Of a stretch of 64,000 bases of DNA, positions 1 to 64,000 are shown in pieces. How positions within the stretch are numbered: the first letter of the stretch is position 1; the number at the start of each line of letters is the position of its first letter. The position numbers and the translations under genes are program-made. This DNA comes from a candidate division FCPU426 bacterium (GTDB lineage: Bacteria; Oederibacteriota; JAAXVQ01; JAUVAV01), in the NCBI GenBank assembly GCA_040756875.1, contig JBFLYH010000002.1:1055078-1119077 (forward strand). The letters are read 5' to 3'. The notes below the pieces were generated by a model. It saw nothing but the letters and a program-made list of their open reading frames with translations. It searched no databases and was not told the origin of the DNA.

Positions 1-959
1 CCTACTTCATCGCCGGCGGCGCGGGCTTCATCGGCAGCCACATGGTCTTGCAGTTGCTCGCCGAGGAGCCGGACTGCCGCGTCGTTGTTTACGACAATTT
101 TTCCTCCGGACAGCGCGCCTACCTGGAGCCTGCGGCCAAGGACCCGCGCCTGCGGGTGGTGGCGGCTGATCTGAAGGATGCGGCCAGCCTGGCCAAGGCC
201 ATGGACGGCTGCCAGGTGGTGTACCACTTCGCCTCCAACCCGGATATCGCGCGCGCGGCGACCGAGCCGGGCGTGGATTTTTGGGAAGGCACGTATCTCA
301 CGCACCAGGTGCTCGAGGCCGCGCGCGCAGCCGGCGCGCGCCGCGTGCTCTACGCCTCGGGCAGCGGCGTGTACGGCGACGCGGGCCGCAAACGCCTGGC
401 CGAGGATTATCCCTACAAACTCCCGGTGTCCACCTACGGCGCCAGCAAGCTGGCCGGCGAGTCCCTGCTTTGCAGCTATTGCCACATGTTCGGCCTCGCG
501 GGCAGCAGTTTCCGCTTCGCCAACGTAGTCGGCCCGCGCCAGACGCACGGCGTGGGGTTCGATTTTTTGCGCAAACTGCGGGCCAACCCGAAGGAGCTGG
601 AGATTTTGGGCGACGGCACCCAATCCAAGCCCTACATCGACGTGACCGACGTGCTCAGCGCCCTGCGGCTGGTGGAGCGCCGACAAACCGGGGGCTATCA
701 ATATTATAACGTCGCCACGCCGGACGCGGTGACCGTGAAAGCCATCGCCGACCTGGCCGTGGCGGCCCTGGGGCTCGCGGGCGTCCGCTACCGCTTCACC
801 GGCGGGCCGCGCGGGTGGCAGGGCGACGTGCCCGTGGTGAGGCTCGATGCGCGCAAACTGCGGGCCTTGGGCTGGCGGCCGCGCTATTCCTCGGCCGAGG
901 CGGTCAGGCGCTCCCTGCAGGCCATGGCCAACGCGGAGACGGACAGGAGGCAGGCATGA
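1..959 (+). CDS. NAD-dependent epimerase/dehydratase (extended SDR), 5' end outside the window
   Basis: The frame is open upstream of the track ATG at 42: nt 3-41 read YFIAGGAGFIGSH (GxxGxxG). Also has catalytic YGASK (YxxxK), FANVVGP and GDGTQ motifs. Confidence 0.9.
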   Translation, partial: YFIAGGAGFIGSHMVLQLLAEEPDCRVVVYDNFSSGQRAYLEPAAKDPRLRVVAADLKDAASLAKAMDGCQVVYHFASNPDIARAATEPGVDFWEGTYLTHQVLEAARAAGARRVLYASGSGVYGDAGRKRLAEDYPYKLPVSTYGASKLAGESLLCSYCHMFGLAGSSFRFANVVGPRQTHGVGFDFLRKLRANPKELEILGDGTQSKPYIDVTDVLSALRLVERRQTGGYQYYNVATPDAVTVKAIADLAVAALGLAGVRYRFTGGPRGWQGDVPVVRLDARKLRALGWRPRYSSAEAVRRSLQAMANAETDRRQA

Positions 960-1942
960 TCATTTCACGCGCGCCGGTGCGCCTTTCCCTGGGAGGCGGG
1001 GGCACGGACCTGCCCTCGTACTACCGCCAGCACGGCGGCTTCCTGGTGGCCGCGGCCATCGACAAATACATTTATATCATGGCGGACAAGCGCTTCCAGC
1101 CCTCGATCCGCCTGTCGTATTCGAAGACCGAAATCGTGGACCGCGTGGACGAGATCCAGCATCCCCTGTTCCGCGAGGGTCTGCGCTACGCGGGCGTGGA
1201 GCGCCAGATCGAATTGATCTCCCTGGCCGAAGTGCCGGCCAACTGCGGCCTGGGCACGTCCTCCACCTTTGCCGTGGCCCTGCTCAACGCCCTATTCGAA
1301 TTCCGCCGGCAGCGCGTGCCGCGGCAGGAACTGGCCGAAGCCGCCTGCCGCCTCGAGATGGAGATCCTCAAGGAACCCATCGGCAAGCAGGACCAGTACG
1401 TGGCGGCGTTCGGCGGCCTGAACGCCTACTGGTTCGACCCGGACGGCACGGTGCGCGTGGAGCCCGTGGCCATACGGCCCGAGAACCTGCGCGAGCTGCA
1501 GAACAACCTGCTGCTGTTCTACCTCAACCGAGAGCGCGACGCCCGCACGGTGCTGGCGGACCAGGACCGCAAGAGCCGGACCGGCGACGCGCCGACCCTG
1601 GAGCGGCTGCACCGCATCAAGGAGATCGGCCTGGCCACGAAGAAACTGTTGGAGGACGGGAGCCGGCTCGACGCGTTCGGCGAGCTGATGCACGAACACT
1701 GGCTGACCAAGCGGGGGCTGTCCGACAAAATTTCGGATTCCTTCATCGACGAAGCCTATGACACGGCCCGGCGCCACGGCGCCCTGGGCGGCAAAGTCGT
1801 GGGCGCGGGCGGCGGCGGGTTCCTGCTGCTGTATTGCCCGAAAGAGAAATCCAAGCTGGTCGGGGCCTTGCAGCCCCTGGGTTTGGAACCCATGTGGTTC
1901 GGATTCGCGGCCGAAGGCGCGCGGGTCGGTTTTTACAGTTGA
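956..1942 (+). CDS. hddA: GHMP-family sugar kinase, D-glycero-D-manno-heptose-7-phosphate kinase-like
   Basis: Starts MIISRAPVRLSLGGGGTDLPSYY; has GLGTSS, IGKQDQY and GAGGGGF motifs. ATGA overlap with the upstream stop and AGGAGG RBS support 956 rather than 815. Confidence 0.85.
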   Translation: MIISRAPVRLSLGGGGTDLPSYYRQHGGFLVAAAIDKYIYIMADKRFQPSIRLSYSKTEIVDRVDEIQHPLFREGLRYAGVERQIELISLAEVPANCGLGTSSTFAVALLNALFEFRRQRVPRQELAEAACRLEMEILKEPIGKQDQYVAAFGGLNAYWFDPDGTVRVEPVAIRPENLRELQNNLLLFYLNRERDARTVLADQDRKSRTGDAPTLERLHRIKEIGLATKKLLEDGSRLDAFGELMHEHWLTKRGLSDKISDSFIDEAYDTARRHGALGGKVVGAGGGGFLLLYCPKEKSKLVGALQPLGLEPMWFGFAAEGARVGFYS

Positions 1943-1953
1943 GCGGCGGCCGG

Positions 1954-2670
1954 ATGATTCCGCCAACTGATCCCGACCTGGCCGCGGCCTGGGACGATGT
2001 GCACCGGTATTCGCCCGCGCCCAGGCACCGCCGCCGGCTGCTGGGACGCCTGCTGAGCCCGTTGCCCTTTGACTCGCTGTTGGACGTGGGCTGCGGCCAG
2101 CCGTACCTGCTAGAGGAATGGCGGCGGCGGGGGAAGCGCGTGGCCGGCTGCGACGTTTCACCGCAAGTCATCGAGGAAAACCGGCGGCGCCTGCCGGACG
2201 CGCAGTTTGCGGTGGTGGACATCAACCGCGCCGCATTTCCCGGCCGGCAGCGCTTTGACCTGGTGGTGGCGAGCGAAGTGCTGGAGCACCTGGACGACTG
2301 GCGCGCCGGCCTCGAAAACTGCTGCGCCATGTCGCAGCGCTTTATCGTGGTCACCGTGCCCGCCGGGCCGCGGTACGCCATCGATAAAATGGTGGGGCAC
2401 CGCCGGCATTTCGCCGGGCCGGAGCTGGCGGAAGCGCTCGGCCGCCTGGGGTTCCGGATCGTGCGCATGCGGCGGTGGGGGTTTCCCCTGCACACGCTGT
2501 ACAAGTGGCTGATCAACAGCATCGCGCCCGAACGCATGTACCGCAGCTTCGGCGCCTCGCGCTACGGCTGGGGCCAGAAAGCGGCCTCGCAGTTGCTGTA
2601 CGGGCTGTTTTTCATCAACGATTGGTTTCCGTGGGGGCAGCAGTTGCTGCTGCTGGCGGAACGCAAGTAA
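1954..2670 (+). CDS. Class I SAM-dependent methyltransferase
   Basis: LLDVGCGQ, FDLVVASEVLEHL and GHRRHF motifs. ATG at 1954 follows the kinase stop. Confidence 0.85.
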   Translation: MIPPTDPDLAAAWDDVHRYSPAPRHRRRLLGRLLSPLPFDSLLDVGCGQPYLLEEWRRRGKRVAGCDVSPQVIEENRRRLPDAQFAVVDINRAAFPGRQRFDLVVASEVLEHLDDWRAGLENCCAMSQRFIVVTVPAGPRYAIDKMVGHRRHFAGPELAEALGRLGFRIVRMRRWGFPLHTLYKWLINSIAPERMYRSFGASRYGWGQKAASQLLYGLFFINDWFPWGQQLLLLAERK

Positions 2671-2672
2671 GG

Positions 2673-2808
2673 GGAGGCAGGGGCATTTCCACTCTCCGCC
2701 TCAGGCCATCGATGGATTGAGTTCGGATTCGGAGATCCAATCCGAATCCGAACAAAATCTTTTTAAAGGGTTGGCTAGGAGGCGGGTCCTGGAAATGCCC
2801 CTGCCTCC
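2673..2808. repeat. Long nested inverted repeat (MITE-like element or structured RNA)
   Basis: Perfect 19-bp IR GGAGGCAGGGGCATTTCCA (2673-2691/2790-2808), inner CCGCCTC/GAGGCGG (2696-2702/2779-2785), perfect 13-bp hairpin GTTCGGATTCGGA (2721-2733/2741-2753). Confidence 0.75.
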
Positions 2809-2829
2809 AAGATGAAAAAAGGAAAAAAT

Positions 2830-4014
2830 ATGACGAAGAAACCGCGCGTGTCCATCGTGGTGCCGGCGCTGAACGAGGAGATCACCATCGGCGAGTTCGT
2901 CGACTGGTGCAAGGAAGGCCTGCGCCGCGCCCGCGTGACCGGCGAAATTTTGATCATCGACAGCTCCACGGACCGCACCCCGCGCATCGCCGCGGCGCAC
3001 GGCGCCCGGGTCGTCAAGGTGTCCAAGCGCGGGCTGGGGCAGGCGTATATCGACGCCTTGCCGCACATCCGCGGGGAGTACGTGATCATGGGCGACTGCG
3101 ACCTGACCTATGACTTCCGCGAGATCGGCGCGTTTGTCCGCAAGCTCGAGGAGGGCTTCGAGTTCGTGATCGGCAGCCGCCTGCGCGGCCGCATCGAGCC
3201 GGGCGCCATGCCCGGCCTGCACCGCTACTTCGGCACGCCGCTCACCACCTGGATCCTCAATTCCATGTACGGCTCGCACTACAGCGACATCCATTGCGGC
3301 CTGCGGGCCATGCGCACGGACGCCTTGCGGCGCCTGCACCTGGAATCCAGGTCGTGGGAGTACGCCTCGGAGATGGTGCTCAAGGCGGCCCAGTTGAAGT
3401 TGAAGACCGCCGAGATCCCGATCGCTTTTTACAAGGACCGGGAGGGCCGGGCCAGCCACCACAAGCGATCGGGCTGGCTGTCGCCCTGGCTGGCCGGCTG
3501 GATCAATTTGAAGGTCATGTTTCTGTACTTCCCGAGCTTCTTTCTCAAGGGGCCGGGCGCGGCCGGCCTGGTCCTGGGGCTGCTGTTGTTCGCCCTTCTG
3601 GCCTTGGGAGCCACCCCGCTCCGCCTGGGTCCGCTGGCCTTGTCCGTGCACAGCATGTTTCTCGCCATCACCCTGGCTGTGGTGGGGTATGCCGCGTTCC
3701 AGATGAGCGTGCTGGCGGAAATGATCCTGCAGGTGAACCCGGAGCGCACGGAGCGCTATATCCGCTTTTTCGCCTACAACCGGGGGGTCCTGGCCGGCGT
3801 GCTGCTGGTGGCCGCGGGCCTGTTCCTGCTGGTGGATTTCAGCTGGGAGTACGTGCAGAACGGTTTCACGCTGCGGGTCATTTCCAAAAGCGCGCTGGCC
3901 GGCCTGTTGAGCCTGATTCTGGGGTTCCAGACCTTTACGTTTACCCTGGTGGTCCAACTCCTGGCCGCCAAACTGGCTCTGCCTGAACCCGCAAAGACGG
4001 GGGCGCGCCCATGA
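2830..4014 (+). CDS. GT2 glycosyltransferase (polyprenol-phosphate glycosyltransferase-like) with C-terminal TM helices
   Basis: VSIVVPALNEE, IIDSSTD, MGDCDLTY (DxD), FVIGSR and about 4 hydrophobic C-terminal segments. Alternative start at 2812. Confidence 0.88.
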   Translation: MTKKPRVSIVVPALNEEITIGEFVDWCKEGLRRARVTGEILIIDSSTDRTPRIAAAHGARVVKVSKRGLGQAYIDALPHIRGEYVIMGDCDLTYDFREIGAFVRKLEEGFEFVIGSRLRGRIEPGAMPGLHRYFGTPLTTWILNSMYGSHYSDIHCGLRAMRTDALRRLHLESRSWEYASEMVLKAAQLKLKTAEIPIAFYKDREGRASHHKRSGWLSPWLAGWINLKVMFLYFPSFFLKGPGAAGLVLGLLLFALLALGATPLRLGPLALSVHSMFLAITLAVVGYAAFQMSVLAEMILQVNPERTERYIRFFAYNRGVLAGVLLVAAGLFLLVDFSWEYVQNGFTLRVISKSALAGLLSLILGFQTFTFTLVVQLLAAKLALPEPAKTGARP

Positions 4015-4742
4015 ACCTGCCTCCGCTCGCGATCCTGGCCGGCGGCCTGGCCACGCGCCTGCAGGCTGAAACCGAGCGGACGCCGAAATCGCTCCTGCAG
4101 GTGGCTGGCAAACCGTTCATCGACCACCAGCTCGAGCAACTGGCCGGCCAGGGCGTAGAGCGGGTGTTGGTTTGCACCGGGCATCTGGGCGAAGCCATCG
4201 AGCGCCATGTGGGCGACGGCCGCGCCTTCGGCTTGTCCGTGGAATACTCCCGGGACGGCGAGCGCCTGCTGGGCACGGCCGGCGCGCTGCACAAAGCGCT
4301 GCCCCGGTTGGATGATATTTTTTTCGTGCTCTACGGCGATTCCTACCTGGACGTGAACCTGGCGGAGGTGTACGGCTTTTTCCGCTCCACCGGAAAACTC
4401 GGCCTGATGACCGTGCACGAAAATCAGAACCGTTGGGACCGCAGCAATGTCGTGTACCGAGTCGGGCACATCATCCGTTACGACAAACAGAACCCGGACC
4501 CGGAAATGACCTACATCGATTACGGATTGAGCCTTTTCAGGCGGGAGGCTTTCGCCGACACCCCGGAATCGGGCGTCGAGGATTTGAGCGAGGTGTTCCG
4601 GCGGCTGGTGGCGCGCGGAGAGCTGCTGGGGTATCCGGCGGCGCGGCGTTTTTACGAAATCGGCTCGCCCCAGGGCCTGGCCGAAACCCGGGCCTATCTG
4701 GAAGGCCTGCGGGAAGGGGGAGACACGCATGGAAACGGGTGA
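4011..4742 (+). CDS. Sugar-phosphate nucleotidyltransferase (HddC-like)
   Basis: ILAGGLATRL...PKSLL, LGTAGAL, VLYGDSY and EIGSP motifs; heptose operon context. Confidence 0.85.
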   Translation: MNLPPLAILAGGLATRLQAETERTPKSLLQVAGKPFIDHQLEQLAGQGVERVLVCTGHLGEAIERHVGDGRAFGLSVEYSRDGERLLGTAGALHKALPRLDDIFFVLYGDSYLDVNLAEVYGFFRSTGKLGLMTVHENQNRWDRSNVVYRVGHIIRYDKQNPDPEMTYIDYGLSLFRREAFADTPESGVEDLSEVFRRLVARGELLGYPAARRFYEIGSPQGLAETRAYLEGLREGGDTHGNG

Positions 4743-5334
4743 ATACATCGACCGCTATCTGCAGGACGCGGGCGAGATCATCGCGCGCCTGGACCGTACG
4801 GCCGTGCGCCGGACCCTGGACGTGCTGGTCAAGCTGAAGCAGCGGCAGGGCCGCCTGTTCATCCTGGGAGTGGGCGGCGGCGCAGGGCACGCTTCGCACG
4901 CGGTGAACGACTTCCGGAAGATCGCCGGCATCGAGGCCTACGCGCCCACGGACAATGTCTCCGAACTCACGGCCCGCATCAACGATGAAGGGTGGGAGAA
5001 CGTATTTCTGCGCTGGCTGGAGGGCAGCCGGCTGGGCCCGCAGGACGCGCTGCTGGTCTTTTCCGTGGGCGGCGGTAGCCTGGAGAAGCAGGTCAGCACG
5101 AACCTGGTCCAGGCCCTGCGTCTGGCCCAGGTGCGGGGCGCGCGTATCATCGGCATTGTGGGGCGGGACGGCGGGTTCACCGCCCAGGTCGCGGACGCGG
5201 TGGTCGTGATCCCCACGGTGAACGCGGCGACCATCACCCCCCACACGGAGGCTTTCCAGGCCGTGATCTGGCACCTTCTGGTTTCGCATCCGGAGCTCAA
5301 GGCTCATGAAATGAAATGGGAGTCCCTGCCCTGA
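4729..5334 (+). CDS. gmhA: SIS-domain phosphoheptose isomerase-like protein
   Basis: GVGGGAGHASHAVNDF, LTARINDEG, FSVGGG, STNLVQAL and TEAFQAVIWH match the GmhA/SIS layout. Confidence 0.8.
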   Translation: METGEYIDRYLQDAGEIIARLDRTAVRRTLDVLVKLKQRQGRLFILGVGGGAGHASHAVNDFRKIAGIEAYAPTDNVSELTARINDEGWENVFLRWLEGSRLGPQDALLVFSVGGGSLEKQVSTNLVQALRLAQVRGARIIGIVGRDGGFTAQVADAVVVIPTVNAATITPHTEAFQAVIWHLLVSHPELKAHEMKWESLP

Positions 5335-5918
5335 TGCCCCGCGCCGTGTTTCTCGACCGGGACGGCGTGCTCAACCGTCTGGTATTCAATCCCGTGACGA
5401 AACGCCACGAGTCGCCGCACGTGCCGCAGGACTTCGCGCTCCTGCCCGGCGTGCTGGACGAGGTCGAACGCCTGCAGGCCGCGGGGTATATGCTCTTTCT
5501 GGTTTCCAACCAGCCCAGTTACGCGCTCGGCAAGACCACCATGGAGAACATCCGCGCCATCCACCAGTTGCTGGAAACGGCGTTCCAGGCGCGGGGGATC
5601 CGCTTTCAGGAGTATTACTACTGCTTCCACCATCCCGAGGGCGTGGTGCCGGATTACACGGCGGATTGCGAATGCCGCAAGCCCAAACCTTACTTCATTT
5701 TGAAAGCCAGGGACGAATTCGACCTGGACCTGGGGAAGTGCTGGCTGGTGGGCGACCAGGATTCGGACGTGCTCTGCGGCCGGGCGTCCGGCGTCCGCAC
5801 CATTCTGGTGGCCGAACCCGACTCGGCCGCGCGGCGCGGGCAAAGCGAACCTGATTTCCACGCCGCCACGCTTGGCCGGGCGGTGGACATCATCCTGGAA
5901 GACGGAGGCACGGCGTGA
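5334..5918 (+). CDS. gmhB: HAD-IIIA heptose-1,7-bisphosphate phosphatase
   Basis: AVFLDRDGVLN, VSNQ, CFHHP...CECRKPKP zinc motif and VGDQDSD. TGATG coupling with gmhA. Confidence 0.88.
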   Translation: MPRAVFLDRDGVLNRLVFNPVTKRHESPHVPQDFALLPGVLDEVERLQAAGYMLFLVSNQPSYALGKTTMENIRAIHQLLETAFQARGIRFQEYYYCFHHPEGVVPDYTADCECRKPKPYFILKARDEFDLDLGKCWLVGDQDSDVLCGRASGVRTILVAEPDSAARRGQSEPDFHAATLGRAVDIILEDGGTA

Positions 5919-6634
5919 TTCCGGACCTGCGGCGGCTCAAGATCAAATTGTTCGCGGACGGCGCGGACCTCAAGGCCATGGGTGAGGCCTACCGGTCCGG
6001 GTTGATCAGCGGCTTCACCACCAACCCGACCCTGATGCGCAAGGCCGGGGTGGCGGATTACGCCGCGTTCGCCCGCCAGGCCCTGGCCCTGATTCCGGAC
6101 CTGCCGATTTCGTTCGAGGTGTTTTCCGACGAGTTTGCCGACATGGAGCGCCAGGCCCGGTTGATCGCGGCCTGGGGCCCGAACGTCAACGTCAAGATTC
6201 CGGTCACGAATACGCGCGGCGAATTTTCCGGGCCCCTGCTGGAGCGGCTCACGGCCGAGGGCGTCAGCGTCAATGTCACGGCCTGCGCTTCGCTGGAGCA
6301 GGTGAAAGCCGTGGCGCCCCGGCTGGCCAAGCGCACGGCCAGCATCGTATCAGTGTTCGCCGGCCGGGTGGCGGATACAGGGCGCGATCCCATACCCCTG
6401 ATGAAGGCCGCCAAGCGCGTCCTCCGCTCCCGGCCCGCCTGCCGGCTGCTGTGGGCGAGCCCGCGGGAGGTCCTCAACATATTCCAGGCTGAAGCCAGCG
6501 GCTGCGACATCATCACGTTGACCCCGGACATCCAGAAAAAACTGGGGTTGATCGGGCGCGGCCTGGAGGACGTCTCTTTGGATACCGTGAAGATGTTCGA
6601 CCAGGACGCCAAAGCCGCAGGCTTTACGCTTTAA
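5915..6634 (+). CDS. tal: Transaldolase (short family)
   Basis: LFADGA, GFTTNPTL, ISFEV, VKIP (Schiff-base Lys), VNVT, SVFAGR and LLWASPR motifs. GTG start overlaps the upstream stop. Confidence 0.9.
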   Translation: MIPDLRRLKIKLFADGADLKAMGEAYRSGLISGFTTNPTLMRKAGVADYAAFARQALALIPDLPISFEVFSDEFADMERQARLIAAWGPNVNVKIPVTNTRGEFSGPLLERLTAEGVSVNVTACASLEQVKAVAPRLAKRTASIVSVFAGRVADTGRDPIPLMKAAKRVLRSRPACRLLWASPREVLNIFQAEASGCDIITLTPDIQKKLGLIGRGLEDVSLDTVKMFDQDAKAAGFTL

Positions 6635-6664
6635 AGAGAAACGTTTTTCATGGACCTCACGGAG

Positions 6665-6750
6665 GCGGTCATTGCGAGGACCAGAGGGACGAAGCAATCT
6701 GGACGGTCAAGAACGCGATTGCTTCACAAGAGAACGCTCGCAATGACTGC
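6665..6750. repeat. REP-like nested palindrome
   Basis: GTCATTGCGAG (6668-6678)/CTCGCAATGAC (6737-6747) enclosing GAAGCAATC (6691-6699)/GATTGCTTC (6717-6725). Confidence 0.75.
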
Positions 6751-6774
6751 AAGCGGAGCGAGGGGATAATTCGC

Positions 6775-7812
6775 ATGAGTCTGATTAAAAAGAAGAGATT
6801 CTGGCTGGGATTGGCCGTCACTGCGGTCCTGCTTTACCTGGTGTTCCGCCAGGTGGACTGGGCCGAGCTGCTCCAGGCGCTCAGGGACGCGCAGTACGGC
6901 TGGCTGGTCCCGGCCTTGGCGGTGTATTTATTCGGATACTGGCTGAGGGCCGTGCGCTGGAGCTACCTCCTGAATTCGGTGAAGCCCCTCTCCTGGCAGA
7001 ACCTGTTTCCGCCGCTGATCCTGGGGTTCATGGCCAACAACGTGCTGCCTGCCCGCGCGGGCGAGTTCGTTCCCGCCTACGTGGTGGGCAAGCGCGAGGG
7101 CGTGTCCAAGGCCTCGGTGTTCGCCACCATGATCATGCAGCGCGCCTTCGACGGCCTGGTCATGGTGCTGCTGGCCGGAGTGGTCCTGGCCCTGTTCCAG
7201 GTGCCGCGCACGCCGGCCAACGCCAGTTTCGTGGACCTGGTCAACACCGTGGTCGACCTCACCACGCTCCTGTTCATCGTGCTGTTCGCCGTGCTGTTCG
7301 CGCTCATCACCTGGAAAGAGCGGGCCGTGGCGGTGCTCAACCGCGTCCTGCGCATCCTGCCCGCGGGCCTGCAGCCGCGGGTTTCCCGCCTGGCCTCGTC
7401 GTTCATCTCGGGCCTGGCTGGATTGCGCAACCGCAAAGACAGCCTGCTGGCCTTCCTGTTCTCCCTGCTGGCCTGGCTGTGCGAAAGCGCGGCCTATTAT
7501 TTCGTGCTGCTGGCTTTTTCCCTGCACCTGCCGCTGTACGCGGCGGTCATGTTGATGGCCGTGGTCAACCTGGGCATCATGCTGCCTTCCTCCCCGGGCT
7601 ATGTGGGGCCGTTCGAATTTTTCGGCGTGAGCACCCTCCGCTTCTTCGGCGTCGACAAAAGTATATCCTTGCCCTGCATTCTGGTGATTCACGCCCTCAT
7701 CTGGCTGCCCATCACGCTGTGGGGATTGTATTACATGTGGACGTGGAAGCTCTCCTTCCACGAGATCGAAGACACGGCGGAACGGAATGCGCCGGAAACC
7801 GGAGCGAACTGA
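6775..7812 (+). CDS. Lysylphosphatidylglycerol synthase TM-domain / flippase-like membrane protein (UPF0104)
   Basis: Polytopic; LRAVRW, GFMANNVLPARAGE and PSSPGYVGPFE motifs. Confidence 0.85.
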   Translation: MSLIKKKRFWLGLAVTAVLLYLVFRQVDWAELLQALRDAQYGWLVPALAVYLFGYWLRAVRWSYLLNSVKPLSWQNLFPPLILGFMANNVLPARAGEFVPAYVVGKREGVSKASVFATMIMQRAFDGLVMVLLAGVVLALFQVPRTPANASFVDLVNTVVDLTTLLFIVLFAVLFALITWKERAVAVLNRVLRILPAGLQPRVSRLASSFISGLAGLRNRKDSLLAFLFSLLAWLCESAAYYFVLLAFSLHLPLYAAVMLMAVVNLGIMLPSSPGYVGPFEFFGVSTLRFFGVDKSISLPCILVIHALIWLPITLWGLYYMWTWKLSFHEIEDTAERNAPETGAN

Positions 7813-9210
7813 ATGCGGATCGGAATTGTAGGCGCCGGCTTGACCGGCTTGGCGGCCGGGCGGGCCCTGGCCCGAGCCGGACACCAGGTGGTGGTGGCCG
7901 AACAGGCACCCGAACCGGGCGGGCTGGCCGGGACGTTTGCCTATGGCGGCACGCGGCTGGAAATGTTCTACCACCACATTTTCACCACGGACCTGGAAAC
8001 GATCCGCTTCATCCGCGACCTGGGCCTGTCGGACCGGCTCCTCTGGCGCGAGACGCCCATGGGCATCTACTCCCAGGGGCGCCTGCAAAAGTTCGCCACG
8101 CCCTGGGACCTGCTGAGGTTCAGGCCGCTTTCGCCGGCCAACCGGCTGCGGTTCGGGCTCTGCATCCTCTACCTGTCGCGCGTGAAGCGCTGGCGTGGGT
8201 ACGAGCAAGTCCGCGCCAAGGACTGGATTTTGCGCGCCTTCGGCCAACAGGCCTGGGACGTGATTTGGGGCCCCCTGCTGCACGGAAAATTCGGCGACTA
8301 TGCGAACGACATCGGCATGCCCTGGTTTTATTCGCGCATCCACACCCGCGCCGGAAGCAGGGAACAGGGCATGATGAAGGAAAGCCTGGGCTACCTGCAG
8401 GGGAGCTTCCAGGTGCTGCATGAAGCCCTGGCGGCGGAGATCACGGCCCGCGGCGGCCGCGTCCGCTGCGGGGAGAGCGTGCGTTCGCTGATCGTGGAGC
8501 AGGGACGGGTCGCCGGCTGGCGCACCTCCCGCGGCCGGGAACGGCTCGATGCGGTGCTGGCCACCCAGGCGCCGCCGGCCTTGTGGCCCATGCTGCCCGC
8601 GAACCTCGGCGGCGATTATTGGGACCGGCTGCGGCAAGTGGAGTACCTGGGCAACGTGTGCGCGGTCCTCACCCTGAAACGCTCGCTGTCGCCCATTTAT
8701 TGGATGAACGTGCCTGACCTGGCCAGCCCGTTCATCGCGGTGATCGAGCACACCAATTTCATCCGGCCCGAGACCTACGGCGGGCGGCACGTACTCTACC
8801 TTTCCAGCTACGTGCCAACCAGACATCCCCGGTACCGGGCCGGGGACGACGCGGTGCTGCACGAATTCTACGCCTACCTGTCGCGCGTCGTGCCGGGCTT
8901 CGAGCCTTCGGACGTCCTGGAAACGCGCGTGTTCCGGGCCCCCTACGCCCAACCCGTGATCAGGACCGGGTTCGGCGAGCGGCTGGTGCCGCACCCGGCG
9001 CCGCTTTCCGGATTGTTTCTGGCCAACATGGCCCAAATCTATCCGGAGGACCGGGGCATGAGCTACAGCCTTCGGCTCGGCCTCCGCGTGGCGCAGGACA
9101 TATTGAAGTATGAGCCACCGGCGGCCGTTCCGGCTGCCCGGAGGACTGCGCGCATAAAAATCAAACTGAAGGACCAAGGAGGCAAAGCACGTGTCAAAAG
9201 CAGACGCTAA
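7813..9210 (+). CDS. FAD-dependent oxidoreductase (protoporphyrinogen/amine oxidase-like fold, glycosylation-locus type)
   Basis: N-terminal IVGAGLTGL dinucleotide-binding motif, GGLA...FYHHIF, YAQPV and YPEDRGM. Confidence 0.82.
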   Translation: MRIGIVGAGLTGLAAGRALARAGHQVVVAEQAPEPGGLAGTFAYGGTRLEMFYHHIFTTDLETIRFIRDLGLSDRLLWRETPMGIYSQGRLQKFATPWDLLRFRPLSPANRLRFGLCILYLSRVKRWRGYEQVRAKDWILRAFGQQAWDVIWGPLLHGKFGDYANDIGMPWFYSRIHTRAGSREQGMMKESLGYLQGSFQVLHEALAAEITARGGRVRCGESVRSLIVEQGRVAGWRTSRGRERLDAVLATQAPPALWPMLPANLGGDYWDRLRQVEYLGNVCAVLTLKRSLSPIYWMNVPDLASPFIAVIEHTNFIRPETYGGRHVLYLSSYVPTRHPRYRAGDDAVLHEFYAYLSRVVPGFEPSDVLETRVFRAPYAQPVIRTGFGERLVPHPAPLSGLFLANMAQIYPEDRGMSYSLRLGLRVAQDILKYEPPAAVPAARRTARIKIKLKDQGGKARVKSRR

Positions 9211-9913
9211 ACCCCAGCCGCTGCCGCGGCTGGATATTTCTGCGTTTTTCCCGGCCTACAACGAGGCCGACAATCTCGAGGCGCTGACCCGCCGCACGGC
9301 CGAAACCCTGGCCCGGGTCGCCGGCCGCTGGGAAATCATCATCGTGGACGACGGTTCCCGCGACCACACGCCCGAAGTGGCGCGCAAGCTCGCCGCGGAG
9401 ATTCCCCAGGTCCGCTACCTGCGCCACGAGCGCAACCAGGGCTACGGCGGCGCGGTGAAAACCGGCCTGCGGGAAGCGAAACTCGAGTGGATTTTTTTCA
9501 CGGACGGCGACGGCCAGTTCGACACGCGGGAACTGGAGCGGCTGCTTCCGGCCGCGGCGGCGGCGGATTTCGTGGCCGGATACCGCCTGAAGCGCCGCGA
9601 CCCGTTCATGCGCCTGCTCAACGCCTGGGCCTGGGGCACCATGGTGCGCACGCTGTTCGGCCTTTCCGTCCGCGACATCGACTGCGCCTTCAAACTCTTC
9701 CGGCGGCGCGTGGTGGACCAGGTGGAGTTCAAGGCCAGCGGCGCCATGATTTCCACGGAACTCCTGGCGCGCGCGAAAAAGGCCGGTTACCGCTTCGCCC
9801 AGGTGGGGGTCAACCATTACCCGCGCACGGCCGGCACCCAGACCGGAGCCAAGCTCTCGGTCATCGCCCGCGCCTTCCGCGAACTGTTCAAGCTGTACCG
9901 CGAACTGAAATGA
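9191..9913 (+). CDS. GT2 glycosyltransferase (DPM1-like)
   Basis: FFPAYNE, VDDGSRD, NQGYGGA, FTDGDGQF and DIDCAFKL motifs. Confidence 0.9.
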   Translation: MSKADAKPQPLPRLDISAFFPAYNEADNLEALTRRTAETLARVAGRWEIIIVDDGSRDHTPEVARKLAAEIPQVRYLRHERNQGYGGAVKTGLREAKLEWIFFTDGDGQFDTRELERLLPAAAAADFVAGYRLKRRDPFMRLLNAWAWGTMVRTLFGLSVRDIDCAFKLFRRRVVDQVEFKASGAMISTELLARAKKAGYRFAQVGVNHYPRTAGTQTGAKLSVIARAFRELFKLYRELK

Positions 9914-9932
9914 CCGGAGCCTAGGAGCTGCC

Positions 9933-10658
9933 ATGGTCCGCTCCATTTCGAAAAACCGTCTGGTCCGCAATATTTTCACCAAACTTGCGGACGCTTACGA
10001 CCAGGTGGAGCCTGCCCTGACCTTCGGCCGGGGGGATGCCTGGCGGTTGCGTGCGGTCCAGCAGGCGCGTTTGACCAAACCGCACCGCATTCTCGACGCC
10101 TGCTCGGGCATTGGCCACATGTCGCGGCAGCTGGCCAACAGCTTCGGGCCCCAGACCCATATCGTGGCCGTTGATTTCTGCCCGGCCATGGTGGCCGTGG
10201 CCAAGCAGAAACTCCGCGTCCACCATCTGCACCGCCGCGTGGAATTCAAGACCGAAAATGTCGAGATCATGCCATTTCCCGACGAATTTTTCGACGCGGT
10301 GTTCCTCAGCTTCGGCTTGCGGTTCGTGTCCGACATCCGGACCGTGCTGCGGGAGTGCCAGCGGGTCTTGCGGCGCGGCCGCCCGCTCGTGGTCCTGGAA
10401 TTGGCGGCCCCGCGCCAGCCGCTTAGGTTGCCGATCCAGATCTACCGCGAGTTCCTTTTCCCGTTTGTGGGACAGTGGCAAACCAAGCTGTCGAGGGTCC
10501 TGCTCCATCCGTTGCACGATTCCCTGCGGCATTTCCCGGACGCGGACAAGCTGAGCCGGATGCTGATCAGGGCCGGCTTCGACGAGGTTGAATATCAACG
10601 CCTGGGCGGCGGCGTGGCCACGCTGCATCGCGCCGTCAAACCCGGCGAAGCGGAATGA
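9933..10658 (+). CDS. UbiE/MenG-family methyltransferase (divergent)
   Basis: F..LA..YD...LTFG...WR, LDACSGIG, VDFCPAM, PFPDEFFD, FGLR and RVLRRG motifs. Confidence 0.75.
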   Translation: MVRSISKNRLVRNIFTKLADAYDQVEPALTFGRGDAWRLRAVQQARLTKPHRILDACSGIGHMSRQLANSFGPQTHIVAVDFCPAMVAVAKQKLRVHHLHRRVEFKTENVEIMPFPDEFFDAVFLSFGLRFVSDIRTVLRECQRVLRRGRPLVVLELAAPRQPLRLPIQIYREFLFPFVGQWQTKLSRVLLHPLHDSLRHFPDADKLSRMLIRAGFDEVEYQRLGGGVATLHRAVKPGEAE

Positions 10659-10736
10659 TCAGCGCCGCAGAAAAAGACGCATGAAAATCCGCCCAAGGCG
10701 GTCTAAATAACAAACCCCTGTTCATGGAGGATAATC

Positions 10737-11675
10737 ATGTTGAAAAGAACAAGCATCGCCTTATGTCTGGCCCTGCTCGCGGCAAACGCCGCGCAGGCGG
10801 ACGGCAACAACTACGGATCAGCGGCGTATTGGACGCAGGGCGCCGGCAGCCGGGCCGCGGGCATGGGCGGCGCCTTCGTGGCGCTGGCCGACGACGCCAC
10901 AGCCGGGTATTGGAACCCGGCCGGCCTGGGGCAGATGGACCTCTATCTCTACCAGGCGGCGCTGCAGTACGTCTTTCTGCAGGATCAAATGAGTTCCAGT
11001 TATCTCTCCTATTCCTTCCAGTTGCCGGAAATCGGGGCTTTCTCGCTTTCCTGGATTAATTTTTCCATCAGCGGGCTGGAAGGCCGCGACGACCTGGGTG
11101 CTGTCACCGAGACGTTCGGCAGCAGCGAGAACACCATTTGGGCGAGTTATGGCCGCAAAGTGTATGAGTGGGTGAAGGGGCTGTCCCTGGGCGCCAGCCT
11201 CAAGTTTTTACACCACGGCATCGGCGAATTCCAGGCCGTGGGGCACGGCTTGGACGTGGGGGCGTTGTGGCAGCCGTTTCTGCAATGGGACCACACGGTG
11301 GGTCTGAACGTGCAAAACCTGTTTCAGCGAGTATATTGGCAGACCGGCGAAAACACCCTGGATCCCTCGCTGGTAAACGCCAAACTGGGCGTCGCCTTGA
11401 AATTTTTCCCCTCCCAGGAGGAAGTGTATTTCAACCACCTGATCACGGCCGTGGATCTGGAATTCGGCGAGTATTACCGTTTTGCCTACCGCCTGGGAGC
11501 CGAATATTGGTACCAGGCCAGCCTGGGATTGAGGGCCGGGTTCTCGGGCCAGGAAGTCACTTTTGGCGCTTCCTACCGGCCCGAATACTATGAGGTGGAT
11601 TACGCATTTCTCTACGATCTCTCCGAACTGGGCCGTCACCAGCACCGCGTCACGCTCTTACTGCGGTTTAAATAG
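10737..11675 (+). CDS. PorV/PorQ-family (UPF0164-like) outer-membrane beta-barrel protein
   Basis: Signal peptide, then GSRAAGMGGAFVALADDATAGYWNPAGL; alternating beta strands; ends HRVTLLLRFK; GGAGG RBS. Confidence 0.8.
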   Translation: MLKRTSIALCLALLAANAAQADGNNYGSAAYWTQGAGSRAAGMGGAFVALADDATAGYWNPAGLGQMDLYLYQAALQYVFLQDQMSSSYLSYSFQLPEIGAFSLSWINFSISGLEGRDDLGAVTETFGSSENTIWASYGRKVYEWVKGLSLGASLKFLHHGIGEFQAVGHGLDVGALWQPFLQWDHTVGLNVQNLFQRVYWQTGENTLDPSLVNAKLGVALKFFPSQEEVYFNHLITAVDLEFGEYYRFAYRLGAEYWYQASLGLRAGFSGQEVTFGASYRPEYYEVDYAFLYDLSELGRHQHRVTLLLRFK

Positions 11676-11712
11676 GGTTTTTCCGGGTTCGGACGCCTTT
11701 GGCCTATTGACC

Positions 11713-11741
11713 TTGAGCCAGCCTGTAAAATAAGCTATACT
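11713..11741 (+). promoter_or_regulatory. Sigma70-type promoter
   Basis: TTGAGC-N17-TATACT, 29 nt before the ATG at 11771. Confidence 0.55.
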
Positions 11742-11770
11742 GAAAGTATTCAACCGAAGAGGGGCTGGGT

Positions 11771-12790
11771 ATGTCTTCAAGGCGTTGCCGATACATCCTC
11801 GCGGGATTGCTGGCCGGCTGGTTTTGTGCCGGCGGAGCGCAGGCCGAAGAGCTGATCCTGAACGGCCAGTTTGAAATCACGAGCGGCGGCGGCATACCGA
11901 ACTGGGTGACCGGCGCGAGTCCGGCTGCTTTTTATCCCACCCAACATTTGGGCGTCATTCACCACACCGGAGTCACGAACACCGCCGTGGTGGCGCCGGG
12001 CAACAGCCTGGGCGGCTACACCAATTCCTACATTTCCCAATACGTGGCCGTGCCGAGGGATGCCCTGGGCGCGACTATAACCGCTTATTACCAGTGGTTT
12101 GTGACCTATATTTTCGGGACCCAGCTCTATGCCGACGCCACCTTTGGCGGCGTCCAGCTTTTGCGGGAGCAGGGCAACGGGTTTCTGGTCCAGCCCACGC
12201 CCACGCCCGGATGGACGCGGATCGACAAATACATCAATTTGAGCACCTATGGCGGCCAGAACGTCCAACTGGTTTTTCGCGCCTATGACGACGGCATTTC
12301 GGACGCCAATTTCATCCGCGTGGACGATGTGACCTTGGACGTGATCACTGCCACGAGGACCAACACCCCCACCATCACGCCTACCCCGACCATTACGCCG
12401 ACCTATACCATCAGCCCCACCTGGAGCGCGACGTCGACGATGACGCCGACCTATACCATCACCCCGACCATTTCTCCCACCTCCACCATCACGCCCTATG
12501 CCGTGCCCGGCGGGGATGCGGTGGCTTTTCCCAACCCCGCGGCCGGAAACAGCGTAACCTTTATGTATTCACTCGGCGAACCTTCGGACATCAGCGTGGA
12601 TGTCTACAATCTGCTGGGCTTGAAGGCGGCCCACCTGGAAGACAAGAATCAACCGGGGCTCATCAACCGGAAAACCACCTGGGACATCAGCCGGGTGGCT
12701 CCGGGTGTCTACCTTTACCAGGTGACGGCCAGGACCCAGAGCGGGCAAGTGACCAAGACCAAGTTCAAGCGCCTGGTCATCACCAAGTGA
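11771..12790 (+). CDS. Secreted protein with beta-sandwich domain, Thr/Pro linker and T9SS type-A-like C-terminal sorting domain
   Basis: Signal peptide, LILNGQFE...VDDV domain, TPT repeats (12353-12496), then AFPNP...VYNLLG...WD...PGVYLYQV...KRLVITK. Confidence 0.78.
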   Translation: MSSRRCRYILAGLLAGWFCAGGAQAEELILNGQFEITSGGGIPNWVTGASPAAFYPTQHLGVIHHTGVTNTAVVAPGNSLGGYTNSYISQYVAVPRDALGATITAYYQWFVTYIFGTQLYADATFGGVQLLREQGNGFLVQPTPTPGWTRIDKYINLSTYGGQNVQLVFRAYDDGISDANFIRVDDVTLDVITATRTNTPTITPTPTITPTYTISPTWSATSTMTPTYTITPTISPTSTITPYAVPGGDAVAFPNPAAGNSVTFMYSLGEPSDISVDVYNLLGLKAAHLEDKNQPGLINRKTTWDISRVAPGVYLYQVTARTQSGQVTKTKFKRLVITK

Positions 12791-12812
12791 TTCCGCGACC
12801 GACGGGAAGCCT

Positions 12813-14630
12813 ATGCGCAAACCATTTTGCCTGCTGACCATTCTGTGCCTCTGTCCCGGCCTGCTGGGTGCTGCTGAAACGGAGCAAACCTATCCTTACA
12901 GCCGTTTGGCTTTGCCGGAGCTTCAATTGGGGGTAGGCGCGCGGTCCACGGCCATGGGTGGCGCCCAGGCTGCGCTCGTTTCCGGCGTATCCAGCCTCTA
13001 CGGCAACCCGGCCGGGCTGGGGTATTTGACCGTTCCTGAAGCCGAATTCATCCATCATACCTGGATACAGGACATCAATCAGGAAACGCTGCTTTTCGGC
13101 CTGCCCATCGTCAAACAGCTAAGCCTGGCAGCCGGGCTCAGCTATCTGGGGCTGGGCACGCTCGAACCCACCGGTATCACGTCGGACGGCGAGTTGGTCC
13201 TCAAAGACGGGAAAATCAATCTGAGCATGATCGGCGTGAGCTTGGGACAGGGCTGGCGGATCACTCCCCAGCTCTCCGCGGGCGCCGCGTTGCGGTTCTA
13301 TTTGCAGGAGTTGGGGGACGCCCAGCCTATGACGGTTTTGGCGGACCTGGGCGGACTCTACGCCTTGTCGCCGGAACTCATGTTGGGGCTCTCGGTTTCC
13401 CAATTGGGCCTGGGAGTGGGTGGGTATTCCCTGCCCATGGCCATGCGCGTAGGCGGGGCATACAATTGGGCTTTGCAGCGCGACCACCTGCTTCGGCCGG
13501 TTTTGGACGTAGAGTTGCTGCTGGCCGCGCCGGAAGCATCGTGGATTCACGCCGGCGTGGAGTATCAGCTCTACGAAGTGCTGTTGATCCGCTTGGGGTA
13601 TCAATTCACCGCTGCGCCCGGGCCGTCCGGGCTGACCGGATTGACCGCCGGCCTGGGGCTGAATCTGAGCCAGTGGACCCTGGGGTACACCGCCTCGCCG
13701 CAGGGCGACCTGGGGTTGTCCCACCGCCTGTCCATCGGGCTCAAATTCGGGAACTTTTCTACTCCGCAGGGAAAGTCCAAAACCAAAGCGCGGAAACAAG
13801 ATGCATCCGAGCGGGCCCCCAATCTGCCCAATCTTGAATACCCGGCCATTCCCTCCTTCACGCCCCGCCAAGGGTCCTCGCTGACGCAGGAGGAAGCGGC
13901 CATGCGGTCGCTGTTGAAAGAGAACCTGCGCGTTGACACCAAGGTCGCCCGGGTGCCCGGCGGGACGGCGGCCCAGCGGGAAGTCGTCTTCCTGGTGCGC
14001 CGGATGTCCGGTCCCCGCATCGTTAAGTGGAAGCTGGAGCTGTCGGACCCGAGTGGAAAGCCGCTGCACAGCCTGACTGGGGAAGGAATGCCGGACAAAA
14101 TCCAGTGGGATGGCAAGAACGCGAAAGGCCAAGCCGTCGAAGATCTCACCGGGGTGCGTTACGAATTGACCTTGACGGACGTGAACAACCAGAGTGAATC
14201 GCAAAGCGGGCGCATCGGCGTGAGTTCCGAAGGCACGCTGCCGGCCGCCAAGGGCGCGGAGCAAAAAGGCGGCGACTTCGTGGACAGCCGCGAATTCGGG
14301 CCGATCTTGTTCGAACGGGGCCGGTCGGAAATTTCCGGCTCCGCGGCCAAACTGATCGCCGAGGCGGCGAAATTCATCCGGGACCACCCCAACAGCAAGG
14401 TCTTTATCGCGGGCTACGCGGACGCCATGGAAGAAGGGCAGCAGAAACTGTTTCTATCCAAAAGCCGGGCTGAAGCCGTGGCGCGTTATTTGACCGCCTA
14501 TCATAAAGTACCCATTTCCAGGATACTGGTCCGCGGCCGGGGCGACAAAGAGCCCGCGGGCAACACCCTCGATCCGGATGAGCGTTACCGCAACCGGCGG
14601 GTGGTGATCACGGTGAAGGGGAGACAGTAG
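12813..14630 (+). CDS. PorV-like beta-barrel fused to an Ig-like segment and a C-terminal OmpA-family peptidoglycan-binding domain
   Basis: GARSTAMGGAQ...YGNPAGL at the N-terminus; barrel ends SHRLSIGLKF; W.L...G...WDGKN.KG segment; C-terminal ILFERG, IAGYAD, LSKSRAEAV and NRRV. Confidence 0.78.
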   Translation: MRKPFCLLTILCLCPGLLGAAETEQTYPYSRLALPELQLGVGARSTAMGGAQAALVSGVSSLYGNPAGLGYLTVPEAEFIHHTWIQDINQETLLFGLPIVKQLSLAAGLSYLGLGTLEPTGITSDGELVLKDGKINLSMIGVSLGQGWRITPQLSAGAALRFYLQELGDAQPMTVLADLGGLYALSPELMLGLSVSQLGLGVGGYSLPMAMRVGGAYNWALQRDHLLRPVLDVELLLAAPEASWIHAGVEYQLYEVLLIRLGYQFTAAPGPSGLTGLTAGLGLNLSQWTLGYTASPQGDLGLSHRLSIGLKFGNFSTPQGKSKTKARKQDASERAPNLPNLEYPAIPSFTPRQGSSLTQEEAAMRSLLKENLRVDTKVARVPGGTAAQREVVFLVRRMSGPRIVKWKLELSDPSGKPLHSLTGEGMPDKIQWDGKNAKGQAVEDLTGVRYELTLTDVNNQSESQSGRIGVSSEGTLPAAKGAEQKGGDFVDSREFGPILFERGRSEISGSAAKLIAEAAKFIRDHPNSKVFIAGYADAMEEGQQKLFLSKSRAEAVARYLTAYHKVPISRILVRGRGDKEPAGNTLDPDERYRNRRVVITVKGRQ

Positions 14631-15987
14631 CCGGCTGAGGAGGTTGTTCGTCCGCCGGCTGCTCCTGTGGCGGGACCGTCAGGAACACGCGTTTGGCGAA
14701 ATAAGAAGCCGAAGAATAGGTGGCCTCTGCGATCAATTCGAGGCGGGCGCCGCGCGCAGCTTCCGGTAGGCGCCAGGGAATGAGGTGGGCTCCCGAGTCG
14801 AGCCATTGCTTCCGGCACAGCTCGACGGTTTTCGGCGAGCGGTCCGGCTGGGCGATCACGGTCATCCAGGCCGGCTCAGTCAGCCAAAACGTTACTTCCA
14901 GCAACCCCGGAACCGCCGGATGGCGGGTGGCCCGGGCCTGCTGAATGTCCGCGCCGATCCAGAAATAATGCGCACCCCCGGCCTCGGCGACGAACACCTG
15001 GCCGAAGTGGCGGTGAATGGCGATTCCCGTCGGGTGGATGAAGCGGCCGTCGCCCTGGCCAGGTTCTCCGAAGGCGGCCAAATAACGTAAATGACGGTCA
15101 AATTTGTGAAGCCGGGAAAGAGCCGGATCAGTGACCCAAAGGTTTTCGTAAAAATCAAGGTCCATCCAGGCCAGGGAGTGCGGGCGGTTTTCCGGCGGCA
15201 TCTGGTCAAGGGTCAGCGAACGCTGTACGTGGCCGCGGGGATCCAGGCGCAACAGGCGCGTTCCCTCCCGGTCGCAGACGAAAATATAATCGTCATGGTA
15301 AAAGGACCAGGTCTCGCGGCTGTCCGCCACGGCGATGGCCGTAGGTCCTTGCAGGCGTTCCCCGGCCGGAAGCTGGGGCCCCAGGGTTTCAAGCCAGCGC
15401 CCCTCCGGATCGTAGATCACGATCCGGTCCAGGCCCCGGTCGGTCGCGTACAGGCGGTTTTGCGAATCGAGCGCCAGCCCCCACGGCTGGTTCCAGCCGT
15501 CCGGAGGAGCCTCCAGCTGGCCGGCCGGCTCCAGCCGACGGTCTTTGGGCGTGAAAATGAAGATCTGCCGCCGGGCCGGGTCCGCAACGAACAGCGTTCC
15601 ATCCGCGCGCAAGGCGACGCCGGTGGGGGCGCCGGGCGGCTGACTGCCGCCGATGACTTCCAGATGGAACAGGTCGGGATTGTATATCAGGTTGCCGCGG
15701 CCGGTGTTGGCGCCCGCGATGGTCAACAGGAATTCCGGCCCGGCTTCCTGGTCCGAACCGCGCGTAAGCAGCAGTTGGCAGGCCAAATCCTCGGGATGAT
15801 CAAGAACGGTCCGCTGGCCGATGAACAAGGCGAGAAGTTCGGGCGTGCCGCGGTGAATGCCGAAAGGCGTGTGCCAAAAGGGCGGATAGACCAGGGTGGT
15901 GGGCTTGGATTCGATGAGTTCGGGTTCCGCCCAGGCCGGGGTGAGGCAGAGGCAGCAGCACAGGGCTGACCAGGCAAGGAGACGCAT
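14608..15987 (-). CDS. Secreted NHL-repeat (beta-propeller) protein
   Basis: Signal peptide; PTGVAL..DG.LFVAD, PWGLALDSQNRLYATD, PTAIAV and G.G.GRF..PTGIAI repeats. Confidence 0.8.
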   Translation of the reverse strand: MRLLAWSALCCCLCLTPAWAEPELIESKPTTLVYPPFWHTPFGIHRGTPELLALFIGQRTVLDHPEDLACQLLLTRGSDQEAGPEFLLTIAGANTGRGNLIYNPDLFHLEVIGGSQPPGAPTGVALRADGTLFVADPARRQIFIFTPKDRRLEPAGQLEAPPDGWNQPWGLALDSQNRLYATDRGLDRIVIYDPEGRWLETLGPQLPAGERLQGPTAIAVADSRETWSFYHDDYIFVCDREGTRLLRLDPRGHVQRSLTLDQMPPENRPHSLAWMDLDFYENLWVTDPALSRLHKFDRHLRYLAAFGEPGQGDGRFIHPTGIAIHRHFGQVFVAEAGGAHYFWIGADIQQARATRHPAVPGLLEVTFWLTEPAWMTVIAQPDRSPKTVELCRKQWLDSGAHLIPWRLPEAARGARLELIAEATYSSASYFAKRVFLTVPPQEQPADEQPPQPATVSPSP

Positions 15988-16058
15988 GGTTCTGTGGTAA
16001 CATGCGGGGCTGCGGCTGTCAATCCCTTGACTGGATATGCAAAGGGGTGCAAAAGACG

Positions 16059-16865
16059 ATGCTCAGACAACCCGCGGTAGCGGGAATGTTTTATGAGCAA
16101 AACCCGGAAATGCTGCGCGACAATTTGGCGGAGCTGTGGCCCTCCCCCCGGCCGGAGACGGTCGCGGCCATTGGGGCCATGACGCCCCATGCCGGCTACA
16201 TGTATTCAGGCCGCACGGCGGCCAAGGTGTATGCGCGGCTGAATCCGGCCGAGGTGGTGATCCTGCTGGGGCCCAACCATACCGGCCGGGGCTGGCCGAT
16301 GGCCGTGTCCCACGCCGAAGCCTGGGCCACGCCGCTCGGCCGGGTGCCGGTGGACCGCGACCTGACCGGTGGCTTGTTGCGCGAATGCCGTCTGGTGAAG
16401 GCCGATGATGCGGCGCACGAACGCGAACATGCGTTGGAAGTCCAGCTGCCGTTTCTGCAACAAGCGTTTGGACGTTTCTCGATTGTGGCCGTGGCTCTCG
16501 GCACCGATGAATTTGCTCCACTCCAGGAATTGGGGCTGGTTTTGGCGCAACTGATCCGGTCGGACGCCAGACGCTGTCTGCTGCTGGCGTCGTCGGACAT
16601 GAATCATTTTGCCACTCTGACGCGGACCAAGGACCTGGACCACAAGGCGCTGCAGCAGGTGCTGAGCCGCAATCCGCAGGGGCTGCTGGAAACCGTGGCC
16701 CGGGAGCGGATTTCGATGTGCGGTGCGATTGCCGCTGCGGTGATGCTGGTCGCCGCCGCGGAACTGGGGGCGGACAAGGCCGAACTGGTGGATTACACCA
16801 CCTCGGCGGAAACGTCGGGGGACGCGCACAGAGTGGTCGGCTATGCCGGCGTCATCGTGCGTTAG
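16059..16865 (+). CDS. amrB: AmmeMemoRadiSam system protein B (MEMO1 family)
   Basis: MLRQPAVAGMFY, PHAGYMYSG, LGPNHTG, EHALEVQLPFLQ, SSDMNH, SMCG and VVGYA motifs. Confidence 0.92.
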   Translation: MLRQPAVAGMFYEQNPEMLRDNLAELWPSPRPETVAAIGAMTPHAGYMYSGRTAAKVYARLNPAEVVILLGPNHTGRGWPMAVSHAEAWATPLGRVPVDRDLTGGLLRECRLVKADDAAHEREHALEVQLPFLQQAFGRFSIVAVALGTDEFAPLQELGLVLAQLIRSDARRCLLLASSDMNHFATLTRTKDLDHKALQQVLSRNPQGLLETVARERISMCGAIAAAVMLVAAAELGADKAELVDYTTSAETSGDAHRVVGYAGVIVR

Positions 16866-16882
16866 GAGGGAAGGAGGCGCCA

Positions 16883-17221
16883 ATGGAGTTGTGCGTGCTA
16901 TTCATCACGGTTCCGAATGCCGAGGTCGGGGAGCGCGTGGCCCGCGCCCTGGTTGAGGAGCGGCTGGCCGCCTGCGTGAACCGCGTTCCCGGCCTGACCT
17001 CGATCTACCGCTGGCAGGGCAAAATCGAATGCGATCCCGAGGAGTTGCTGGTGGTGAAGACCCGCCAGTCCTTGGTGCCGGAGCTGGCGGCGCGCGTGCA
17101 GGCATTGCATCCCTACCAAGTACCCGAAGTCATCGCCCTGCCGATCGTGGCCGGCCTCCCTTCCTACCTGGACTGGGTCGCCGCTGAAACCCGCGACGGC
17201 AGCCAGAGGCCATCCGCGTGA
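16883..17221 (+). CDS. cutA: Divalent-cation tolerance protein CutA
   Basis: LVEERLAACVN, SIYRWQG, HPYQVPEVI and YLDW motifs; AGGAGG RBS before 16883. Confidence 0.93.
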   Translation: MELCVLFITVPNAEVGERVARALVEERLAACVNRVPGLTSIYRWQGKIECDPEELLVVKTRQSLVPELAARVQALHPYQVPEVIALPIVAGLPSYLDWVAAETRDGSQRPSA

Positions 17222-19317
17222 GCAAGCGCCGAACCGCTTCTATGCGGCATTCATCGTTTGTCCGGGCGCTGCAGACTGCACCCGATCTGCCACAGTTGGG
17301 AAAGGCGCTGGCAGCCGAGTGCCGGCAGCTTTCAGGCGCGCGGGCGGCCTGGTGCCTGCTGTTGTCCGAAGATGAACAGGCGCCCGTACTGCTTGGCGGT
17401 CCCGGCCGATCTACGGTTCCTCCCATTCTCCCGGAGGGGATAGCTGCCTGGGTCCTGGAACGGCAGCAAAGCCTTAAACTTCAGCCCCGGCCGGTGCCGG
17501 TATTTCAGGTTCAACCGCAAGGCCGGCTAGCCGGGTTCCGTGCCTGCCGCGAATCACGATCGCTCCATAAACGCCTGCAGCAAGACCTGGCCTGGATGGC
17601 TCCCGCCTGTCTTTCGCAGGCGTTGTTGTGGCTGCCGCTGACGGCGAACGCGCTTTTGATTCTATGCCGCCCCGCCTGGACCGAGGCCAGCCTGGAGGCA
17701 CTGGGGCCGGCGCTGGAATTGGGGCGCCTGGCCTGGACCATGCTGGAGCGGCGGCATCAGCTAGAGCAACATGCACGGCAGACCGCGGCTGCCTCCGAAA
17801 TCGCGCAAAACTTGAGCGCCACCCTGGAGCTGGACATCCTGTTGCGGTTGATCATCCTGGAAATAACGAAGACCATGCGCTGCCAAGCCGGTGACATTTG
17901 GCTCAAACCCGACAAACGGCCACAGCCGGTTTTCCGCACCGGCTTGGGAATCAGCACGGCCGCCCGGGGCAGGCTGATGGCCGGCAACCGGACCCAACAG
18001 GCGCTTGAATCCGGGGAGCCGGTTTGGATTGAAGATGTTGCCGCGCGCACGGACCTTGACCAGCGGATGCTTAACCAGGAAGGGATCGCCGGCCTGGCTG
18101 TAATCCCGCTGAAGGTGAAAAGCAGGGCCATCGGCGTCCTGCATCTCTTCGCCAAGCGGCCGCGTTTTTTTTCGCAGGCCGAACGCCAGCTGATCAAGAC
18201 TCTTGCCAGCCAGGCTGCGCTGGCCATCGAAAACGCGCGACTGTTCGAGGAGACCAAGCGCCGGGCGCAGGAACTGCTGGCATTGTACGAAGTAGCCCAG
18301 TTGCTGAGCGAAATCTCCAATGTCAACCTGGCGCTGAAGCAAATCATCGAGCGGGTGAGCGAACTGTTGAACGTGGAAAAATGCTGGTTCTTGTTATGGA
18401 ACGAAGCCTCCGGTGTTTTGACCGCCCACCCGTCCGCCGTCGGCCTGGACGAGGAGCAGATTGCGGACCTGCGGCTGCGAGCCGATACGCAGGGCGTTTC
18501 CGCCCAGGTTTTCCGCACCGGCCAAACCGCGGTTTACAATACCGCGCAGGAGGAAGCGTCGGTCCGGGAGGAATTCGGCCGCCGGTTTCAATTGCGCACG
18601 CTCCTAGCCGTCGGTCTGCGGCATCAGGACGCCAATCTGGGCGTGTTTCTGGCGGCCAACAAGCGGGGCGAGGCCGTGTTCGACGGCAATGATGTGCGGC
18701 TGTTCCGGACCCTGGCTTCGGAGGCGGCGGTGGTGATCCAGAACGCGCGGCTGTATGCGCGGTTGCGGCGAAGTTATTTTTCCATGGTGCAGATGATCGC
18801 CGAACTGGTGGACGCCCACGAACCATATCCGGCGGGCCATTCCGAAAGAGTGGCCAACTATGCGGCGGCCATGGCCCTGCAAATGGGCCTGGGGAACGAA
18901 GAAGTCGAGAAAATCCGCATGGCCGGCCGTTTGCACGACTTGGGCAAACTCAAGCTGGCCGCGGTTTCCAAGTCGGAAATGGACCGCCATCCCGAAGTCG
19001 GCGTAGGAATGCTGGAGCATGTGGAATTTCCCTGGGAGATTACCCCGCTGATCCGCCATCACCATGAGACCTATGACGGCCAGGGATATCCGGACAGATT
19101 GCGGGGCGAAGCCATTCCTTTGGGGGCGCGCATCATCGCGGTGGCTGACGCGCTGGACATCCTCACCAATGGCGCCGACGACCAGCCGGGGCAGCGCACG
19201 CCTGCGCAGTCGTATCAGGAGATCACCGCTCAGGCGGGTTCGCGTTTTGACCCTGAGGTGGTCAAAGCCTTGGGTGAGATTTGGCCGGGATTATTCAGGT
19301 TGGAAGAAAAGGGTTGA
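17218..19317 (+). CDS. GAF-GAF-HD-GYP signalling protein (putative cyclic-dinucleotide phosphodiesterase)
   Basis: Two GAF ends (LASQAALAIENARL, LASEAAVVIQNARL); GHSERV, LHDLGK, HHETYDGQGYP, ARIIAVAD and FDPEVV. Confidence 0.87.
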   Translation: MSKRRTASMRHSSFVRALQTAPDLPQLGKALAAECRQLSGARAAWCLLLSEDEQAPVLLGGPGRSTVPPILPEGIAAWVLERQQSLKLQPRPVPVFQVQPQGRLAGFRACRESRSLHKRLQQDLAWMAPACLSQALLWLPLTANALLILCRPAWTEASLEALGPALELGRLAWTMLERRHQLEQHARQTAAASEIAQNLSATLELDILLRLIILEITKTMRCQAGDIWLKPDKRPQPVFRTGLGISTAARGRLMAGNRTQQALESGEPVWIEDVAARTDLDQRMLNQEGIAGLAVIPLKVKSRAIGVLHLFAKRPRFFSQAERQLIKTLASQAALAIENARLFEETKRRAQELLALYEVAQLLSEISNVNLALKQIIERVSELLNVEKCWFLLWNEASGVLTAHPSAVGLDEEQIADLRLRADTQGVSAQVFRTGQTAVYNTAQEEASVREEFGRRFQLRTLLAVGLRHQDANLGVFLAANKRGEAVFDGNDVRLFRTLASEAAVVIQNARLYARLRRSYFSMVQMIAELVDAHEPYPAGHSERVANYAAAMALQMGLGNEEVEKIRMAGRLHDLGKLKLAAVSKSEMDRHPEVGVGMLEHVEFPWEITPLIRHHHETYDGQGYPDRLRGEAIPLGARIIAVADALDILTNGADDQPGQRTPAQSYQEITAQAGSRFDPEVVKALGEIWPGLFRLEEKG

Positions 19318-19322
19318 AAAAC

Positions 19323-20258
19323 CTATGTTTTCAAGAGCTGACGGATAGCGGCCGCTACATGGGCGGCATCTATACCGTATTTCGCGAATAACTCTTCCGG
19401 TTCTCCGGATTCTCCGAACACATCCTGTACCCCGAGCCGGCGGAAAGGAACCGCTGCGCTCGCCTCGGCCAATACTTCGGCCACCGCGCTGCCCAAGCCG
19501 CCGATCACCGTGTGCTCCTCGACCGTAACCAGAGCCCTGGTTTCCTGGGCCGCCGACAGCACGGCCTCGCGGTCAATGGGCTTGACGGTATGCAGGTTGA
19601 TGACCCGCGCGGAGATCCCGTCCCGGGCCAGCTGTTCGGCCGCCCGCAGGGCTTCCACCACCGTCGTGCCGCAGGCGATAATGGCCGCATCGCGGCCCGG
19701 TTTCAACACCTGGGCCCGGCCCAGCACGAAGGGCTGGTCGGAAATGATGTCTTCGACTTTGGGGCGGCCCAGCCGCAGGTACGCCGGTCCCTCGTGCTGG
19801 TACAAGGCCTTGGTCGCTGCCGCGGCCTGAGGTCCGTCGGCCGGCACCACCACGGTGAAGTTGGGCATAATGCGCATCAAGGCCATGTCTTCAATGGCCT
19901 GGTGGGAGGCGCCGTCAGGACCGACCGACAAGCCGGCATGGCTGGCCGCGATTTTGACGTTGAGGTTGGGGAAGGCGATGGAATTGCGGACCTGGTCGTA
20001 GGCCCGGGCGGTGGCAAAGACCGCAAAGGTCGATGCGAAAGGTTTTTTTCCGCACGTGGCGATGCCGGCCGCCCAGCCGATCAGATTTTGTTCGGCCACG
20101 CCCAGATTGTAGAAGCGTTCGGGATATTTGGCGGCGAATAAATTGGTCTTGGTCGAACAGGACAGATCCGCGTCCAGCACGATCAGGTCGTCGTGCTGGG
20201 CGCCCAGTTCAACCAGGGCCTTTCCGTAGGCCTCGCGGGTTGCGATTTTCTCACCCAT
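19323..20258 (-). CDS. Transketolase, C-terminal subunit (split type)
   Basis: ATREAYG, LDADL, GVAEQN, DGASHQ, VKPID and EEH..IGGLGSAV motifs. Confidence 0.93.
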   Translation of the reverse strand: MGEKIATREAYGKALVELGAQHDDLIVLDADLSCSTKTNLFAAKYPERFYNLGVAEQNLIGWAAGIATCGKKPFASTFAVFATARAYDQVRNSIAFPNLNVKIAASHAGLSVGPDGASHQAIEDMALMRIMPNFTVVVPADGPQAAAATKALYQHEGPAYLRLGRPKVEDIISDQPFVLGRAQVLKPGRDAAIIACGTTVVEALRAAEQLARDGISARVINLHTVKPIDREAVLSAAQETRALVTVEEHTVIGGLGSAVAEVLAEASAAVPFRRLGVQDVFGESGEPEELFAKYGIDAAHVAAAIRQLLKT

Positions 20259-20297
20259 GCGCCGGCTCCTTCGCTGCGCGAACGCCAGGATGACGGG

Positions 20298-21131
20298 TCA
20301 TTTCAACTCGTCCAAGGCCTGGCAGACTTGTTCCTGGTCCGGCGCGATGCCGTGCCAGCATGCTTGGTTTTCCGTGAACGACACGCCTTTGCCCTTTACG
20401 GTCTGTGCGATGATTACGCTGGGGCGTTGGGTTTCCGCGCGCGCGACTTCCAGGGCGGCGAGCAGTTGCCGGTAATCATGGCCGTTGGCGGGAATAACAT
20501 TCCAGCCGAACGCCCGCCATTTCTCGTCCAGGGGATCCGTGTTCATCACCGAGCAGGTTTCACCGTCGATCTGCAGGCCGTTCCGGTCGATGACGGCGCA
20601 AAGGTTGCCCAGCCGGTGGTGCGCGGCGCTCATGGCCGCCTCCCAAACCTGGCCTTCGTTCAACTCCCCGTCTCCGAGCAGGACGTACACCCGGTAGGCC
20701 GCCCGACGGGCGGCGTCGAAGGCCATGGCCGCCATACCGCAGCCCACGGACAAACCCTGGCCGAGCGAACCAGTGGACATTTCCACGCCCGGCGTCTTAT
20801 TCATGTCCGGATGCCCTTGCAGGATGGAATTCAGCTTGCGCAGCGTGCGCAGATGGTCGGGCGAGAAAAAACCGCTGCGCGCCAGCACGGCGTACAACGC
20901 CGGTGCCGCGTGTCCCTTGGAGAGGATGAAGCGGTCTCGTTGCGGCCATTTCGGATTGGCGGGATCATAACGCAGTTCGGCCGTAAACAGCGTGGCTAAA
21001 ATATCCGCGCAGGACAGCGAGCCGCCCGTATGGCCGGAGCCGGCCGCGCCGAGCATCTCGACGATATCCCTTCGCAGGGTCAGGGCCAGTTTGGCGATGG
21101 CCGCGGGATCGCGTTGCAGGGTGGAAACCAA
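20298..21131 (-). CDS. Transketolase, N-terminal subunit (split type)
   Basis: SGHTGGSLS, DRFILSKGH, LQGHP, GSLGQG, TPP motif GDGELNEG and KGKG. TTG start with AGGAGG RBS. Confidence 0.93.
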   Translation of the reverse strand: MVSTLQRDPAAIAKLALTLRRDIVEMLGAAGSGHTGGSLSCADILATLFTAELRYDPANPKWPQRDRFILSKGHAAPALYAVLARSGFFSPDHLRTLRKLNSILQGHPDMNKTPGVEMSTGSLGQGLSVGCGMAAMAFDAARRAAYRVYVLLGDGELNEGQVWEAAMSAAHHRLGNLCAVIDRNGLQIDGETCSVMNTDPLDEKWRAFGWNVIPANGHDYRQLLAALEVARAETQRPSVIIAQTVKGKGVSFTENQACWHGIAPDQEQVCQALDELK

Positions 21132-21159
21132 CGAAAAACCTCCTGAAAATATGCGGTGA

Positions 21160-21189
21160 ATCGTACTAAACCCCTCGGGGCTTTGTCAA
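21160..21189 (-). promoter_or_regulatory. Putative sigma70 promoter for transketolase
   Basis: Minus strand TTGACA-N18-TACGAT. Confidence 0.45.
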
Positions 21190-21268
21190 GCTTTAAAACC
21201 CGTATTCAGGAAAAAGACCCGGCGCAGGACCGGAGTATGTTGATAACTACGATAAAAAACGGACCGCA

Positions 21269-21277
21269 TGCTATAAT
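21269..21277 (+). promoter_or_regulatory. Extended -10 element for lnt1
   Basis: TGcTATAAT ending 6 nt before the ATG at 21284. Confidence 0.5.
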
Positions 21278-21283
21278 CCAAAA

Positions 21284-22954
21284 ATGACGTTGCCCATGCC
21301 ACGGACATTTTGGACCCAGGTGGCCGCAGCCGCCTTGGCCGGAGGCCTCTTGGCCCTTTCCTTTCCCAACGGCCTTTGGCCGCGGCTGGGCCAGGCTCCA
21401 GGCTGGCTGGCTTGGGTGGCGTTGGTGCCTTTTCTGCTGGCATGGCGCGATGCCAACTGGCCCCGGTGCTTTGCGCTGGGCTGGCTGCTCGGATTCGTTT
21501 ATTTCTACACGATGATTTCCTGGCTGCCTCTCATCAACCGCGATACCAATGTTGATAACGCCATTGGCAGGATCATATTCGCTTTTTTAGGAGGCCTCTA
21601 CTTCGGCCTGTTCAGTTTTTCGGCCAAGGCGGTGACAGACCGTTTGCAGTGGCCTTCAGCGGTCGTCGTACCTTTGGCTTGGGTGGCATGGGAATATGTG
21701 AGGGGCCAAATCATTATTGGAGGCTGGCCCTGGGGCAGTCTGGGCCATACCCAGTACGGCACTCCGCTGGTCCGTCAAGTGGCGGCTGTTGCTGGCGTCA
21801 GCGGAGTCTCCTATTGGGTCATGGCCGCGAATGCTGTTTTGGCGAGCGGCTGGTCGAGGAATTGGGCCGAACCGCTGCGGTGTTCAGTCAAGGATGCATT
21901 CCGGCGTCCGGGGTTGGCCGCCATGGTTCTGTTGCTGGCAGCGGGCTGGCTTTATCTTCTGGCACGCTGCACAGTGGAAGCGAGGGCATTTGCCCGGCAA
22001 CCCGCCCCGCCGTTGCACCTGGCGCTCCTGCAGGGCAACCTCAATACGGACCAGCGCTGGGATCAAGCCTACAAGGAAAACGTCTTCGCCCGCATGGAAC
22101 CGCTGCATCGGCAGGCAGCGGCTACGCATCCGGACCTCGTCATTTGGGCGGAGTCCTGTTTTCCGGGCATCTTGGAATACGAACCGGAAAAGGCCTGGGA
22201 GGACCGGCTGCGGTCGTTGATCAGGGAAGCGGGCGTACCGACGCTTCTGACCAGCAATGAATATCAGCCGACGCATCTGCTCGAAGGCCCGCGCTTTCAT
22301 CACTACAACAGCGCCTTTCTGCTCGGCGCCCAAGGCGAGACCCTGGGGCGTTACCGCAAGATCAGGCTGGTGCCGGGCGGCGAATACATCCCCTGGGAAT
22401 GGATGAAGCGCTTTTTAAAGAGCGTAGTGCGCGAACCTATCCCTGTGGATTTCGAATCCGGCGAAGAATATGAACCGCTGCAGCTGGGCGGCCCAAACGG
22501 CACTTGGCGGTTTTCGCCGTTGATCTGTTATGAGGACCAGTTCGAGGAACTGGGATATCAGCTGGCCAAAAACGGCGCGCGGTTTTTCTGCTCTATGTCC
22601 AACGATGCCTGGGCAGGGCACTCGGCCATGAGCAGCCAACGCACGGCCATGGCGGTTTTTTTAGCCATCGAACACAGGGCGTATATGCCCAGGGCATCCA
22701 TGACCGGCCCAACGACGGTGATTGATCCCTGGGGTAAAATAAGCTCTGCTTTGCCTTTCTTCACATCTGGTATGAAAACCGCCACCATCCACCCCGCGGA
22801 CTTCACTACCTTTTTTTCCCGGTATGGCAATTTGATTCCCTTCATCATAACCATCGTGTTTGGGTTCCTGATGATCATCAGCTGTTTGCCCAGGCGATTG
22901 GGCGCAGGAAATTTACCCCGCGCGGAAAATTCTCACCACCAACGACCGGTTTGA
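21284..22954 (+). CDS. lnt: Apolipoprotein N-acyltransferase, paralogue 1
   Basis: N-terminal TM helices, GGWPWGSLGHTQY, LLQGN, nitrilase triad WAES / YRKIRLVPGGEY / LICYED, SNDAW and IDPWG. Confidence 0.9.
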   Translation: MTLPMPRTFWTQVAAAALAGGLLALSFPNGLWPRLGQAPGWLAWVALVPFLLAWRDANWPRCFALGWLLGFVYFYTMISWLPLINRDTNVDNAIGRIIFAFLGGLYFGLFSFSAKAVTDRLQWPSAVVVPLAWVAWEYVRGQIIIGGWPWGSLGHTQYGTPLVRQVAAVAGVSGVSYWVMAANAVLASGWSRNWAEPLRCSVKDAFRRPGLAAMVLLLAAGWLYLLARCTVEARAFARQPAPPLHLALLQGNLNTDQRWDQAYKENVFARMEPLHRQAAATHPDLVIWAESCFPGILEYEPEKAWEDRLRSLIREAGVPTLLTSNEYQPTHLLEGPRFHHYNSAFLLGAQGETLGRYRKIRLVPGGEYIPWEWMKRFLKSVVREPIPVDFESGEEYEPLQLGGPNGTWRFSPLICYEDQFEELGYQLAKNGARFFCSMSNDAWAGHSAMSSQRTAMAVFLAIEHRAYMPRASMTGPTTVIDPWGKISSALPFFTSGMKTATIHPADFTTFFSRYGNLIPFIITIVFGFLMIISCLPRRLGAGNLPRAENSHHQRPV

Positions 22955-23077
22955 AAGATTATCCTTGTTTTTAAGGTATTTTTTTCATTAGCTGGATTAT
23001 AAGCAGGTTTTTTTACCAAACCGCAGGACATTCAAAGAAAACCCTTGTAAATCAAAGGTAAAAACCAGGTCGCTTTT

Positions 23078-23107
23078 TTGACTCGGTCAAAAACCGGTGA
23101 TATACTT
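23078..23107 (+). promoter_or_regulatory. Sigma70 promoter of giant gene 1
   Basis: TTGACT-N17-TATACT with extended TG (TGATATACTT at 23098-23107). Confidence 0.7.
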
Positions 23108-23276
23108 AAGCTGAAATTTATTAAACTGGCATTTAATGTGCCGAAAAAGAAAGTTGTTACATATATGTCTGCGTCATTGAACAAATGCCAGCATCACCCG
23201 GCATGGTCCGGGTTGAAAGATAGATCGAATAGCCAAGAAGGTCGGGCGGACCGCTTGGTTTAATGAGGTGAGGACA

Positions 23277-26200
23277 ATGAAAACCATTACCCAGTTCTGG
23301 TCACAAGCAGCCATCCTGAGCCGGCAATTATGGCGTGTGGCACGGGAACGGCACCGAAAAGTCATTTCCCTGGTGCTGGCCATGATCTTCGTCTTTACCA
23401 TGACCGGTATGGATACGATCCTCGCCTATGGTTTCGACAACAACCGCCACGAAAACTACGATCAGCAAAACGACCTGCTTCCGCCCGCCAATCCCTTGGA
23501 ACAAGCCCAACCGGACGCTTTCATTTCCGTCAATGCGCCCACGGATAAAAAGGCCGATGTGGCGGACACCCGCCTCAACGTGCTCAAAGCCGAATACGGC
23601 GACCTGCTTTCCACAGTGTCCCTGCAAACCGTAGCCGAAAAAACGCTCGCCGGTGTAAGCGTGGACACGGCTTTGAAATGGGTGGCTGAAGTCGTGGCGC
23701 CCAAAGGCGAGCAACCGGCCGGCACCCAACCTGAGGAGGAGACGACCGAACAACCGGCTGTGGATCCCTCGCTGCTGGCGGATGTAGCCACCACCAGCCA
23801 GGGGCCGTTGAGTCTCAGTCTTAATCTGGACGGATTGAGCGGCAAAGGACGCCTGAGCGACGAGACCGATCTGGCACAACTGCCGATTCCGGCTGAAATG
23901 TTACCCAAGGAAATAACGCCAAGCGAACAGCCCGAAACCGTGGAACCGGCAGCTGTAGCCCAGGAGACGCAGCCGTCCGCGCAGCCGCTGGAGGCCGGGC
24001 TGCCAAAGGTCGACGAGAGCGCGAAACCGGAGCAGCCGGTCGAGGGCGGCCAGTTGCCTGAAATTCAAGTGGTGGAGCAACCGAAGGATCAAGGCGGGGA
24101 AACGAAGGTTACGGAGACCGAGGAGACGGAGAAAAAGAACAATGCCGAAACGTCTCTGGCGGACCTGACCAAGCAGTTTCTGGCGCTTTTGGGCATGAAC
24201 GACAAGTTGAAAGAGGACACCGCGGCCAAGACCGAAGAGACCAAGCTGCCCGAGGAAACAACGGAAACGGGAAGCAAGGAAACCGTTCTGCCGGAAGACG
24301 CCCAGGCGAAGAAAGACGGAACCGAGACCCTTGCCGAAGGGGAAGAGAAGCCTAAGACCGAGGTCGAACAGCCGGCGGCGGAGGAAAAACCCGAGGGCGA
24401 AGAAAAGGTGGCCAAGGAGGAAAAGGAGGAGGACGGCGAACAGCCGGCCGAGGACAAGGACAACGAAGGGGATGAAAAACGGGCCGAATTGCCTGACCAG
24501 GTGCTGCGTCTGCTGGGCTTGGGGGAGAAGGATAAAGAGACGGAGAAGGACACGGAAGTCGAGGGACCGGACAGCCTGGAAGATTTCTTCGCCTTGCTGG
24601 GCGACGAAGAACGCAAAGAAGACGGGGAGACGTCCTCGAAGGAAGTGGACCTGGATGTGGATGCCTTGCTTGACGAACTCAATGCCCAGGGCATCGAGCC
24701 GCCCAAAGAAATCGATGAGCCGGCATCCATGCTGGCGGATTTGGTAGACCGCCCCCAGACCGAAGAAAAACCCGAAGAGACCTTGCTGCCTGAGACCGAG
24801 CAGCCAGTGGAAAACACGGATACCGTGCTTACGGATGATACGGAAATCGCCCTGGTGGGTCCGGAAGCCGGAATGGTGGAGGAAGAGAAAGAACCCAAAG
24901 AAACCGAGGGGACCGCGCCCACCGAAAACAAACCGGAAGAGACCGATGGCGTGGAAGCTGCGAGCATCCATGCCCTGCCGGATGTGACACAACTGCGCCA
25001 GGAAGCGCTGTTGGTGAACATCCTGGGCACGGATGCGACCCAACAACCGGAAACGAATCTGGCGGCCGAGGTCAGCGACGCCTTCAAGCGCGGCGCATCC
25101 ATGATCTTGGGCCCGGACGCCAATTTGCCGGAGTCTTTATCGCCTGCAACCACCCAGCTGGAGCCGGCAGGCGTTTCAGAGGCGACGCTGCCTGCCACGG
25201 TGGGTACCATCCCGCAGGTTTTCATCGAACAAATCAGCGCCAACCTGACCGCTGCCGACGAACAGGGGGCGGCAGCCACCCAGGCGGGTCCAGAGGACAT
25301 TCGCGGCACCCGTTCGAGCGCCCTGGCGGATCTCTTGAATGTATCCGAGGATGAATCACGAGTTCCCACGGCGCCCGGCGTCATCATCAACCAACAGAGC
25401 ACAGACAGGACTCCGGATTATTGGGCCGGCGGTTCGGCCTGGGACATCGCGCGCATTTACGGCCACCCCGAACAGCCGGAACAGGAAAACCCGGATCCCG
25501 AATGTACGGATTTCCTGGGCCTGGCCATTGTCATGTTCATTTTCCAGGGCCCAAAAGCTATGATGGACTTCTTCCAGAACCCCAGCCTGGAAACCTTCAT
25601 GGAAATGTTCATGATTCTTACTGATCCGGTGTATTACATCTACAAGATCGTGGATGCCTTGATCAATTTCAGCTGGGATACCATGCAGGAGTTCGGTGAA
25701 TTCGCCAATTCGCCGTTCGGCAAGCTCTTCATGTTCATCATATCCGTGGTCCTGACGATTTTCACGTGCGGGTCAGCGGCCCCGATCCTCATCGCGCTCA
25801 TCATCCTGATTGAACTCATTCAGACATTCGTGCCTTTGCCTAAATGGCTGGATATTGCGCTCTCAATCGTCAAAGCGGCCTTGGGCGGATGGGCCAGCGC
25901 CATTAAAGATACTTTCAAGCAAGCCATCACGGAAGTGGTGAAAAATGTCATCCAAGCTATATCCGATTTGATTAAAACCTTAACCAAGGATGTTTTGAAA
26001 GCGATTATCAAAGCGGTTTTGAAAGAAACCATCGTTCAAATTTTACAGGAAGTCCTGCCCGAGGACCTTTTGTTCTATATGCCTTTGATCAGCATTATGG
26101 CCGATTGGCTGGCCGCCGGCTTGACGGAAATGTTCATGGGTGAGGACGGCAAAGGCTTTACGGATGGTTTTGTCAAAGCCTTCAAGCAGTCATTCAATAT

Positions 26201-29200
26201 TACGCCGGAAACGTTCTCGACCTTTACAGGATTTGTAAAATTCATGACTTCCCCGGCCATGCGGGCCGGGTTGGCTTTCTTGATACAGTCTTTGTTTGTT
26301 AACAGTGGAGAGGAAAACGGTGCCAAGGCCGCCCAGGACCGCCGGGCTGGCGCGATTTGGGGCGCGATGGCCAGCGGGTTCTTGGGGTGGGTGGATGCCA
26401 GCGTCAGCACGCGCATTCCGCTGACGTTTATGCAGCAGGTCGGCATGTTCCTGTTCAATTTTGTTCGTCCGGTGGTGGCCAAGACCGTATCCACCATTGT
26501 CAGCCAGTATGCTCCATCCGATTCGAACGGTGGCGCCAAATGGGGAGACAACCAGAAGTATTTCGTGGCCAATACCTGGGGTACCATCGCCGAACGGATG
26601 GTTCCCGGCTATCAAGTTGATCAGAGCGGAGCCCGTTGGTCCTGGCTGCCCACGGAAATAGCGTCCGTTTTTTCCAGTGATTCCATGTCCTCTGGCAATG
26701 CTTCCACAGCGGCAGGAAGCATGGGCGACAGCAAAGGGATTCAGGGCGCTTCTGCAGGTCAAGCGGGATTCCTGAACGGCGTCCAGGCGGCCGAGCAACT
26801 GGGGCCGGCAAACAGCGAGGTTCAGCAAGCTGAGATGCCGGCTAAAGTCGAAGCCCAATCGCCTATTTCAACGGACAGCCATGCAGTAAAAGAGGAATCC
26901 GAGATTACCGAGAGCGAATCGCCTTTCAACGAGATGGAACAGCAACTCAATTTGGGCCAGGAAATCCAAAATCCGAATCAAAATGCTCCGCAACAACAGC
27001 AACAAAATCTGGAACAGCAGCGCTCGGCCAGCGGCCTGCCTAAGCAGACCGAAGAGAAAAAGGCTGAAGCGCCTTCCCGTAGCGAACAGCAAATACAGCA
27101 GCAGCAACCCAAGCAACAGCCGGAGAAACAGCCTGAAAAATTGGAAACACCCTATGAGCAGCCGCAATACAACCAGCAGGAATCCCTTCCCGACAACAAT
27201 AATAATGAGCGTGAGGAATTAAACAGCCCCAGCTTGGATAACAGCAACCGGGACAACGAGATGGAAGTCCCGCAGGACCCGATGCAGGAAGTCAAGGACT
27301 TGAAACTGCCCGGGGCGCACATGCCTCAAAAGGGAGAGCTTAAGCAAGGCGACGAGCTCGAGCGCCTGGATGAAATTAAAACGCCGAAGGGGAGCACCGT
27401 GGAGAAGACGGCTTCCGAGGCATTGAACGACGGCAATGGACAGGGAGACGGAAACGGGCAAGGCGGAGGCAACGGCGCGGGTCAAGGGGATAATGGGGTG
27501 GAAGCTTACCAGGGTGTGACTCAAAATATGCAAATGAACCTGAGCCAGCACCGCGAGCAATTGGAAACCATGAAACAGACCGGTGAATTGCCGGCCAAAT
27601 TTGCTCCGGCTGAGAATTCGACGGTGCGAACCGCCACTTTAGCGTCGGACAGCATCCCCACGGATTCGGCGTTGGGGCAGGTGGTGGAAAACCTAACCCG
27701 CGAGGGCAGCTTGCCCTATGGCGGCGACTTCAATTTGAAAGTTGAGACCTTCCAAAATCAAGCCGGCAATCAAATCATGGCTGTGAGCAGCATCGACGCG
27801 TCCACCGGACAAACTCAGCTTCTGGCTCTGACCGAAAAAATCGGAAATGAGCACATTACCACCACTTTCCGCGAGAACACGGAAGGGCCGGGGGCCGTGG
27901 CAAACGTGTATGCCGGCGACCAGAAGGGCGATGCGCTGATGGCCAATGATTTCGCCATCCCGGATTTGGATGTTAAACGGGGATTGGGCGAATTGACCAA
28001 AGGGAGCGGACTAAGCGGCCGGGAACAAGCCAAAGCCGGCGGCGAGCGCCTTCTGGAAGGTGATCAATTGGAAGAAACCGGAGAGACGTCGCGAGGTTCT
28101 GACCGCAACCGTCCGGGCGAGAACAAGGACCAAGACGCCATGGCAGCCGGGGCGTTTAAAGGTGGAAAAGGTTCGGGTCCTGGGGGAGAGAACAGCGGAA
28201 AGGCGGAGGGATGGAACCAGGGTTCGGACGCTACATTATATAAAGGCGAGAATGGCGGGTTGGAAGTGAAAGGTAGCATGGATGCCCTCAAGCAGGTCAT
28301 GGATGCCAGCGGTCAGGTGGACCTGAGCAAACTCTCGGGCCGGCAAAATGCGGATGGCACTATGACATACGAAGCGCCGGGTGTTCAGATCACGGCCACG
28401 CCGGCGGCATTGAATGAGGCCACTGCCGGGGGGAGCAGTCTGGATATGAGCCGGCTGCAGCCGGTGGCAGGTGAGCAGCTTCCTGCAACGCTCACAAACA
28501 ACGACGGATTGGATATCCGGGGCAGCCCGCAAGCATTGGACAAGCTGAAGGACGCCAACGGCCAGTTGGATCTCAAGCAATTCTCAGCTCAGACCATGAA
28601 GGACGGCACGGTGAAACTGCAGGGGCCGGAAGGCGTGGAAATTTCAGGCACGCCGGATGCCCTGGCCAAGGCTGCTGGCAAGGAAAACCAGTTGGACCTG
28701 GGAAAATTCCAACCGAAGTCATCAGAGGCCCAAGCAGGGAAAACCACGGTGACCGAACCGCCCAAGAACTTCGAGGCGCCTCCGGCCGAGCAGAACGATA
28801 AAGCTGTAGGCGAAGGCACCAGCCTGATCAGTTCGAACAAGGAGATCGACCCCTCGCGCCGCGATGTCAAAATGAGCGAACAGGAAGGGCCGCGTCCTGC
28901 CACTCCGGACAAGCCCCAGGAAATAACCTCGGGCCAGGTGGAAGTTCCCAAAAAGTACAATTTGTTCCAAACCGCCATGGCCAAGCTTTTCACCTTGGGC
29001 AGTTGGGAACCGGGGACCACAATGGCCACGACCTACACCTTCGAGGTGGACGGCCGCACTGTCTCTATGCAGTTTGTTCCCGAAAGAACGGGATCAGGCA
29101 ATGCGGTAGGCAGCATGGATGTTAAAGGAAGCGACGGCGAAACGTATAAAGTCACCCTGGGGAGCAATGGCGAGGTAACGGGTGTCATGCAATACGTGGT

Positions 29201-32200
29201 GGCTGGCGGCTTCTGGAAAGGCACGCTGGCCCTACGGCCCGTGGGCGGCAACGAGGCGTTTGCGTTCAATGAATGGGGCGAAATGGACCGCCTCTACACT
29301 AAAAATGCGGACGGATCGTGGACCCTTTCCAAGGAGCGCAAATACACGCAGGATGCACAGGGGCGCTGGGTCGGCGCCATGATCGATGCGAACGTGGCCG
29401 GCCAGTTGAGCAAGGATGAATTGCGGAACCTGATTCTGGCCATGAATGCGGATCCCGCGGTGTTGGCGCAAAACCGCAGTTACCAGGATTACCTGAAGGA
29501 CCTGAAACTCACCCCCGGCACAGCTGAATACGATGCCAAATTGAAGGAACTGGCTTTGCCGCTCGGTCTTTCCGCCATCCAGCAGGCCCAATCGTACGTG
29601 AACCAACTGCTTTCGCAGGGCGCGACTGGATCGAAACTGGAGTCGGCTTACCGCACCCTGGCGTTGGCCGAGCAGAAGGTATATTCCCTGGATCAAACGA
29701 AGGTGAACTTCGCATCGCTGGTCGAGCATGCCCGTTTGAGCCAGGACGCGCCTCTAATGTTGAAAGCCGCGGATTACCAGTTGTCCCAGGGCGATAAATC
29801 CGGGGCGGTTGTCACGCTTCAAGCTGCGCTGACATCGCTGCGGAATTTGCCTCCGACGCCGCTGACGATGGACCAGGCCTTGCGGGGGCTGGAGCTGCTG
29901 CAACAAGCGGGGCAGACTGAGACTCAGGTCTATCAAACCACGCTGACGTTTGTCGAAAACCAGCTCAAAGTGTCTGCCTTGACGCCCCTGACCCTGTCCC
30001 AATCACTGCGGCTGAACGAGGTGGCGGGCAGTGCCGTGGTGTCGGACGAACGCCTTATGCAATTGCGGAACGCGGTGGAGTCCGTGGTCAACGACAACCA
30101 GGCGAAAATCAAGGCAGGCAGCAGCTATACGGTGCAGGGATTCGGTGTGATCAGCAAAAGTGCGACCGGCGACGTGACGGTGCAGACGCAGGTGTCCGAA
30201 GACACGGCGGCCTCGATCACCTTTAAGGCGGTGAAAGAGGAGCGGCCGTTTGAGCCGGCCGGGCGGTTGGAAATGGAGCAGGTAGTAGTGGTCGACAACC
30301 TGGGAGTGCTGCAGATGTTCGCCGCGCAGCCCGAGGGATTTGCCCTGACCACGGTCGGCTTGACAAAGACCGTTACCATCGGCAACAAAACCTTCACCAC
30401 CAGGATTCTCAGCGATATCAATAACACCACCGGCCAGGCTGCCGGTACGATCAAAGTGGACGACAAGATCTATTCCGTGCGGGTCAATCTGGAAACCGGG
30501 GACGTGCAGGTGAAGCTGGAAGCGGAAAAGCCCGCGGGCAAACTGGACTTGTCCGCCTGGAATCGTGCGCGCCTGACGTTTGTCAATGGCGAGGCGTATT
30601 TTACGATCAACGGAAAGACGGAAAAAGCACAGGTGATTAATCAGGTTACAGCCGAACAGCTGCAGCAACTGAATGTTCCGGCCAACCAGGCCAAGGTCAT
30701 TGCCGACCTGCTGAAGGGCCGGAGCGGATACCTGGCCTCGGACGGAACGATATTCGTCGGAACGCAGCAGGAAATTGAAGCGGGAAATTATTTTGTCGCA
30801 GGCCGCAACCAATTCGGCACCAATCAAAACGACCTGGGATATTTGGCGAAATTTGTGGATGGCAATTTGCAGCGCGTTGATTTGTCGGACGGGAAAATCA
30901 TCTCGGTTCTGAGCAAAGACCTGAGCCGATACACGGTGACGCAATACAGCGAGGACGGGAAACGGGTGGCGGTTTCGCTGTATGAAAAAAGTGCGCTGGT
31001 GGGGACCAAACTGATCCTGCGTGATATCAATAACGTCGCGCTTCTCTATGATGCCAAAGGCCAATTGACGCAGGCCAGCCGGGAGAGCCTGCGGCATCTC
31101 CAGGCCCAAGGGGTGCAGTTCAACGAGGTTCAGGGCGGCTTTACCCTGCGGTACAAGGACCAGGAGTCGGCGTTCACGGCGAACGGGCGGCCGCTGGCGA
31201 CCGGCAACAAGGAACAGGGGGCGGGCGAAGGCGGGAGCAAAGAAGGCACCTCGGAGCAGCAGAAGAGCGGGACAAGTTCGCAGCAGACGCTGGAATTCTT
31301 CGACCAGCAGGCAATAACCTTGAACATCGCCAGTTACAAGGATCCGGATGGCATCCGGATCAAGACCAACAACTTTGAGTATACCACGATCACGGTGCAG
31401 GCCTCGACCAACGGAGAAGTGACCAAGGTCGTGCTAAAAAGCACGGTTACGGCCCAGGTCACACAGCGCATTGTGTCGAATGACAGCCAAACCATGACCG
31501 AGACCGGGCGATTCCGGAACTCAGGCGAGCTGGAAAAGGGCACGCGGCATTTGGTGGCCTCCAAACTCACCCAGACGGACGATAAAACCGGCCAGACAAT
31601 AACGCGTACCAATGTGGATAGCTTGAGTGAGATAGAGGATGGCAAAGAGAAAAGCAATCGCATGACGTTTGAGCTGGAAGAACTCAGGAATCAGGCGGGT
31701 AATCTCATCCGCATGGTGGAACGCGGCGAGTATATCAGCAAGATGGTCGGCGGAAAACTCGAAACACATCTGGAAAACGGCCGCGTACAGGAATGGGGCA
31801 GCGGGACCATCAATGGCGTTCAATACACAAATTACCACACCACGACAAACATCGTAAACGGCGAGCAGAGACTAGAATCGATGACGTTCGCCCGCGCGGA
31901 AAGCATGGAAAACGGCGTCAAGCGCGTCATCACCAACGGACGGTACCAGGGATTCTACAACGAAGCCGCGAAAAAATGGGACGTCAAGCTGCAAAGCGGG
32001 CGGGTGGAGGAGTGGGGCGGCAGCCAAACGATGAATGGGACGACGTATACCAATTATCATACGGTGACGAACGTGGTGAACGGCAACCAGCGACTGCAAT
32101 CCATGTCGTTTGCGAGCGCCACGAGCATGGAAAACGGCGTCAAGCGCGTCATCACCAACGGGCTGTACCAGGGATTCTACAACGAGGCCGCGAAAAAATG

Positions 32201-35200
32201 GGATATCAAGCTGCAAAGCGGGCGGGTGGAGGAGTGGGGCGGCGAACAAACGATCAATGGAACTGTCTACAAGAATTATCATACCATCACGAACGTACTG
32301 AACGGCAACCAGCAGCTCCAATCCATGACATTTGCCAGCGCCACGAGCATGGAAAACGGCGTCAAACGCGTGATTACAAACGGCGAATATGTCGGTTTTA
32401 CGAATGCTGATACCAAGAAATGGGACGTCAGGCTGCAAAGCGGGCGGGTAGAGGAGTGGGGCGGCGAACAAACGATCAATGGGACTGTCTACAAGAATTA
32501 TCATACCATCACGAACGTACTGAACGGAAACCAGCAGCTCCAATCCATGACATTTGCCAGCGCCACGAGCATGGAAAACGGCATCAAACGCGTGATTACA
32601 AACGGCGAATATATCGGCTTCGAGAACGCCGACACTAAGAAATGGGACGTCAAGCTGCAAAGCGGGCGGGTGGAGGAGTGGGGCGGCAGCCAAACGATGA
32701 ATGGCGTTACGTACAAAGATTATCATACCATCACGAACGTGGTGAGTGGCGATCAGCAATTGCAATCTATGACCTTCGCCCGCGCCGAAAGCATGGAGAA
32801 CGGCGTCAAACGCGTGATCACGAATGGGGAATATAAAGGATTCTACAACCAGACTGATAAAAAATGGGATATCAGGCTGGAAAACGGGCTGGTAGATGAG
32901 TCGGTGGCGCAAAAGGTTGAAAATCAAACTGATCCGAAACTTGGGACACTCACCATCACCAATTCCGATGTCCATACCATCACCCGGATTGAAAGCGGAA
33001 AGGCCGTGGAAGTCACGACAACCATCGGCCACTCGGTATCCAAGGATTCGAGCGGAAGAGTCGTTACTGATGAAAAGGGCATCTCTAAAGTGCTGACCAA
33101 TCCGCAGTTCAACGAAAAGGGTGTGCTGATCAGCGGCACGCAAAAAATGACCGTCGAGGAACGCAAGGAATACAACGTTAAATTCGACGACCAAACCCAA
33201 CGTTATATTGTTGCCGACGATAAAGTGACAAAGAGCTATAAAGTTGAATCAACCGCTGAAATCGAACAAGGCCGCGTTATAAGCAATCGGACTGAGATTC
33301 AAAGGATGACCACGTTGAACGAAAGCGGGCGGGTAGTGGCTGAGGATTTCAACATCGTTCAATCGATGGCCATCTTGAAGACCTATACCAAAGGAGTATT
33401 CGGTTCGGATCGCGAAGTGGTGGTTAACATCACCGAGGGCAAATCCGGCAGCCAGGTCATCCTCAACGGTGACCGTGAGCATGCCATTGCCATGGGGGCA
33501 GGCGTCAAGGTCAGCGCGGATGGCGACAAGATCATCGTGCAGGATGCGCGCGGGGTCTTGCGGGAATTCACTGCCGGTGGCAAGGAGACGACAGGCTGGT
33601 TCCAGGCCCGGGCGAATGACTGGAATGCCTATTCGGCCAAGATCGATGCGTTGGTTAATAAAGTAGAAACCGCCTGGAACGAAGGCAGGTATGGCATGGC
33701 GATTCTGCATGCCGGAAATTACTTGCTGTCCGGGACCTTGGACGCCCTGGTCTATGTTCTGCAGACCGCCTGGGCGGTAGTGGAAGGCGCGGTCGTGCTC
33801 TCGGTTAATGTGACGACGGCACCGTTTACAGGACTTTATACCATAGGCAGCAACCTGATTAACGGACGCGATTGGAATGAGGGTTTGTGGGATGCCATGA
33901 CCCGGCCTGGCCAGGCGGTATTGGACGGCTTCAAAGGCGCGCTTAATTTCGTCTTCAGCCCGCTGGATAAGGCATTGAATTGGGCGTCGGAAAAAGTGCT
34001 GGGCTGGGCTGAGGCGCTTACTGACACGGCGGAATGGGCCGCGGATCATAATGATATAATTGGGGCCGTGATATTGTCAGCCGCAGCCATCGTCCTTAAA
34101 GTGGTTGGAGAAAACCTGCCGACCTTGGTCATCATCGCGGTCAGCTTTATTCCGGTGGTCGGCGGGGCCATTGCGACCATCATGCTGGCCCGCGATGCAC
34201 TCACCCGGGGCTTGGGCAGCATGTTCGAATCTTTCTTCATCGAGCCCTTCATTAAGATCGGCACCGGCATCTACCAGTTGGCTACCATCTCGACCAATAA
34301 AACCGAGGTCTCGGTTACTCGACAGATCATCAATGCCACTTCACTGATTGGAGGGGGCATCGTCGGTCTGGCGCTGGCCAAGATGATGTTAAAAGGCGCG
34401 ATCGAGCAATTCAAGGCAGCGCGTGGCGAGATATCGTTGGCTCAAGTAAAAGGATATCTGCAGGAATTGGCGCAAGCCGGAGAACTGCATAAGGTTATGG
34501 GAAAGACGCTGGGCGAAATCGTCAAAGATGCCGGGATGAAGATGAAAGGCGAGCCAGCGTGGGCCAAATTCAAGTTCGATGATCTGACAGTTCCCCAGCT
34601 GCGGGGCGAAACGCTTGGCAATCTGATGTCCAAGCCCGGCGGCGCCGAGCTCCTGAAGAGTCTCTTCACCTATGGTGCAGAAGGCGGCGGATTCCGTATG
34701 AATGACCTTGCCCTGCCCAAAGCCAAGGAAATCGAAGTAGGCCGGGTTCAGAAGGCTATTGAGTTCCTATCTGAAAAAGCGGCGGAGAAAGTGGGCCTGG
34801 AGCTTCCGAAACAAACCCGGGTGATTGATCAACCTCTGGCTGAAGCGGTGAGGCCGGCTGATGTAGGTCTTTCCCGTCTGACCGGCATGGGGTCCGGATT
34901 GGCGACCTTTGCCGTGGAGACGATCAAGAGCCAGTTCCAGATGATGGCGCATGCCTTTGGTACCATACGCTCCATTATGACCACCACCTTCAAGGCCGGG
35001 TTGAACTTGGCCAGCAACCTGGTGGTGGAAAAAGCGGGCCTCGGATATACGGCCGGTTATCAAAAGGCCAGTGAAACAGTGCGGTCAGCGGTCAAGGATT
35101 TCGCCAAGACGAGCACGGGAGAATTCCTGCAAAAGTTCAGTTCCGAAGGCCTCTCTAATACGTTCAGCCGCGTTGCGGATTCGGTCCGGTCCGTGTCCAA

Positions 35201-38200
35201 CCAATTGGCCAATTCCATGGCATCGGCCTTCAGCCGGCTGACAGGCAGTTCTGTCCGGTTGGCTTCGAATTTCAACCAGCCATTGGGAGAAGGGACCTAT
35301 GCCAGAAAGGGCATGAGCGAACGGCCGGGCGCCGGCGTGGACGCTAATGGAGTCAAGACCGAAGCTGGTCAGCAACGGTCGGCTATGCAGGACACGCAGG
35401 CCATGCTCAAAGGCGCACGCGAAGAATTGTCGACAGCACGTTCGAATAAAGCGTCTGCGGAAGTAATCGGCCGCCTGGAAGCGAATGTACGGACCATAGA
35501 AGCGGCTGCCAAGAACTTGGAAACAGCCCTGAAAATCAAGGATCTGGAAGTAAGCCGCAGCACAGAGGGCAAAGCGCCTGAAACTGAACAAACCGCTCTG
35601 GAACGGCAGCAGCTGTCTTTGGCCAAAGACGCGATTGAAGGCAGAAACACAGCCGAAAGCATACAAAAAGAAATAGCCAAGACAGAGGCGGACATCAGCA
35701 AATTGCAGGCCGAGGCCAAAACCGAAGCCGGTAAAACTGAAATCGAAAGCCTGACCGGCAAACTGAAAGGGTTGCAGGAGCAGCAGAAGCAGGCTGAACA
35801 GCAAATGAAAAATGCCGAACAGCAGTTGTCGCTTACCGACCAGATCCATCAGGCTCAACAAGATACCGGCCGTCTCAAGGGAGAATTGGACGAAGCCCGC
35901 AGCCAGAGAGACGCGGGTTCGCCCGAGGAGAGTTCGGCCAATGCCGCTTCGGTGCGCCGGCTGGAACAGGAAATATCCAAAACCCAGGCTGATGAAAAAG
36001 TCGGCCGGGAGCAGCAAAAGGTGCTTGATCTGCAAACCGAATTGTCCAAGGCCCATGCCCGGGGCGACTTGGCGGATTACGCTCAAATCGCGAAAGATCT
36101 GACTGCGGCCGAGCAGGGATTGCATCGATCCTTGACCGAGCAGAGTAATGCGCAGAAACAGTTCAATTCCTCGGTGGCCAAGGAAAGCCAGATGACTGTG
36201 TCCGGCAAACTGGAGGCCATGGCCCAGGCTTCTGGCATGAGTCGGGCGGTGCTGGAAACCAAAGTGGAGCAGGTCGTCGACAAGATAGGCGATCATACCC
36301 GGAGCCGGGCCGTAAAATCGGCTTTAGTGGACTTAATGAGCGGTAACAGCCGTAACCCAGGCGAAGCCATGAAAGTATTGGAGCAAAACAGCCTCGGATT
36401 GAAAGCTTGCATGGAAGCCCTGGTGGCGAACGGTCTGGAAGCGCAGGCCATGAATTTCCTCGACCAGGTGGGAAAAACCAAGGGCGCGACTACGGCGGAA
36501 CGCAACGCGGCGGCCGAATCCTTCGGGCTGCAGCCGCGGGGGTTGGAAGTGGAGTTGAACCGACAGTTGGGGGCCCAGCTTAAGGCGGAGAATCCGCTCG
36601 GCCTGGAAGGTGGATCTCGCCGCGGCATGACCAGGGAAGAGCGGAGTCAGCTGCTGAAGGACGTGGCTAAAAGTCTCACCTTGGAACAGTATAACCGTCT
36701 GATGCAGGCGCAGCTGAACGGCGAAAATATCACGAACCTGTTGAAATCCATGCGGACCGAAGGCGCGGGAAAGAGCCTGAATGAAGTTCTCAAGGGAGAT
36801 GTCGCAGGAAAAACCCAGGCGTTCGCGGAGCAATTGAGCAAGACCTTGAGCGAGGCCGGAGTGGAGATGAACGCCAGCCGGCGGCAGATGGTCAACGAAA
36901 TTGCCGAGAAACTGACGCTGGAAAGCTATCGGCAATTGAGGTCGGAATTGCTGACATCGCCTGATCCGGTGAAATCCTTGGAAACAGCTCTCCGGTCTGA
37001 GGAAAGCGTTATGCCGACGAAATCCGGGCAGAATGCAGCGGCTGAACGTCTGTTGGGCGGGGAAAATAACCGGCTGGAGTCAAGCTACTCACCTGAGTTT
37101 GCCGAAACCCTTCAAGCATTCAGGGGTGAACTCGCGAAAAGCAACTCCGTGGATGAGGCGCTGCGTACAAAAGAAAACGTAGCCAAGGCGCTGGAGAAAC
37201 TGACAAATGAAGTAGGGCAGCGTGAAGTGCAAAAACTGACTTCCAGCCTCAACGAGGCCCAAGTCAAGAACCTCTTGAAGGCCGAAACCGTTGAGATGGC
37301 CGAAGCCAGGCTTAAAGCGATGATGCAGGAATCGGCTGTTCAGCAAGCCGGCACGGAAGGAGCGGTCAATAGCCTCCAGCATGAAGTCAATACTCAAATG
37401 TCGCGGGTCGAAGGGCGTCTGGAACGACTGCAACAGGTGGAAGCGGCCAAACAAAAATTACACGACGCCAAACAGGACTATAACAACGCTAAAACGTTTG
37501 CGGACAAAGTGGCTGCGGAGAAAGCGGTCCAAAATGCTCAACAAAACCTGCGCGTTACGGAGCTTCTGGCCGAGCGGAACCCTGCGGTCGGCAATGCCCT
37601 TGCCGAAGCCTGGGCCCGCTGGCAGGCGGAGCGGGGTCTGGCCAGCGCAGACCAGGTGCAATTGCGCATCCAGGTGGAGCAGGCGATCAGCTCCATTACC
37701 GATCCGGCCCTGAAGCAGTCCGTCAAAATGGAATTGGAACGCTTTAATAAATTGCAGGAGTCGATCGAAAAGGATCAGGCGGCGCTGGGCCGTGCTAGCC
37801 GCTTTGGCAGCAGTAAGGGGCAGATCGAAGCACGGATGCTGGAAAATATAAAGCAGCGGCAGAATCTGCTCGCCGAGTTGAACAAGTCCGGGCATGCAGA
37901 CCGGTTGTTGGAATCCATGGAACTGCAAGGCATGACTTCGAGGAAATTATTGGAACCGGCCGCAGGCCAGGCGGATGCGTTGGGGGCCACGATTAGAGAT
38001 ATACTAGGCAATTTGCGTGCAGAGCTGCTTCAGCCCAAAGCCTTATCTGAAGCCCTAGGAGTGGACGTGACTAAGCTATGCCTAGAATTGGGACGCACCA
38101 GCGAAATATTCAATGAGAATGTAGTGCGCGAAACGATCGAGAAGAGTTTCCCTGAATTGGCTTCCAAGAGCGGTGCGATTATTGATGCCATGTCCAAGCA

Positions 38201-41200
38201 ATTGCTTGCCGCAAATCTCCAGCCCGGGATATTGGCAAATGCGCTAGGCATAGCGGATGCATCTGCCTTGACCGGCTTGGTTGGGAAAGTTATGGAAAGC
38301 AATAAAACACTTTCCAAAACGGAAGTGGAAAACATTATTAAAGATAGTTTCCCGGAATTAATGGGCCGAAGCGCTGAAATAGCGGAGTTAGTAAGTAAAC
38401 AGATGAAGTTCAGCTTCCCCACGATGGATGCCCTGCTGACCCAGGCCAACATTGCCAAGCAGCGCACAGAAATAGAAAAGCAGCTCGTTAAATCTGAAGC
38501 GCTTAAAGAAACCGGCATTGAAATAAACGGACAAACTCTGAAAATCATCACTGAATTGATCGTGAGTTTCCAGCTGGATATAAATTACCGCAATTTTGCT
38601 CCCGAGTTGCCTATGCTGAGGTTCTTAGTGCGTCAAACAGAACTGCATTATATGAATATGGAATTGCAAACGAAGAATCCGGCAATGAAAGTGGTTATCG
38701 GCGAGGCATTGCAACTGGCCATGGGCGGCGGCAAATCCTGTTCGCCCTTGGCTATGAAAATCGCAATGGATCTTTTCGCCCGAAACCACTCGGGAGTAGA
38801 GCCTCCGGCTATGTTATATATGACCGCGAACCCGACGTTGGTTAAGCAAATATTAGGCGAACATACTTTCATTAAGATGAGAAATGAAGGAAGGTTAGTA
38901 GAGCTTTCCAAGGAAGGAACGGAGGCTGAATTCAAAAAAGTTGTGGAAAGCGGATTCGAAAAAGGAAAGATGTACGTAACAGATAACGAAACGCTGAAAC
39001 AAATCGTGCTTGATATGAGGAGTGAAGGCAAAACCGACCAGCAAATCGCCAAACTGTTGCAAAAAGACCTTGGCTCCATCGGCTGGGACGAATTCCACGC
39101 GGCTTTCCACACCACGGATACCATCATCGGCGCCTCGGGCATTGCACCGCTTTTAAGTCAGAAAGCCTTGAGCCAGCTCATGCCCATGACGATGAATCTG
39201 CTTAAAAATTACGCCGCGGTGCGGGAGTGGTTCAAGAGCAACGAACTGGTCCGGCAAGGTAAAGAAAGCAAGCTGTTTGAAAATGTTGAGCAGGGGATGG
39301 GTAAAGAAGTCCGCGGCCAATTCCAGTTTACGCAGGAAGCGAAAGCGGAAATATTAGAACGGACCGGTCTGGATTACCGCAAAGCCAGCGACGCTTTCAT
39401 TCTGGACAAAATTGCACAAACCTTGTCCATGAAGAACGGCAGGGAATATTCGGGCCGATACAATGAAATCACTGGCCGAACCGAGTACGGCACCATGGAA
39501 GGTGGCGTAGGCAAACCGAACACTATTTTCGGCGACCAGATGCTGGCAACGTTTACCAATGCCGAGATCTTTCTCGAAGCCACCGGGCTAAAAGCCGAGC
39601 AGATCAGCCGCGAAGGATTTGCCGACACTTATCGTCCTTTCATGGAGTCCATGATCGAAGCTTTTGTGCATACGACGACCGAACGAGTGACCATGATGGA
39701 AGCCATGCACCTAGTCGGTTCGCAGAACATCGTAGGATTCTCCGGGACGTTCGAAGGCATCCAGAATGTATTGCAAATGTGGGGTAAACAGCTGGTGCGT
39801 ATCAACACCGAACCAGTGATTGACCTCATGCAAGTGGTTGGGAACGAAGCGTACTTCAGAGTGAAGATCGGGACAGATGTGCTGACCCTGGCCCGCGACA
39901 TGCGGACCGGCGAAGTCAAGCTGACCCTGGGGCAGGAAGCCATTCAGGCCAATAAAGCCCTGGTGAATGACATTGTTTCGCTGATGGGCAAAAGGCTGGA
40001 AGTAAAGGGACTCGAGGCCGGGCAGACAATCAAAGTGGATGGCGTCCAGCGGAGCGTGAGCAGGGAGTGGCTCAATCGCGAAGGCGGACTGGATATTAAG
40101 AAATTGCAGGCGCGTTTTGGAGAAGGCGTGATTGTGCGCGAATTTACCGGCGGCCGCCTCGTTTTGGATAACGTGTCCGTGAAAGTCACCGAAAAAATGG
40201 TCGATAAACCCATCCAGGGTGCGGAGAAATTCATCCGCCAACAGATCGTGACCGGTGACTACAATGCGGCGCTCGGGGAATTGATGGGTGAAGTCAAGAC
40301 GGCGTTGGGCCGGCAGGGCCGGACGGCGGAAATTAAAGACATCACCCGGGAAAGCGTAAGACGGTATCTCATGGAAAAAAATATCCAGGTGCCGCGTGAG
40401 ACCGGTGCGGATATCGTTGAAGCCTTATTTAAAAACGGAGAATTGGCTACAAAGGTGTTGAAGGAAATGCTGCTACACCCAGGCGAAGGCAAAGTCCAAT
40501 TGATACGGATCGACGGCATTGCACCGGAATTATGGACATATGCCATGAAAGGCTTGGAATCACTAATTAAAACACCCGAGGGAGCTATGCAGGAGCGCGT
40601 GATTTTCGCCCCCAAGATCGGTGAAGGCTTGAATACCGTGGCGATCAAGGGCGATTTCATGAAGCGCATGGGTGCTGCCCTACACCAACTGGATATGCGC
40701 CCCCTGGATGTTTATCGTCAGACCATGAAGCGTTTGAACGTATATGAAGCCCGGGAGAACGGTCTGGACTTCAAACGCGCCCAGGGCCTGACCGGTATGT
40801 CCCTGGACTTCAACCGGCTGAAGAACGTCACCGGCAAGGAATACGGGGAGATGGAAGCGTTCGTCCAGGAAGTCAAGACGACGTTGGCCGGCGAAACCAG
40901 TCTGGGGGTTAAGGTGGAAAAGGGCGAATTGGCGGTGAACGATGCGGTTTCAGGCCGCAATGCCGAGCTGATCAAACGGTTCAATGACCTTCTGATCGGC
41001 GAAGGAAAAGTGGAGGAATTCCAGCAGGAAAGTGGAAAAACGGAGCTGGTTAATAAAAATTACAGCAGCCGGACTGAAGCGGGCGTGGCGAAAAGCATTC
41101 TGACCGAAGTGGATATGCAAAAAACCCGCGCGGCCCAGCAGACCCAAGCTGGAATCCAGTCGGAGACGACAGTGGATGTGGGCGTGGCCAAGGCCTCGCC

Positions 41201-44108
41201 CGAATACATGTCCAAGTTGGCCCGGAAAGTAGAGAGTAATCTGCCAGAAATCATGCGCAAACTCCAGGGCATCAATGATCTGGAAGCCCGTCTCAATGGT
41301 AGCAGCGAAGCACAGGGCAGGATATTGAAGGATGCGGCCTTGCCGCCTTCAGCCCTGCAAACGTATGGTTCCTGGACCAGGCTGGGCTGGATCGAGAACT
41401 TCGTGGACAGCCGCATCAGCGCGCTGAAGTTATCCAGTTCCAAGATTCAACTGGTTAACGAGTACGCTAAAGCCTGGCAGGATCCGCAGTGGCAGCAACA
41501 GCATGCCGAGCAGGTGGCTGCGCTGCAAAGCCAGTACGGGTCGGATTGGTTTGAGCCGGCCATGGCGGATAAGTTTGGAGCGGATTGGAAACTATATGAG
41601 AAACTGGGGACGGCGTTAGCCATTCAAACTCAAGGCTTGCCGTTGATCGGACGGATACCCTTGGTCGGCAATGGTATGAGCAATTTAGTGGCGGCGCTGC
41701 TGACGAATAGGCAGATTAAAAACCTGCCCAGGCAGGAATACCAGGCCGTATTACAAAATGTGGCCAGTGTCAGCGAGAAACTGCCTGAATTGGCAGCTGA
41801 CCCCGAAAATACCACGCTAACCTATCAAGGCCGGACCATGGATTTGCAGGGTGCAGAGCAGTACGTGCGCAGTCAAGTGAACGCTGCCAGCTATTATACG
41901 GCGGTCAACGGATTCAAGGTGGCAGATACGGTTTTGACTACGCCGATCAAACCTCAGGATAAAGTGCAACCCACGCTAGTGCAGGCAGCGGCAGAGACGG
42001 CCTTGCAGCAGCGACAGTTGCCTGTCAGGATGGCGGAATGGGTCAAGGGTCAGTGGAGTGACCTCTTACGCGGCCTGCAGCAGTCCAAATTTGTCATACC
42101 ATTCTTTAAAATTCAGGATGGTTGGATTGTACCTACAAAAGTGACTACGTTGTTGGTCGGCGCCGCAATGGTAGGGCTGCTTAGCATGACCGGCTTGCCC
42201 ATTCTCGGATTAGCGGGCGGACTTCTGCTTATGCCCATGTTGCAGCCGCTTTTGCAGCAGGCAACCAGGTTCCTGCCTGGGGCACAGGCCCAGGTTGGCC
42301 GCAAAGAAGCGTCGTTGATGGTACGCTTGGTTGCTCCAGTGGTTCTTTCCTTGTTGGTGGGCACGTTGCTGGGTTCGCCTGCCACGGGTGTGTGCGGTGC
42401 GATTTCGGCGGCTACCGGGACATTGACTGAAGGCACGTTGCGTACTTTGTCGGAGTCCAAATTCCGGGCTACAGTGAACCGCATCAGCGATTCCCGGCTG
42501 GGAGCCGGGGAGATGAAGGCGGATTCCCTGAGATTGGTGGAACGTTTCAAAGCCGAGGCCAAAGGAAAAGAGCAAGATGGCAAAGCGGTATATGGCATTC
42601 TGAAAGGACTGCTGTCCAAACCGGAATTTGGCGATATAACCTTGGAGGCGAGCGACTCCGCCCAATACTACGGCTATATGCATCTCGTCGCTGCGGTTTT
42701 GAGTCTGGTGCCGCGGGCCACGGAGAGCCTGGACCGGGTGGAACTGGGGCAGAACACGTCCAAGTCGGCGGCTGCCGAGCGAACCGGGGTTAGGGTAGAC
42801 CAGCAGTCCATAAAATTCCTTAACCAACAATTCTCGGATATTTTGATAACCCAGACATTGCTGGCGGTCAAGGGGCGGCTGTTCAGTGATGCACAGTCGT
42901 ACTCCTTGAACGAAATGCTGCGGCAGCACCGGCTGTTCAAGGAATTCGGGAGCAACGCGCTGGTGGAATTCATGCGGCAGTATCTGGTGGACGGTGAAAA
43001 TATGAAAGCCTTGGCCAGCCAGGATGAAACCCTGCGCGGTGTGTATCAACAGGTAAAAGAGCGATTGGGCCGCGAATATGGGGAAAGGGATCTGCGGGAT
43101 CTAACCGAGGCGGCCGGGGAGCTGGAGAATACCGCCTTTGGCCTTATGAAAGGGAAGGCGGCGGATATCCGGCGCGAATCTGATCCGGAACAACGTCGCG
43201 GGCTGGAAGTGGCGTTCGAGGCGACTTTCGGGATCAATTATGTTGATTATTTGAAACTGCAGAAATCGCCCTGGCAGCAGCAGTTATTGGGTTGGATTGC
43301 GGGCAAAGACCGTTTACAACGGACCGAGCAGCCGGTAATGACCGTGCGCAGCATGGCTCAGCAGTTGGTCGGTCTGGGCATGGTAGTGGCCGTGGCCGGC
43401 GGGTTGTTGTTCGGTCTGTTGAGCGGAGCTTTGCCAGTCCTCGTCGCGTCAGCTGGATTGCTGATCGCTGTAACCGGCGCGGCGGTGTGGCTGCAGGCCA
43501 GGTCTATTGCCTTTGGCCTGAACCCTGCGGCAGCGGTGGAAGAGTTGCTGGCAAGCACGCCGTTCATTTCGCGCCACCCGCGGATGGAGGCGGATGCGCA
43601 GCGGATCGCGCAACTGGCCGGAAAGGAAGAATTCGAACAGCGGAAAGTGTTCGCGGCGCAATACGGGATCAGTCACGAGACCTACCAGAAAATCGCACTA
43701 GCGACATTGATATCCGATCCGTATTTCACGAAAGCGGTGAATGGGTTGAGGATCGCGGGCACGGAGATGGTGTCGGAAACCATGCGCAATCGTGCCATCC
43801 GGGCCACCTTGGAGCACCTGCTGGCCGTGGCCGAATCCGATGCCAGCATGGAAACGAAGCTGGATTTAACCAGGGATTTGGCCCAAGTGCTTGGATTCCT
43901 TGGTTTCAACATCAGCTTGACGTACAAGAAGTATGCGGATGAACTGGCCGTGACCCTGACGCCGGAGGTAGTGCCGCGGACCCTGACGCAGGACTACAAG
44001 CTTGGACGGATCATCAAACGGCTGGAAGGGCTGGGCATCGGGTTGAAATTGGATGTGGCGCCGTTGCAGAAGCAGCCGAAGCTCAAGACTACGGGCAGCG
44101 CAGCTTAA
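23277..44108 (+). CDS. Giant multidomain membrane/exported protein (~6,943 aa) with a SecA-like ATPase region
   Basis: Uninterrupted 20.8-kb ORF. GAGG RBS favours the ATG at 23277 over the track start 23268. N-terminal hydrophobic segment, acidic region, hydrophobic clusters, 74-aa repeats, coiled coils, QLAMGGGKS / DEFH / GFSGT motifs, C-terminal TM segments. Confidence 0.9.
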   Translation: MKTITQFWSQAAILSRQLWRVARERHRKVISLVLAMIFVFTMTGMDTILAYGFDNNRHENYDQQNDLLPPANPLEQAQPDAFISVNAPTDKKADVADTRLNVLKAEYGDLLSTVSLQTVAEKTLAGVSVDTALKWVAEVVAPKGEQPAGTQPEEETTEQPAVDPSLLADVATTSQGPLSLSLNLDGLSGKGRLSDETDLAQLPIPAEMLPKEITPSEQPETVEPAAVAQETQPSAQPLEAGLPKVDESAKPEQPVEGGQLPEIQVVEQPKDQGGETKVTETEETEKKNNAETSLADLTKQFLALLGMNDKLKEDTAAKTEETKLPEETTETGSKETVLPEDAQAKKDGTETLAEGEEKPKTEVEQPAAEEKPEGEEKVAKEEKEEDGEQPAEDKDNEGDEKRAELPDQVLRLLGLGEKDKETEKDTEVEGPDSLEDFFALLGDEERKEDGETSSKEVDLDVDALLDELNAQGIEPPKEIDEPASMLADLVDRPQTEEKPEETLLPETEQPVENTDTVLTDDTEIALVGPEAGMVEEEKEPKETEGTAPTENKPEETDGVEAASIHALPDVTQLRQEALLVNILGTDATQQPETNLAAEVSDAFKRGASMILGPDANLPESLSPATTQLEPAGVSEATLPATVGTIPQVFIEQISANLTAADEQGAAATQAGPEDIRGTRSSALADLLNVSEDESRVPTAPGVIINQQSTDRTPDYWAGGSAWDIARIYGHPEQPEQENPDPECTDFLGLAIVMFIFQGPKAMMDFFQNPSLETFMEMFMILTDPVYYIYKIVDALINFSWDTMQEFGEFANSPFGKLFMFIISVVLTIFTCGSAAPILIALIILIELIQTFVPLPKWLDIALSIVKAALGGWASAIKDTFKQAITEVVKNVIQAISDLIKTLTKDVLKAIIKAVLKETIVQILQEVLPEDLLFYMPLISIMADWLAAGLTEMFMGEDGKGFTDGFVKAFKQSFNITPETFSTFTGFVKFMTSPAMRAGLAFLIQSLFVNSGEENGAKAAQDRRAGAIWGAMASGFLGWVDASVSTRIPLTFMQQVGMFLFNFVRPVVAKTVSTIVSQYAPSDSNGGAKWGDNQKYFVANTWGTIAERMVPGYQVDQSGARWSWLPTEIASVFSSDSMSSGNASTAAGSMGDSKGIQGASAGQAGFLNGVQAAEQLGPANSEVQQAEMPAKVEAQSPISTDSHAVKEESEITESESPFNEMEQQLNLGQEIQNPNQNAPQQQQQNLEQQRSASGLPKQTEEKKAEAPSRSEQQIQQQQPKQQPEKQPEKLETPYEQPQYNQQESLPDNNNNEREELNSPSLDNSNRDNEMEVPQDPMQEVKDLKLPGAHMPQKGELKQGDELERLDEIKTPKGSTVEKTASEALNDGNGQGDGNGQGGGNGAGQGDNGVEAYQGVTQNMQMNLSQHREQLETMKQTGELPAKFAPAENSTVRTATLASDSIPTDSALGQVVENLTREGSLPYGGDFNLKVETFQNQAGNQIMAVSSIDASTGQTQLLALTEKIGNEHITTTFRENTEGPGAVANVYAGDQKGDALMANDFAIPDLDVKRGLGELTKGSGLSGREQAKAGGERLLEGDQLEETGETSRGSDRNRPGENKDQDAMAAGAFKGGKGSGPGGENSGKAEGWNQGSDATLYKGENGGLEVKGSMDALKQVMDASGQVDLSKLSGRQNADGTMTYEAPGVQITATPAALNEATAGGSSLDMSRLQPVAGEQLPATLTNNDGLDIRGSPQALDKLKDANGQLDLKQFSAQTMKDGTVKLQGPEGVEISGTPDALAKAAGKENQLDLGKFQPKSSEAQAGKTTVTEPPKNFEAPPAEQNDKAVGEGTSLISSNKEIDPSRRDVKMSEQEGPRPATPDKPQEITSGQVEVPKKYNLFQTAMAKLFTLGSWEPGTTMATTYTFEVDGRTVSMQFVPERTGSGNAVGSMDVKGSDGETYKVTLGSNGEVTGVMQYVVAGGFWKGTLALRPVGGNEAFAFNEWGEMDRLYTKNADGSWTLSKERKYTQDAQGRWVGAMIDANVAGQLSKDELRNLILAMNADPAVLAQNRSYQDYLKDLKLTPGTAEYDAKLKELALPLGLSAIQQAQSYVNQLLSQGATGSKLESAYRTLALAEQKVYSLDQTKVNFASLVEHARLSQDAPLMLKAADYQLSQGDKSGAVVTLQAALTSLRNLPPTPLTMDQALRGLELLQQAGQTETQVYQTTLTFVENQLKVSALTPLTLSQSLRLNEVAGSAVVSDERLMQLRNAVESVVNDNQAKIKAGSSYTVQGFGVISKSATGDVTVQTQVSEDTAASITFKAVKEERPFEPAGRLEMEQVVVVDNLGVLQMFAAQPEGFALTTVGLTKTVTIGNKTFTTRILSDINNTTGQAAGTIKVDDKIYSVRVNLETGDVQVKLEAEKPAGKLDLSAWNRARLTFVNGEAYFTINGKTEKAQVINQVTAEQLQQLNVPANQAKVIADLLKGRSGYLASDGTIFVGTQQEIEAGNYFVAGRNQFGTNQNDLGYLAKFVDGNLQRVDLSDGKIISVLSKDLSRYTVTQYSEDGKRVAVSLYEKSALVGTKLILRDINNVALLYDAKGQLTQASRESLRHLQAQGVQFNEVQGGFTLRYKDQESAFTANGRPLATGNKEQGAGEGGSKEGTSEQQKSGTSSQQTLEFFDQQAITLNIASYKDPDGIRIKTNNFEYTTITVQASTNGEVTKVVLKSTVTAQVTQRIVSNDSQTMTETGRFRNSGELEKGTRHLVASKLTQTDDKTGQTITRTNVDSLSEIEDGKEKSNRMTFELEELRNQAGNLIRMVERGEYISKMVGGKLETHLENGRVQEWGSGTINGVQYTNYHTTTNIVNGEQRLESMTFARAESMENGVKRVITNGRYQGFYNEAAKKWDVKLQSGRVEEWGGSQTMNGTTYTNYHTVTNVVNGNQRLQSMSFASATSMENGVKRVITNGLYQGFYNEAAKKWDIKLQSGRVEEWGGEQTINGTVYKNYHTITNVLNGNQQLQSMTFASATSMENGVKRVITNGEYVGFTNADTKKWDVRLQSGRVEEWGGEQTINGTVYKNYHTITNVLNGNQQLQSMTFASATSMENGIKRVITNGEYIGFENADTKKWDVKLQSGRVEEWGGSQTMNGVTYKDYHTITNVVSGDQQLQSMTFARAESMENGVKRVITNGEYKGFYNQTDKKWDIRLENGLVDESVAQKVENQTDPKLGTLTITNSDVHTITRIESGKAVEVTTTIGHSVSKDSSGRVVTDEKGISKVLTNPQFNEKGVLISGTQKMTVEERKEYNVKFDDQTQRYIVADDKVTKSYKVESTAEIEQGRVISNRTEIQRMTTLNESGRVVAEDFNIVQSMAILKTYTKGVFGSDREVVVNITEGKSGSQVILNGDREHAIAMGAGVKVSADGDKIIVQDARGVLREFTAGGKETTGWFQARANDWNAYSAKIDALVNKVETAWNEGRYGMAILHAGNYLLSGTLDALVYVLQTAWAVVEGAVVLSVNVTTAPFTGLYTIGSNLINGRDWNEGLWDAMTRPGQAVLDGFKGALNFVFSPLDKALNWASEKVLGWAEALTDTAEWAADHNDIIGAVILSAAAIVLKVVGENLPTLVIIAVSFIPVVGGAIATIMLARDALTRGLGSMFESFFIEPFIKIGTGIYQLATISTNKTEVSVTRQIINATSLIGGGIVGLALAKMMLKGAIEQFKAARGEISLAQVKGYLQELAQAGELHKVMGKTLGEIVKDAGMKMKGEPAWAKFKFDDLTVPQLRGETLGNLMSKPGGAELLKSLFTYGAEGGGFRMNDLALPKAKEIEVGRVQKAIEFLSEKAAEKVGLELPKQTRVIDQPLAEAVRPADVGLSRLTGMGSGLATFAVETIKSQFQMMAHAFGTIRSIMTTTFKAGLNLASNLVVEKAGLGYTAGYQKASETVRSAVKDFAKTSTGEFLQKFSSEGLSNTFSRVADSVRSVSNQLANSMASAFSRLTGSSVRLASNFNQPLGEGTYARKGMSERPGAGVDANGVKTEAGQQRSAMQDTQAMLKGAREELSTARSNKASAEVIGRLEANVRTIEAAAKNLETALKIKDLEVSRSTEGKAPETEQTALERQQLSLAKDAIEGRNTAESIQKEIAKTEADISKLQAEAKTEAGKTEIESLTGKLKGLQEQQKQAEQQMKNAEQQLSLTDQIHQAQQDTGRLKGELDEARSQRDAGSPEESSANAASVRRLEQEISKTQADEKVGREQQKVLDLQTELSKAHARGDLADYAQIAKDLTAAEQGLHRSLTEQSNAQKQFNSSVAKESQMTVSGKLEAMAQASGMSRAVLETKVEQVVDKIGDHTRSRAVKSALVDLMSGNSRNPGEAMKVLEQNSLGLKACMEALVANGLEAQAMNFLDQVGKTKGATTAERNAAAESFGLQPRGLEVELNRQLGAQLKAENPLGLEGGSRRGMTREERSQLLKDVAKSLTLEQYNRLMQAQLNGENITNLLKSMRTEGAGKSLNEVLKGDVAGKTQAFAEQLSKTLSEAGVEMNASRRQMVNEIAEKLTLESYRQLRSELLTSPDPVKSLETALRSEESVMPTKSGQNAAAERLLGGENNRLESSYSPEFAETLQAFRGELAKSNSVDEALRTKENVAKALEKLTNEVGQREVQKLTSSLNEAQVKNLLKAETVEMAEARLKAMMQESAVQQAGTEGAVNSLQHEVNTQMSRVEGRLERLQQVEAAKQKLHDAKQDYNNAKTFADKVAAEKAVQNAQQNLRVTELLAERNPAVGNALAEAWARWQAERGLASADQVQLRIQVEQAISSITDPALKQSVKMELERFNKLQESIEKDQAALGRASRFGSSKGQIEARMLENIKQRQNLLAELNKSGHADRLLESMELQGMTSRKLLEPAAGQADALGATIRDILGNLRAELLQPKALSEALGVDVTKLCLELGRTSEIFNENVVRETIEKSFPELASKSGAIIDAMSKQLLAANLQPGILANALGIADASALTGLVGKVMESNKTLSKTEVENIIKDSFPELMGRSAEIAELVSKQMKFSFPTMDALLTQANIAKQRTEIEKQLVKSEALKETGIEINGQTLKIITELIVSFQLDINYRNFAPELPMLRFLVRQTELHYMNMELQTKNPAMKVVIGEALQLAMGGGKSCSPLAMKIAMDLFARNHSGVEPPAMLYMTANPTLVKQILGEHTFIKMRNEGRLVELSKEGTEAEFKKVVESGFEKGKMYVTDNETLKQIVLDMRSEGKTDQQIAKLLQKDLGSIGWDEFHAAFHTTDTIIGASGIAPLLSQKALSQLMPMTMNLLKNYAAVREWFKSNELVRQGKESKLFENVEQGMGKEVRGQFQFTQEAKAEILERTGLDYRKASDAFILDKIAQTLSMKNGREYSGRYNEITGRTEYGTMEGGVGKPNTIFGDQMLATFTNAEIFLEATGLKAEQISREGFADTYRPFMESMIEAFVHTTTERVTMMEAMHLVGSQNIVGFSGTFEGIQNVLQMWGKQLVRINTEPVIDLMQVVGNEAYFRVKIGTDVLTLARDMRTGEVKLTLGQEAIQANKALVNDIVSLMGKRLEVKGLEAGQTIKVDGVQRSVSREWLNREGGLDIKKLQARFGEGVIVREFTGGRLVLDNVSVKVTEKMVDKPIQGAEKFIRQQIVTGDYNAALGELMGEVKTALGRQGRTAEIKDITRESVRRYLMEKNIQVPRETGADIVEALFKNGELATKVLKEMLLHPGEGKVQLIRIDGIAPELWTYAMKGLESLIKTPEGAMQERVIFAPKIGEGLNTVAIKGDFMKRMGAALHQLDMRPLDVYRQTMKRLNVYEARENGLDFKRAQGLTGMSLDFNRLKNVTGKEYGEMEAFVQEVKTTLAGETSLGVKVEKGELAVNDAVSGRNAELIKRFNDLLIGEGKVEEFQQESGKTELVNKNYSSRTEAGVAKSILTEVDMQKTRAAQQTQAGIQSETTVDVGVAKASPEYMSKLARKVESNLPEIMRKLQGINDLEARLNGSSEAQGRILKDAALPPSALQTYGSWTRLGWIENFVDSRISALKLSSSKIQLVNEYAKAWQDPQWQQQHAEQVAALQSQYGSDWFEPAMADKFGADWKLYEKLGTALAIQTQGLPLIGRIPLVGNGMSNLVAALLTNRQIKNLPRQEYQAVLQNVASVSEKLPELAADPENTTLTYQGRTMDLQGAEQYVRSQVNAASYYTAVNGFKVADTVLTTPIKPQDKVQPTLVQAAAETALQQRQLPVRMAEWVKGQWSDLLRGLQQSKFVIPFFKIQDGWIVPTKVTTLLVGAAMVGLLSMTGLPILGLAGGLLLMPMLQPLLQQATRFLPGAQAQVGRKEASLMVRLVAPVVLSLLVGTLLGSPATGVCGAISAATGTLTEGTLRTLSESKFRATVNRISDSRLGAGEMKADSLRLVERFKAEAKGKEQDGKAVYGILKGLLSKPEFGDITLEASDSAQYYGYMHLVAAVLSLVPRATESLDRVELGQNTSKSAAAERTGVRVDQQSIKFLNQQFSDILITQTLLAVKGRLFSDAQSYSLNEMLRQHRLFKEFGSNALVEFMRQYLVDGENMKALASQDETLRGVYQQVKERLGREYGERDLRDLTEAAGELENTAFGLMKGKAADIRRESDPEQRRGLEVAFEATFGINYVDYLKLQKSPWQQQLLGWIAGKDRLQRTEQPVMTVRSMAQQLVGLGMVVAVAGGLLFGLLSGALPVLVASAGLLIAVTGAAVWLQARSIAFGLNPAAAVEELLASTPFISRHPRMEADAQRIAQLAGKEEFEQRKVFAAQYGISHETYQKIALATLISDPYFTKAVNGLRIAGTEMVSETMRNRAIRATLEHLLAVAESDASMETKLDLTRDLAQVLGFLGFNISLTYKKYADELAVTLTPEVVPRTLTQDYKLGRIIKRLEGLGIGLKLDVAPLQKQPKLKTTGSAA
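31779..32885 (+). repeat. Five tandem 222-bp (74-aa) coding repeats in giant 1
   Basis: Units start at 31779 (219 bp), 31998, 32220, 32442 and 32664: GRVEEWGG...YHT.TN..NG.Q.LQSM.FA.A.SMENGVKRVITNG.Y.GF.N...KKWD..LQS. Confidence 0.95.
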
Positions 44109-44133
44109 CCCTATCACCGGAGGGTTTGAAAGC

Positions 44134-44172
44134 AATCCCGGTTCCCCGGAAAACGGGGAACCGGGATTTTTT
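44134..44172 (+). terminator. Rho-independent terminator after giant 1, between convergent genes
   Basis: Perfect 15-bp stem AATCCCGGTTCCCCG-gaaaa-CGGGGAACCGGGATT running into a T tract. Confidence 0.9.
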
Positions 44173-44173
44173 A

Positions 44174-45856
44174 TTAACGTGCCGGTGGAATGAACCGTGC
44201 GGGGATAAATGAAGCAGCGCAAAGCAGGAAAAATAAAACCGTAAACCCGAACGGAATCAAATTGCCGAAACGGGTGAAAAAAGTCCTGAATTTGGCGGGA
44301 TAGATGGTTTCCCATTTAACTGCAGGTTCGAAGAAGGGCAGTGCCGGCCCAATGTGGCCCCAGGGATCGATCACGACCGTGGGGCCGGTCATATCAGCTT
44401 TGGCGATATAAGCTCGGTGCTCTACCGCCAGAAAGACCGACATGGCATTGTGCTGATAACTCATTTCCGAACGGCCTGACCAGCTGTTGTTGGCCACGCT
44501 GAGAAAGAAATCCGCGCCGGCTTTTGCCAGTTGATATCCCAATTCCTCGAACATATCTTCGTAACAAATGAGTATTGAAAAGCCCCATTTTCCCAACTCG
44601 AAAACTGTGGTGTCATCGCCGGGTTCGAAATCCACGGGAATGGGTTGCTGAACCACGGTTTGCAGGTAACGCTTGAGAAATTCGTAGGGAATGTATTCCC
44701 CAAAAGGCACTAAATGAAGTTTTCGGTAGCGCCCCAATGTTTGGCCTTGGCCGCCCAGATAAAAGGCACTGTTATAGTGGTGCCAGGACAGGGGTTTATC
44801 AAGGTCTTGTTCGCGCTCGTACTCATTGCTGGTCAGAACCGTGGGAATGCCCGCTTCGCTGACCAGCTCGCGCAAGCGTTGTTCCCATTCCCGCAGGGGA
44901 GGATATTCCATTATGCCAGGGAAACAGGATTCGGCCCAAACGATTAGCTCGGGTTTTTTGACTGTCGCTCCCAGGTGCAAAGTACGCATACGGTCCAAGG
45001 CTGCCGTCCGATAGGCTCGATCCCAGCGTTGCCGGGTGTTGATATTCCCCTGCAGTAATGCCAATGAAATCTGACCGCGCGGGCTGCGGGCAAACCCCAC
45101 GGTTTCGATGAAGGCAATTATCAATACGCTGATCCACAGAAGCGTTAGAATCGCGACCACGCCCGTCACGACCGGCCTGCGTCGCCAGACCGACCACCAT
45201 TCTTCGAGAAGACGGGAAGAAGATGCCGGAAGGGCGGATTTTGGCCGGCGCCAGCGATTCCAGACGGCCCGAAGTCCGTCCAGAAGAAAAATATTGCCTA
45301 AGATGACGAGAAACGAAATACCGCCAACTCCGACGACAGTGGAAAGCTGTCGAATGGGCCAATTCGCATACTGGGTGGCGCCCAGGCTGCCCCACGGCCA
45401 GCCGCCCGTCAGAATATGACCGCGCAAATATTCCCAAGCCACGAATGAAAGCGGTAACAGGATCGAATCCGGCCAGTGTAAACGATGCTTGATTAAACGG
45501 GCGGAGAGCCCAAAAAGCCCAAAATAGATTCCTCCGCAAACAGCGAAAAAGAGCCAAGCCACGGCGTTATCAATGTTGGTATTGCGTCCGACGAGACGGA
45601 CCCAGGTCAAGGTGCCGGTAAAATATAAAAAGCCCATCAGCCAGGCATATCCAAAAGTGCCGAAAGTAGTACACCTGCGCCAAATATATATATAAGGAAT
45701 GAAACTGACCCACGCCAAGGCACTGTGCCATGGGGAATAACCGGCATAGAGGAAGTTAGGAAAGGAAAGTGCCTGCAAGAGTCCGGCGCTGGCAGCCAGC
45801 CAGATCCCATGCACAGGTTTCCAGGTTGGTTGGGATAGGGTAGTGGATTGGGTCAT
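44174..45856 (-). CDS. lnt: Apolipoprotein N-acyltransferase, paralogue 2
   Basis: GGWPWGSLGATQY, LLQGN, triad WAES / YRKLHLVPFGEY / LICYED and IDPWG; colinear with paralogue 1. Confidence 0.9.
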   Translation of the reverse strand: MTQSTTLSQPTWKPVHGIWLAASAGLLQALSFPNFLYAGYSPWHSALAWVSFIPYIYIWRRCTTFGTFGYAWLMGFLYFTGTLTWVRLVGRNTNIDNAVAWLFFAVCGGIYFGLFGLSARLIKHRLHWPDSILLPLSFVAWEYLRGHILTGGWPWGSLGATQYANWPIRQLSTVVGVGGISFLVILGNIFLLDGLRAVWNRWRRPKSALPASSSRLLEEWWSVWRRRPVVTGVVAILTLLWISVLIIAFIETVGFARSPRGQISLALLQGNINTRQRWDRAYRTAALDRMRTLHLGATVKKPELIVWAESCFPGIMEYPPLREWEQRLRELVSEAGIPTVLTSNEYEREQDLDKPLSWHHYNSAFYLGGQGQTLGRYRKLHLVPFGEYIPYEFLKRYLQTVVQQPIPVDFEPGDDTTVFELGKWGFSILICYEDMFEELGYQLAKAGADFFLSVANNSWSGRSEMSYQHNAMSVFLAVEHRAYIAKADMTGPTVVIDPWGHIGPALPFFEPAVKWETIYPAKFRTFFTRFGNLIPFGFTVLFFLLCAASFIPARFIPPAR

Positions 45857-45873
45857 ATTATTTATCTCGAAGC

Positions 45874-45883
45874 AAGTATATCA
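45874..45883 (-). promoter_or_regulatory. Extended -10 element for lnt2
   Basis: Minus strand TGATATACTT, ending 17 nt before the lnt2 ATG. Confidence 0.55.
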
Positions 45884-46319
45884 TAGAACGCCGTGGCGAT
45901 GAACAATCCTGCAAAAAGCTGGAAGTGACAGGAGGAAACAAGAATATCATGCTTTGAAACCCCACCTCCGTCATCATCATCACCCCCCCTAGGTCCCTGC
46001 ATGGAATACAGAGCATAAAGTTTGGCTCCAACGATGACTGTTGGGTATGTTTTCTATAAGGATTGATACCTGACATTGCAGGAATTTTTTTACAAGTTAC
46101 GAAAAATTTTACCCAGGCAAAAATAACGATAGTTTGTTGAAATCAGTTTGGTAAAATCGCCATTATTTAGGGATTTAGGGCTCATGGGTATCTGAAAATC
46201 CAGGAATTCTGCCTCGAATTTTAGACGAATTTCCAAAGTTGCTTTTTTTGCAATTTCCACTTCTTTTGTGGGTCTCTGGAAAAACCCTTTAAAATAAGAG
46301 TATTATCGAGGACCGTAAT

Positions 46320-46349
46320 TTGTAAAGCCCATTTTCCTGTGATATACTT
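46320..46349 (+). promoter_or_regulatory. Sigma70 promoter of giant gene 2
   Basis: TTGTAA-N17-TATACT with extended TG (TGATATACTT at 46340-46349). Confidence 0.65.
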
Positions 46350-46421
46350 TAGGCAAATAGAAAAATACGCCTAATTGGCGCCTTGCTCTATATATTTTTC
46401 AGGTTAAAGGGGGTTTTGGCC

Positions 46422-49400
46422 ATGACTACCATCACTGGTCAACAGAGACTGCACTACGGATTCTGGAATCGAACCGCGTGGTTGGGGACACTCGCCTTAC
46501 TGGGGACTCTGCTCCTCTTTGTAGGGGTATCTATGTCCTCGGCGGCCAGCAGCGCTGAGGAGCGCCTCCTGCCTCAGATCCTGGCCCAACTAGACGAGCA
46601 AGGTAAGAAAGTCAAAAGCTCCACGGTCCTGGATGTCAATGGCCAACCCCACATCACGGTCATGTTGCTCAACGGCGAAGTGCGCAAGTACAACGAGAAG
46701 GGCCAACTGACCGAAGTCCGAGATCCTTATGGCAAAATCACTCTGTACGAAGACGGCATGCCGATCGAAGAGCGGGATGCCAACGGCGGCGTGATGGCGC
46801 GTTACCAATATTTCCGCTCCGTAAGCGGCAAAATGCAAAAAATGGTCAAGCGCAGCGCGGCTGGCGTGGTGACGAAGATCTTCGACGACGACGGCAATCC
46901 TGTTCAAGCTACGGATTCGCAGGGCACCAAGGTTTTCACCAATTACGTTAAAAACGAAAAAGGTAAGACGGTCGGATATACGGAGACGGATCTGGCAACG
47001 AGCAAGACCAACCGCATGATTCTCGATCCCAAGAACGGGGAAGTGATCGCTCGGATCGACGAGAACAACATCCGTACGGATATCGAAACCCTGTATAACC
47101 AGCAGGGCGAAAAAATGCAGACCATCGAACGTGATACAGCTGGCAATGTCACGATCAAGAAATTTGAAAACGAACAGATGGTGGAGCAGGTCGAAAACGG
47201 CATTAAAACCACCTATGAAAACATTTTAAACGACAAAGGCGTTCTGGTTCAGAAGAAGGAAGTCAAGTTCATCGCCACCAACGGCGGAATGATCGAAGAG
47301 GTGACGGTGAAGGATTACGACGATCAGGGCCGCGTCATACGGGTGAAGGACAAGGAAGGCGAGCACGAATATACCTACGAAGTCAATCTGGACGGCCGGA
47401 TCACGGCCCGACATGAACTTCTCAAACCGGCGACCGGCGCTAGGGCCAAGGAGAAAGTAACATACTATGACGAGGCCGGCCGGGTAATCGGGCTGGATGA
47501 AGAAGGCCGCAAGACCAAAATCGTCAATGTTTTGGATGAAAACGGCAACATTGTCTCGGCAACCGAGTACATCACCTATGACTTTAACGGCAAGTTGTTC
47601 ACGGATATGGTGAAAAAGACATTCGATGGCAAAGGTCACCTGTTGAGCAAAATCGACCAAAATGGGCAGCGGACGGATTACAGCTACGACGGCAAAGGCA
47701 ACAGGATTCGGAGTCAGGTTGGGGATGAAATCACGACTTATACATATGATGGCAACAACAATATGGTTTCCAGTTTCACTCAGGATTATAAAAGCCGGAC
47801 CTTGACCGAATACGATCAAAAGACCAAATTGGCAGAACGCAAGATTTTGATTAAAAACAGCGGTGTGGTAGAAGTGACTGCCTATGGCCTTACCCAAGAT
47901 GGCCGCCGGATGAATTTTACGGTGACTGCATTTGGAGTTAAAACCAACATCTGCAAGGATTCCGAGAGCGACCAGCCCGAAAAAACCATCTTCAGCAAAT
48001 ACAACGGTAAAGTTATTGTCACCAATTATCGCTATACGGGCGAACATTTGGTGTCCAGCACCGAGGAAGGGCCTATGGGAGCGACCGAGACCCGCTATAA
48101 CGTCGGCGGTAAGCCGCTTCACTCTTTGCAGACAGATAAATGGGGCCGTACGCAGGAAACCGATTACCGGTACGAAAAAGGTGTGCTGGCGGAATCACTG
48201 ATGGTGGACAAGAAGGGCCGCACCAGCACTTATTACAACAACCATGGCGATGCGGAAAAGATCGTCAGAGTCAACACTATTGGATTCCCGCGCCGGGCCG
48301 ATGAAGAACGGAGCTATAAGGATGGGATTTTGGTCCGCAGCGTGTCCCGCGATGTTAAGGGCGAAACCGTCACGGATTATGATCAAAACGAACAGGCTGC
48401 TAAAGTGCACCGCACCAACAAACACGGATTCCCGCGCCAAAACTGGGTGGAGAATATTTACGATGCGGGCGGCGATATCACCGAGAGCCGGCAGACGGAC
48501 AGCAGGGGTTATACGGTCAACAAATTCGACCACGATGGTCTCATGACCGACAGCGAACGGGTGGATATACACGGGTATCCCAAACGGAAACAGACTGCAT
48601 ACGACTATATCAACGGTGAGCTTGTCAGCAGCATCACTGACGATGACCGGGGGACGACCTTCAATAGCTTTGATAAAGACGGACTGATGAGAGATAGCCG
48701 GCGGGTGAAGAAGTTCGGGTTCCCGCGCGAAGAGCGTACGTCCTACGAGTACGACGGCAATGCCTACATGATCTACAGCAAAACCGAGGATGAGAACGGC
48801 ACGACCCAGAATTGGTTCAATATCGACGAGCTGGTGGCCGTTTCCTTCCGGAAAAATCTCTATGGGCATGCCCGCGACCAATGGACTGTGAACGAGTATG
48901 ACGGCGAAGGGTTCCTGACCACAAGCAAGGAGACCGATCTGAGGGGGTCGACAGTAACCGAGTTTAATATTGATGGGCTACCGATCAAGTCGTTCCGTGT
49001 TGACCACTACGGCGTAGAATATTCCCGTGAAACATTAACGGTCAACGAGTTCGACGACCAGGGGTTCATGACCATCTCGAAGAGCAAGAATCTTCTAACC
49101 ACAGTCGAGAAGGAAATGGACAAGGATGCTTTGGTGCAGGTGCAGAGGCAAAATGACAATTATGGCGTGGTCTTCGGCCGTTATAAAGTGACGGACGAAT
49201 ACGTTTATGACGGGCATGGACGGCTGCAGACAAACGTCACAACCGATAAACTCGGGCAGACGACCAGCAAGTATGATATCCATGGCGACGCGGTCGAGAC
49301 CCTGAGGATTGCGACCATCGGTCTGGGCGCTTCGCGGGAGTCGTTTACGATTTCTACATATCACGCTGATACAGGCATGACTACGGACCGTTTGTCCAAG

Positions 49401-52400
49401 AGCAATTACGGCACAACGCACAGCACCAATTTCGACGCTGTGACTGGGCTGGAACAATTGCAGCAAATCAACAACAATTATGGTTTGGGTGCGACGAGAT
49501 ATACAGTCAATCAAGTTACATTGGACAGGCGGCACGGTCTGACTCGTTATACCCTTGCGACCAATGAATACGGAAAAACAGAAACTCATTATGATGCCGA
49601 ACAAAACGGCGCTTACGGCATTGCAGTTTCAAGCCGGGCGATCACGAATTATGGCCTGGGCTTCGCACGGGACACCGCCTCGGCCATCGAGGCGGATATC
49701 AACACCGGACTGAACCAACGTACCAAGGCGGTGAACAAGTACGGGACGACCATCACGGAATATGATTCCTTGATCGGCGGGACCTATGGTGTCTCCATCA
49801 GTTCGGTGACAGAGAATTATTTCGGGCTGGGGGCGACCCGGCAGAGCCGGATCCAGCGGGGCGACCTCGAAGTAAACCTTTGGAACGGCCTGAACAAACG
49901 CACGTTGTCGAGGAGCGAATACGGCACGACTGAAACTTGGTATGAGGACGGCCAATTTGGCGTTGCCAGGGCCTCGGATACCAATTGCAATTTTGGACTG
50001 GGGGCCACGCGGCACAGTTGGATCAAAGAAGGCAATATGGAAGTTAACACGTTCAATGGCCTGAACATCCGCACGTTCTCGGAGAGCGCGTTTGGGACCA
50101 CTGAAACCCGGTATGACGATAAAACGTTTGGCGTGGCGGTCAGTTCCGACACAAAAAATAATTTCGGCCTGGGTGCTTCGCGCCATAGCTGGGTGGCTGC
50201 GGGCAATATGGAGGTCAATACTGACAACGGCTTGAACAAGCGCACCTTGTCAGAAAGCGCTTACGGCAAGACCGAAACGCTGTATGACGATGCCCAATAC
50301 GGTGTGGCCAAATCTTCGGACACGAACAACAATTTCGGCCTGGGTGCCGCGCGCCACAGTTGGATCAGCAACGGGAACATGGAAGTCAATACGTGGAACG
50401 GATTAACTAAACGCACACTGTCGGAAAGTGCTTACGGCACGGTTGAAACCCAGTACGAGGACACTCAATATGGCGTGGCCAAGTCATCGGATACGAATAA
50501 CAACTTTGGACTGGGCGCCACTCGCCACAGTTGGATCGCCGAAGGCAATATGGATGTCAACACTTTCAACGGCCTGAATATCCGGACGCTTTCCCAAAGC
50601 GAATATGGGACCACCGAAACCTGGTACGAAGAGGAACAGTACGGCGTGGCCAAGTCGTCGGACACGAAAAACAATTTCGGCCTGGGTGCCACTCGCCACA
50701 GCTGGATCAAGGAAGGCAATCTGGAAGTCAACACCTTCAATGGCCTGAATATTCGCACTCTCTCGGAAAGTGCTTATGGAATAACGGAAACCTGGTATGA
50801 AGACGGGAAATATGGCGTGGCCAAGTCGTCGGATACAAACAACAGTTTTGGTTTGATGGCCACGCGGCACAGTTGGATCAAGGACGGCAACATGGAGGTC
50901 AACAACTGGAACGGGCTGAATATCCGCACGTTCTCGGAAAGTGAATATGGCACCACCGAAACCTGGTATGAAGACGCTAAATACGGCGTGGCCAGGGCTT
51001 CGGACACCAATAACAAATTTGGATTGGGTGCAACCCGGCATAGCTGGATCAGCGACGGCAACATGGAAGTCAACACCTGGAACGGGCTGAACATTCGCAC
51101 GTTCTCGGAAAGCGCCTACGGCACCACGGAAACCTGGTATGAAGACGGCAAATACGGCGTGGCCAAGGCTTCGGATACGAAAAATAATTTCGGATTGGGC
51201 GCATCGCGGCACAGCTGGATCAATGAAGGCAACATGGATGTCAATACCTGGAACGGCTTGAATATCCGGACGTTCTCCGAAAGCGCTTATGGCACGACCG
51301 AAACGAAATACGATGATCAAAAGTATGGCGTGGCCAAATCGTCGGATACGAACAACAATTTCGGTTTGGGCGCCACACGCCATAGTTGGATTAAAGAAGG
51401 CAATATGGAAGTCAACGTTTTCAACGGCTTGAATATACGCACTTTATCTGAGAGCGCCTATGGCAATACCGAGACATGGTACGAGGAAGGACAATTCGGC
51501 GTAGCCAAAGCTTCGGACACCAAGAACAACTTTGGCCTGGTTGCCACACGGCACAGCTGGATCAAAGAAGGCAACATGGAAGTCAACACCTGGAACGGGC
51601 TGAACATCCGCACGTTCTCGGAAAGCGCCTACGGCACCACCGAAACCCGGTACGATCAAGACCATTATGGGGTTGCGCGTTCATCGGATACGAACAACAA
51701 CTTTGGATTGGGCGCGACGCGGCACAGCTGGATTAAAGACGGCAATATGGAAGTGAACACCTGGAACGGCCTGAATATCCGCACCTTGTCGGAAAGCGCT
51801 TACGGCACCACCGAAACCTGGTATGAAGACGAGCAGTTCGGCGTTGCCCAGGCTTCGGATACGAAGAACAATTTCGGGTTGGGCGCGACACGGCACAGCT
51901 GGATCAAAGAAGGCAACATGGAAGTCAACACCTGGAACGGGCTGAACATTCGCACGTTCTCGGAAAGCGCCTATGGCACCACCGAAACCTGGTATGAAGA
52001 CGGGCAGTACGGTGTGGCCAAAGCCTCGGATACGAAGAACAATTTCGGATTGGGCGCGACGCGGCACAGCTGGATCAAAGAAGGCAACATGGAAGTTAAT
52101 ACCTTCAACGGTCTGAACATCCGAACGTTCTCGGAGAGCGCCTATGGCACGACCGAAACCTGGTATGACGACGATAAATTCGGCGTGGCGAAAGCTTCGG
52201 ATACGAAGAACAATTTCGGATTGGGCGCCACGCGGCACAGCTGGATCAAAGAAGGCAATATGGAAGTCAACACCTACAATGGCCTGAACATCCGCACATT
52301 TTCGGAAAGTGCTTATGGTACGACTGAGACTAAATACGACGATAAAACGTTTGGGGTGGCCCGTTCTTCGGATACGAACAACAATTTCGGGTTGATCGCC

Positions 52401-55400
52401 ACGCGGCACAGCTGGATCAAAGACGGCAACATGGAAGTCAATACCTGGAACGGCTTGAATATCCGCACGTTCTCGGAAAGCGCCTACGGAACGACCGAGA
52501 CGTGGTATGAAGACGGCCAGTATGGCGTGGCGCATTCTTCGGATACGCATAATAATTTCGGCTTGGGTGCCACTCAACACAGCTGGATTAAAAAAGGCAA
52601 CATGCAAGTGAACACCTGGAACGGTCTGAATCAACACACCTTCTCGGAAAGCGCGTACGGCACCACTGAAACGTGGTATGAGGATGGCCAATATGGCATT
52701 GCTGAAGCATCGGATACAAATAATAATTTCGGCCTGGGCGCGACGCGGCATAGCTGGATTTCGAAGGGAAAAATGGAGGTCAATACTTACAACGGGCTGA
52801 ACATCAGGACTTTTTCCGAGAGCGCCTATGGCACGACCGAAACGTGGTACGACGACAGTCAGTATGGGATTGCCAAGGCTTCGGACACGCATAATAACTT
52901 TGGCTTGGGTGCGACCCGGCATAGCCAAATCAAAGAAGGGGAGATGGATATCGATCCCTTCAACGGTTTGAATAAACGCACCTTGTCCGAAAGCGCATAT
53001 GGAACCACGGAAACGTGGTATGAAGATGAAACGTACGGCGTGGCCAAGGCTTCGGACACGAACAATAATTTCGGTCTAGGCGCAACGCGGCATAGCTGGA
53101 TTGAAGAAGGCAACATGGAAGTCAATACGTGGAACGGTCTGAACCAGCATACTTTTTCGGAAAGTGCTTATGGCACCACCGAAACCTGGTATGACGATAA
53201 GGCGTATGGAGTGGCCCGTTCTTCGGATACGAACAACAATTTCGGGTTGGGCGCGACGCGGCACAGCTGGATTAAAGACGGGAACTTGGAAGTCAATACC
53301 TGGAACGGGCTGAACATCCGCACGTTCTCGGAAAGCGCCTATGGCACCACGGAAACTTGGTATGAGGACAGCCAGTATGGCATTGCCACTTCTTCGGACA
53401 CGAACAATAATTTCGGGTTGGGCGCGACGAGGCACAGCTGGATCAAGAAAGGTAATATGGAAGTCAATACCTGGAACGGGTTGAACATCCGCACGTTCTC
53501 GGAAAGCGCCTATGGCACCACCGAAACTTGGTACGACGACAAGGAATTCGGCGTAGCCAAAGCTTCGGATACGAAGAACAATTTTGGGTTGGGCGCGACG
53601 CGGCACAGCTGGATCAAAGAAGGCAATATGGAAGTCAACACCTTCAACGGGCTGAACATCCGCACGTTCTCGGAAAGCATTTATGGCACAACCGAAACCT
53701 GGTATGACGACAAGGAATTCGGCGTGGCCAAGGCTTCGGATACAAACAACAATTTCGGCCTGGGCGCGACGCGGCACAGCTGGATTAAAGAAGGCAACAT
53801 AGAAGTCAATACCTATAACGGCTTGAATATTCGCACCTTCTCGGAAAGCGCCTACGGCACCACCGAAACCTGGTATTCCGACGACAGTTACGGCGTTGCG
53901 GAACGGTCTCATTCTCTGAATAATTTCGGCATTGGCGCGACCCGCGACACGACAACGCAGATCGATGCGAATCGCTGGAATGGTTTGAACATCTATACAC
54001 AAGCCAAAAACGAATATGGCATGACCGAGACCTGGTACACCGATGACTCCTATGGTGTGGCTAAACGTTCGCACAGCTTAAATAATTACGGGCTGGGGGC
54101 GTCGAGGGATACCACGACTGAAATTACCACGGATACATGGGACGGTCTGACGGAATACACCTTCGCCCGTAATGCCTATGGCACCACCGAAACTTGGTAC
54201 AAGGATGACTCCTACGGCGTGGCGGAAAGATCTCACAGCCTGAACAATTACGGTTTGGGCGCAAGCCGTGACACCAATACGACGATTCAGGTGGACACGT
54301 GGAACGGGCTGAATGAATACACTCGCGCCATCAATGCCTACGGCATGACCGAAACCTGGTATACGGACGACACCTACGGTATTGCCGAACGTTCTCACAG
54401 CGTCAACAATTATGGGTTGGGCGCAACGCGCGATTCGAACACCACCATTCAGGCCAGTCAATGGGATGGTTTGAATGATTATACTTTCGCCACCAACGCC
54501 TACGGCACTACGGAAACGTGGTTCTCCGATGACAGCTACGGCGTGGCGGTGCGGTCGCACAACCTGAATAATTATGGGCTCGGCGCCTGCCGGGATACCA
54601 ATACCGAAATCCAGGCGGACCGGTGGGATGGTTTGAATGACTACACGTATGCCGTCAATGTATACGGCACCACGGAGACTTGGTATTCGCAAGACACCTA
54701 TGGCGTCGCGGAGCGGTCCCATGCCCTGAATAATTACGGCATCGGCGCCAGCCGGGATACGACGACTGACATCCAGGCCGATCGTTGGGATGGGCTGAAT
54801 GAGTACACCTATGCGGTCAATGCCTATGGCATGACGGAAACCTGGTTCTCGGATGACACCTACGGTGTGGCAGAGCAGTCTCATTCGTTGAACAACTATG
54901 GATTGGGCGCCACGCGTGATACCCACACCACCATTCAAGCCGACCAGTGGGACGGTTTGAACGAATATACTTTTGCAACCAATGCCTACGGTACAACCGA
55001 AACGTGGTTCTCGGATGACACCTATGGTGTGGCGGTGCGCTCGCACAGCTTGAATAATTTCGGGTTGGGCGCGACCCGCGATACCAATACGACCATCACC
55101 GCCGATCGTTGGGATGGGCTGAATGAATACACCTATGCGGTCAATGCCTATGGAATGACGGAGACCTGGTATTCGGATGACACCTACGGCGTAGCCGAAC
55201 GCTCGCATGCTTTGAACAATTATGGCATCGGCGCGACCCGCGACACCAATACGGTTATCCAAGCCGGACGTTGGGATGGTCTGAACGACTATACCCAGGG
55301 TGTGAACGCTTATGGCATGACGGAGACCTGGTATTCAAATGATACCTACGGCGTGGCGGAGCGCTCGCATGCCCTGAACAATTATGGGATCGGTGCCTCG

Positions 55401-58400
55401 CGCGACACCATGACGACCATCTCGGCTGACCGGTGGGATGGGTTGAATGAATACACGCTGGCCACAAACGATTACGGCATGACCGAAACATGGTATTCGG
55501 ACGACACCTATGGCGTGGCAGTACGTTCGCATGCCCTGAATAATTACGGCATTGGCGCGACCCGGGACAACTCGACGACCATCCAAGCAGACCGTTGGGA
55601 TGGGTTGAATGAATACACGTTCGCAACCAATGCATATGGAACGACGGAAACGTGGTATTCGGAAGATACGTATGGCGTGGCGGAGCGTTCGCATTCGCTA
55701 AACAATTACGGCCTGGGTGCCACGCGTGACAACCGCACCACCATCCAAGCTGACCGTTGGGACGGGTTGAATGAATATACCTATGCCACTAACGCCTATG
55801 GGATCACGGAAACGTGGTATTCGGACGACACCTACGGTGTGGCGGAACGGTCACACGCCTTGAACAATTATGGTCTAGGCGCGACGCGCGACACCAACAC
55901 AACGATTACGGCGGATCGGTGGAATGGAATGAACGACTACACCATGTCCACCAATGCCTACGGAATGACTGAAACCTGGTATTCGCAAGACACATACGGC
56001 GTGGCCGAACGCTCGCATGCGGTAAACAACTATGGAATCGGCGCCACCCGCGATACGAATACCACTATTACGGCCGACCGTTGGGATGGGTTGAATGAAT
56101 ACACCCTCGCGACCAATGTGTACGGGATGACGGAAACCTGGTATTCGGAGGACACTTACGGCGTTGCGGAACGTTCGCATGCGGTCAACAATTACGGCAT
56201 TGGCGCCACCCGCGATACGAACACAACCATCACGGCCGATCGCTGGGACGGTTTGAACGAATTCACTTTCGCTACTAACGCGTATGGCACGACCGAGACT
56301 TGGTATTCCGCAGATACCTACGGCGTGGCGGAACGGTCCCATAGTTTGAATAATTTCGGGCTGGGTGCGACGCGGGACACCAATACAACCATTACAGCGG
56401 ATCGTTGGGATGGACTGAATGAATATACCTATGCCAGCAATGCCTATGGCATTACTGAAACCTGGTATACAGATGATACCTATGGCGTTGCGGAACGGTC
56501 GCATTCGCTGAATAATTTTGGTATCGGCGCCACCCGTGATACCAATACGACGATCACGGCAGATCGTTGGGACGGTTTGAACGAATATACCAATGCTGTA
56601 AACGCCTATGGTATGACGGAGACCTGGTTCTCGGATGACACATACGGTGTGGCCGAACGGTCGCATAGCGTGAATAATTTTGGCATTGGCGCAACTCGCG
56701 ACACCAATACCACCGTGACCGCAGACCGGTGGAATGGGTTGAATGATTATACCATCGGCATCAATGCTTATGGCGTGACCGAAACCTGGTATACCCAGGA
56801 TTCTTATGGGGTGTCTGAACGGACGCATACGATGAATAATTACGGCATTGGCGCCACCCGCGACACCAACACCCAGGTTACGGCTGACACCTGGAACGGC
56901 CTTAATATCCATACCATGGCGAACAATGCCTACGGCATGACCGAAACCTGGTATGCGCGGGACACGTATGGGATTCCGGAACGTTCTCACAGCTTGAATA
57001 ATTTTGGTTTGGGAGCCACGCGCGACACCAACACCACGATTACAGCAGACCGTTGGAATGGTCTGAACATCGGCACCTTTGCCACCAATGCCTACGGCAC
57101 GACTGAAACGTGGTTTACCCGGGATTCGTATGGACTGGCTGAACGGTCTCATAGCGTCAATAACTTTGGTTTGGGCGCGACGCGTGATACCAACACAGCC
57201 ATCACTGCCGATCCCTGGAGCGGCTTGAATACCTATACCAATGCAGTCAATGCCTATGGCAGGACGGAAACTTGGTATTCGCAAGATACATATGGCGTAG
57301 CGGATCATTCGCGCAGTCAAAATAATTACGGTTTGGGCGCGACCCGAGACACCAATACCACGATTACCGCGGATCGCTGGGATGGGTTGAATGATTATAC
57401 GCTTGCCATCAATGCTTATGGTCGGACGGAAACTTGGTTCACGCAGGATACCTACGGCGTAGCCCAGCGTTCGCATTCAGTAAACAACTATGGCGTAGGC
57501 GCCAGCCGCGACACCAATACGACTATCACCGCGGACCATTGGAACGGCTTGAATACCTACACCAATGCCATCAACGCATACGGCCGGACGGAAACGTGGT
57601 ATTCGCAGGATACTTATGGTGTGGCGACGCGGTCGCACAGCGTAAACAATTTCGGGCTGGGCGCCACCCGTGACACCAACACCACGATTACAGCGGATCG
57701 CTGGAACGGGTTGAATACCAATACCGTGGCTACTAACGATTACGGCAGGACCGAAACATGGTTCTCTCAGGATTCCTACGGCGTGGCGACGCGGTCGCAT
57801 AGCGTGAATAATTACGGACTGGGCGCCACCCGTGACACCAACACCACGATAACCGCGGATCGCTGGAATGGGTTGAATACAAATACCGTTGCCGTAAATG
57901 ATTATGGCAGGACCGAAACGTGGTATTCGCAGGATACCTACGGCGTGGCGACGCGATCGCATAGCGTGAATAATTACGGATTGGGTGCCACCCGCAACAC
58001 CAATACTACGATCACGGTGGACCACTGGAGTGGGTTGAATACCCATACCGTTGCCACCAATGCCTACGGCACGACCGAGACGTGGTATTCACAGGACACC
58101 TACGGCGTGGCAACGCGGTCGCACAGCGCAAATAACTACGGACTGGGCGCCACCCGCGATACCAACACCACCATCACGGCCGACCGGTGGAATGGCTTAA
58201 ACGTCACTACGGTGGCAACGAATGCCTATGGCCGAACGGAGACGTGGTATTCACAGGACACGTACGGCGTGGCAACGCGTTCCCATAGCGTGAATCATTA
58301 CGGGTTGGGTTCTACTCGCGATACCAATAGCACGATCACGGCGGATCGATGGAACGGTTTAAATACTAATACAATTGCCATCAATGCCTACGGCACGACC

Positions 58401-61400
58401 GAAACCTGGTATTCCCAAGACACCTATGGCGTGGCTGAACGGTCGCACAGCCTGAATAATTACGGGTTGGGCGCTAGCCGCGATACCAATACCACGATTA
58501 CAGCAAGCCGCTGGAGCGGACTGAACACGAATACCGTTGCCACCAACGCCTATGGCACGACCGAAACCTGGTATACCCAGGACACCTACGGGGTCGCCCA
58601 GCGTTCGCACAGCGTGAACAATTACGGGTTGGGCGCCACGCGTGACTCCAATACCACTGTTACGGTTGATCGCTGGAGCGGATTGAACACCTATACCAAC
58701 GCCGTAAGTGCCTACAGCACTACCGAGACCTGGTACAAGCAGGACACCTATGGCACGGCGGAACGTTCACACAGCGTGAACAAATTCGGGCTGGGTGCGA
58801 CCCGCGACACGAACAGCACGGTTACAGCCAGCAATTGGAACGGTTTGAATCAGCATACGACCGGGACCAATGCGTACGGAACCACTGATACCTGGTATTC
58901 GAACGACTCTTATGGCGTAGCCGTCCGGTCGGAAAGCCAAAATAATTATGGATTAGGCGCCACTCGCGATGCATCCACGACCATCGCGGCGGATCGTTGG
59001 AATGGGTTGAATACCCATACCAAAGGCGTGACAGCCTATGGTACTACCGATACTTGGTATTCTCAGGACACCTATGGTGTGGCAGAACGGTCGCACAGCG
59101 TCAATAAATACGGTTTGGGTGCAACCCGCGATACTACGACGCCGACTATTCAGGCGAACCGGTGGAATGGGTTGAACGAATACACTTTAGCAAACAACGC
59201 CTACAGCAGGACCGAGACGTGGTATTCGAACGATTCCTATGGATTGCCTGAAAGATCTCACAGCGTAAATAATTATGGATTGGGCGCAACCAGGGATTCG
59301 CAAACCACCATCACCTCGAACCGCTGGAGCGGGCTCAATACGTATACCACTTCGACCAACAATTATGGCACCACGGAGACTTGGTATACCTCGGACACCT
59401 ACGGTGTGGCCCGGAGATCGCATAGTGTGAATAACTATGGCTTAGGTGCCACCCGCAACACCCATACCGACGTAATCGACGTGGATAATTGGAGTGGCCT
59501 CAATACCTATACGCATTCCTTTAACAACTATGGCACTACTGAGACGTGGTTCAAACAGGACACCTTTGGTACAGCTAGTCGATCTCATTCTGTGAATAAT
59601 TACGGCCTGGGCTGGACACGCGATACGTCCACCACGCTGGTAGCCAGCAACTGGAGTGGTTTGAATCTGCGTTCGTCGGCCATTAATATGTATGGTTCTA
59701 CGGACACCTGGTACTCCAACGACAGCTACGGTGTGGCCGAACGCTCGCATAGCCTGAATAATGTCGGTTTGGGCTATACACGGGACACCATGACAACAAT
59801 TGAAGTGAATCGCCAGAATGGTCTTAATGTGCATTCGTTTGCAAATAATCGCTATGGCACAACCGATACTTATTACAGCAACGACAGCTACGGTGTGGCC
59901 GAACGGTCGGTGGCGCATAATGATTGGGGCGTCTACGGGGAACGCGATGTCAGAACCACGCTTACCGTCAACCGCCAGACTGGTGTGAACATCAGCACCG
60001 TGGCGGTTACCTCGCACCGTACCACGACGACTTATTTCGACAATAGCTTCGGAATTGCCACGCGTTCTGTGAGTGTGACCGATTTCCTGCCTTCGCTGGC
60101 CCAGACAACGCGTACGGACATCACGGCCAGCCAAGATACGGGGTTAAACTTCCGAACCGTTGCGGAAAACGGGTTGTCCACCACAACCACAGATGCCTTT
60201 GATCCCGATTATGGCGTGGCTGAGCACATCATGACCTATAATAAATATTGCAGCGGCGAGGGCAACCGCAACGTGGAAACCACTGTCGATGCCAATTTGA
60301 ATACCGGCCTGAACCAAGAAACATACAGCCGCTCCTTCGGCGGCGGCGGGACGCTCTCTGAAACGTGGACTAATTATAGGAACGATACCGGCACACAAAC
60401 GGATGCTGTGACTGTTATGAATGCGAATTGGACCCTAGGCTATTCGGTCAATAATCAGATCACCTATGTAGCAAATCAAACAACGGGCAAGCTCATTCAA
60501 TCCACTTCGGTATGCAGTAATGGCCGGACGATCACCAATTATGACGGGCACGGTCTGCCGAAGAGCAGCGAAAATTATTCGGCCTATGGGCTTTCGGATC
60601 ATACTTCATCCACTATCAACTACTACACAACGACGGGTATGACCAAGAAGTCGGTGGCTAGATCCTATTCGCGTTTGGGCGGGCATTATTTATCCACCAC
60701 TACGACCGACCATGATGAAAATGGAACCGCGAAAACCATGGTCACGGATACAGCGTATGGCGCCACTCGCGCCCGCGTTTCCACAACGACCGTAAGTTCA
60801 ACGTACAGCTTCACTGGCGCGAAAAAGCGGACCTCGACCACCACCGGGTTGGGCAGCAGCATTTCGGATTTCAACCAAAAAGGCGTGGAGATGTATTCGG
60901 ACAGCCATGGCAACATCGGGCCCTCGCTTGGCCGCCACAGCGAAACCTGGACGAAGGATTGGGACGAGAACACGGGCATCCGGCGGTCAAAGTATACAAG
61001 CAGCGGCCTATCCCACACCTGGACTTTCTCGGATGAAAACGGTTTACCGGCAGCAGGATTGCATAAAATGAACCAAAATTTCTACGGTTCTGCCGCGGGA
61101 TCCCGGTATTCGGAAATTTATCGCACCGGCGCGGTTCATTGGTCGGGCAACGCGGCTGAGACGCGTTCGTTGAGCCCGGGCCATTCCACGACCATGTCGC
61201 AGTATGACGAGGACGGATTCACGACTTACGCGGTGACGGACAGCATTTACGGCGCCAATGGCATGCAGCATACGGATACAACGTATCAAACCGACAGCTC
61301 GACCGGCCTGACACGTTCTTCCCATCTGATTAAATGTAATGGCCGCGGCAGCACGAAAAATTATTTTGATTCAACGTATGGCTGCGTGTCAAGCAGCGAC

Positions 61401-64000
61401 GATTGGGACAAGGATGGGAATAAAACCCATACCACGTATGGATTCAATCATTCCACGGGCATGACGACCAGCACGGTCAGCACGGGTGAGGGCAATTACA
61501 AGGAAAGCAACACCACCTACGACGAACACGGACGCAAGCTATCTTCGCGGACCCAGCGCGACAAGCAAGACGGTAAAAAGAAAAAGACGGAGGTTTACAC
61601 GAGTACTTTCGAAAACAACGACTGGACAGGGTTTAAGCAGACCGAGTGGAGGGTTAATGTCCAGAATTCGCAGACCAAGACCATCCATTATGACAGGCAC
61701 GGGGTTGAATACAAGAATTGGACGCAGGATTACAAGTACCCGACGGGTGAAGTCATCAATGTAGTCGAATATACCGGCCGTGATGCGGACGGCAACCCGA
61801 CAGATGCGATTCGGGAAGTCGGCGGAGACCGCCAGACCCAGACGATCCGCGAGGCTGGTTTTGTGCAGGCCCCTGGGCCGGACAAGTATAATTATTTGCC
61901 GACTCAAACCCAGGTAACTTTCCATCAGGCGAACTACATCACCTCGGCTACCATCACCTATACCGTGAATTCCAGAGGGCCGGTGGCTGCCACAGTGGTT
62001 GACAACCAGGGTACTGAGTCCTGGACTATGGATGAAGGATATGAAAATTCGGCCATCTTCACGCGTACCCGCAGGAACAACGGCGGCTCGACTATTTCTT
62101 GGAATTACACCGACAATCCCGAAGGGCCGTTCCATACTTCGGCGAACGTGACTTATACCGATTATATGGGAGTTCATACCGGGTCAGGCACTGAAACGTA
62201 CACGACAACAGGCATTCTGAGCAGAAAAGTCATGACTAACAGCGATACCATGAATCAAACCCTCACTTACCAGAATGACGGACAATATGTTACGACAGCT
62301 ACCGGTGTCCGCGAAGACGGAGTCAGCGTGAGCTACGCTTTCACGGGCGTCAATGAGTTTGCCTCCTTCCAGGATGACAAAGGGATAACAACCTGGAATC
62401 CGGCCTCGCAGAAGATGCTCACCAGCGCCGGCGGGGTGGGCACATTCAACTACACCTATTCAGGAGACCGCGTGACCAAAATCGAAGGAACTTCGGCACG
62501 CGACGGCCAAATGTCAATGGATAAGTGGTGGAACGTCAAGACCTGGACGGATAGCAAAGGTGTGGTTCACACATACACCGGAACCGCGACGAACAAAGGC
62601 TACTGGACCAAAGCCAACGAGACGTTCACAGACAAAGGCGGAGGAAAGTGGCAGGGCACGATGAATTATGATAATTTCGGTTTCTATTTCAAAGGTGGCG
62701 AACTGAAAGGCACCAAAGCCAAGGTGGACGCTACGGGTGCGGTAAACACGGTGGACATGGATGATGCGAAGGCCACCGACAGCATTAAAACCATGCTGAA
62801 GAAGTACAACACGCAAAAAGAAACCTGGACCTGGACTGCACCGGATGATGTGGGCAAGCGCACATTGGGTGACTGGCAGGCTGCATACATGAACTCCGGC
62901 GATTTGACCCAGTTGGCTGATGTGAGCATTACCATTGCCGAGGACGGCTCCACGCAATCGATTTTCTCCAATATAAGGTTCAATAAATCCAATTTTACCC
63001 AGAAAAACCGCTTTAAACCGACGAGTTCGTCCCACAGTTGGACGACGATATCTGATTCGGCGCCCAGTACCTATGATACGCGCAATGACACGAAAAAGAA
63101 CGACAAGTTCTTCAGCGGACATTGGGGCGACCGGCAGGTAATTACCGGTTCAGAAACAGTACAAGTGGGAACCACGACAGTGAAGAAGACCCGAAAGGTG
63201 ACCGTATGCGATGAAGAGGACGAGGAAGGAAATTGCACGGCCAGCCATGAGGAAGACGAAGAGTATGAGGAAGAGGAACCTGTTTACAGTACGAAATGGT
63301 ACGTAACAACCACCTCCTACGATAAGGAAAGCGACGGCTGGATGTGGGTAAGCGCTGGCAGCAAGAGCGAACAATTCTATGCCGACACTATGACGCAAAA
63401 TACCGGCACCATTATTGCCGGCGGCGCTGGCAGCAAGAGCCAGGTGTCTGGCTCCAGTATGATGGTTTATCGCTTCTCGCATGGCAATAAAGCAGGCGGC
63501 GTGCTCCTGGCTGGCGGCATGGAGGGACAGCAGGAACAAAGCGGCAAGGCGAGGTCGGAACAGACGGAAACCGTGGCCCCGCAAACCGAGACCGAAGTCA
63601 CGGCTGCGGCGGTGGAGAAAACGGAAACCGAAACGACCGCCAAGGCTCGCGGCGAAGTGGCGACGGTGACCGAAGCCAAGACCGAAGAAACGGCAGAAGC
63701 GGCGAAGTCGAAAGACAATCTGCAGGCCGCCTTTGCAGGGATCAAGTCTCTGGCAGATGTGGCGGACTTCCTGAAACTCGCAATGGCCAAGTTCAGCCAG
63801 GAAGCGGTGGCAGCGGGACTGAAGAATTCCGGCGCCGCCCAATTGCTGGAGCAACTGGTACAAGCCAGCCGGCTGGTCTTTGGTGATGCGGCCAAAGAGT
63901 CGGTCTTGGGCAAACTCACGACCTTGTTGCTGAACAACCAGCAGATGGTCGAGGAAGTGCGCCTGGCCATCACGGGCGGCGAACTTGTCAGCGACGACGT
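46422..64000 (+). CDS. Giant exported YD/RHS-like tandem-repeat protein (>5,859 aa), 3' end outside the window
   Basis: ATG at 46422 after AAAGGGGG. Reads MTTITGQQRLHYGFWNRTAWLGTLALLGTLLLFVGVSMSSAASSAEE..., then YDDQGRV, YDEAGRV, YDGKGNR. The same frame reads ...RLAITGGELVSDD at the window end, and the ORF track lists no terminated ORF in this frame. Confidence 0.9.
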   Translation, partial: MTTITGQQRLHYGFWNRTAWLGTLALLGTLLLFVGVSMSSAASSAEERLLPQILAQLDEQGKKVKSSTVLDVNGQPHITVMLLNGEVRKYNEKGQLTEVRDPYGKITLYEDGMPIEERDANGGVMARYQYFRSVSGKMQKMVKRSAAGVVTKIFDDDGNPVQATDSQGTKVFTNYVKNEKGKTVGYTETDLATSKTNRMILDPKNGEVIARIDENNIRTDIETLYNQQGEKMQTIERDTAGNVTIKKFENEQMVEQVENGIKTTYENILNDKGVLVQKKEVKFIATNGGMIEEVTVKDYDDQGRVIRVKDKEGEHEYTYEVNLDGRITARHELLKPATGARAKEKVTYYDEAGRVIGLDEEGRKTKIVNVLDENGNIVSATEYITYDFNGKLFTDMVKKTFDGKGHLLSKIDQNGQRTDYSYDGKGNRIRSQVGDEITTYTYDGNNNMVSSFTQDYKSRTLTEYDQKTKLAERKILIKNSGVVEVTAYGLTQDGRRMNFTVTAFGVKTNICKDSESDQPEKTIFSKYNGKVIVTNYRYTGEHLVSSTEEGPMGATETRYNVGGKPLHSLQTDKWGRTQETDYRYEKGVLAESLMVDKKGRTSTYYNNHGDAEKIVRVNTIGFPRRADEERSYKDGILVRSVSRDVKGETVTDYDQNEQAAKVHRTNKHGFPRQNWVENIYDAGGDITESRQTDSRGYTVNKFDHDGLMTDSERVDIHGYPKRKQTAYDYINGELVSSITDDDRGTTFNSFDKDGLMRDSRRVKKFGFPREERTSYEYDGNAYMIYSKTEDENGTTQNWFNIDELVAVSFRKNLYGHARDQWTVNEYDGEGFLTTSKETDLRGSTVTEFNIDGLPIKSFRVDHYGVEYSRETLTVNEFDDQGFMTISKSKNLLTTVEKEMDKDALVQVQRQNDNYGVVFGRYKVTDEYVYDGHGRLQTNVTTDKLGQTTSKYDIHGDAVETLRIATIGLGASRESFTISTYHADTGMTTDRLSKSNYGTTHSTNFDAVTGLEQLQQINNNYGLGATRYTVNQVTLDRRHGLTRYTLATNEYGKTETHYDAEQNGAYGIAVSSRAITNYGLGFARDTASAIEADINTGLNQRTKAVNKYGTTITEYDSLIGGTYGVSISSVTENYFGLGATRQSRIQRGDLEVNLWNGLNKRTLSRSEYGTTETWYEDGQFGVARASDTNCNFGLGATRHSWIKEGNMEVNTFNGLNIRTFSESAFGTTETRYDDKTFGVAVSSDTKNNFGLGASRHSWVAAGNMEVNTDNGLNKRTLSESAYGKTETLYDDAQYGVAKSSDTNNNFGLGAARHSWISNGNMEVNTWNGLTKRTLSESAYGTVETQYEDTQYGVAKSSDTNNNFGLGATRHSWIAEGNMDVNTFNGLNIRTLSQSEYGTTETWYEEEQYGVAKSSDTKNNFGLGATRHSWIKEGNLEVNTFNGLNIRTLSESAYGITETWYEDGKYGVAKSSDTNNSFGLMATRHSWIKDGNMEVNNWNGLNIRTFSESEYGTTETWYEDAKYGVARASDTNNKFGLGATRHSWISDGNMEVNTWNGLNIRTFSESAYGTTETWYEDGKYGVAKASDTKNNFGLGASRHSWINEGNMDVNTWNGLNIRTFSESAYGTTETKYDDQKYGVAKSSDTNNNFGLGATRHSWIKEGNMEVNVFNGLNIRTLSESAYGNTETWYEEGQFGVAKASDTKNNFGLVATRHSWIKEGNMEVNTWNGLNIRTFSESAYGTTETRYDQDHYGVARSSDTNNNFGLGATRHSWIKDGNMEVNTWNGLNIRTLSESAYGTTETWYEDEQFGVAQASDTKNNFGLGATRHSWIKEGNMEVNTWNGLNIRTFSESAYGTTETWYEDGQYGVAKASDTKNNFGLGATRHSWIKEGNMEVNTFNGLNIRTFSESAYGTTETWYDDDKFGVAKASDTKNNFGLGATRHSWIKEGNMEVNTYNGLNIRTFSESAYGTTETKYDDKTFGVARSSDTNNNFGLIATRHSWIKDGNMEVNTWNGLNIRTFSESAYGTTETWYEDGQYGVAHSSDTHNNFGLGATQHSWIKKGNMQVNTWNGLNQHTFSESAYGTTETWYEDGQYGIAEASDTNNNFGLGATRHSWISKGKMEVNTYNGLNIRTFSESAYGTTETWYDDSQYGIAKASDTHNNFGLGATRHSQIKEGEMDIDPFNGLNKRTLSESAYGTTETWYEDETYGVAKASDTNNNFGLGATRHSWIEEGNMEVNTWNGLNQHTFSESAYGTTETWYDDKAYGVARSSDTNNNFGLGATRHSWIKDGNLEVNTWNGLNIRTFSESAYGTTETWYEDSQYGIATSSDTNNNFGLGATRHSWIKKGNMEVNTWNGLNIRTFSESAYGTTETWYDDKEFGVAKASDTKNNFGLGATRHSWIKEGNMEVNTFNGLNIRTFSESIYGTTETWYDDKEFGVAKASDTNNNFGLGATRHSWIKEGNIEVNTYNGLNIRTFSESAYGTTETWYSDDSYGVAERSHSLNNFGIGATRDTTTQIDANRWNGLNIYTQAKNEYGMTETWYTDDSYGVAKRSHSLNNYGLGASRDTTTEITTDTWDGLTEYTFARNAYGTTETWYKDDSYGVAERSHSLNNYGLGASRDTNTTIQVDTWNGLNEYTRAINAYGMTETWYTDDTYGIAERSHSVNNYGLGATRDSNTTIQASQWDGLNDYTFATNAYGTTETWFSDDSYGVAVRSHNLNNYGLGACRDTNTEIQADRWDGLNDYTYAVNVYGTTETWYSQDTYGVAERSHALNNYGIGASRDTTTDIQADRWDGLNEYTYAVNAYGMTETWFSDDTYGVAEQSHSLNNYGLGATRDTHTTIQADQWDGLNEYTFATNAYGTTETWFSDDTYGVAVRSHSLNNFGLGATRDTNTTITADRWDGLNEYTYAVNAYGMTETWYSDDTYGVAERSHALNNYGIGATRDTNTVIQAGRWDGLNDYTQGVNAYGMTETWYSNDTYGVAERSHALNNYGIGASRDTMTTISADRWDGLNEYTLATNDYGMTETWYSDDTYGVAVRSHALNNYGIGATRDNSTTIQADRWDGLNEYTFATNAYGTTETWYSEDTYGVAERSHSLNNYGLGATRDNRTTIQADRWDGLNEYTYATNAYGITETWYSDDTYGVAERSHALNNYGLGATRDTNTTITADRWNGMNDYTMSTNAYGMTETWYSQDTYGVAERSHAVNNYGIGATRDTNTTITADRWDGLNEYTLATNVYGMTETWYSEDTYGVAERSHAVNNYGIGATRDTNTTITADRWDGLNEFTFATNAYGTTETWYSADTYGVAERSHSLNNFGLGATRDTNTTITADRWDGLNEYTYASNAYGITETWYTDDTYGVAERSHSLNNFGIGATRDTNTTITADRWDGLNEYTNAVNAYGMTETWFSDDTYGVAERSHSVNNFGIGATRDTNTTVTADRWNGLNDYTIGINAYGVTETWYTQDSYGVSERTHTMNNYGIGATRDTNTQVTADTWNGLNIHTMANNAYGMTETWYARDTYGIPERSHSLNNFGLGATRDTNTTITADRWNGLNIGTFATNAYGTTETWFTRDSYGLAERSHSVNNFGLGATRDTNTAITADPWSGLNTYTNAVNAYGRTETWYSQDTYGVADHSRSQNNYGLGATRDTNTTITADRWDGLNDYTLAINAYGRTETWFTQDTYGVAQRSHSVNNYGVGASRDTNTTITADHWNGLNTYTNAINAYGRTETWYSQDTYGVATRSHSVNNFGLGATRDTNTTITADRWNGLNTNTVATNDYGRTETWFSQDSYGVATRSHSVNNYGLGATRDTNTTITADRWNGLNTNTVAVNDYGRTETWYSQDTYGVATRSHSVNNYGLGATRNTNTTITVDHWSGLNTHTVATNAYGTTETWYSQDTYGVATRSHSANNYGLGATRDTNTTITADRWNGLNVTTVATNAYGRTETWYSQDTYGVATRSHSVNHYGLGSTRDTNSTITADRWNGLNTNTIAINAYGTTETWYSQDTYGVAERSHSLNNYGLGASRDTNTTITASRWSGLNTNTVATNAYGTTETWYTQDTYGVAQRSHSVNNYGLGATRDSNTTVTVDRWSGLNTYTNAVSAYSTTETWYKQDTYGTAERSHSVNKFGLGATRDTNSTVTASNWNGLNQHTTGTNAYGTTDTWYSNDSYGVAVRSESQNNYGLGATRDASTTIAADRWNGLNTHTKGVTAYGTTDTWYSQDTYGVAERSHSVNKYGLGATRDTTTPTIQANRWNGLNEYTLANNAYSRTETWYSNDSYGLPERSHSVNNYGLGATRDSQTTITSNRWSGLNTYTTSTNNYGTTETWYTSDTYGVARRSHSVNNYGLGATRNTHTDVIDVDNWSGLNTYTHSFNNYGTTETWFKQDTFGTASRSHSVNNYGLGWTRDTSTTLVASNWSGLNLRSSAINMYGSTDTWYSNDSYGVAERSHSLNNVGLGYTRDTMTTIEVNRQNGLNVHSFANNRYGTTDTYYSNDSYGVAERSVAHNDWGVYGERDVRTTLTVNRQTGVNISTVAVTSHRTTTTYFDNSFGIATRSVSVTDFLPSLAQTTRTDITASQDTGLNFRTVAENGLSTTTTDAFDPDYGVAEHIMTYNKYCSGEGNRNVETTVDANLNTGLNQETYSRSFGGGGTLSETWTNYRNDTGTQTDAVTVMNANWTLGYSVNNQITYVANQTTGKLIQSTSVCSNGRTITNYDGHGLPKSSENYSAYGLSDHTSSTINYYTTTGMTKKSVARSYSRLGGHYLSTTTTDHDENGTAKTMVTDTAYGATRARVSTTTVSSTYSFTGAKKRTSTTTGLGSSISDFNQKGVEMYSDSHGNIGPSLGRHSETWTKDWDENTGIRRSKYTSSGLSHTWTFSDENGLPAAGLHKMNQNFYGSAAGSRYSEIYRTGAVHWSGNAAETRSLSPGHSTTMSQYDEDGFTTYAVTDSIYGANGMQHTDTTYQTDSSTGLTRSSHLIKCNGRGSTKNYFDSTYGCVSSSDDWDKDGNKTHTTYGFNHSTGMTTSTVSTGEGNYKESNTTYDEHGRKLSSRTQRDKQDGKKKKTEVYTSTFENNDWTGFKQTEWRVNVQNSQTKTIHYDRHGVEYKNWTQDYKYPTGEVINVVEYTGRDADGNPTDAIREVGGDRQTQTIREAGFVQAPGPDKYNYLPTQTQVTFHQANYITSATITYTVNSRGPVAATVVDNQGTESWTMDEGYENSAIFTRTRRNNGGSTISWNYTDNPEGPFHTSANVTYTDYMGVHTGSGTETYTTTGILSRKVMTNSDTMNQTLTYQNDGQYVTTATGVREDGVSVSYAFTGVNEFASFQDDKGITTWNPASQKMLTSAGGVGTFNYTYSGDRVTKIEGTSARDGQMSMDKWWNVKTWTDSKGVVHTYTGTATNKGYWTKANETFTDKGGGKWQGTMNYDNFGFYFKGGELKGTKAKVDATGAVNTVDMDDAKATDSIKTMLKKYNTQKETWTWTAPDDVGKRTLGDWQAAYMNSGDLTQLADVSITIAEDGSTQSIFSNIRFNKSNFTQKNRFKPTSSSHSWTTISDSAPSTYDTRNDTKKNDKFFSGHWGDRQVITGSETVQVGTTTVKKTRKVTVCDEEDEEGNCTASHEEDEEYEEEEPVYSTKWYVTTTSYDKESDGWMWVSAGSKSEQFYADTMTQNTGTIIAGGAGSKSQVSGSSMMVYRFSHGNKAGGVLLAGGMEGQQEQSGKARSEQTETVAPQTETEVTAAAVEKTETETTAKARGEVATVTEAKTEETAEAAKSKDNLQAAFAGIKSLADVADFLKLAMAKFSQEAVAAGLKNSGAAQLLEQLVQASRLVFGDAAKESVLGKLTTLLLNNQQMVEEVRLAITGGELVSDD
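49932..53864 (+). repeat. 23 tandem 171-bp (57-aa) coding repeats
   Basis: Consensus ETWYEDGxYGVAKASDTxNNFGLGATRHSWIKEGNMEVNTWNGLNIRTFSESAYGTT. Starts at 49932, 50103, 50274, 50445...; 53865-49932 = 23 x 171. Confidence 0.95.
53865..59864 (+). repeat. 37 tandem 162-bp (54-aa) coding repeats, two with one extra codon
   Basis: Consensus ETWYSxDTYGVAERSHSxNNYGLGATRDTNTTITADRWxGLNxYTxAxNAYGxT. Starts at 53865, 54027, 54189... 58563, 58725, 58887, 59049, 59214, 59376, 59541, 59703; degenerate copies follow. Confidence 0.95.

Follow-up and report, generated by a model that had tools for sequence, protein, structure and literature searches.

The 64,000-nucleotide stretch analyzed here (the window, along which positions are counted) comes from a candidate division FCPU426 bacterium, whose genome (3.22 Mb in 7 contigs) encodes a single ordinary SecA (an open frame of 889 aa) and a single SecY. 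The window contains a GTG-initiated open reading frame (with an ATG at codon 4) that continues for 20.8 kb without a stop codon; the initial annotation had described a single protein of ~6,940 aa, and the 6,946 codons found bear this out (Table 1). This frame is flanked by two apolipoprotein N-acyltransferase (Lnt) paralogs, with the whole genome having three matches to LNT_N, and belongs to a set of three tandem giant frames, measuring from stop to stop 6,963 aa, 6,133 aa, and, for the third, which runs off the contig, no less than 4,835 aa. The second giant has an RHS-repeat match near its start. The G+C content is 0.60-0.67 in the housekeeping part of the window (1-22000) as against 0.47-0.59 across the giants (22001-64000), and the latter region additionally displays a strongly positive AT skew. 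Genome-wide, 32 stop-to-stop frames reach 1,800 aa or more (13 exceeding 4,000 aa, the largest being 12,551 aa); their listed lengths sum to ~13% of the 3.2-Mb genome, and the small contigs C4, C5, and C6 consist almost entirely of giant-gene fragments.

Table 1. Features of the giant-gene locus (window positions unless prefixed by a contig; aa refers to the giant protein, and domain residues are numbered as giant aa minus 5060)
Feature	Position	Strand	Residues	Basis or remarks
Lnt paralog	21284-22954	+		LNT_N + CN_hydrolase
Giant ORF	23268-44108	+	6,946 codons	ORF list and translation
TM-like segments of giant			aa 35-53, 817-855, 934-952, 3493-3708, 6295-6368, 6700-6742	rough hydropathy
SecA-like motor block, predicted (N-terminal helices, NBD1, insertion, NBD2)	38520-40907	+	aa ~5085-5880	alignments A1, A2, A4; models; fold searches
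RecA-like domain 1 (NBD1-like), first part	38580-39140	+		
Walker A, QLAMGGGKS	38712-38738	+	aa 5149; domain Q89-S97	
YMTANPTL	38817-38840	+	aa 5184; domain Y124-L131	
YVTDNETL	from 38973 (YVTDNE 38973-38990)	+	aa 5236; domain Y176-E181	
Walker B/DExH, WDEFH	39084-39098	+	aa 5273; domain W213-H217	
Insertion between motifs II and III, at SecA PPXD position	39141-39662	+	~175 aa	
GREY, EITGR		+	aa 5391, aa 5400	
Return to RecA-like domain 1	39663-39815	+		G433/T434 invariant; H408, T410-E418 conserved; model strands
Motif III-like, VGFSGT	39732-39749	+	aa 5489; domain V429-T434	
RecA-like domain 2 (NBD2-like)	39816-40892	+		
Motif V-like, IGEGLN	40617-40634	+	aa 5784; domain I724-N729	
Motif VI-like, QTMKR	40719-40733	+	aa 5818; domain Q758-R762	
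Lnt paralog	44174-45856	-		LNT_N + CN_hydrolase
Giants 2 and 3	46383->64000; C2:1101430-1119828, C2:1120118-1134622	+		

The giant protein has ~12 TM-like hydrophobic segments by a rough hydropathy scan. Five strong ones (eight in total by the same rough count) lie N-terminal to a predicted ATPase block, a tally that does not by itself assign the block to the cytoplasm, and hydrophobic clusters at aa 3493-3708 and aa 6295-6742 flank it in the same polypeptide. A word-indexed protein search recovered six homologs of 5,703-7,680 aa, and the giant is collinear end to end with its homologs from other genomes. Pfam finds no DNA-related or nucleic-acid-binding domain in the giant, and no lipobox cysteine is visible at the N-terminus of the translation. 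A short Pfam match to DUF1508 at ~32538-32606 (aa ~3091-3113; E 7.7e-6, 26.1 bits) lies barely above the cut-off. The frame also contains a tandem repeat at 31902-32901 with a period of 222 nt (74 aa; 4.5 copies, 83% matches), the protein form of which reads ...SMENGVKRVITNG...GRVEEWGG... The extreme C-terminus (44040-44105), which by eye is common to the paralogous giants P0015 and P0016 from the C3 end and C5 start of the genome, has the form ...YKLGR...LEGLG...KQPKLK.TGSA followed by the stop codon, and this shared tail might act as a signal for sorting or processing.

The ATPase block displays the sequence motifs I, Ia, II, III, V, and VI of SF2 helicase-like ATPases in order on predicted tandem RecA-like domains. 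All the motif strings that the initial annotation had quoted are present and occur in the order seen in SecA, with WDEFH and VGFSGT each starting 3 nt upstream of the positions it had given (39084 rather than 39087, and 39732 rather than 39735). About 90 residues of helices precede the Walker A motif, and the nucleotide-binding residues are retained, viz., K5156 of Walker A, D5274/E5275 of the DExH-type Walker B, and R5822 of motif VI. The insertion between motifs II and III holds a conserved NGREY...YGT.E.GVGK.NTI.GD signature (a second copy of GREY occurs at aa 6601), and beyond it a model of the N-terminal half of the block places strands at residues 385-390 and 404-406, in the return to domain 1. 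The NBD2-like domain has a lineage-specific insertion of its own at ~40005-40217.

Across the 11 family members aligned in A1, G93, G95, and K96 of Walker A, T126, L131, Y176, E181, the DExH residues D214, E215, and H217, as well as G433 and T434 are invariant, with G725, E726, G727, N729, Q758, and R762 conserved in at least 90% of the sequences; judged from the alignment, the motif set is beyond chance. The block is the best-conserved part of the giant: the identities to the relatives P0002, P0003, and P0006 are 0.74, 0.49, and 0.33 within the block versus 0.36, 0.28, and 0.27 over aa 1-5084. The family comprises ~20 relatives (19 sequences in the larger alignment, A2), every one of which occurs in a giant or a contig-truncated frame. 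Of 1.84 billion representative proteins searched, only 12 matched at E<=0.001, all of them giants of 2,035-7,658 aa or pieces of 295-1,441 aa. Among the 99 genomes of the phylum, a profile of A1 detects the domain in 11, all from a single order, namely the window's genome, eight of the ten others in its family, and two of the four in the sister family, with none in the remaining 84; every match sits either at a contig end or within a frame 2,034-7,831 aa long. The window's genome has the one copy of the block described here, along with fragments at the C3 end and the C5 start, and the relative P0007, which is labeled 'candidate division FCPU426' at NCBI, is identical to locus L038. A divergent subgroup (L046, L047, and L054, from genomes G054 and G049) shows GKE or GKQ, not GKS/T, at Walker A, and its motif III reads AT or GT; these copies may be inactive or differently wired. 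A single-protein pattern search of genome contigs gave 41 pattern matches, with none confirmed, and an A1-based pattern search of metagenome contigs gave 118, with one confirmed locus that was identical to L039, leaving the alignment no deeper.

Sequence and profile searches recover no link between this family and SecA. Pfam, run on the giant in five pieces, finds no family at E<=1 in the piece encoding the block, and the HMMER comparison to SecA_DEAD that the initial annotation had proposed as a check came out negative across the family: 0 of 19 members match SecA_DEAD or any other SecA model at E<=10, none of the models tested (SecA_DEAD PF07517, SecA_PP_bind PF01043, P-loop_SecA PF21090) reach the curated cut-off, and a single member weakly matches Pfam DEAD (E 0.017). 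A six-frame search of the genome with PF07517 does not detect the block, its matches being the housekeeping SecA and RecG only; a weak match at C1:1086794 was rejected as a SecA candidate, being RecG. Neither phmmer with the single sequence nor the family profile found a relevant match among PDB sequences (with chance-level rows such as TniQ at E 1.7 and a PHD finger at E 0.02). An hhalign comparison of A2 with an alignment of 21 canonical SecA proteins of the phylum (A3) gave no match (probability 0.11, and 0.15 in a permissive local rerun). Local hmmsearch runs with --max in both directions gave just weak matches around Walker A, to a distinct family of giants typified by a protein from genome G019 (see below). 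SecA_SW is absent from the Pfam results across 38268-44105, Pfam detects no scaffold or wing domain past NBD2, and an ESM Atlas search with the region following the block (aa ~5870-6290) returned no usable match.

Predicted structures give a different picture. The model of the full block (840 aa, from 11 sequences) is weak, with a mean pLDDT of 64.7 and low confidence at the P-loop and Walker B, and that of the N-terminal half (501 aa, from 19 sequences) attains a pLDDT of 77.2; the models rest on ~19 sequences, and the strand before the P-loop is modeled as a helix with low confidence. The tandem RecA-like SF2 fold that the initial annotation had led us to look for is predicted: two RecA-like NBDs bear the Walker A, Walker B, and motif VI arginine, and a PPXD-like domain is inserted in NBD1 between motifs II and III, where it is predicted to form a clamp with NBD2. 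In Foldseek searches, SecA rather than a nucleic-acid helicase is the top match for both models. For the full model, SecA 3jv2_B is the sole match at E<=1e-3, and SecA or SecA2 occupies nine of the top ten rows; for the N-terminal half, there are nine matches at E<=1e-3, eight to SecA (best 1tf2, 1.5e-5) and one to DinG (6fwr_A). A structural comparison of the full model likewise has SecA or SecA2 in all of its top 11 rows. SecA chains align with the N-terminal half over 296-316 residues versus at most 190 for helicases, with the extra ~120-140 residues coming from the insertion between motifs II and III. When the insertion plus domain 2 is compared with SecY-bound SecA, 3dl8_A aligns over 327 residues (5.2 Å), 3din_A over 287 (4.2 Å), 6itc_A over 274 (4.5 Å), and 5eul_A over 275 (4.4 Å). 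In the ESM Atlas, the ten best named matches among the nearest clusters are all SecA_DEAD (top score 0.91, with 181 of 256 features shared), which is a lead rather than proof. The kinship with SecA is supported by predicted fold, structural alignment, and language-model neighbors, and is not picked up by any sequence or profile method.

The spacing of the motifs can be compared directly with the ordinary SecA of the same genome. In both proteins (A1 vs A3), the motif VI residues Q and R lie 31 and 35 residues beyond the second glycine of GxG in motif V, which accords with the pairing of IGEGLN with AGRGTD and of QTMKR with QLRGR made in the initial annotation. The distances from Y to E of Y..NE and from T126 to L131 are likewise 5 residues in both, and that from the Walker B aspartate to the SG glycine is 17 in the block and 18 in SecA. 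Motifs II and III are 219 aa apart in the block (E215-T434) and 164 aa apart in SecA (E216-G380); the corresponding gap in DEAD-box helicases is ~30 aa. The block resembles SecA and SecA2 in its predicted tandem NBD1 and NBD2 with a large domain at the PPXD position, in its motif order, several spacings, and ~90 helical residues ahead of Walker A, and in its longest structural alignments, top Foldseek matches, and nearest ESM Atlas clusters. However, it differs from SecA in lacking detectable sequence or profile similarity, in having a DExH Walker B, as do helicases, in place of DEVD, and a motif V with GEG in place of GRG, such that IGEGLN has no counterpart of the arginine in AGRGTD. Its NBD2 has an extra beta-meander and insertions, the scaffold, wing, and zinc-binding tail are not detected in its protein, and it is fused within a 6,946-aa multi-TM protein, whereas SecA is soluble and about 880-940 aa long. 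On balance, we consider a SecA-like architecture of the block likely.

An alternative is that the block is an SF2 helicase-like ATPase of a general kind, whose domain 1 carries an insertion peculiar to the lineage, comparable to DinG/XPD; it would then act on nucleic acid or remodel a complex. Under this alternative, the SecA likeness would merely reflect the RecA core that both have in common, together with AlphaFold modeling from an alignment of little depth; the DExH Walker B, the presence of DinG among the nine Foldseek matches, the one weak DEAD match in a family with none to SecA_DEAD, and the failure of hhalign to link the family to SecA all speak for it. Helicases align over the RecA core, and therefore this core alone cannot tell them apart from SecA. 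It is beyond the core that the two separate: helicases align over 136-190 residues (DinG/XPD over ~181-190), confined to it, while SecA aligns over 274-327 residues that include the insertion. Moreover, both Foldseek and the ESM Atlas rank SecA first, the motif spacings are as in SecA, the Fe-S cysteine cluster of DinG/XPD is not seen in the family alignment, and the host of the block is a multi-TM giant in which Pfam finds nothing related to DNA or nucleic-acid binding. We regard this alternative as unlikely but not negligible.

A decayed, catalytically dead RecA-like module, retained as a structural or scaffolding part, appears improbable to us. The altered Walker A of the divergent subgroup and the missing motif V arginine would fit such decay; nevertheless, in the main group, to which the window protein belongs, GxGK[ST], DE, GT, and the two motif VI residues Q and R are all invariant or at least 90% conserved, and no part of the giant is more strongly conserved than the block. 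That the motifs are chance short strings in a non-coding or mis-assembled stretch has next to no probability: contigs of this genome do break within paralogous giants (at the C3 end and the C5 start), but the stop-free frame extends over 20.8 kb, full-length collinear homologs exist in other genomes, and the motifs are conserved family-wide.

The SecA-type reading has parallels in other giant proteins. According to the preprint of West-Roberts et al. (2023; 10.1101/2023.11.21.568195), multi-TM giants of Omnitrophota and Actinobacteriota combine SecA_DEAD and PP_bind without the scaffold and wing, and a self-export function with adjacent TM regions as membrane anchor was proposed there for the Omnitrophota giants; an architecture cluster with PF07517 in giant proteins is likewise described by Nielsen and Lui (2026; 10.64898/2026.06.07.730766). 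As described by West-Roberts et al., their giants resemble the present one in having a motor within a multi-TM giant ORF and a separate normal SecA in the genome. They differ in that their SecA domains are detectable by Pfam, as against 0 of 19 members of the family here, and in coming from Omnitrophota and Actinobacteriota rather than from the present phylum (99 species genomes). No FCPU426 or Pfam-invisible version of such a domain was found in the literature covered.

Pfam-detectable counterparts also exist close to the window's genome. In its own family, a 13,678-aa frame (G019:C1:35076-76109, minus strand) has a Pfam-positive SecA-like motor at aa ~3540-4250 (SecA_DEAD 46.9 bits, P-loop_SecA 31.1, and a weak PP_bind at 20.7), with relatives in frames of 1,773-11,265 aa from five further genomes of the same order (loci of this set: L036, L063, and L093-L096); no copy of this domain was found in the window's genome. 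The two families are far apart in sequence: hhalign of A2 with the G019-type alignment (A5) gives E 0.011 and a probability of 3.7%, with the in-register part confined to the stretch between Walker A and motif Ia, phmmer of the block against the G019 giant yields no match, and BLAST of the two whole giants gives nothing at E<=1e-3. These giants with Pfam-positive SecA-like domains in the same order may be counted in favor of the SecA-type reading.

Taking the SecA-type reading forward, we propose that aa ~5085-5880 constitute a very divergent SecA-type ATPase motor, comprised of a RecA-like NBD1, a ~175-aa clamp-like insertion at the PPXD site, and a RecA-like NBD2. The block lies between two clusters of hydrophobic helices and is so probably tethered to the membrane from the cytoplasmic side. 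Its most likely role would be to push polypeptide through a membrane channel at the expense of ATP. Candidate substrates are those parts of the giant itself that lie outside the cytoplasm, or the neighboring giants (the ATPase profile detects nothing in giants 2 and 3), and the task would be distinct from that of the housekeeping SecA encoded in the same genome. We infer that the block hydrolyzes ATP, lies in the cytoplasm, and acts on polypeptide, and that the giant exports itself; for translocation, West-Roberts et al. drew the same conclusion for the Omnitrophota giants in their preprint. We lean modestly toward this full account, translocation role included. A more far-reaching version is tentative and rather doubtful: these proteins might be a hitherto unrecognized SecA-derived family, unseen by Pfam and HMM searches and confined to the giants of one order in a small candidate phylum, in which their own TM helices replace the scaffold and wing, and which would act in cis, giving each giant an export engine of its own that does not depend on the housekeeping SecA.

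How bacterial proteins many thousands of residues long are inserted into or exported across membranes is an open question. A motor built into its cargo was proposed in the preprint on the Omnitrophota giants from domain annotation only (10.1101/2023.11.21.568195), and the concept of a SecA-like motor in giants is hence already in print there, with the present Pfam-invisible family being a variant of it. Here, a family tied to SecA just by structure prediction and language-model features occurs in another phylum. The same order also has giants with Pfam-detectable SecA-like domains, so that both versions can be compared. Given that the block is compact (~800 aa) and strongly conserved, with catalytic residues that are easily mutated, it offers a practical target for a biochemical test of self-export. 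More generally, the arrangement may reach beyond what Pfam-based surveys detect.
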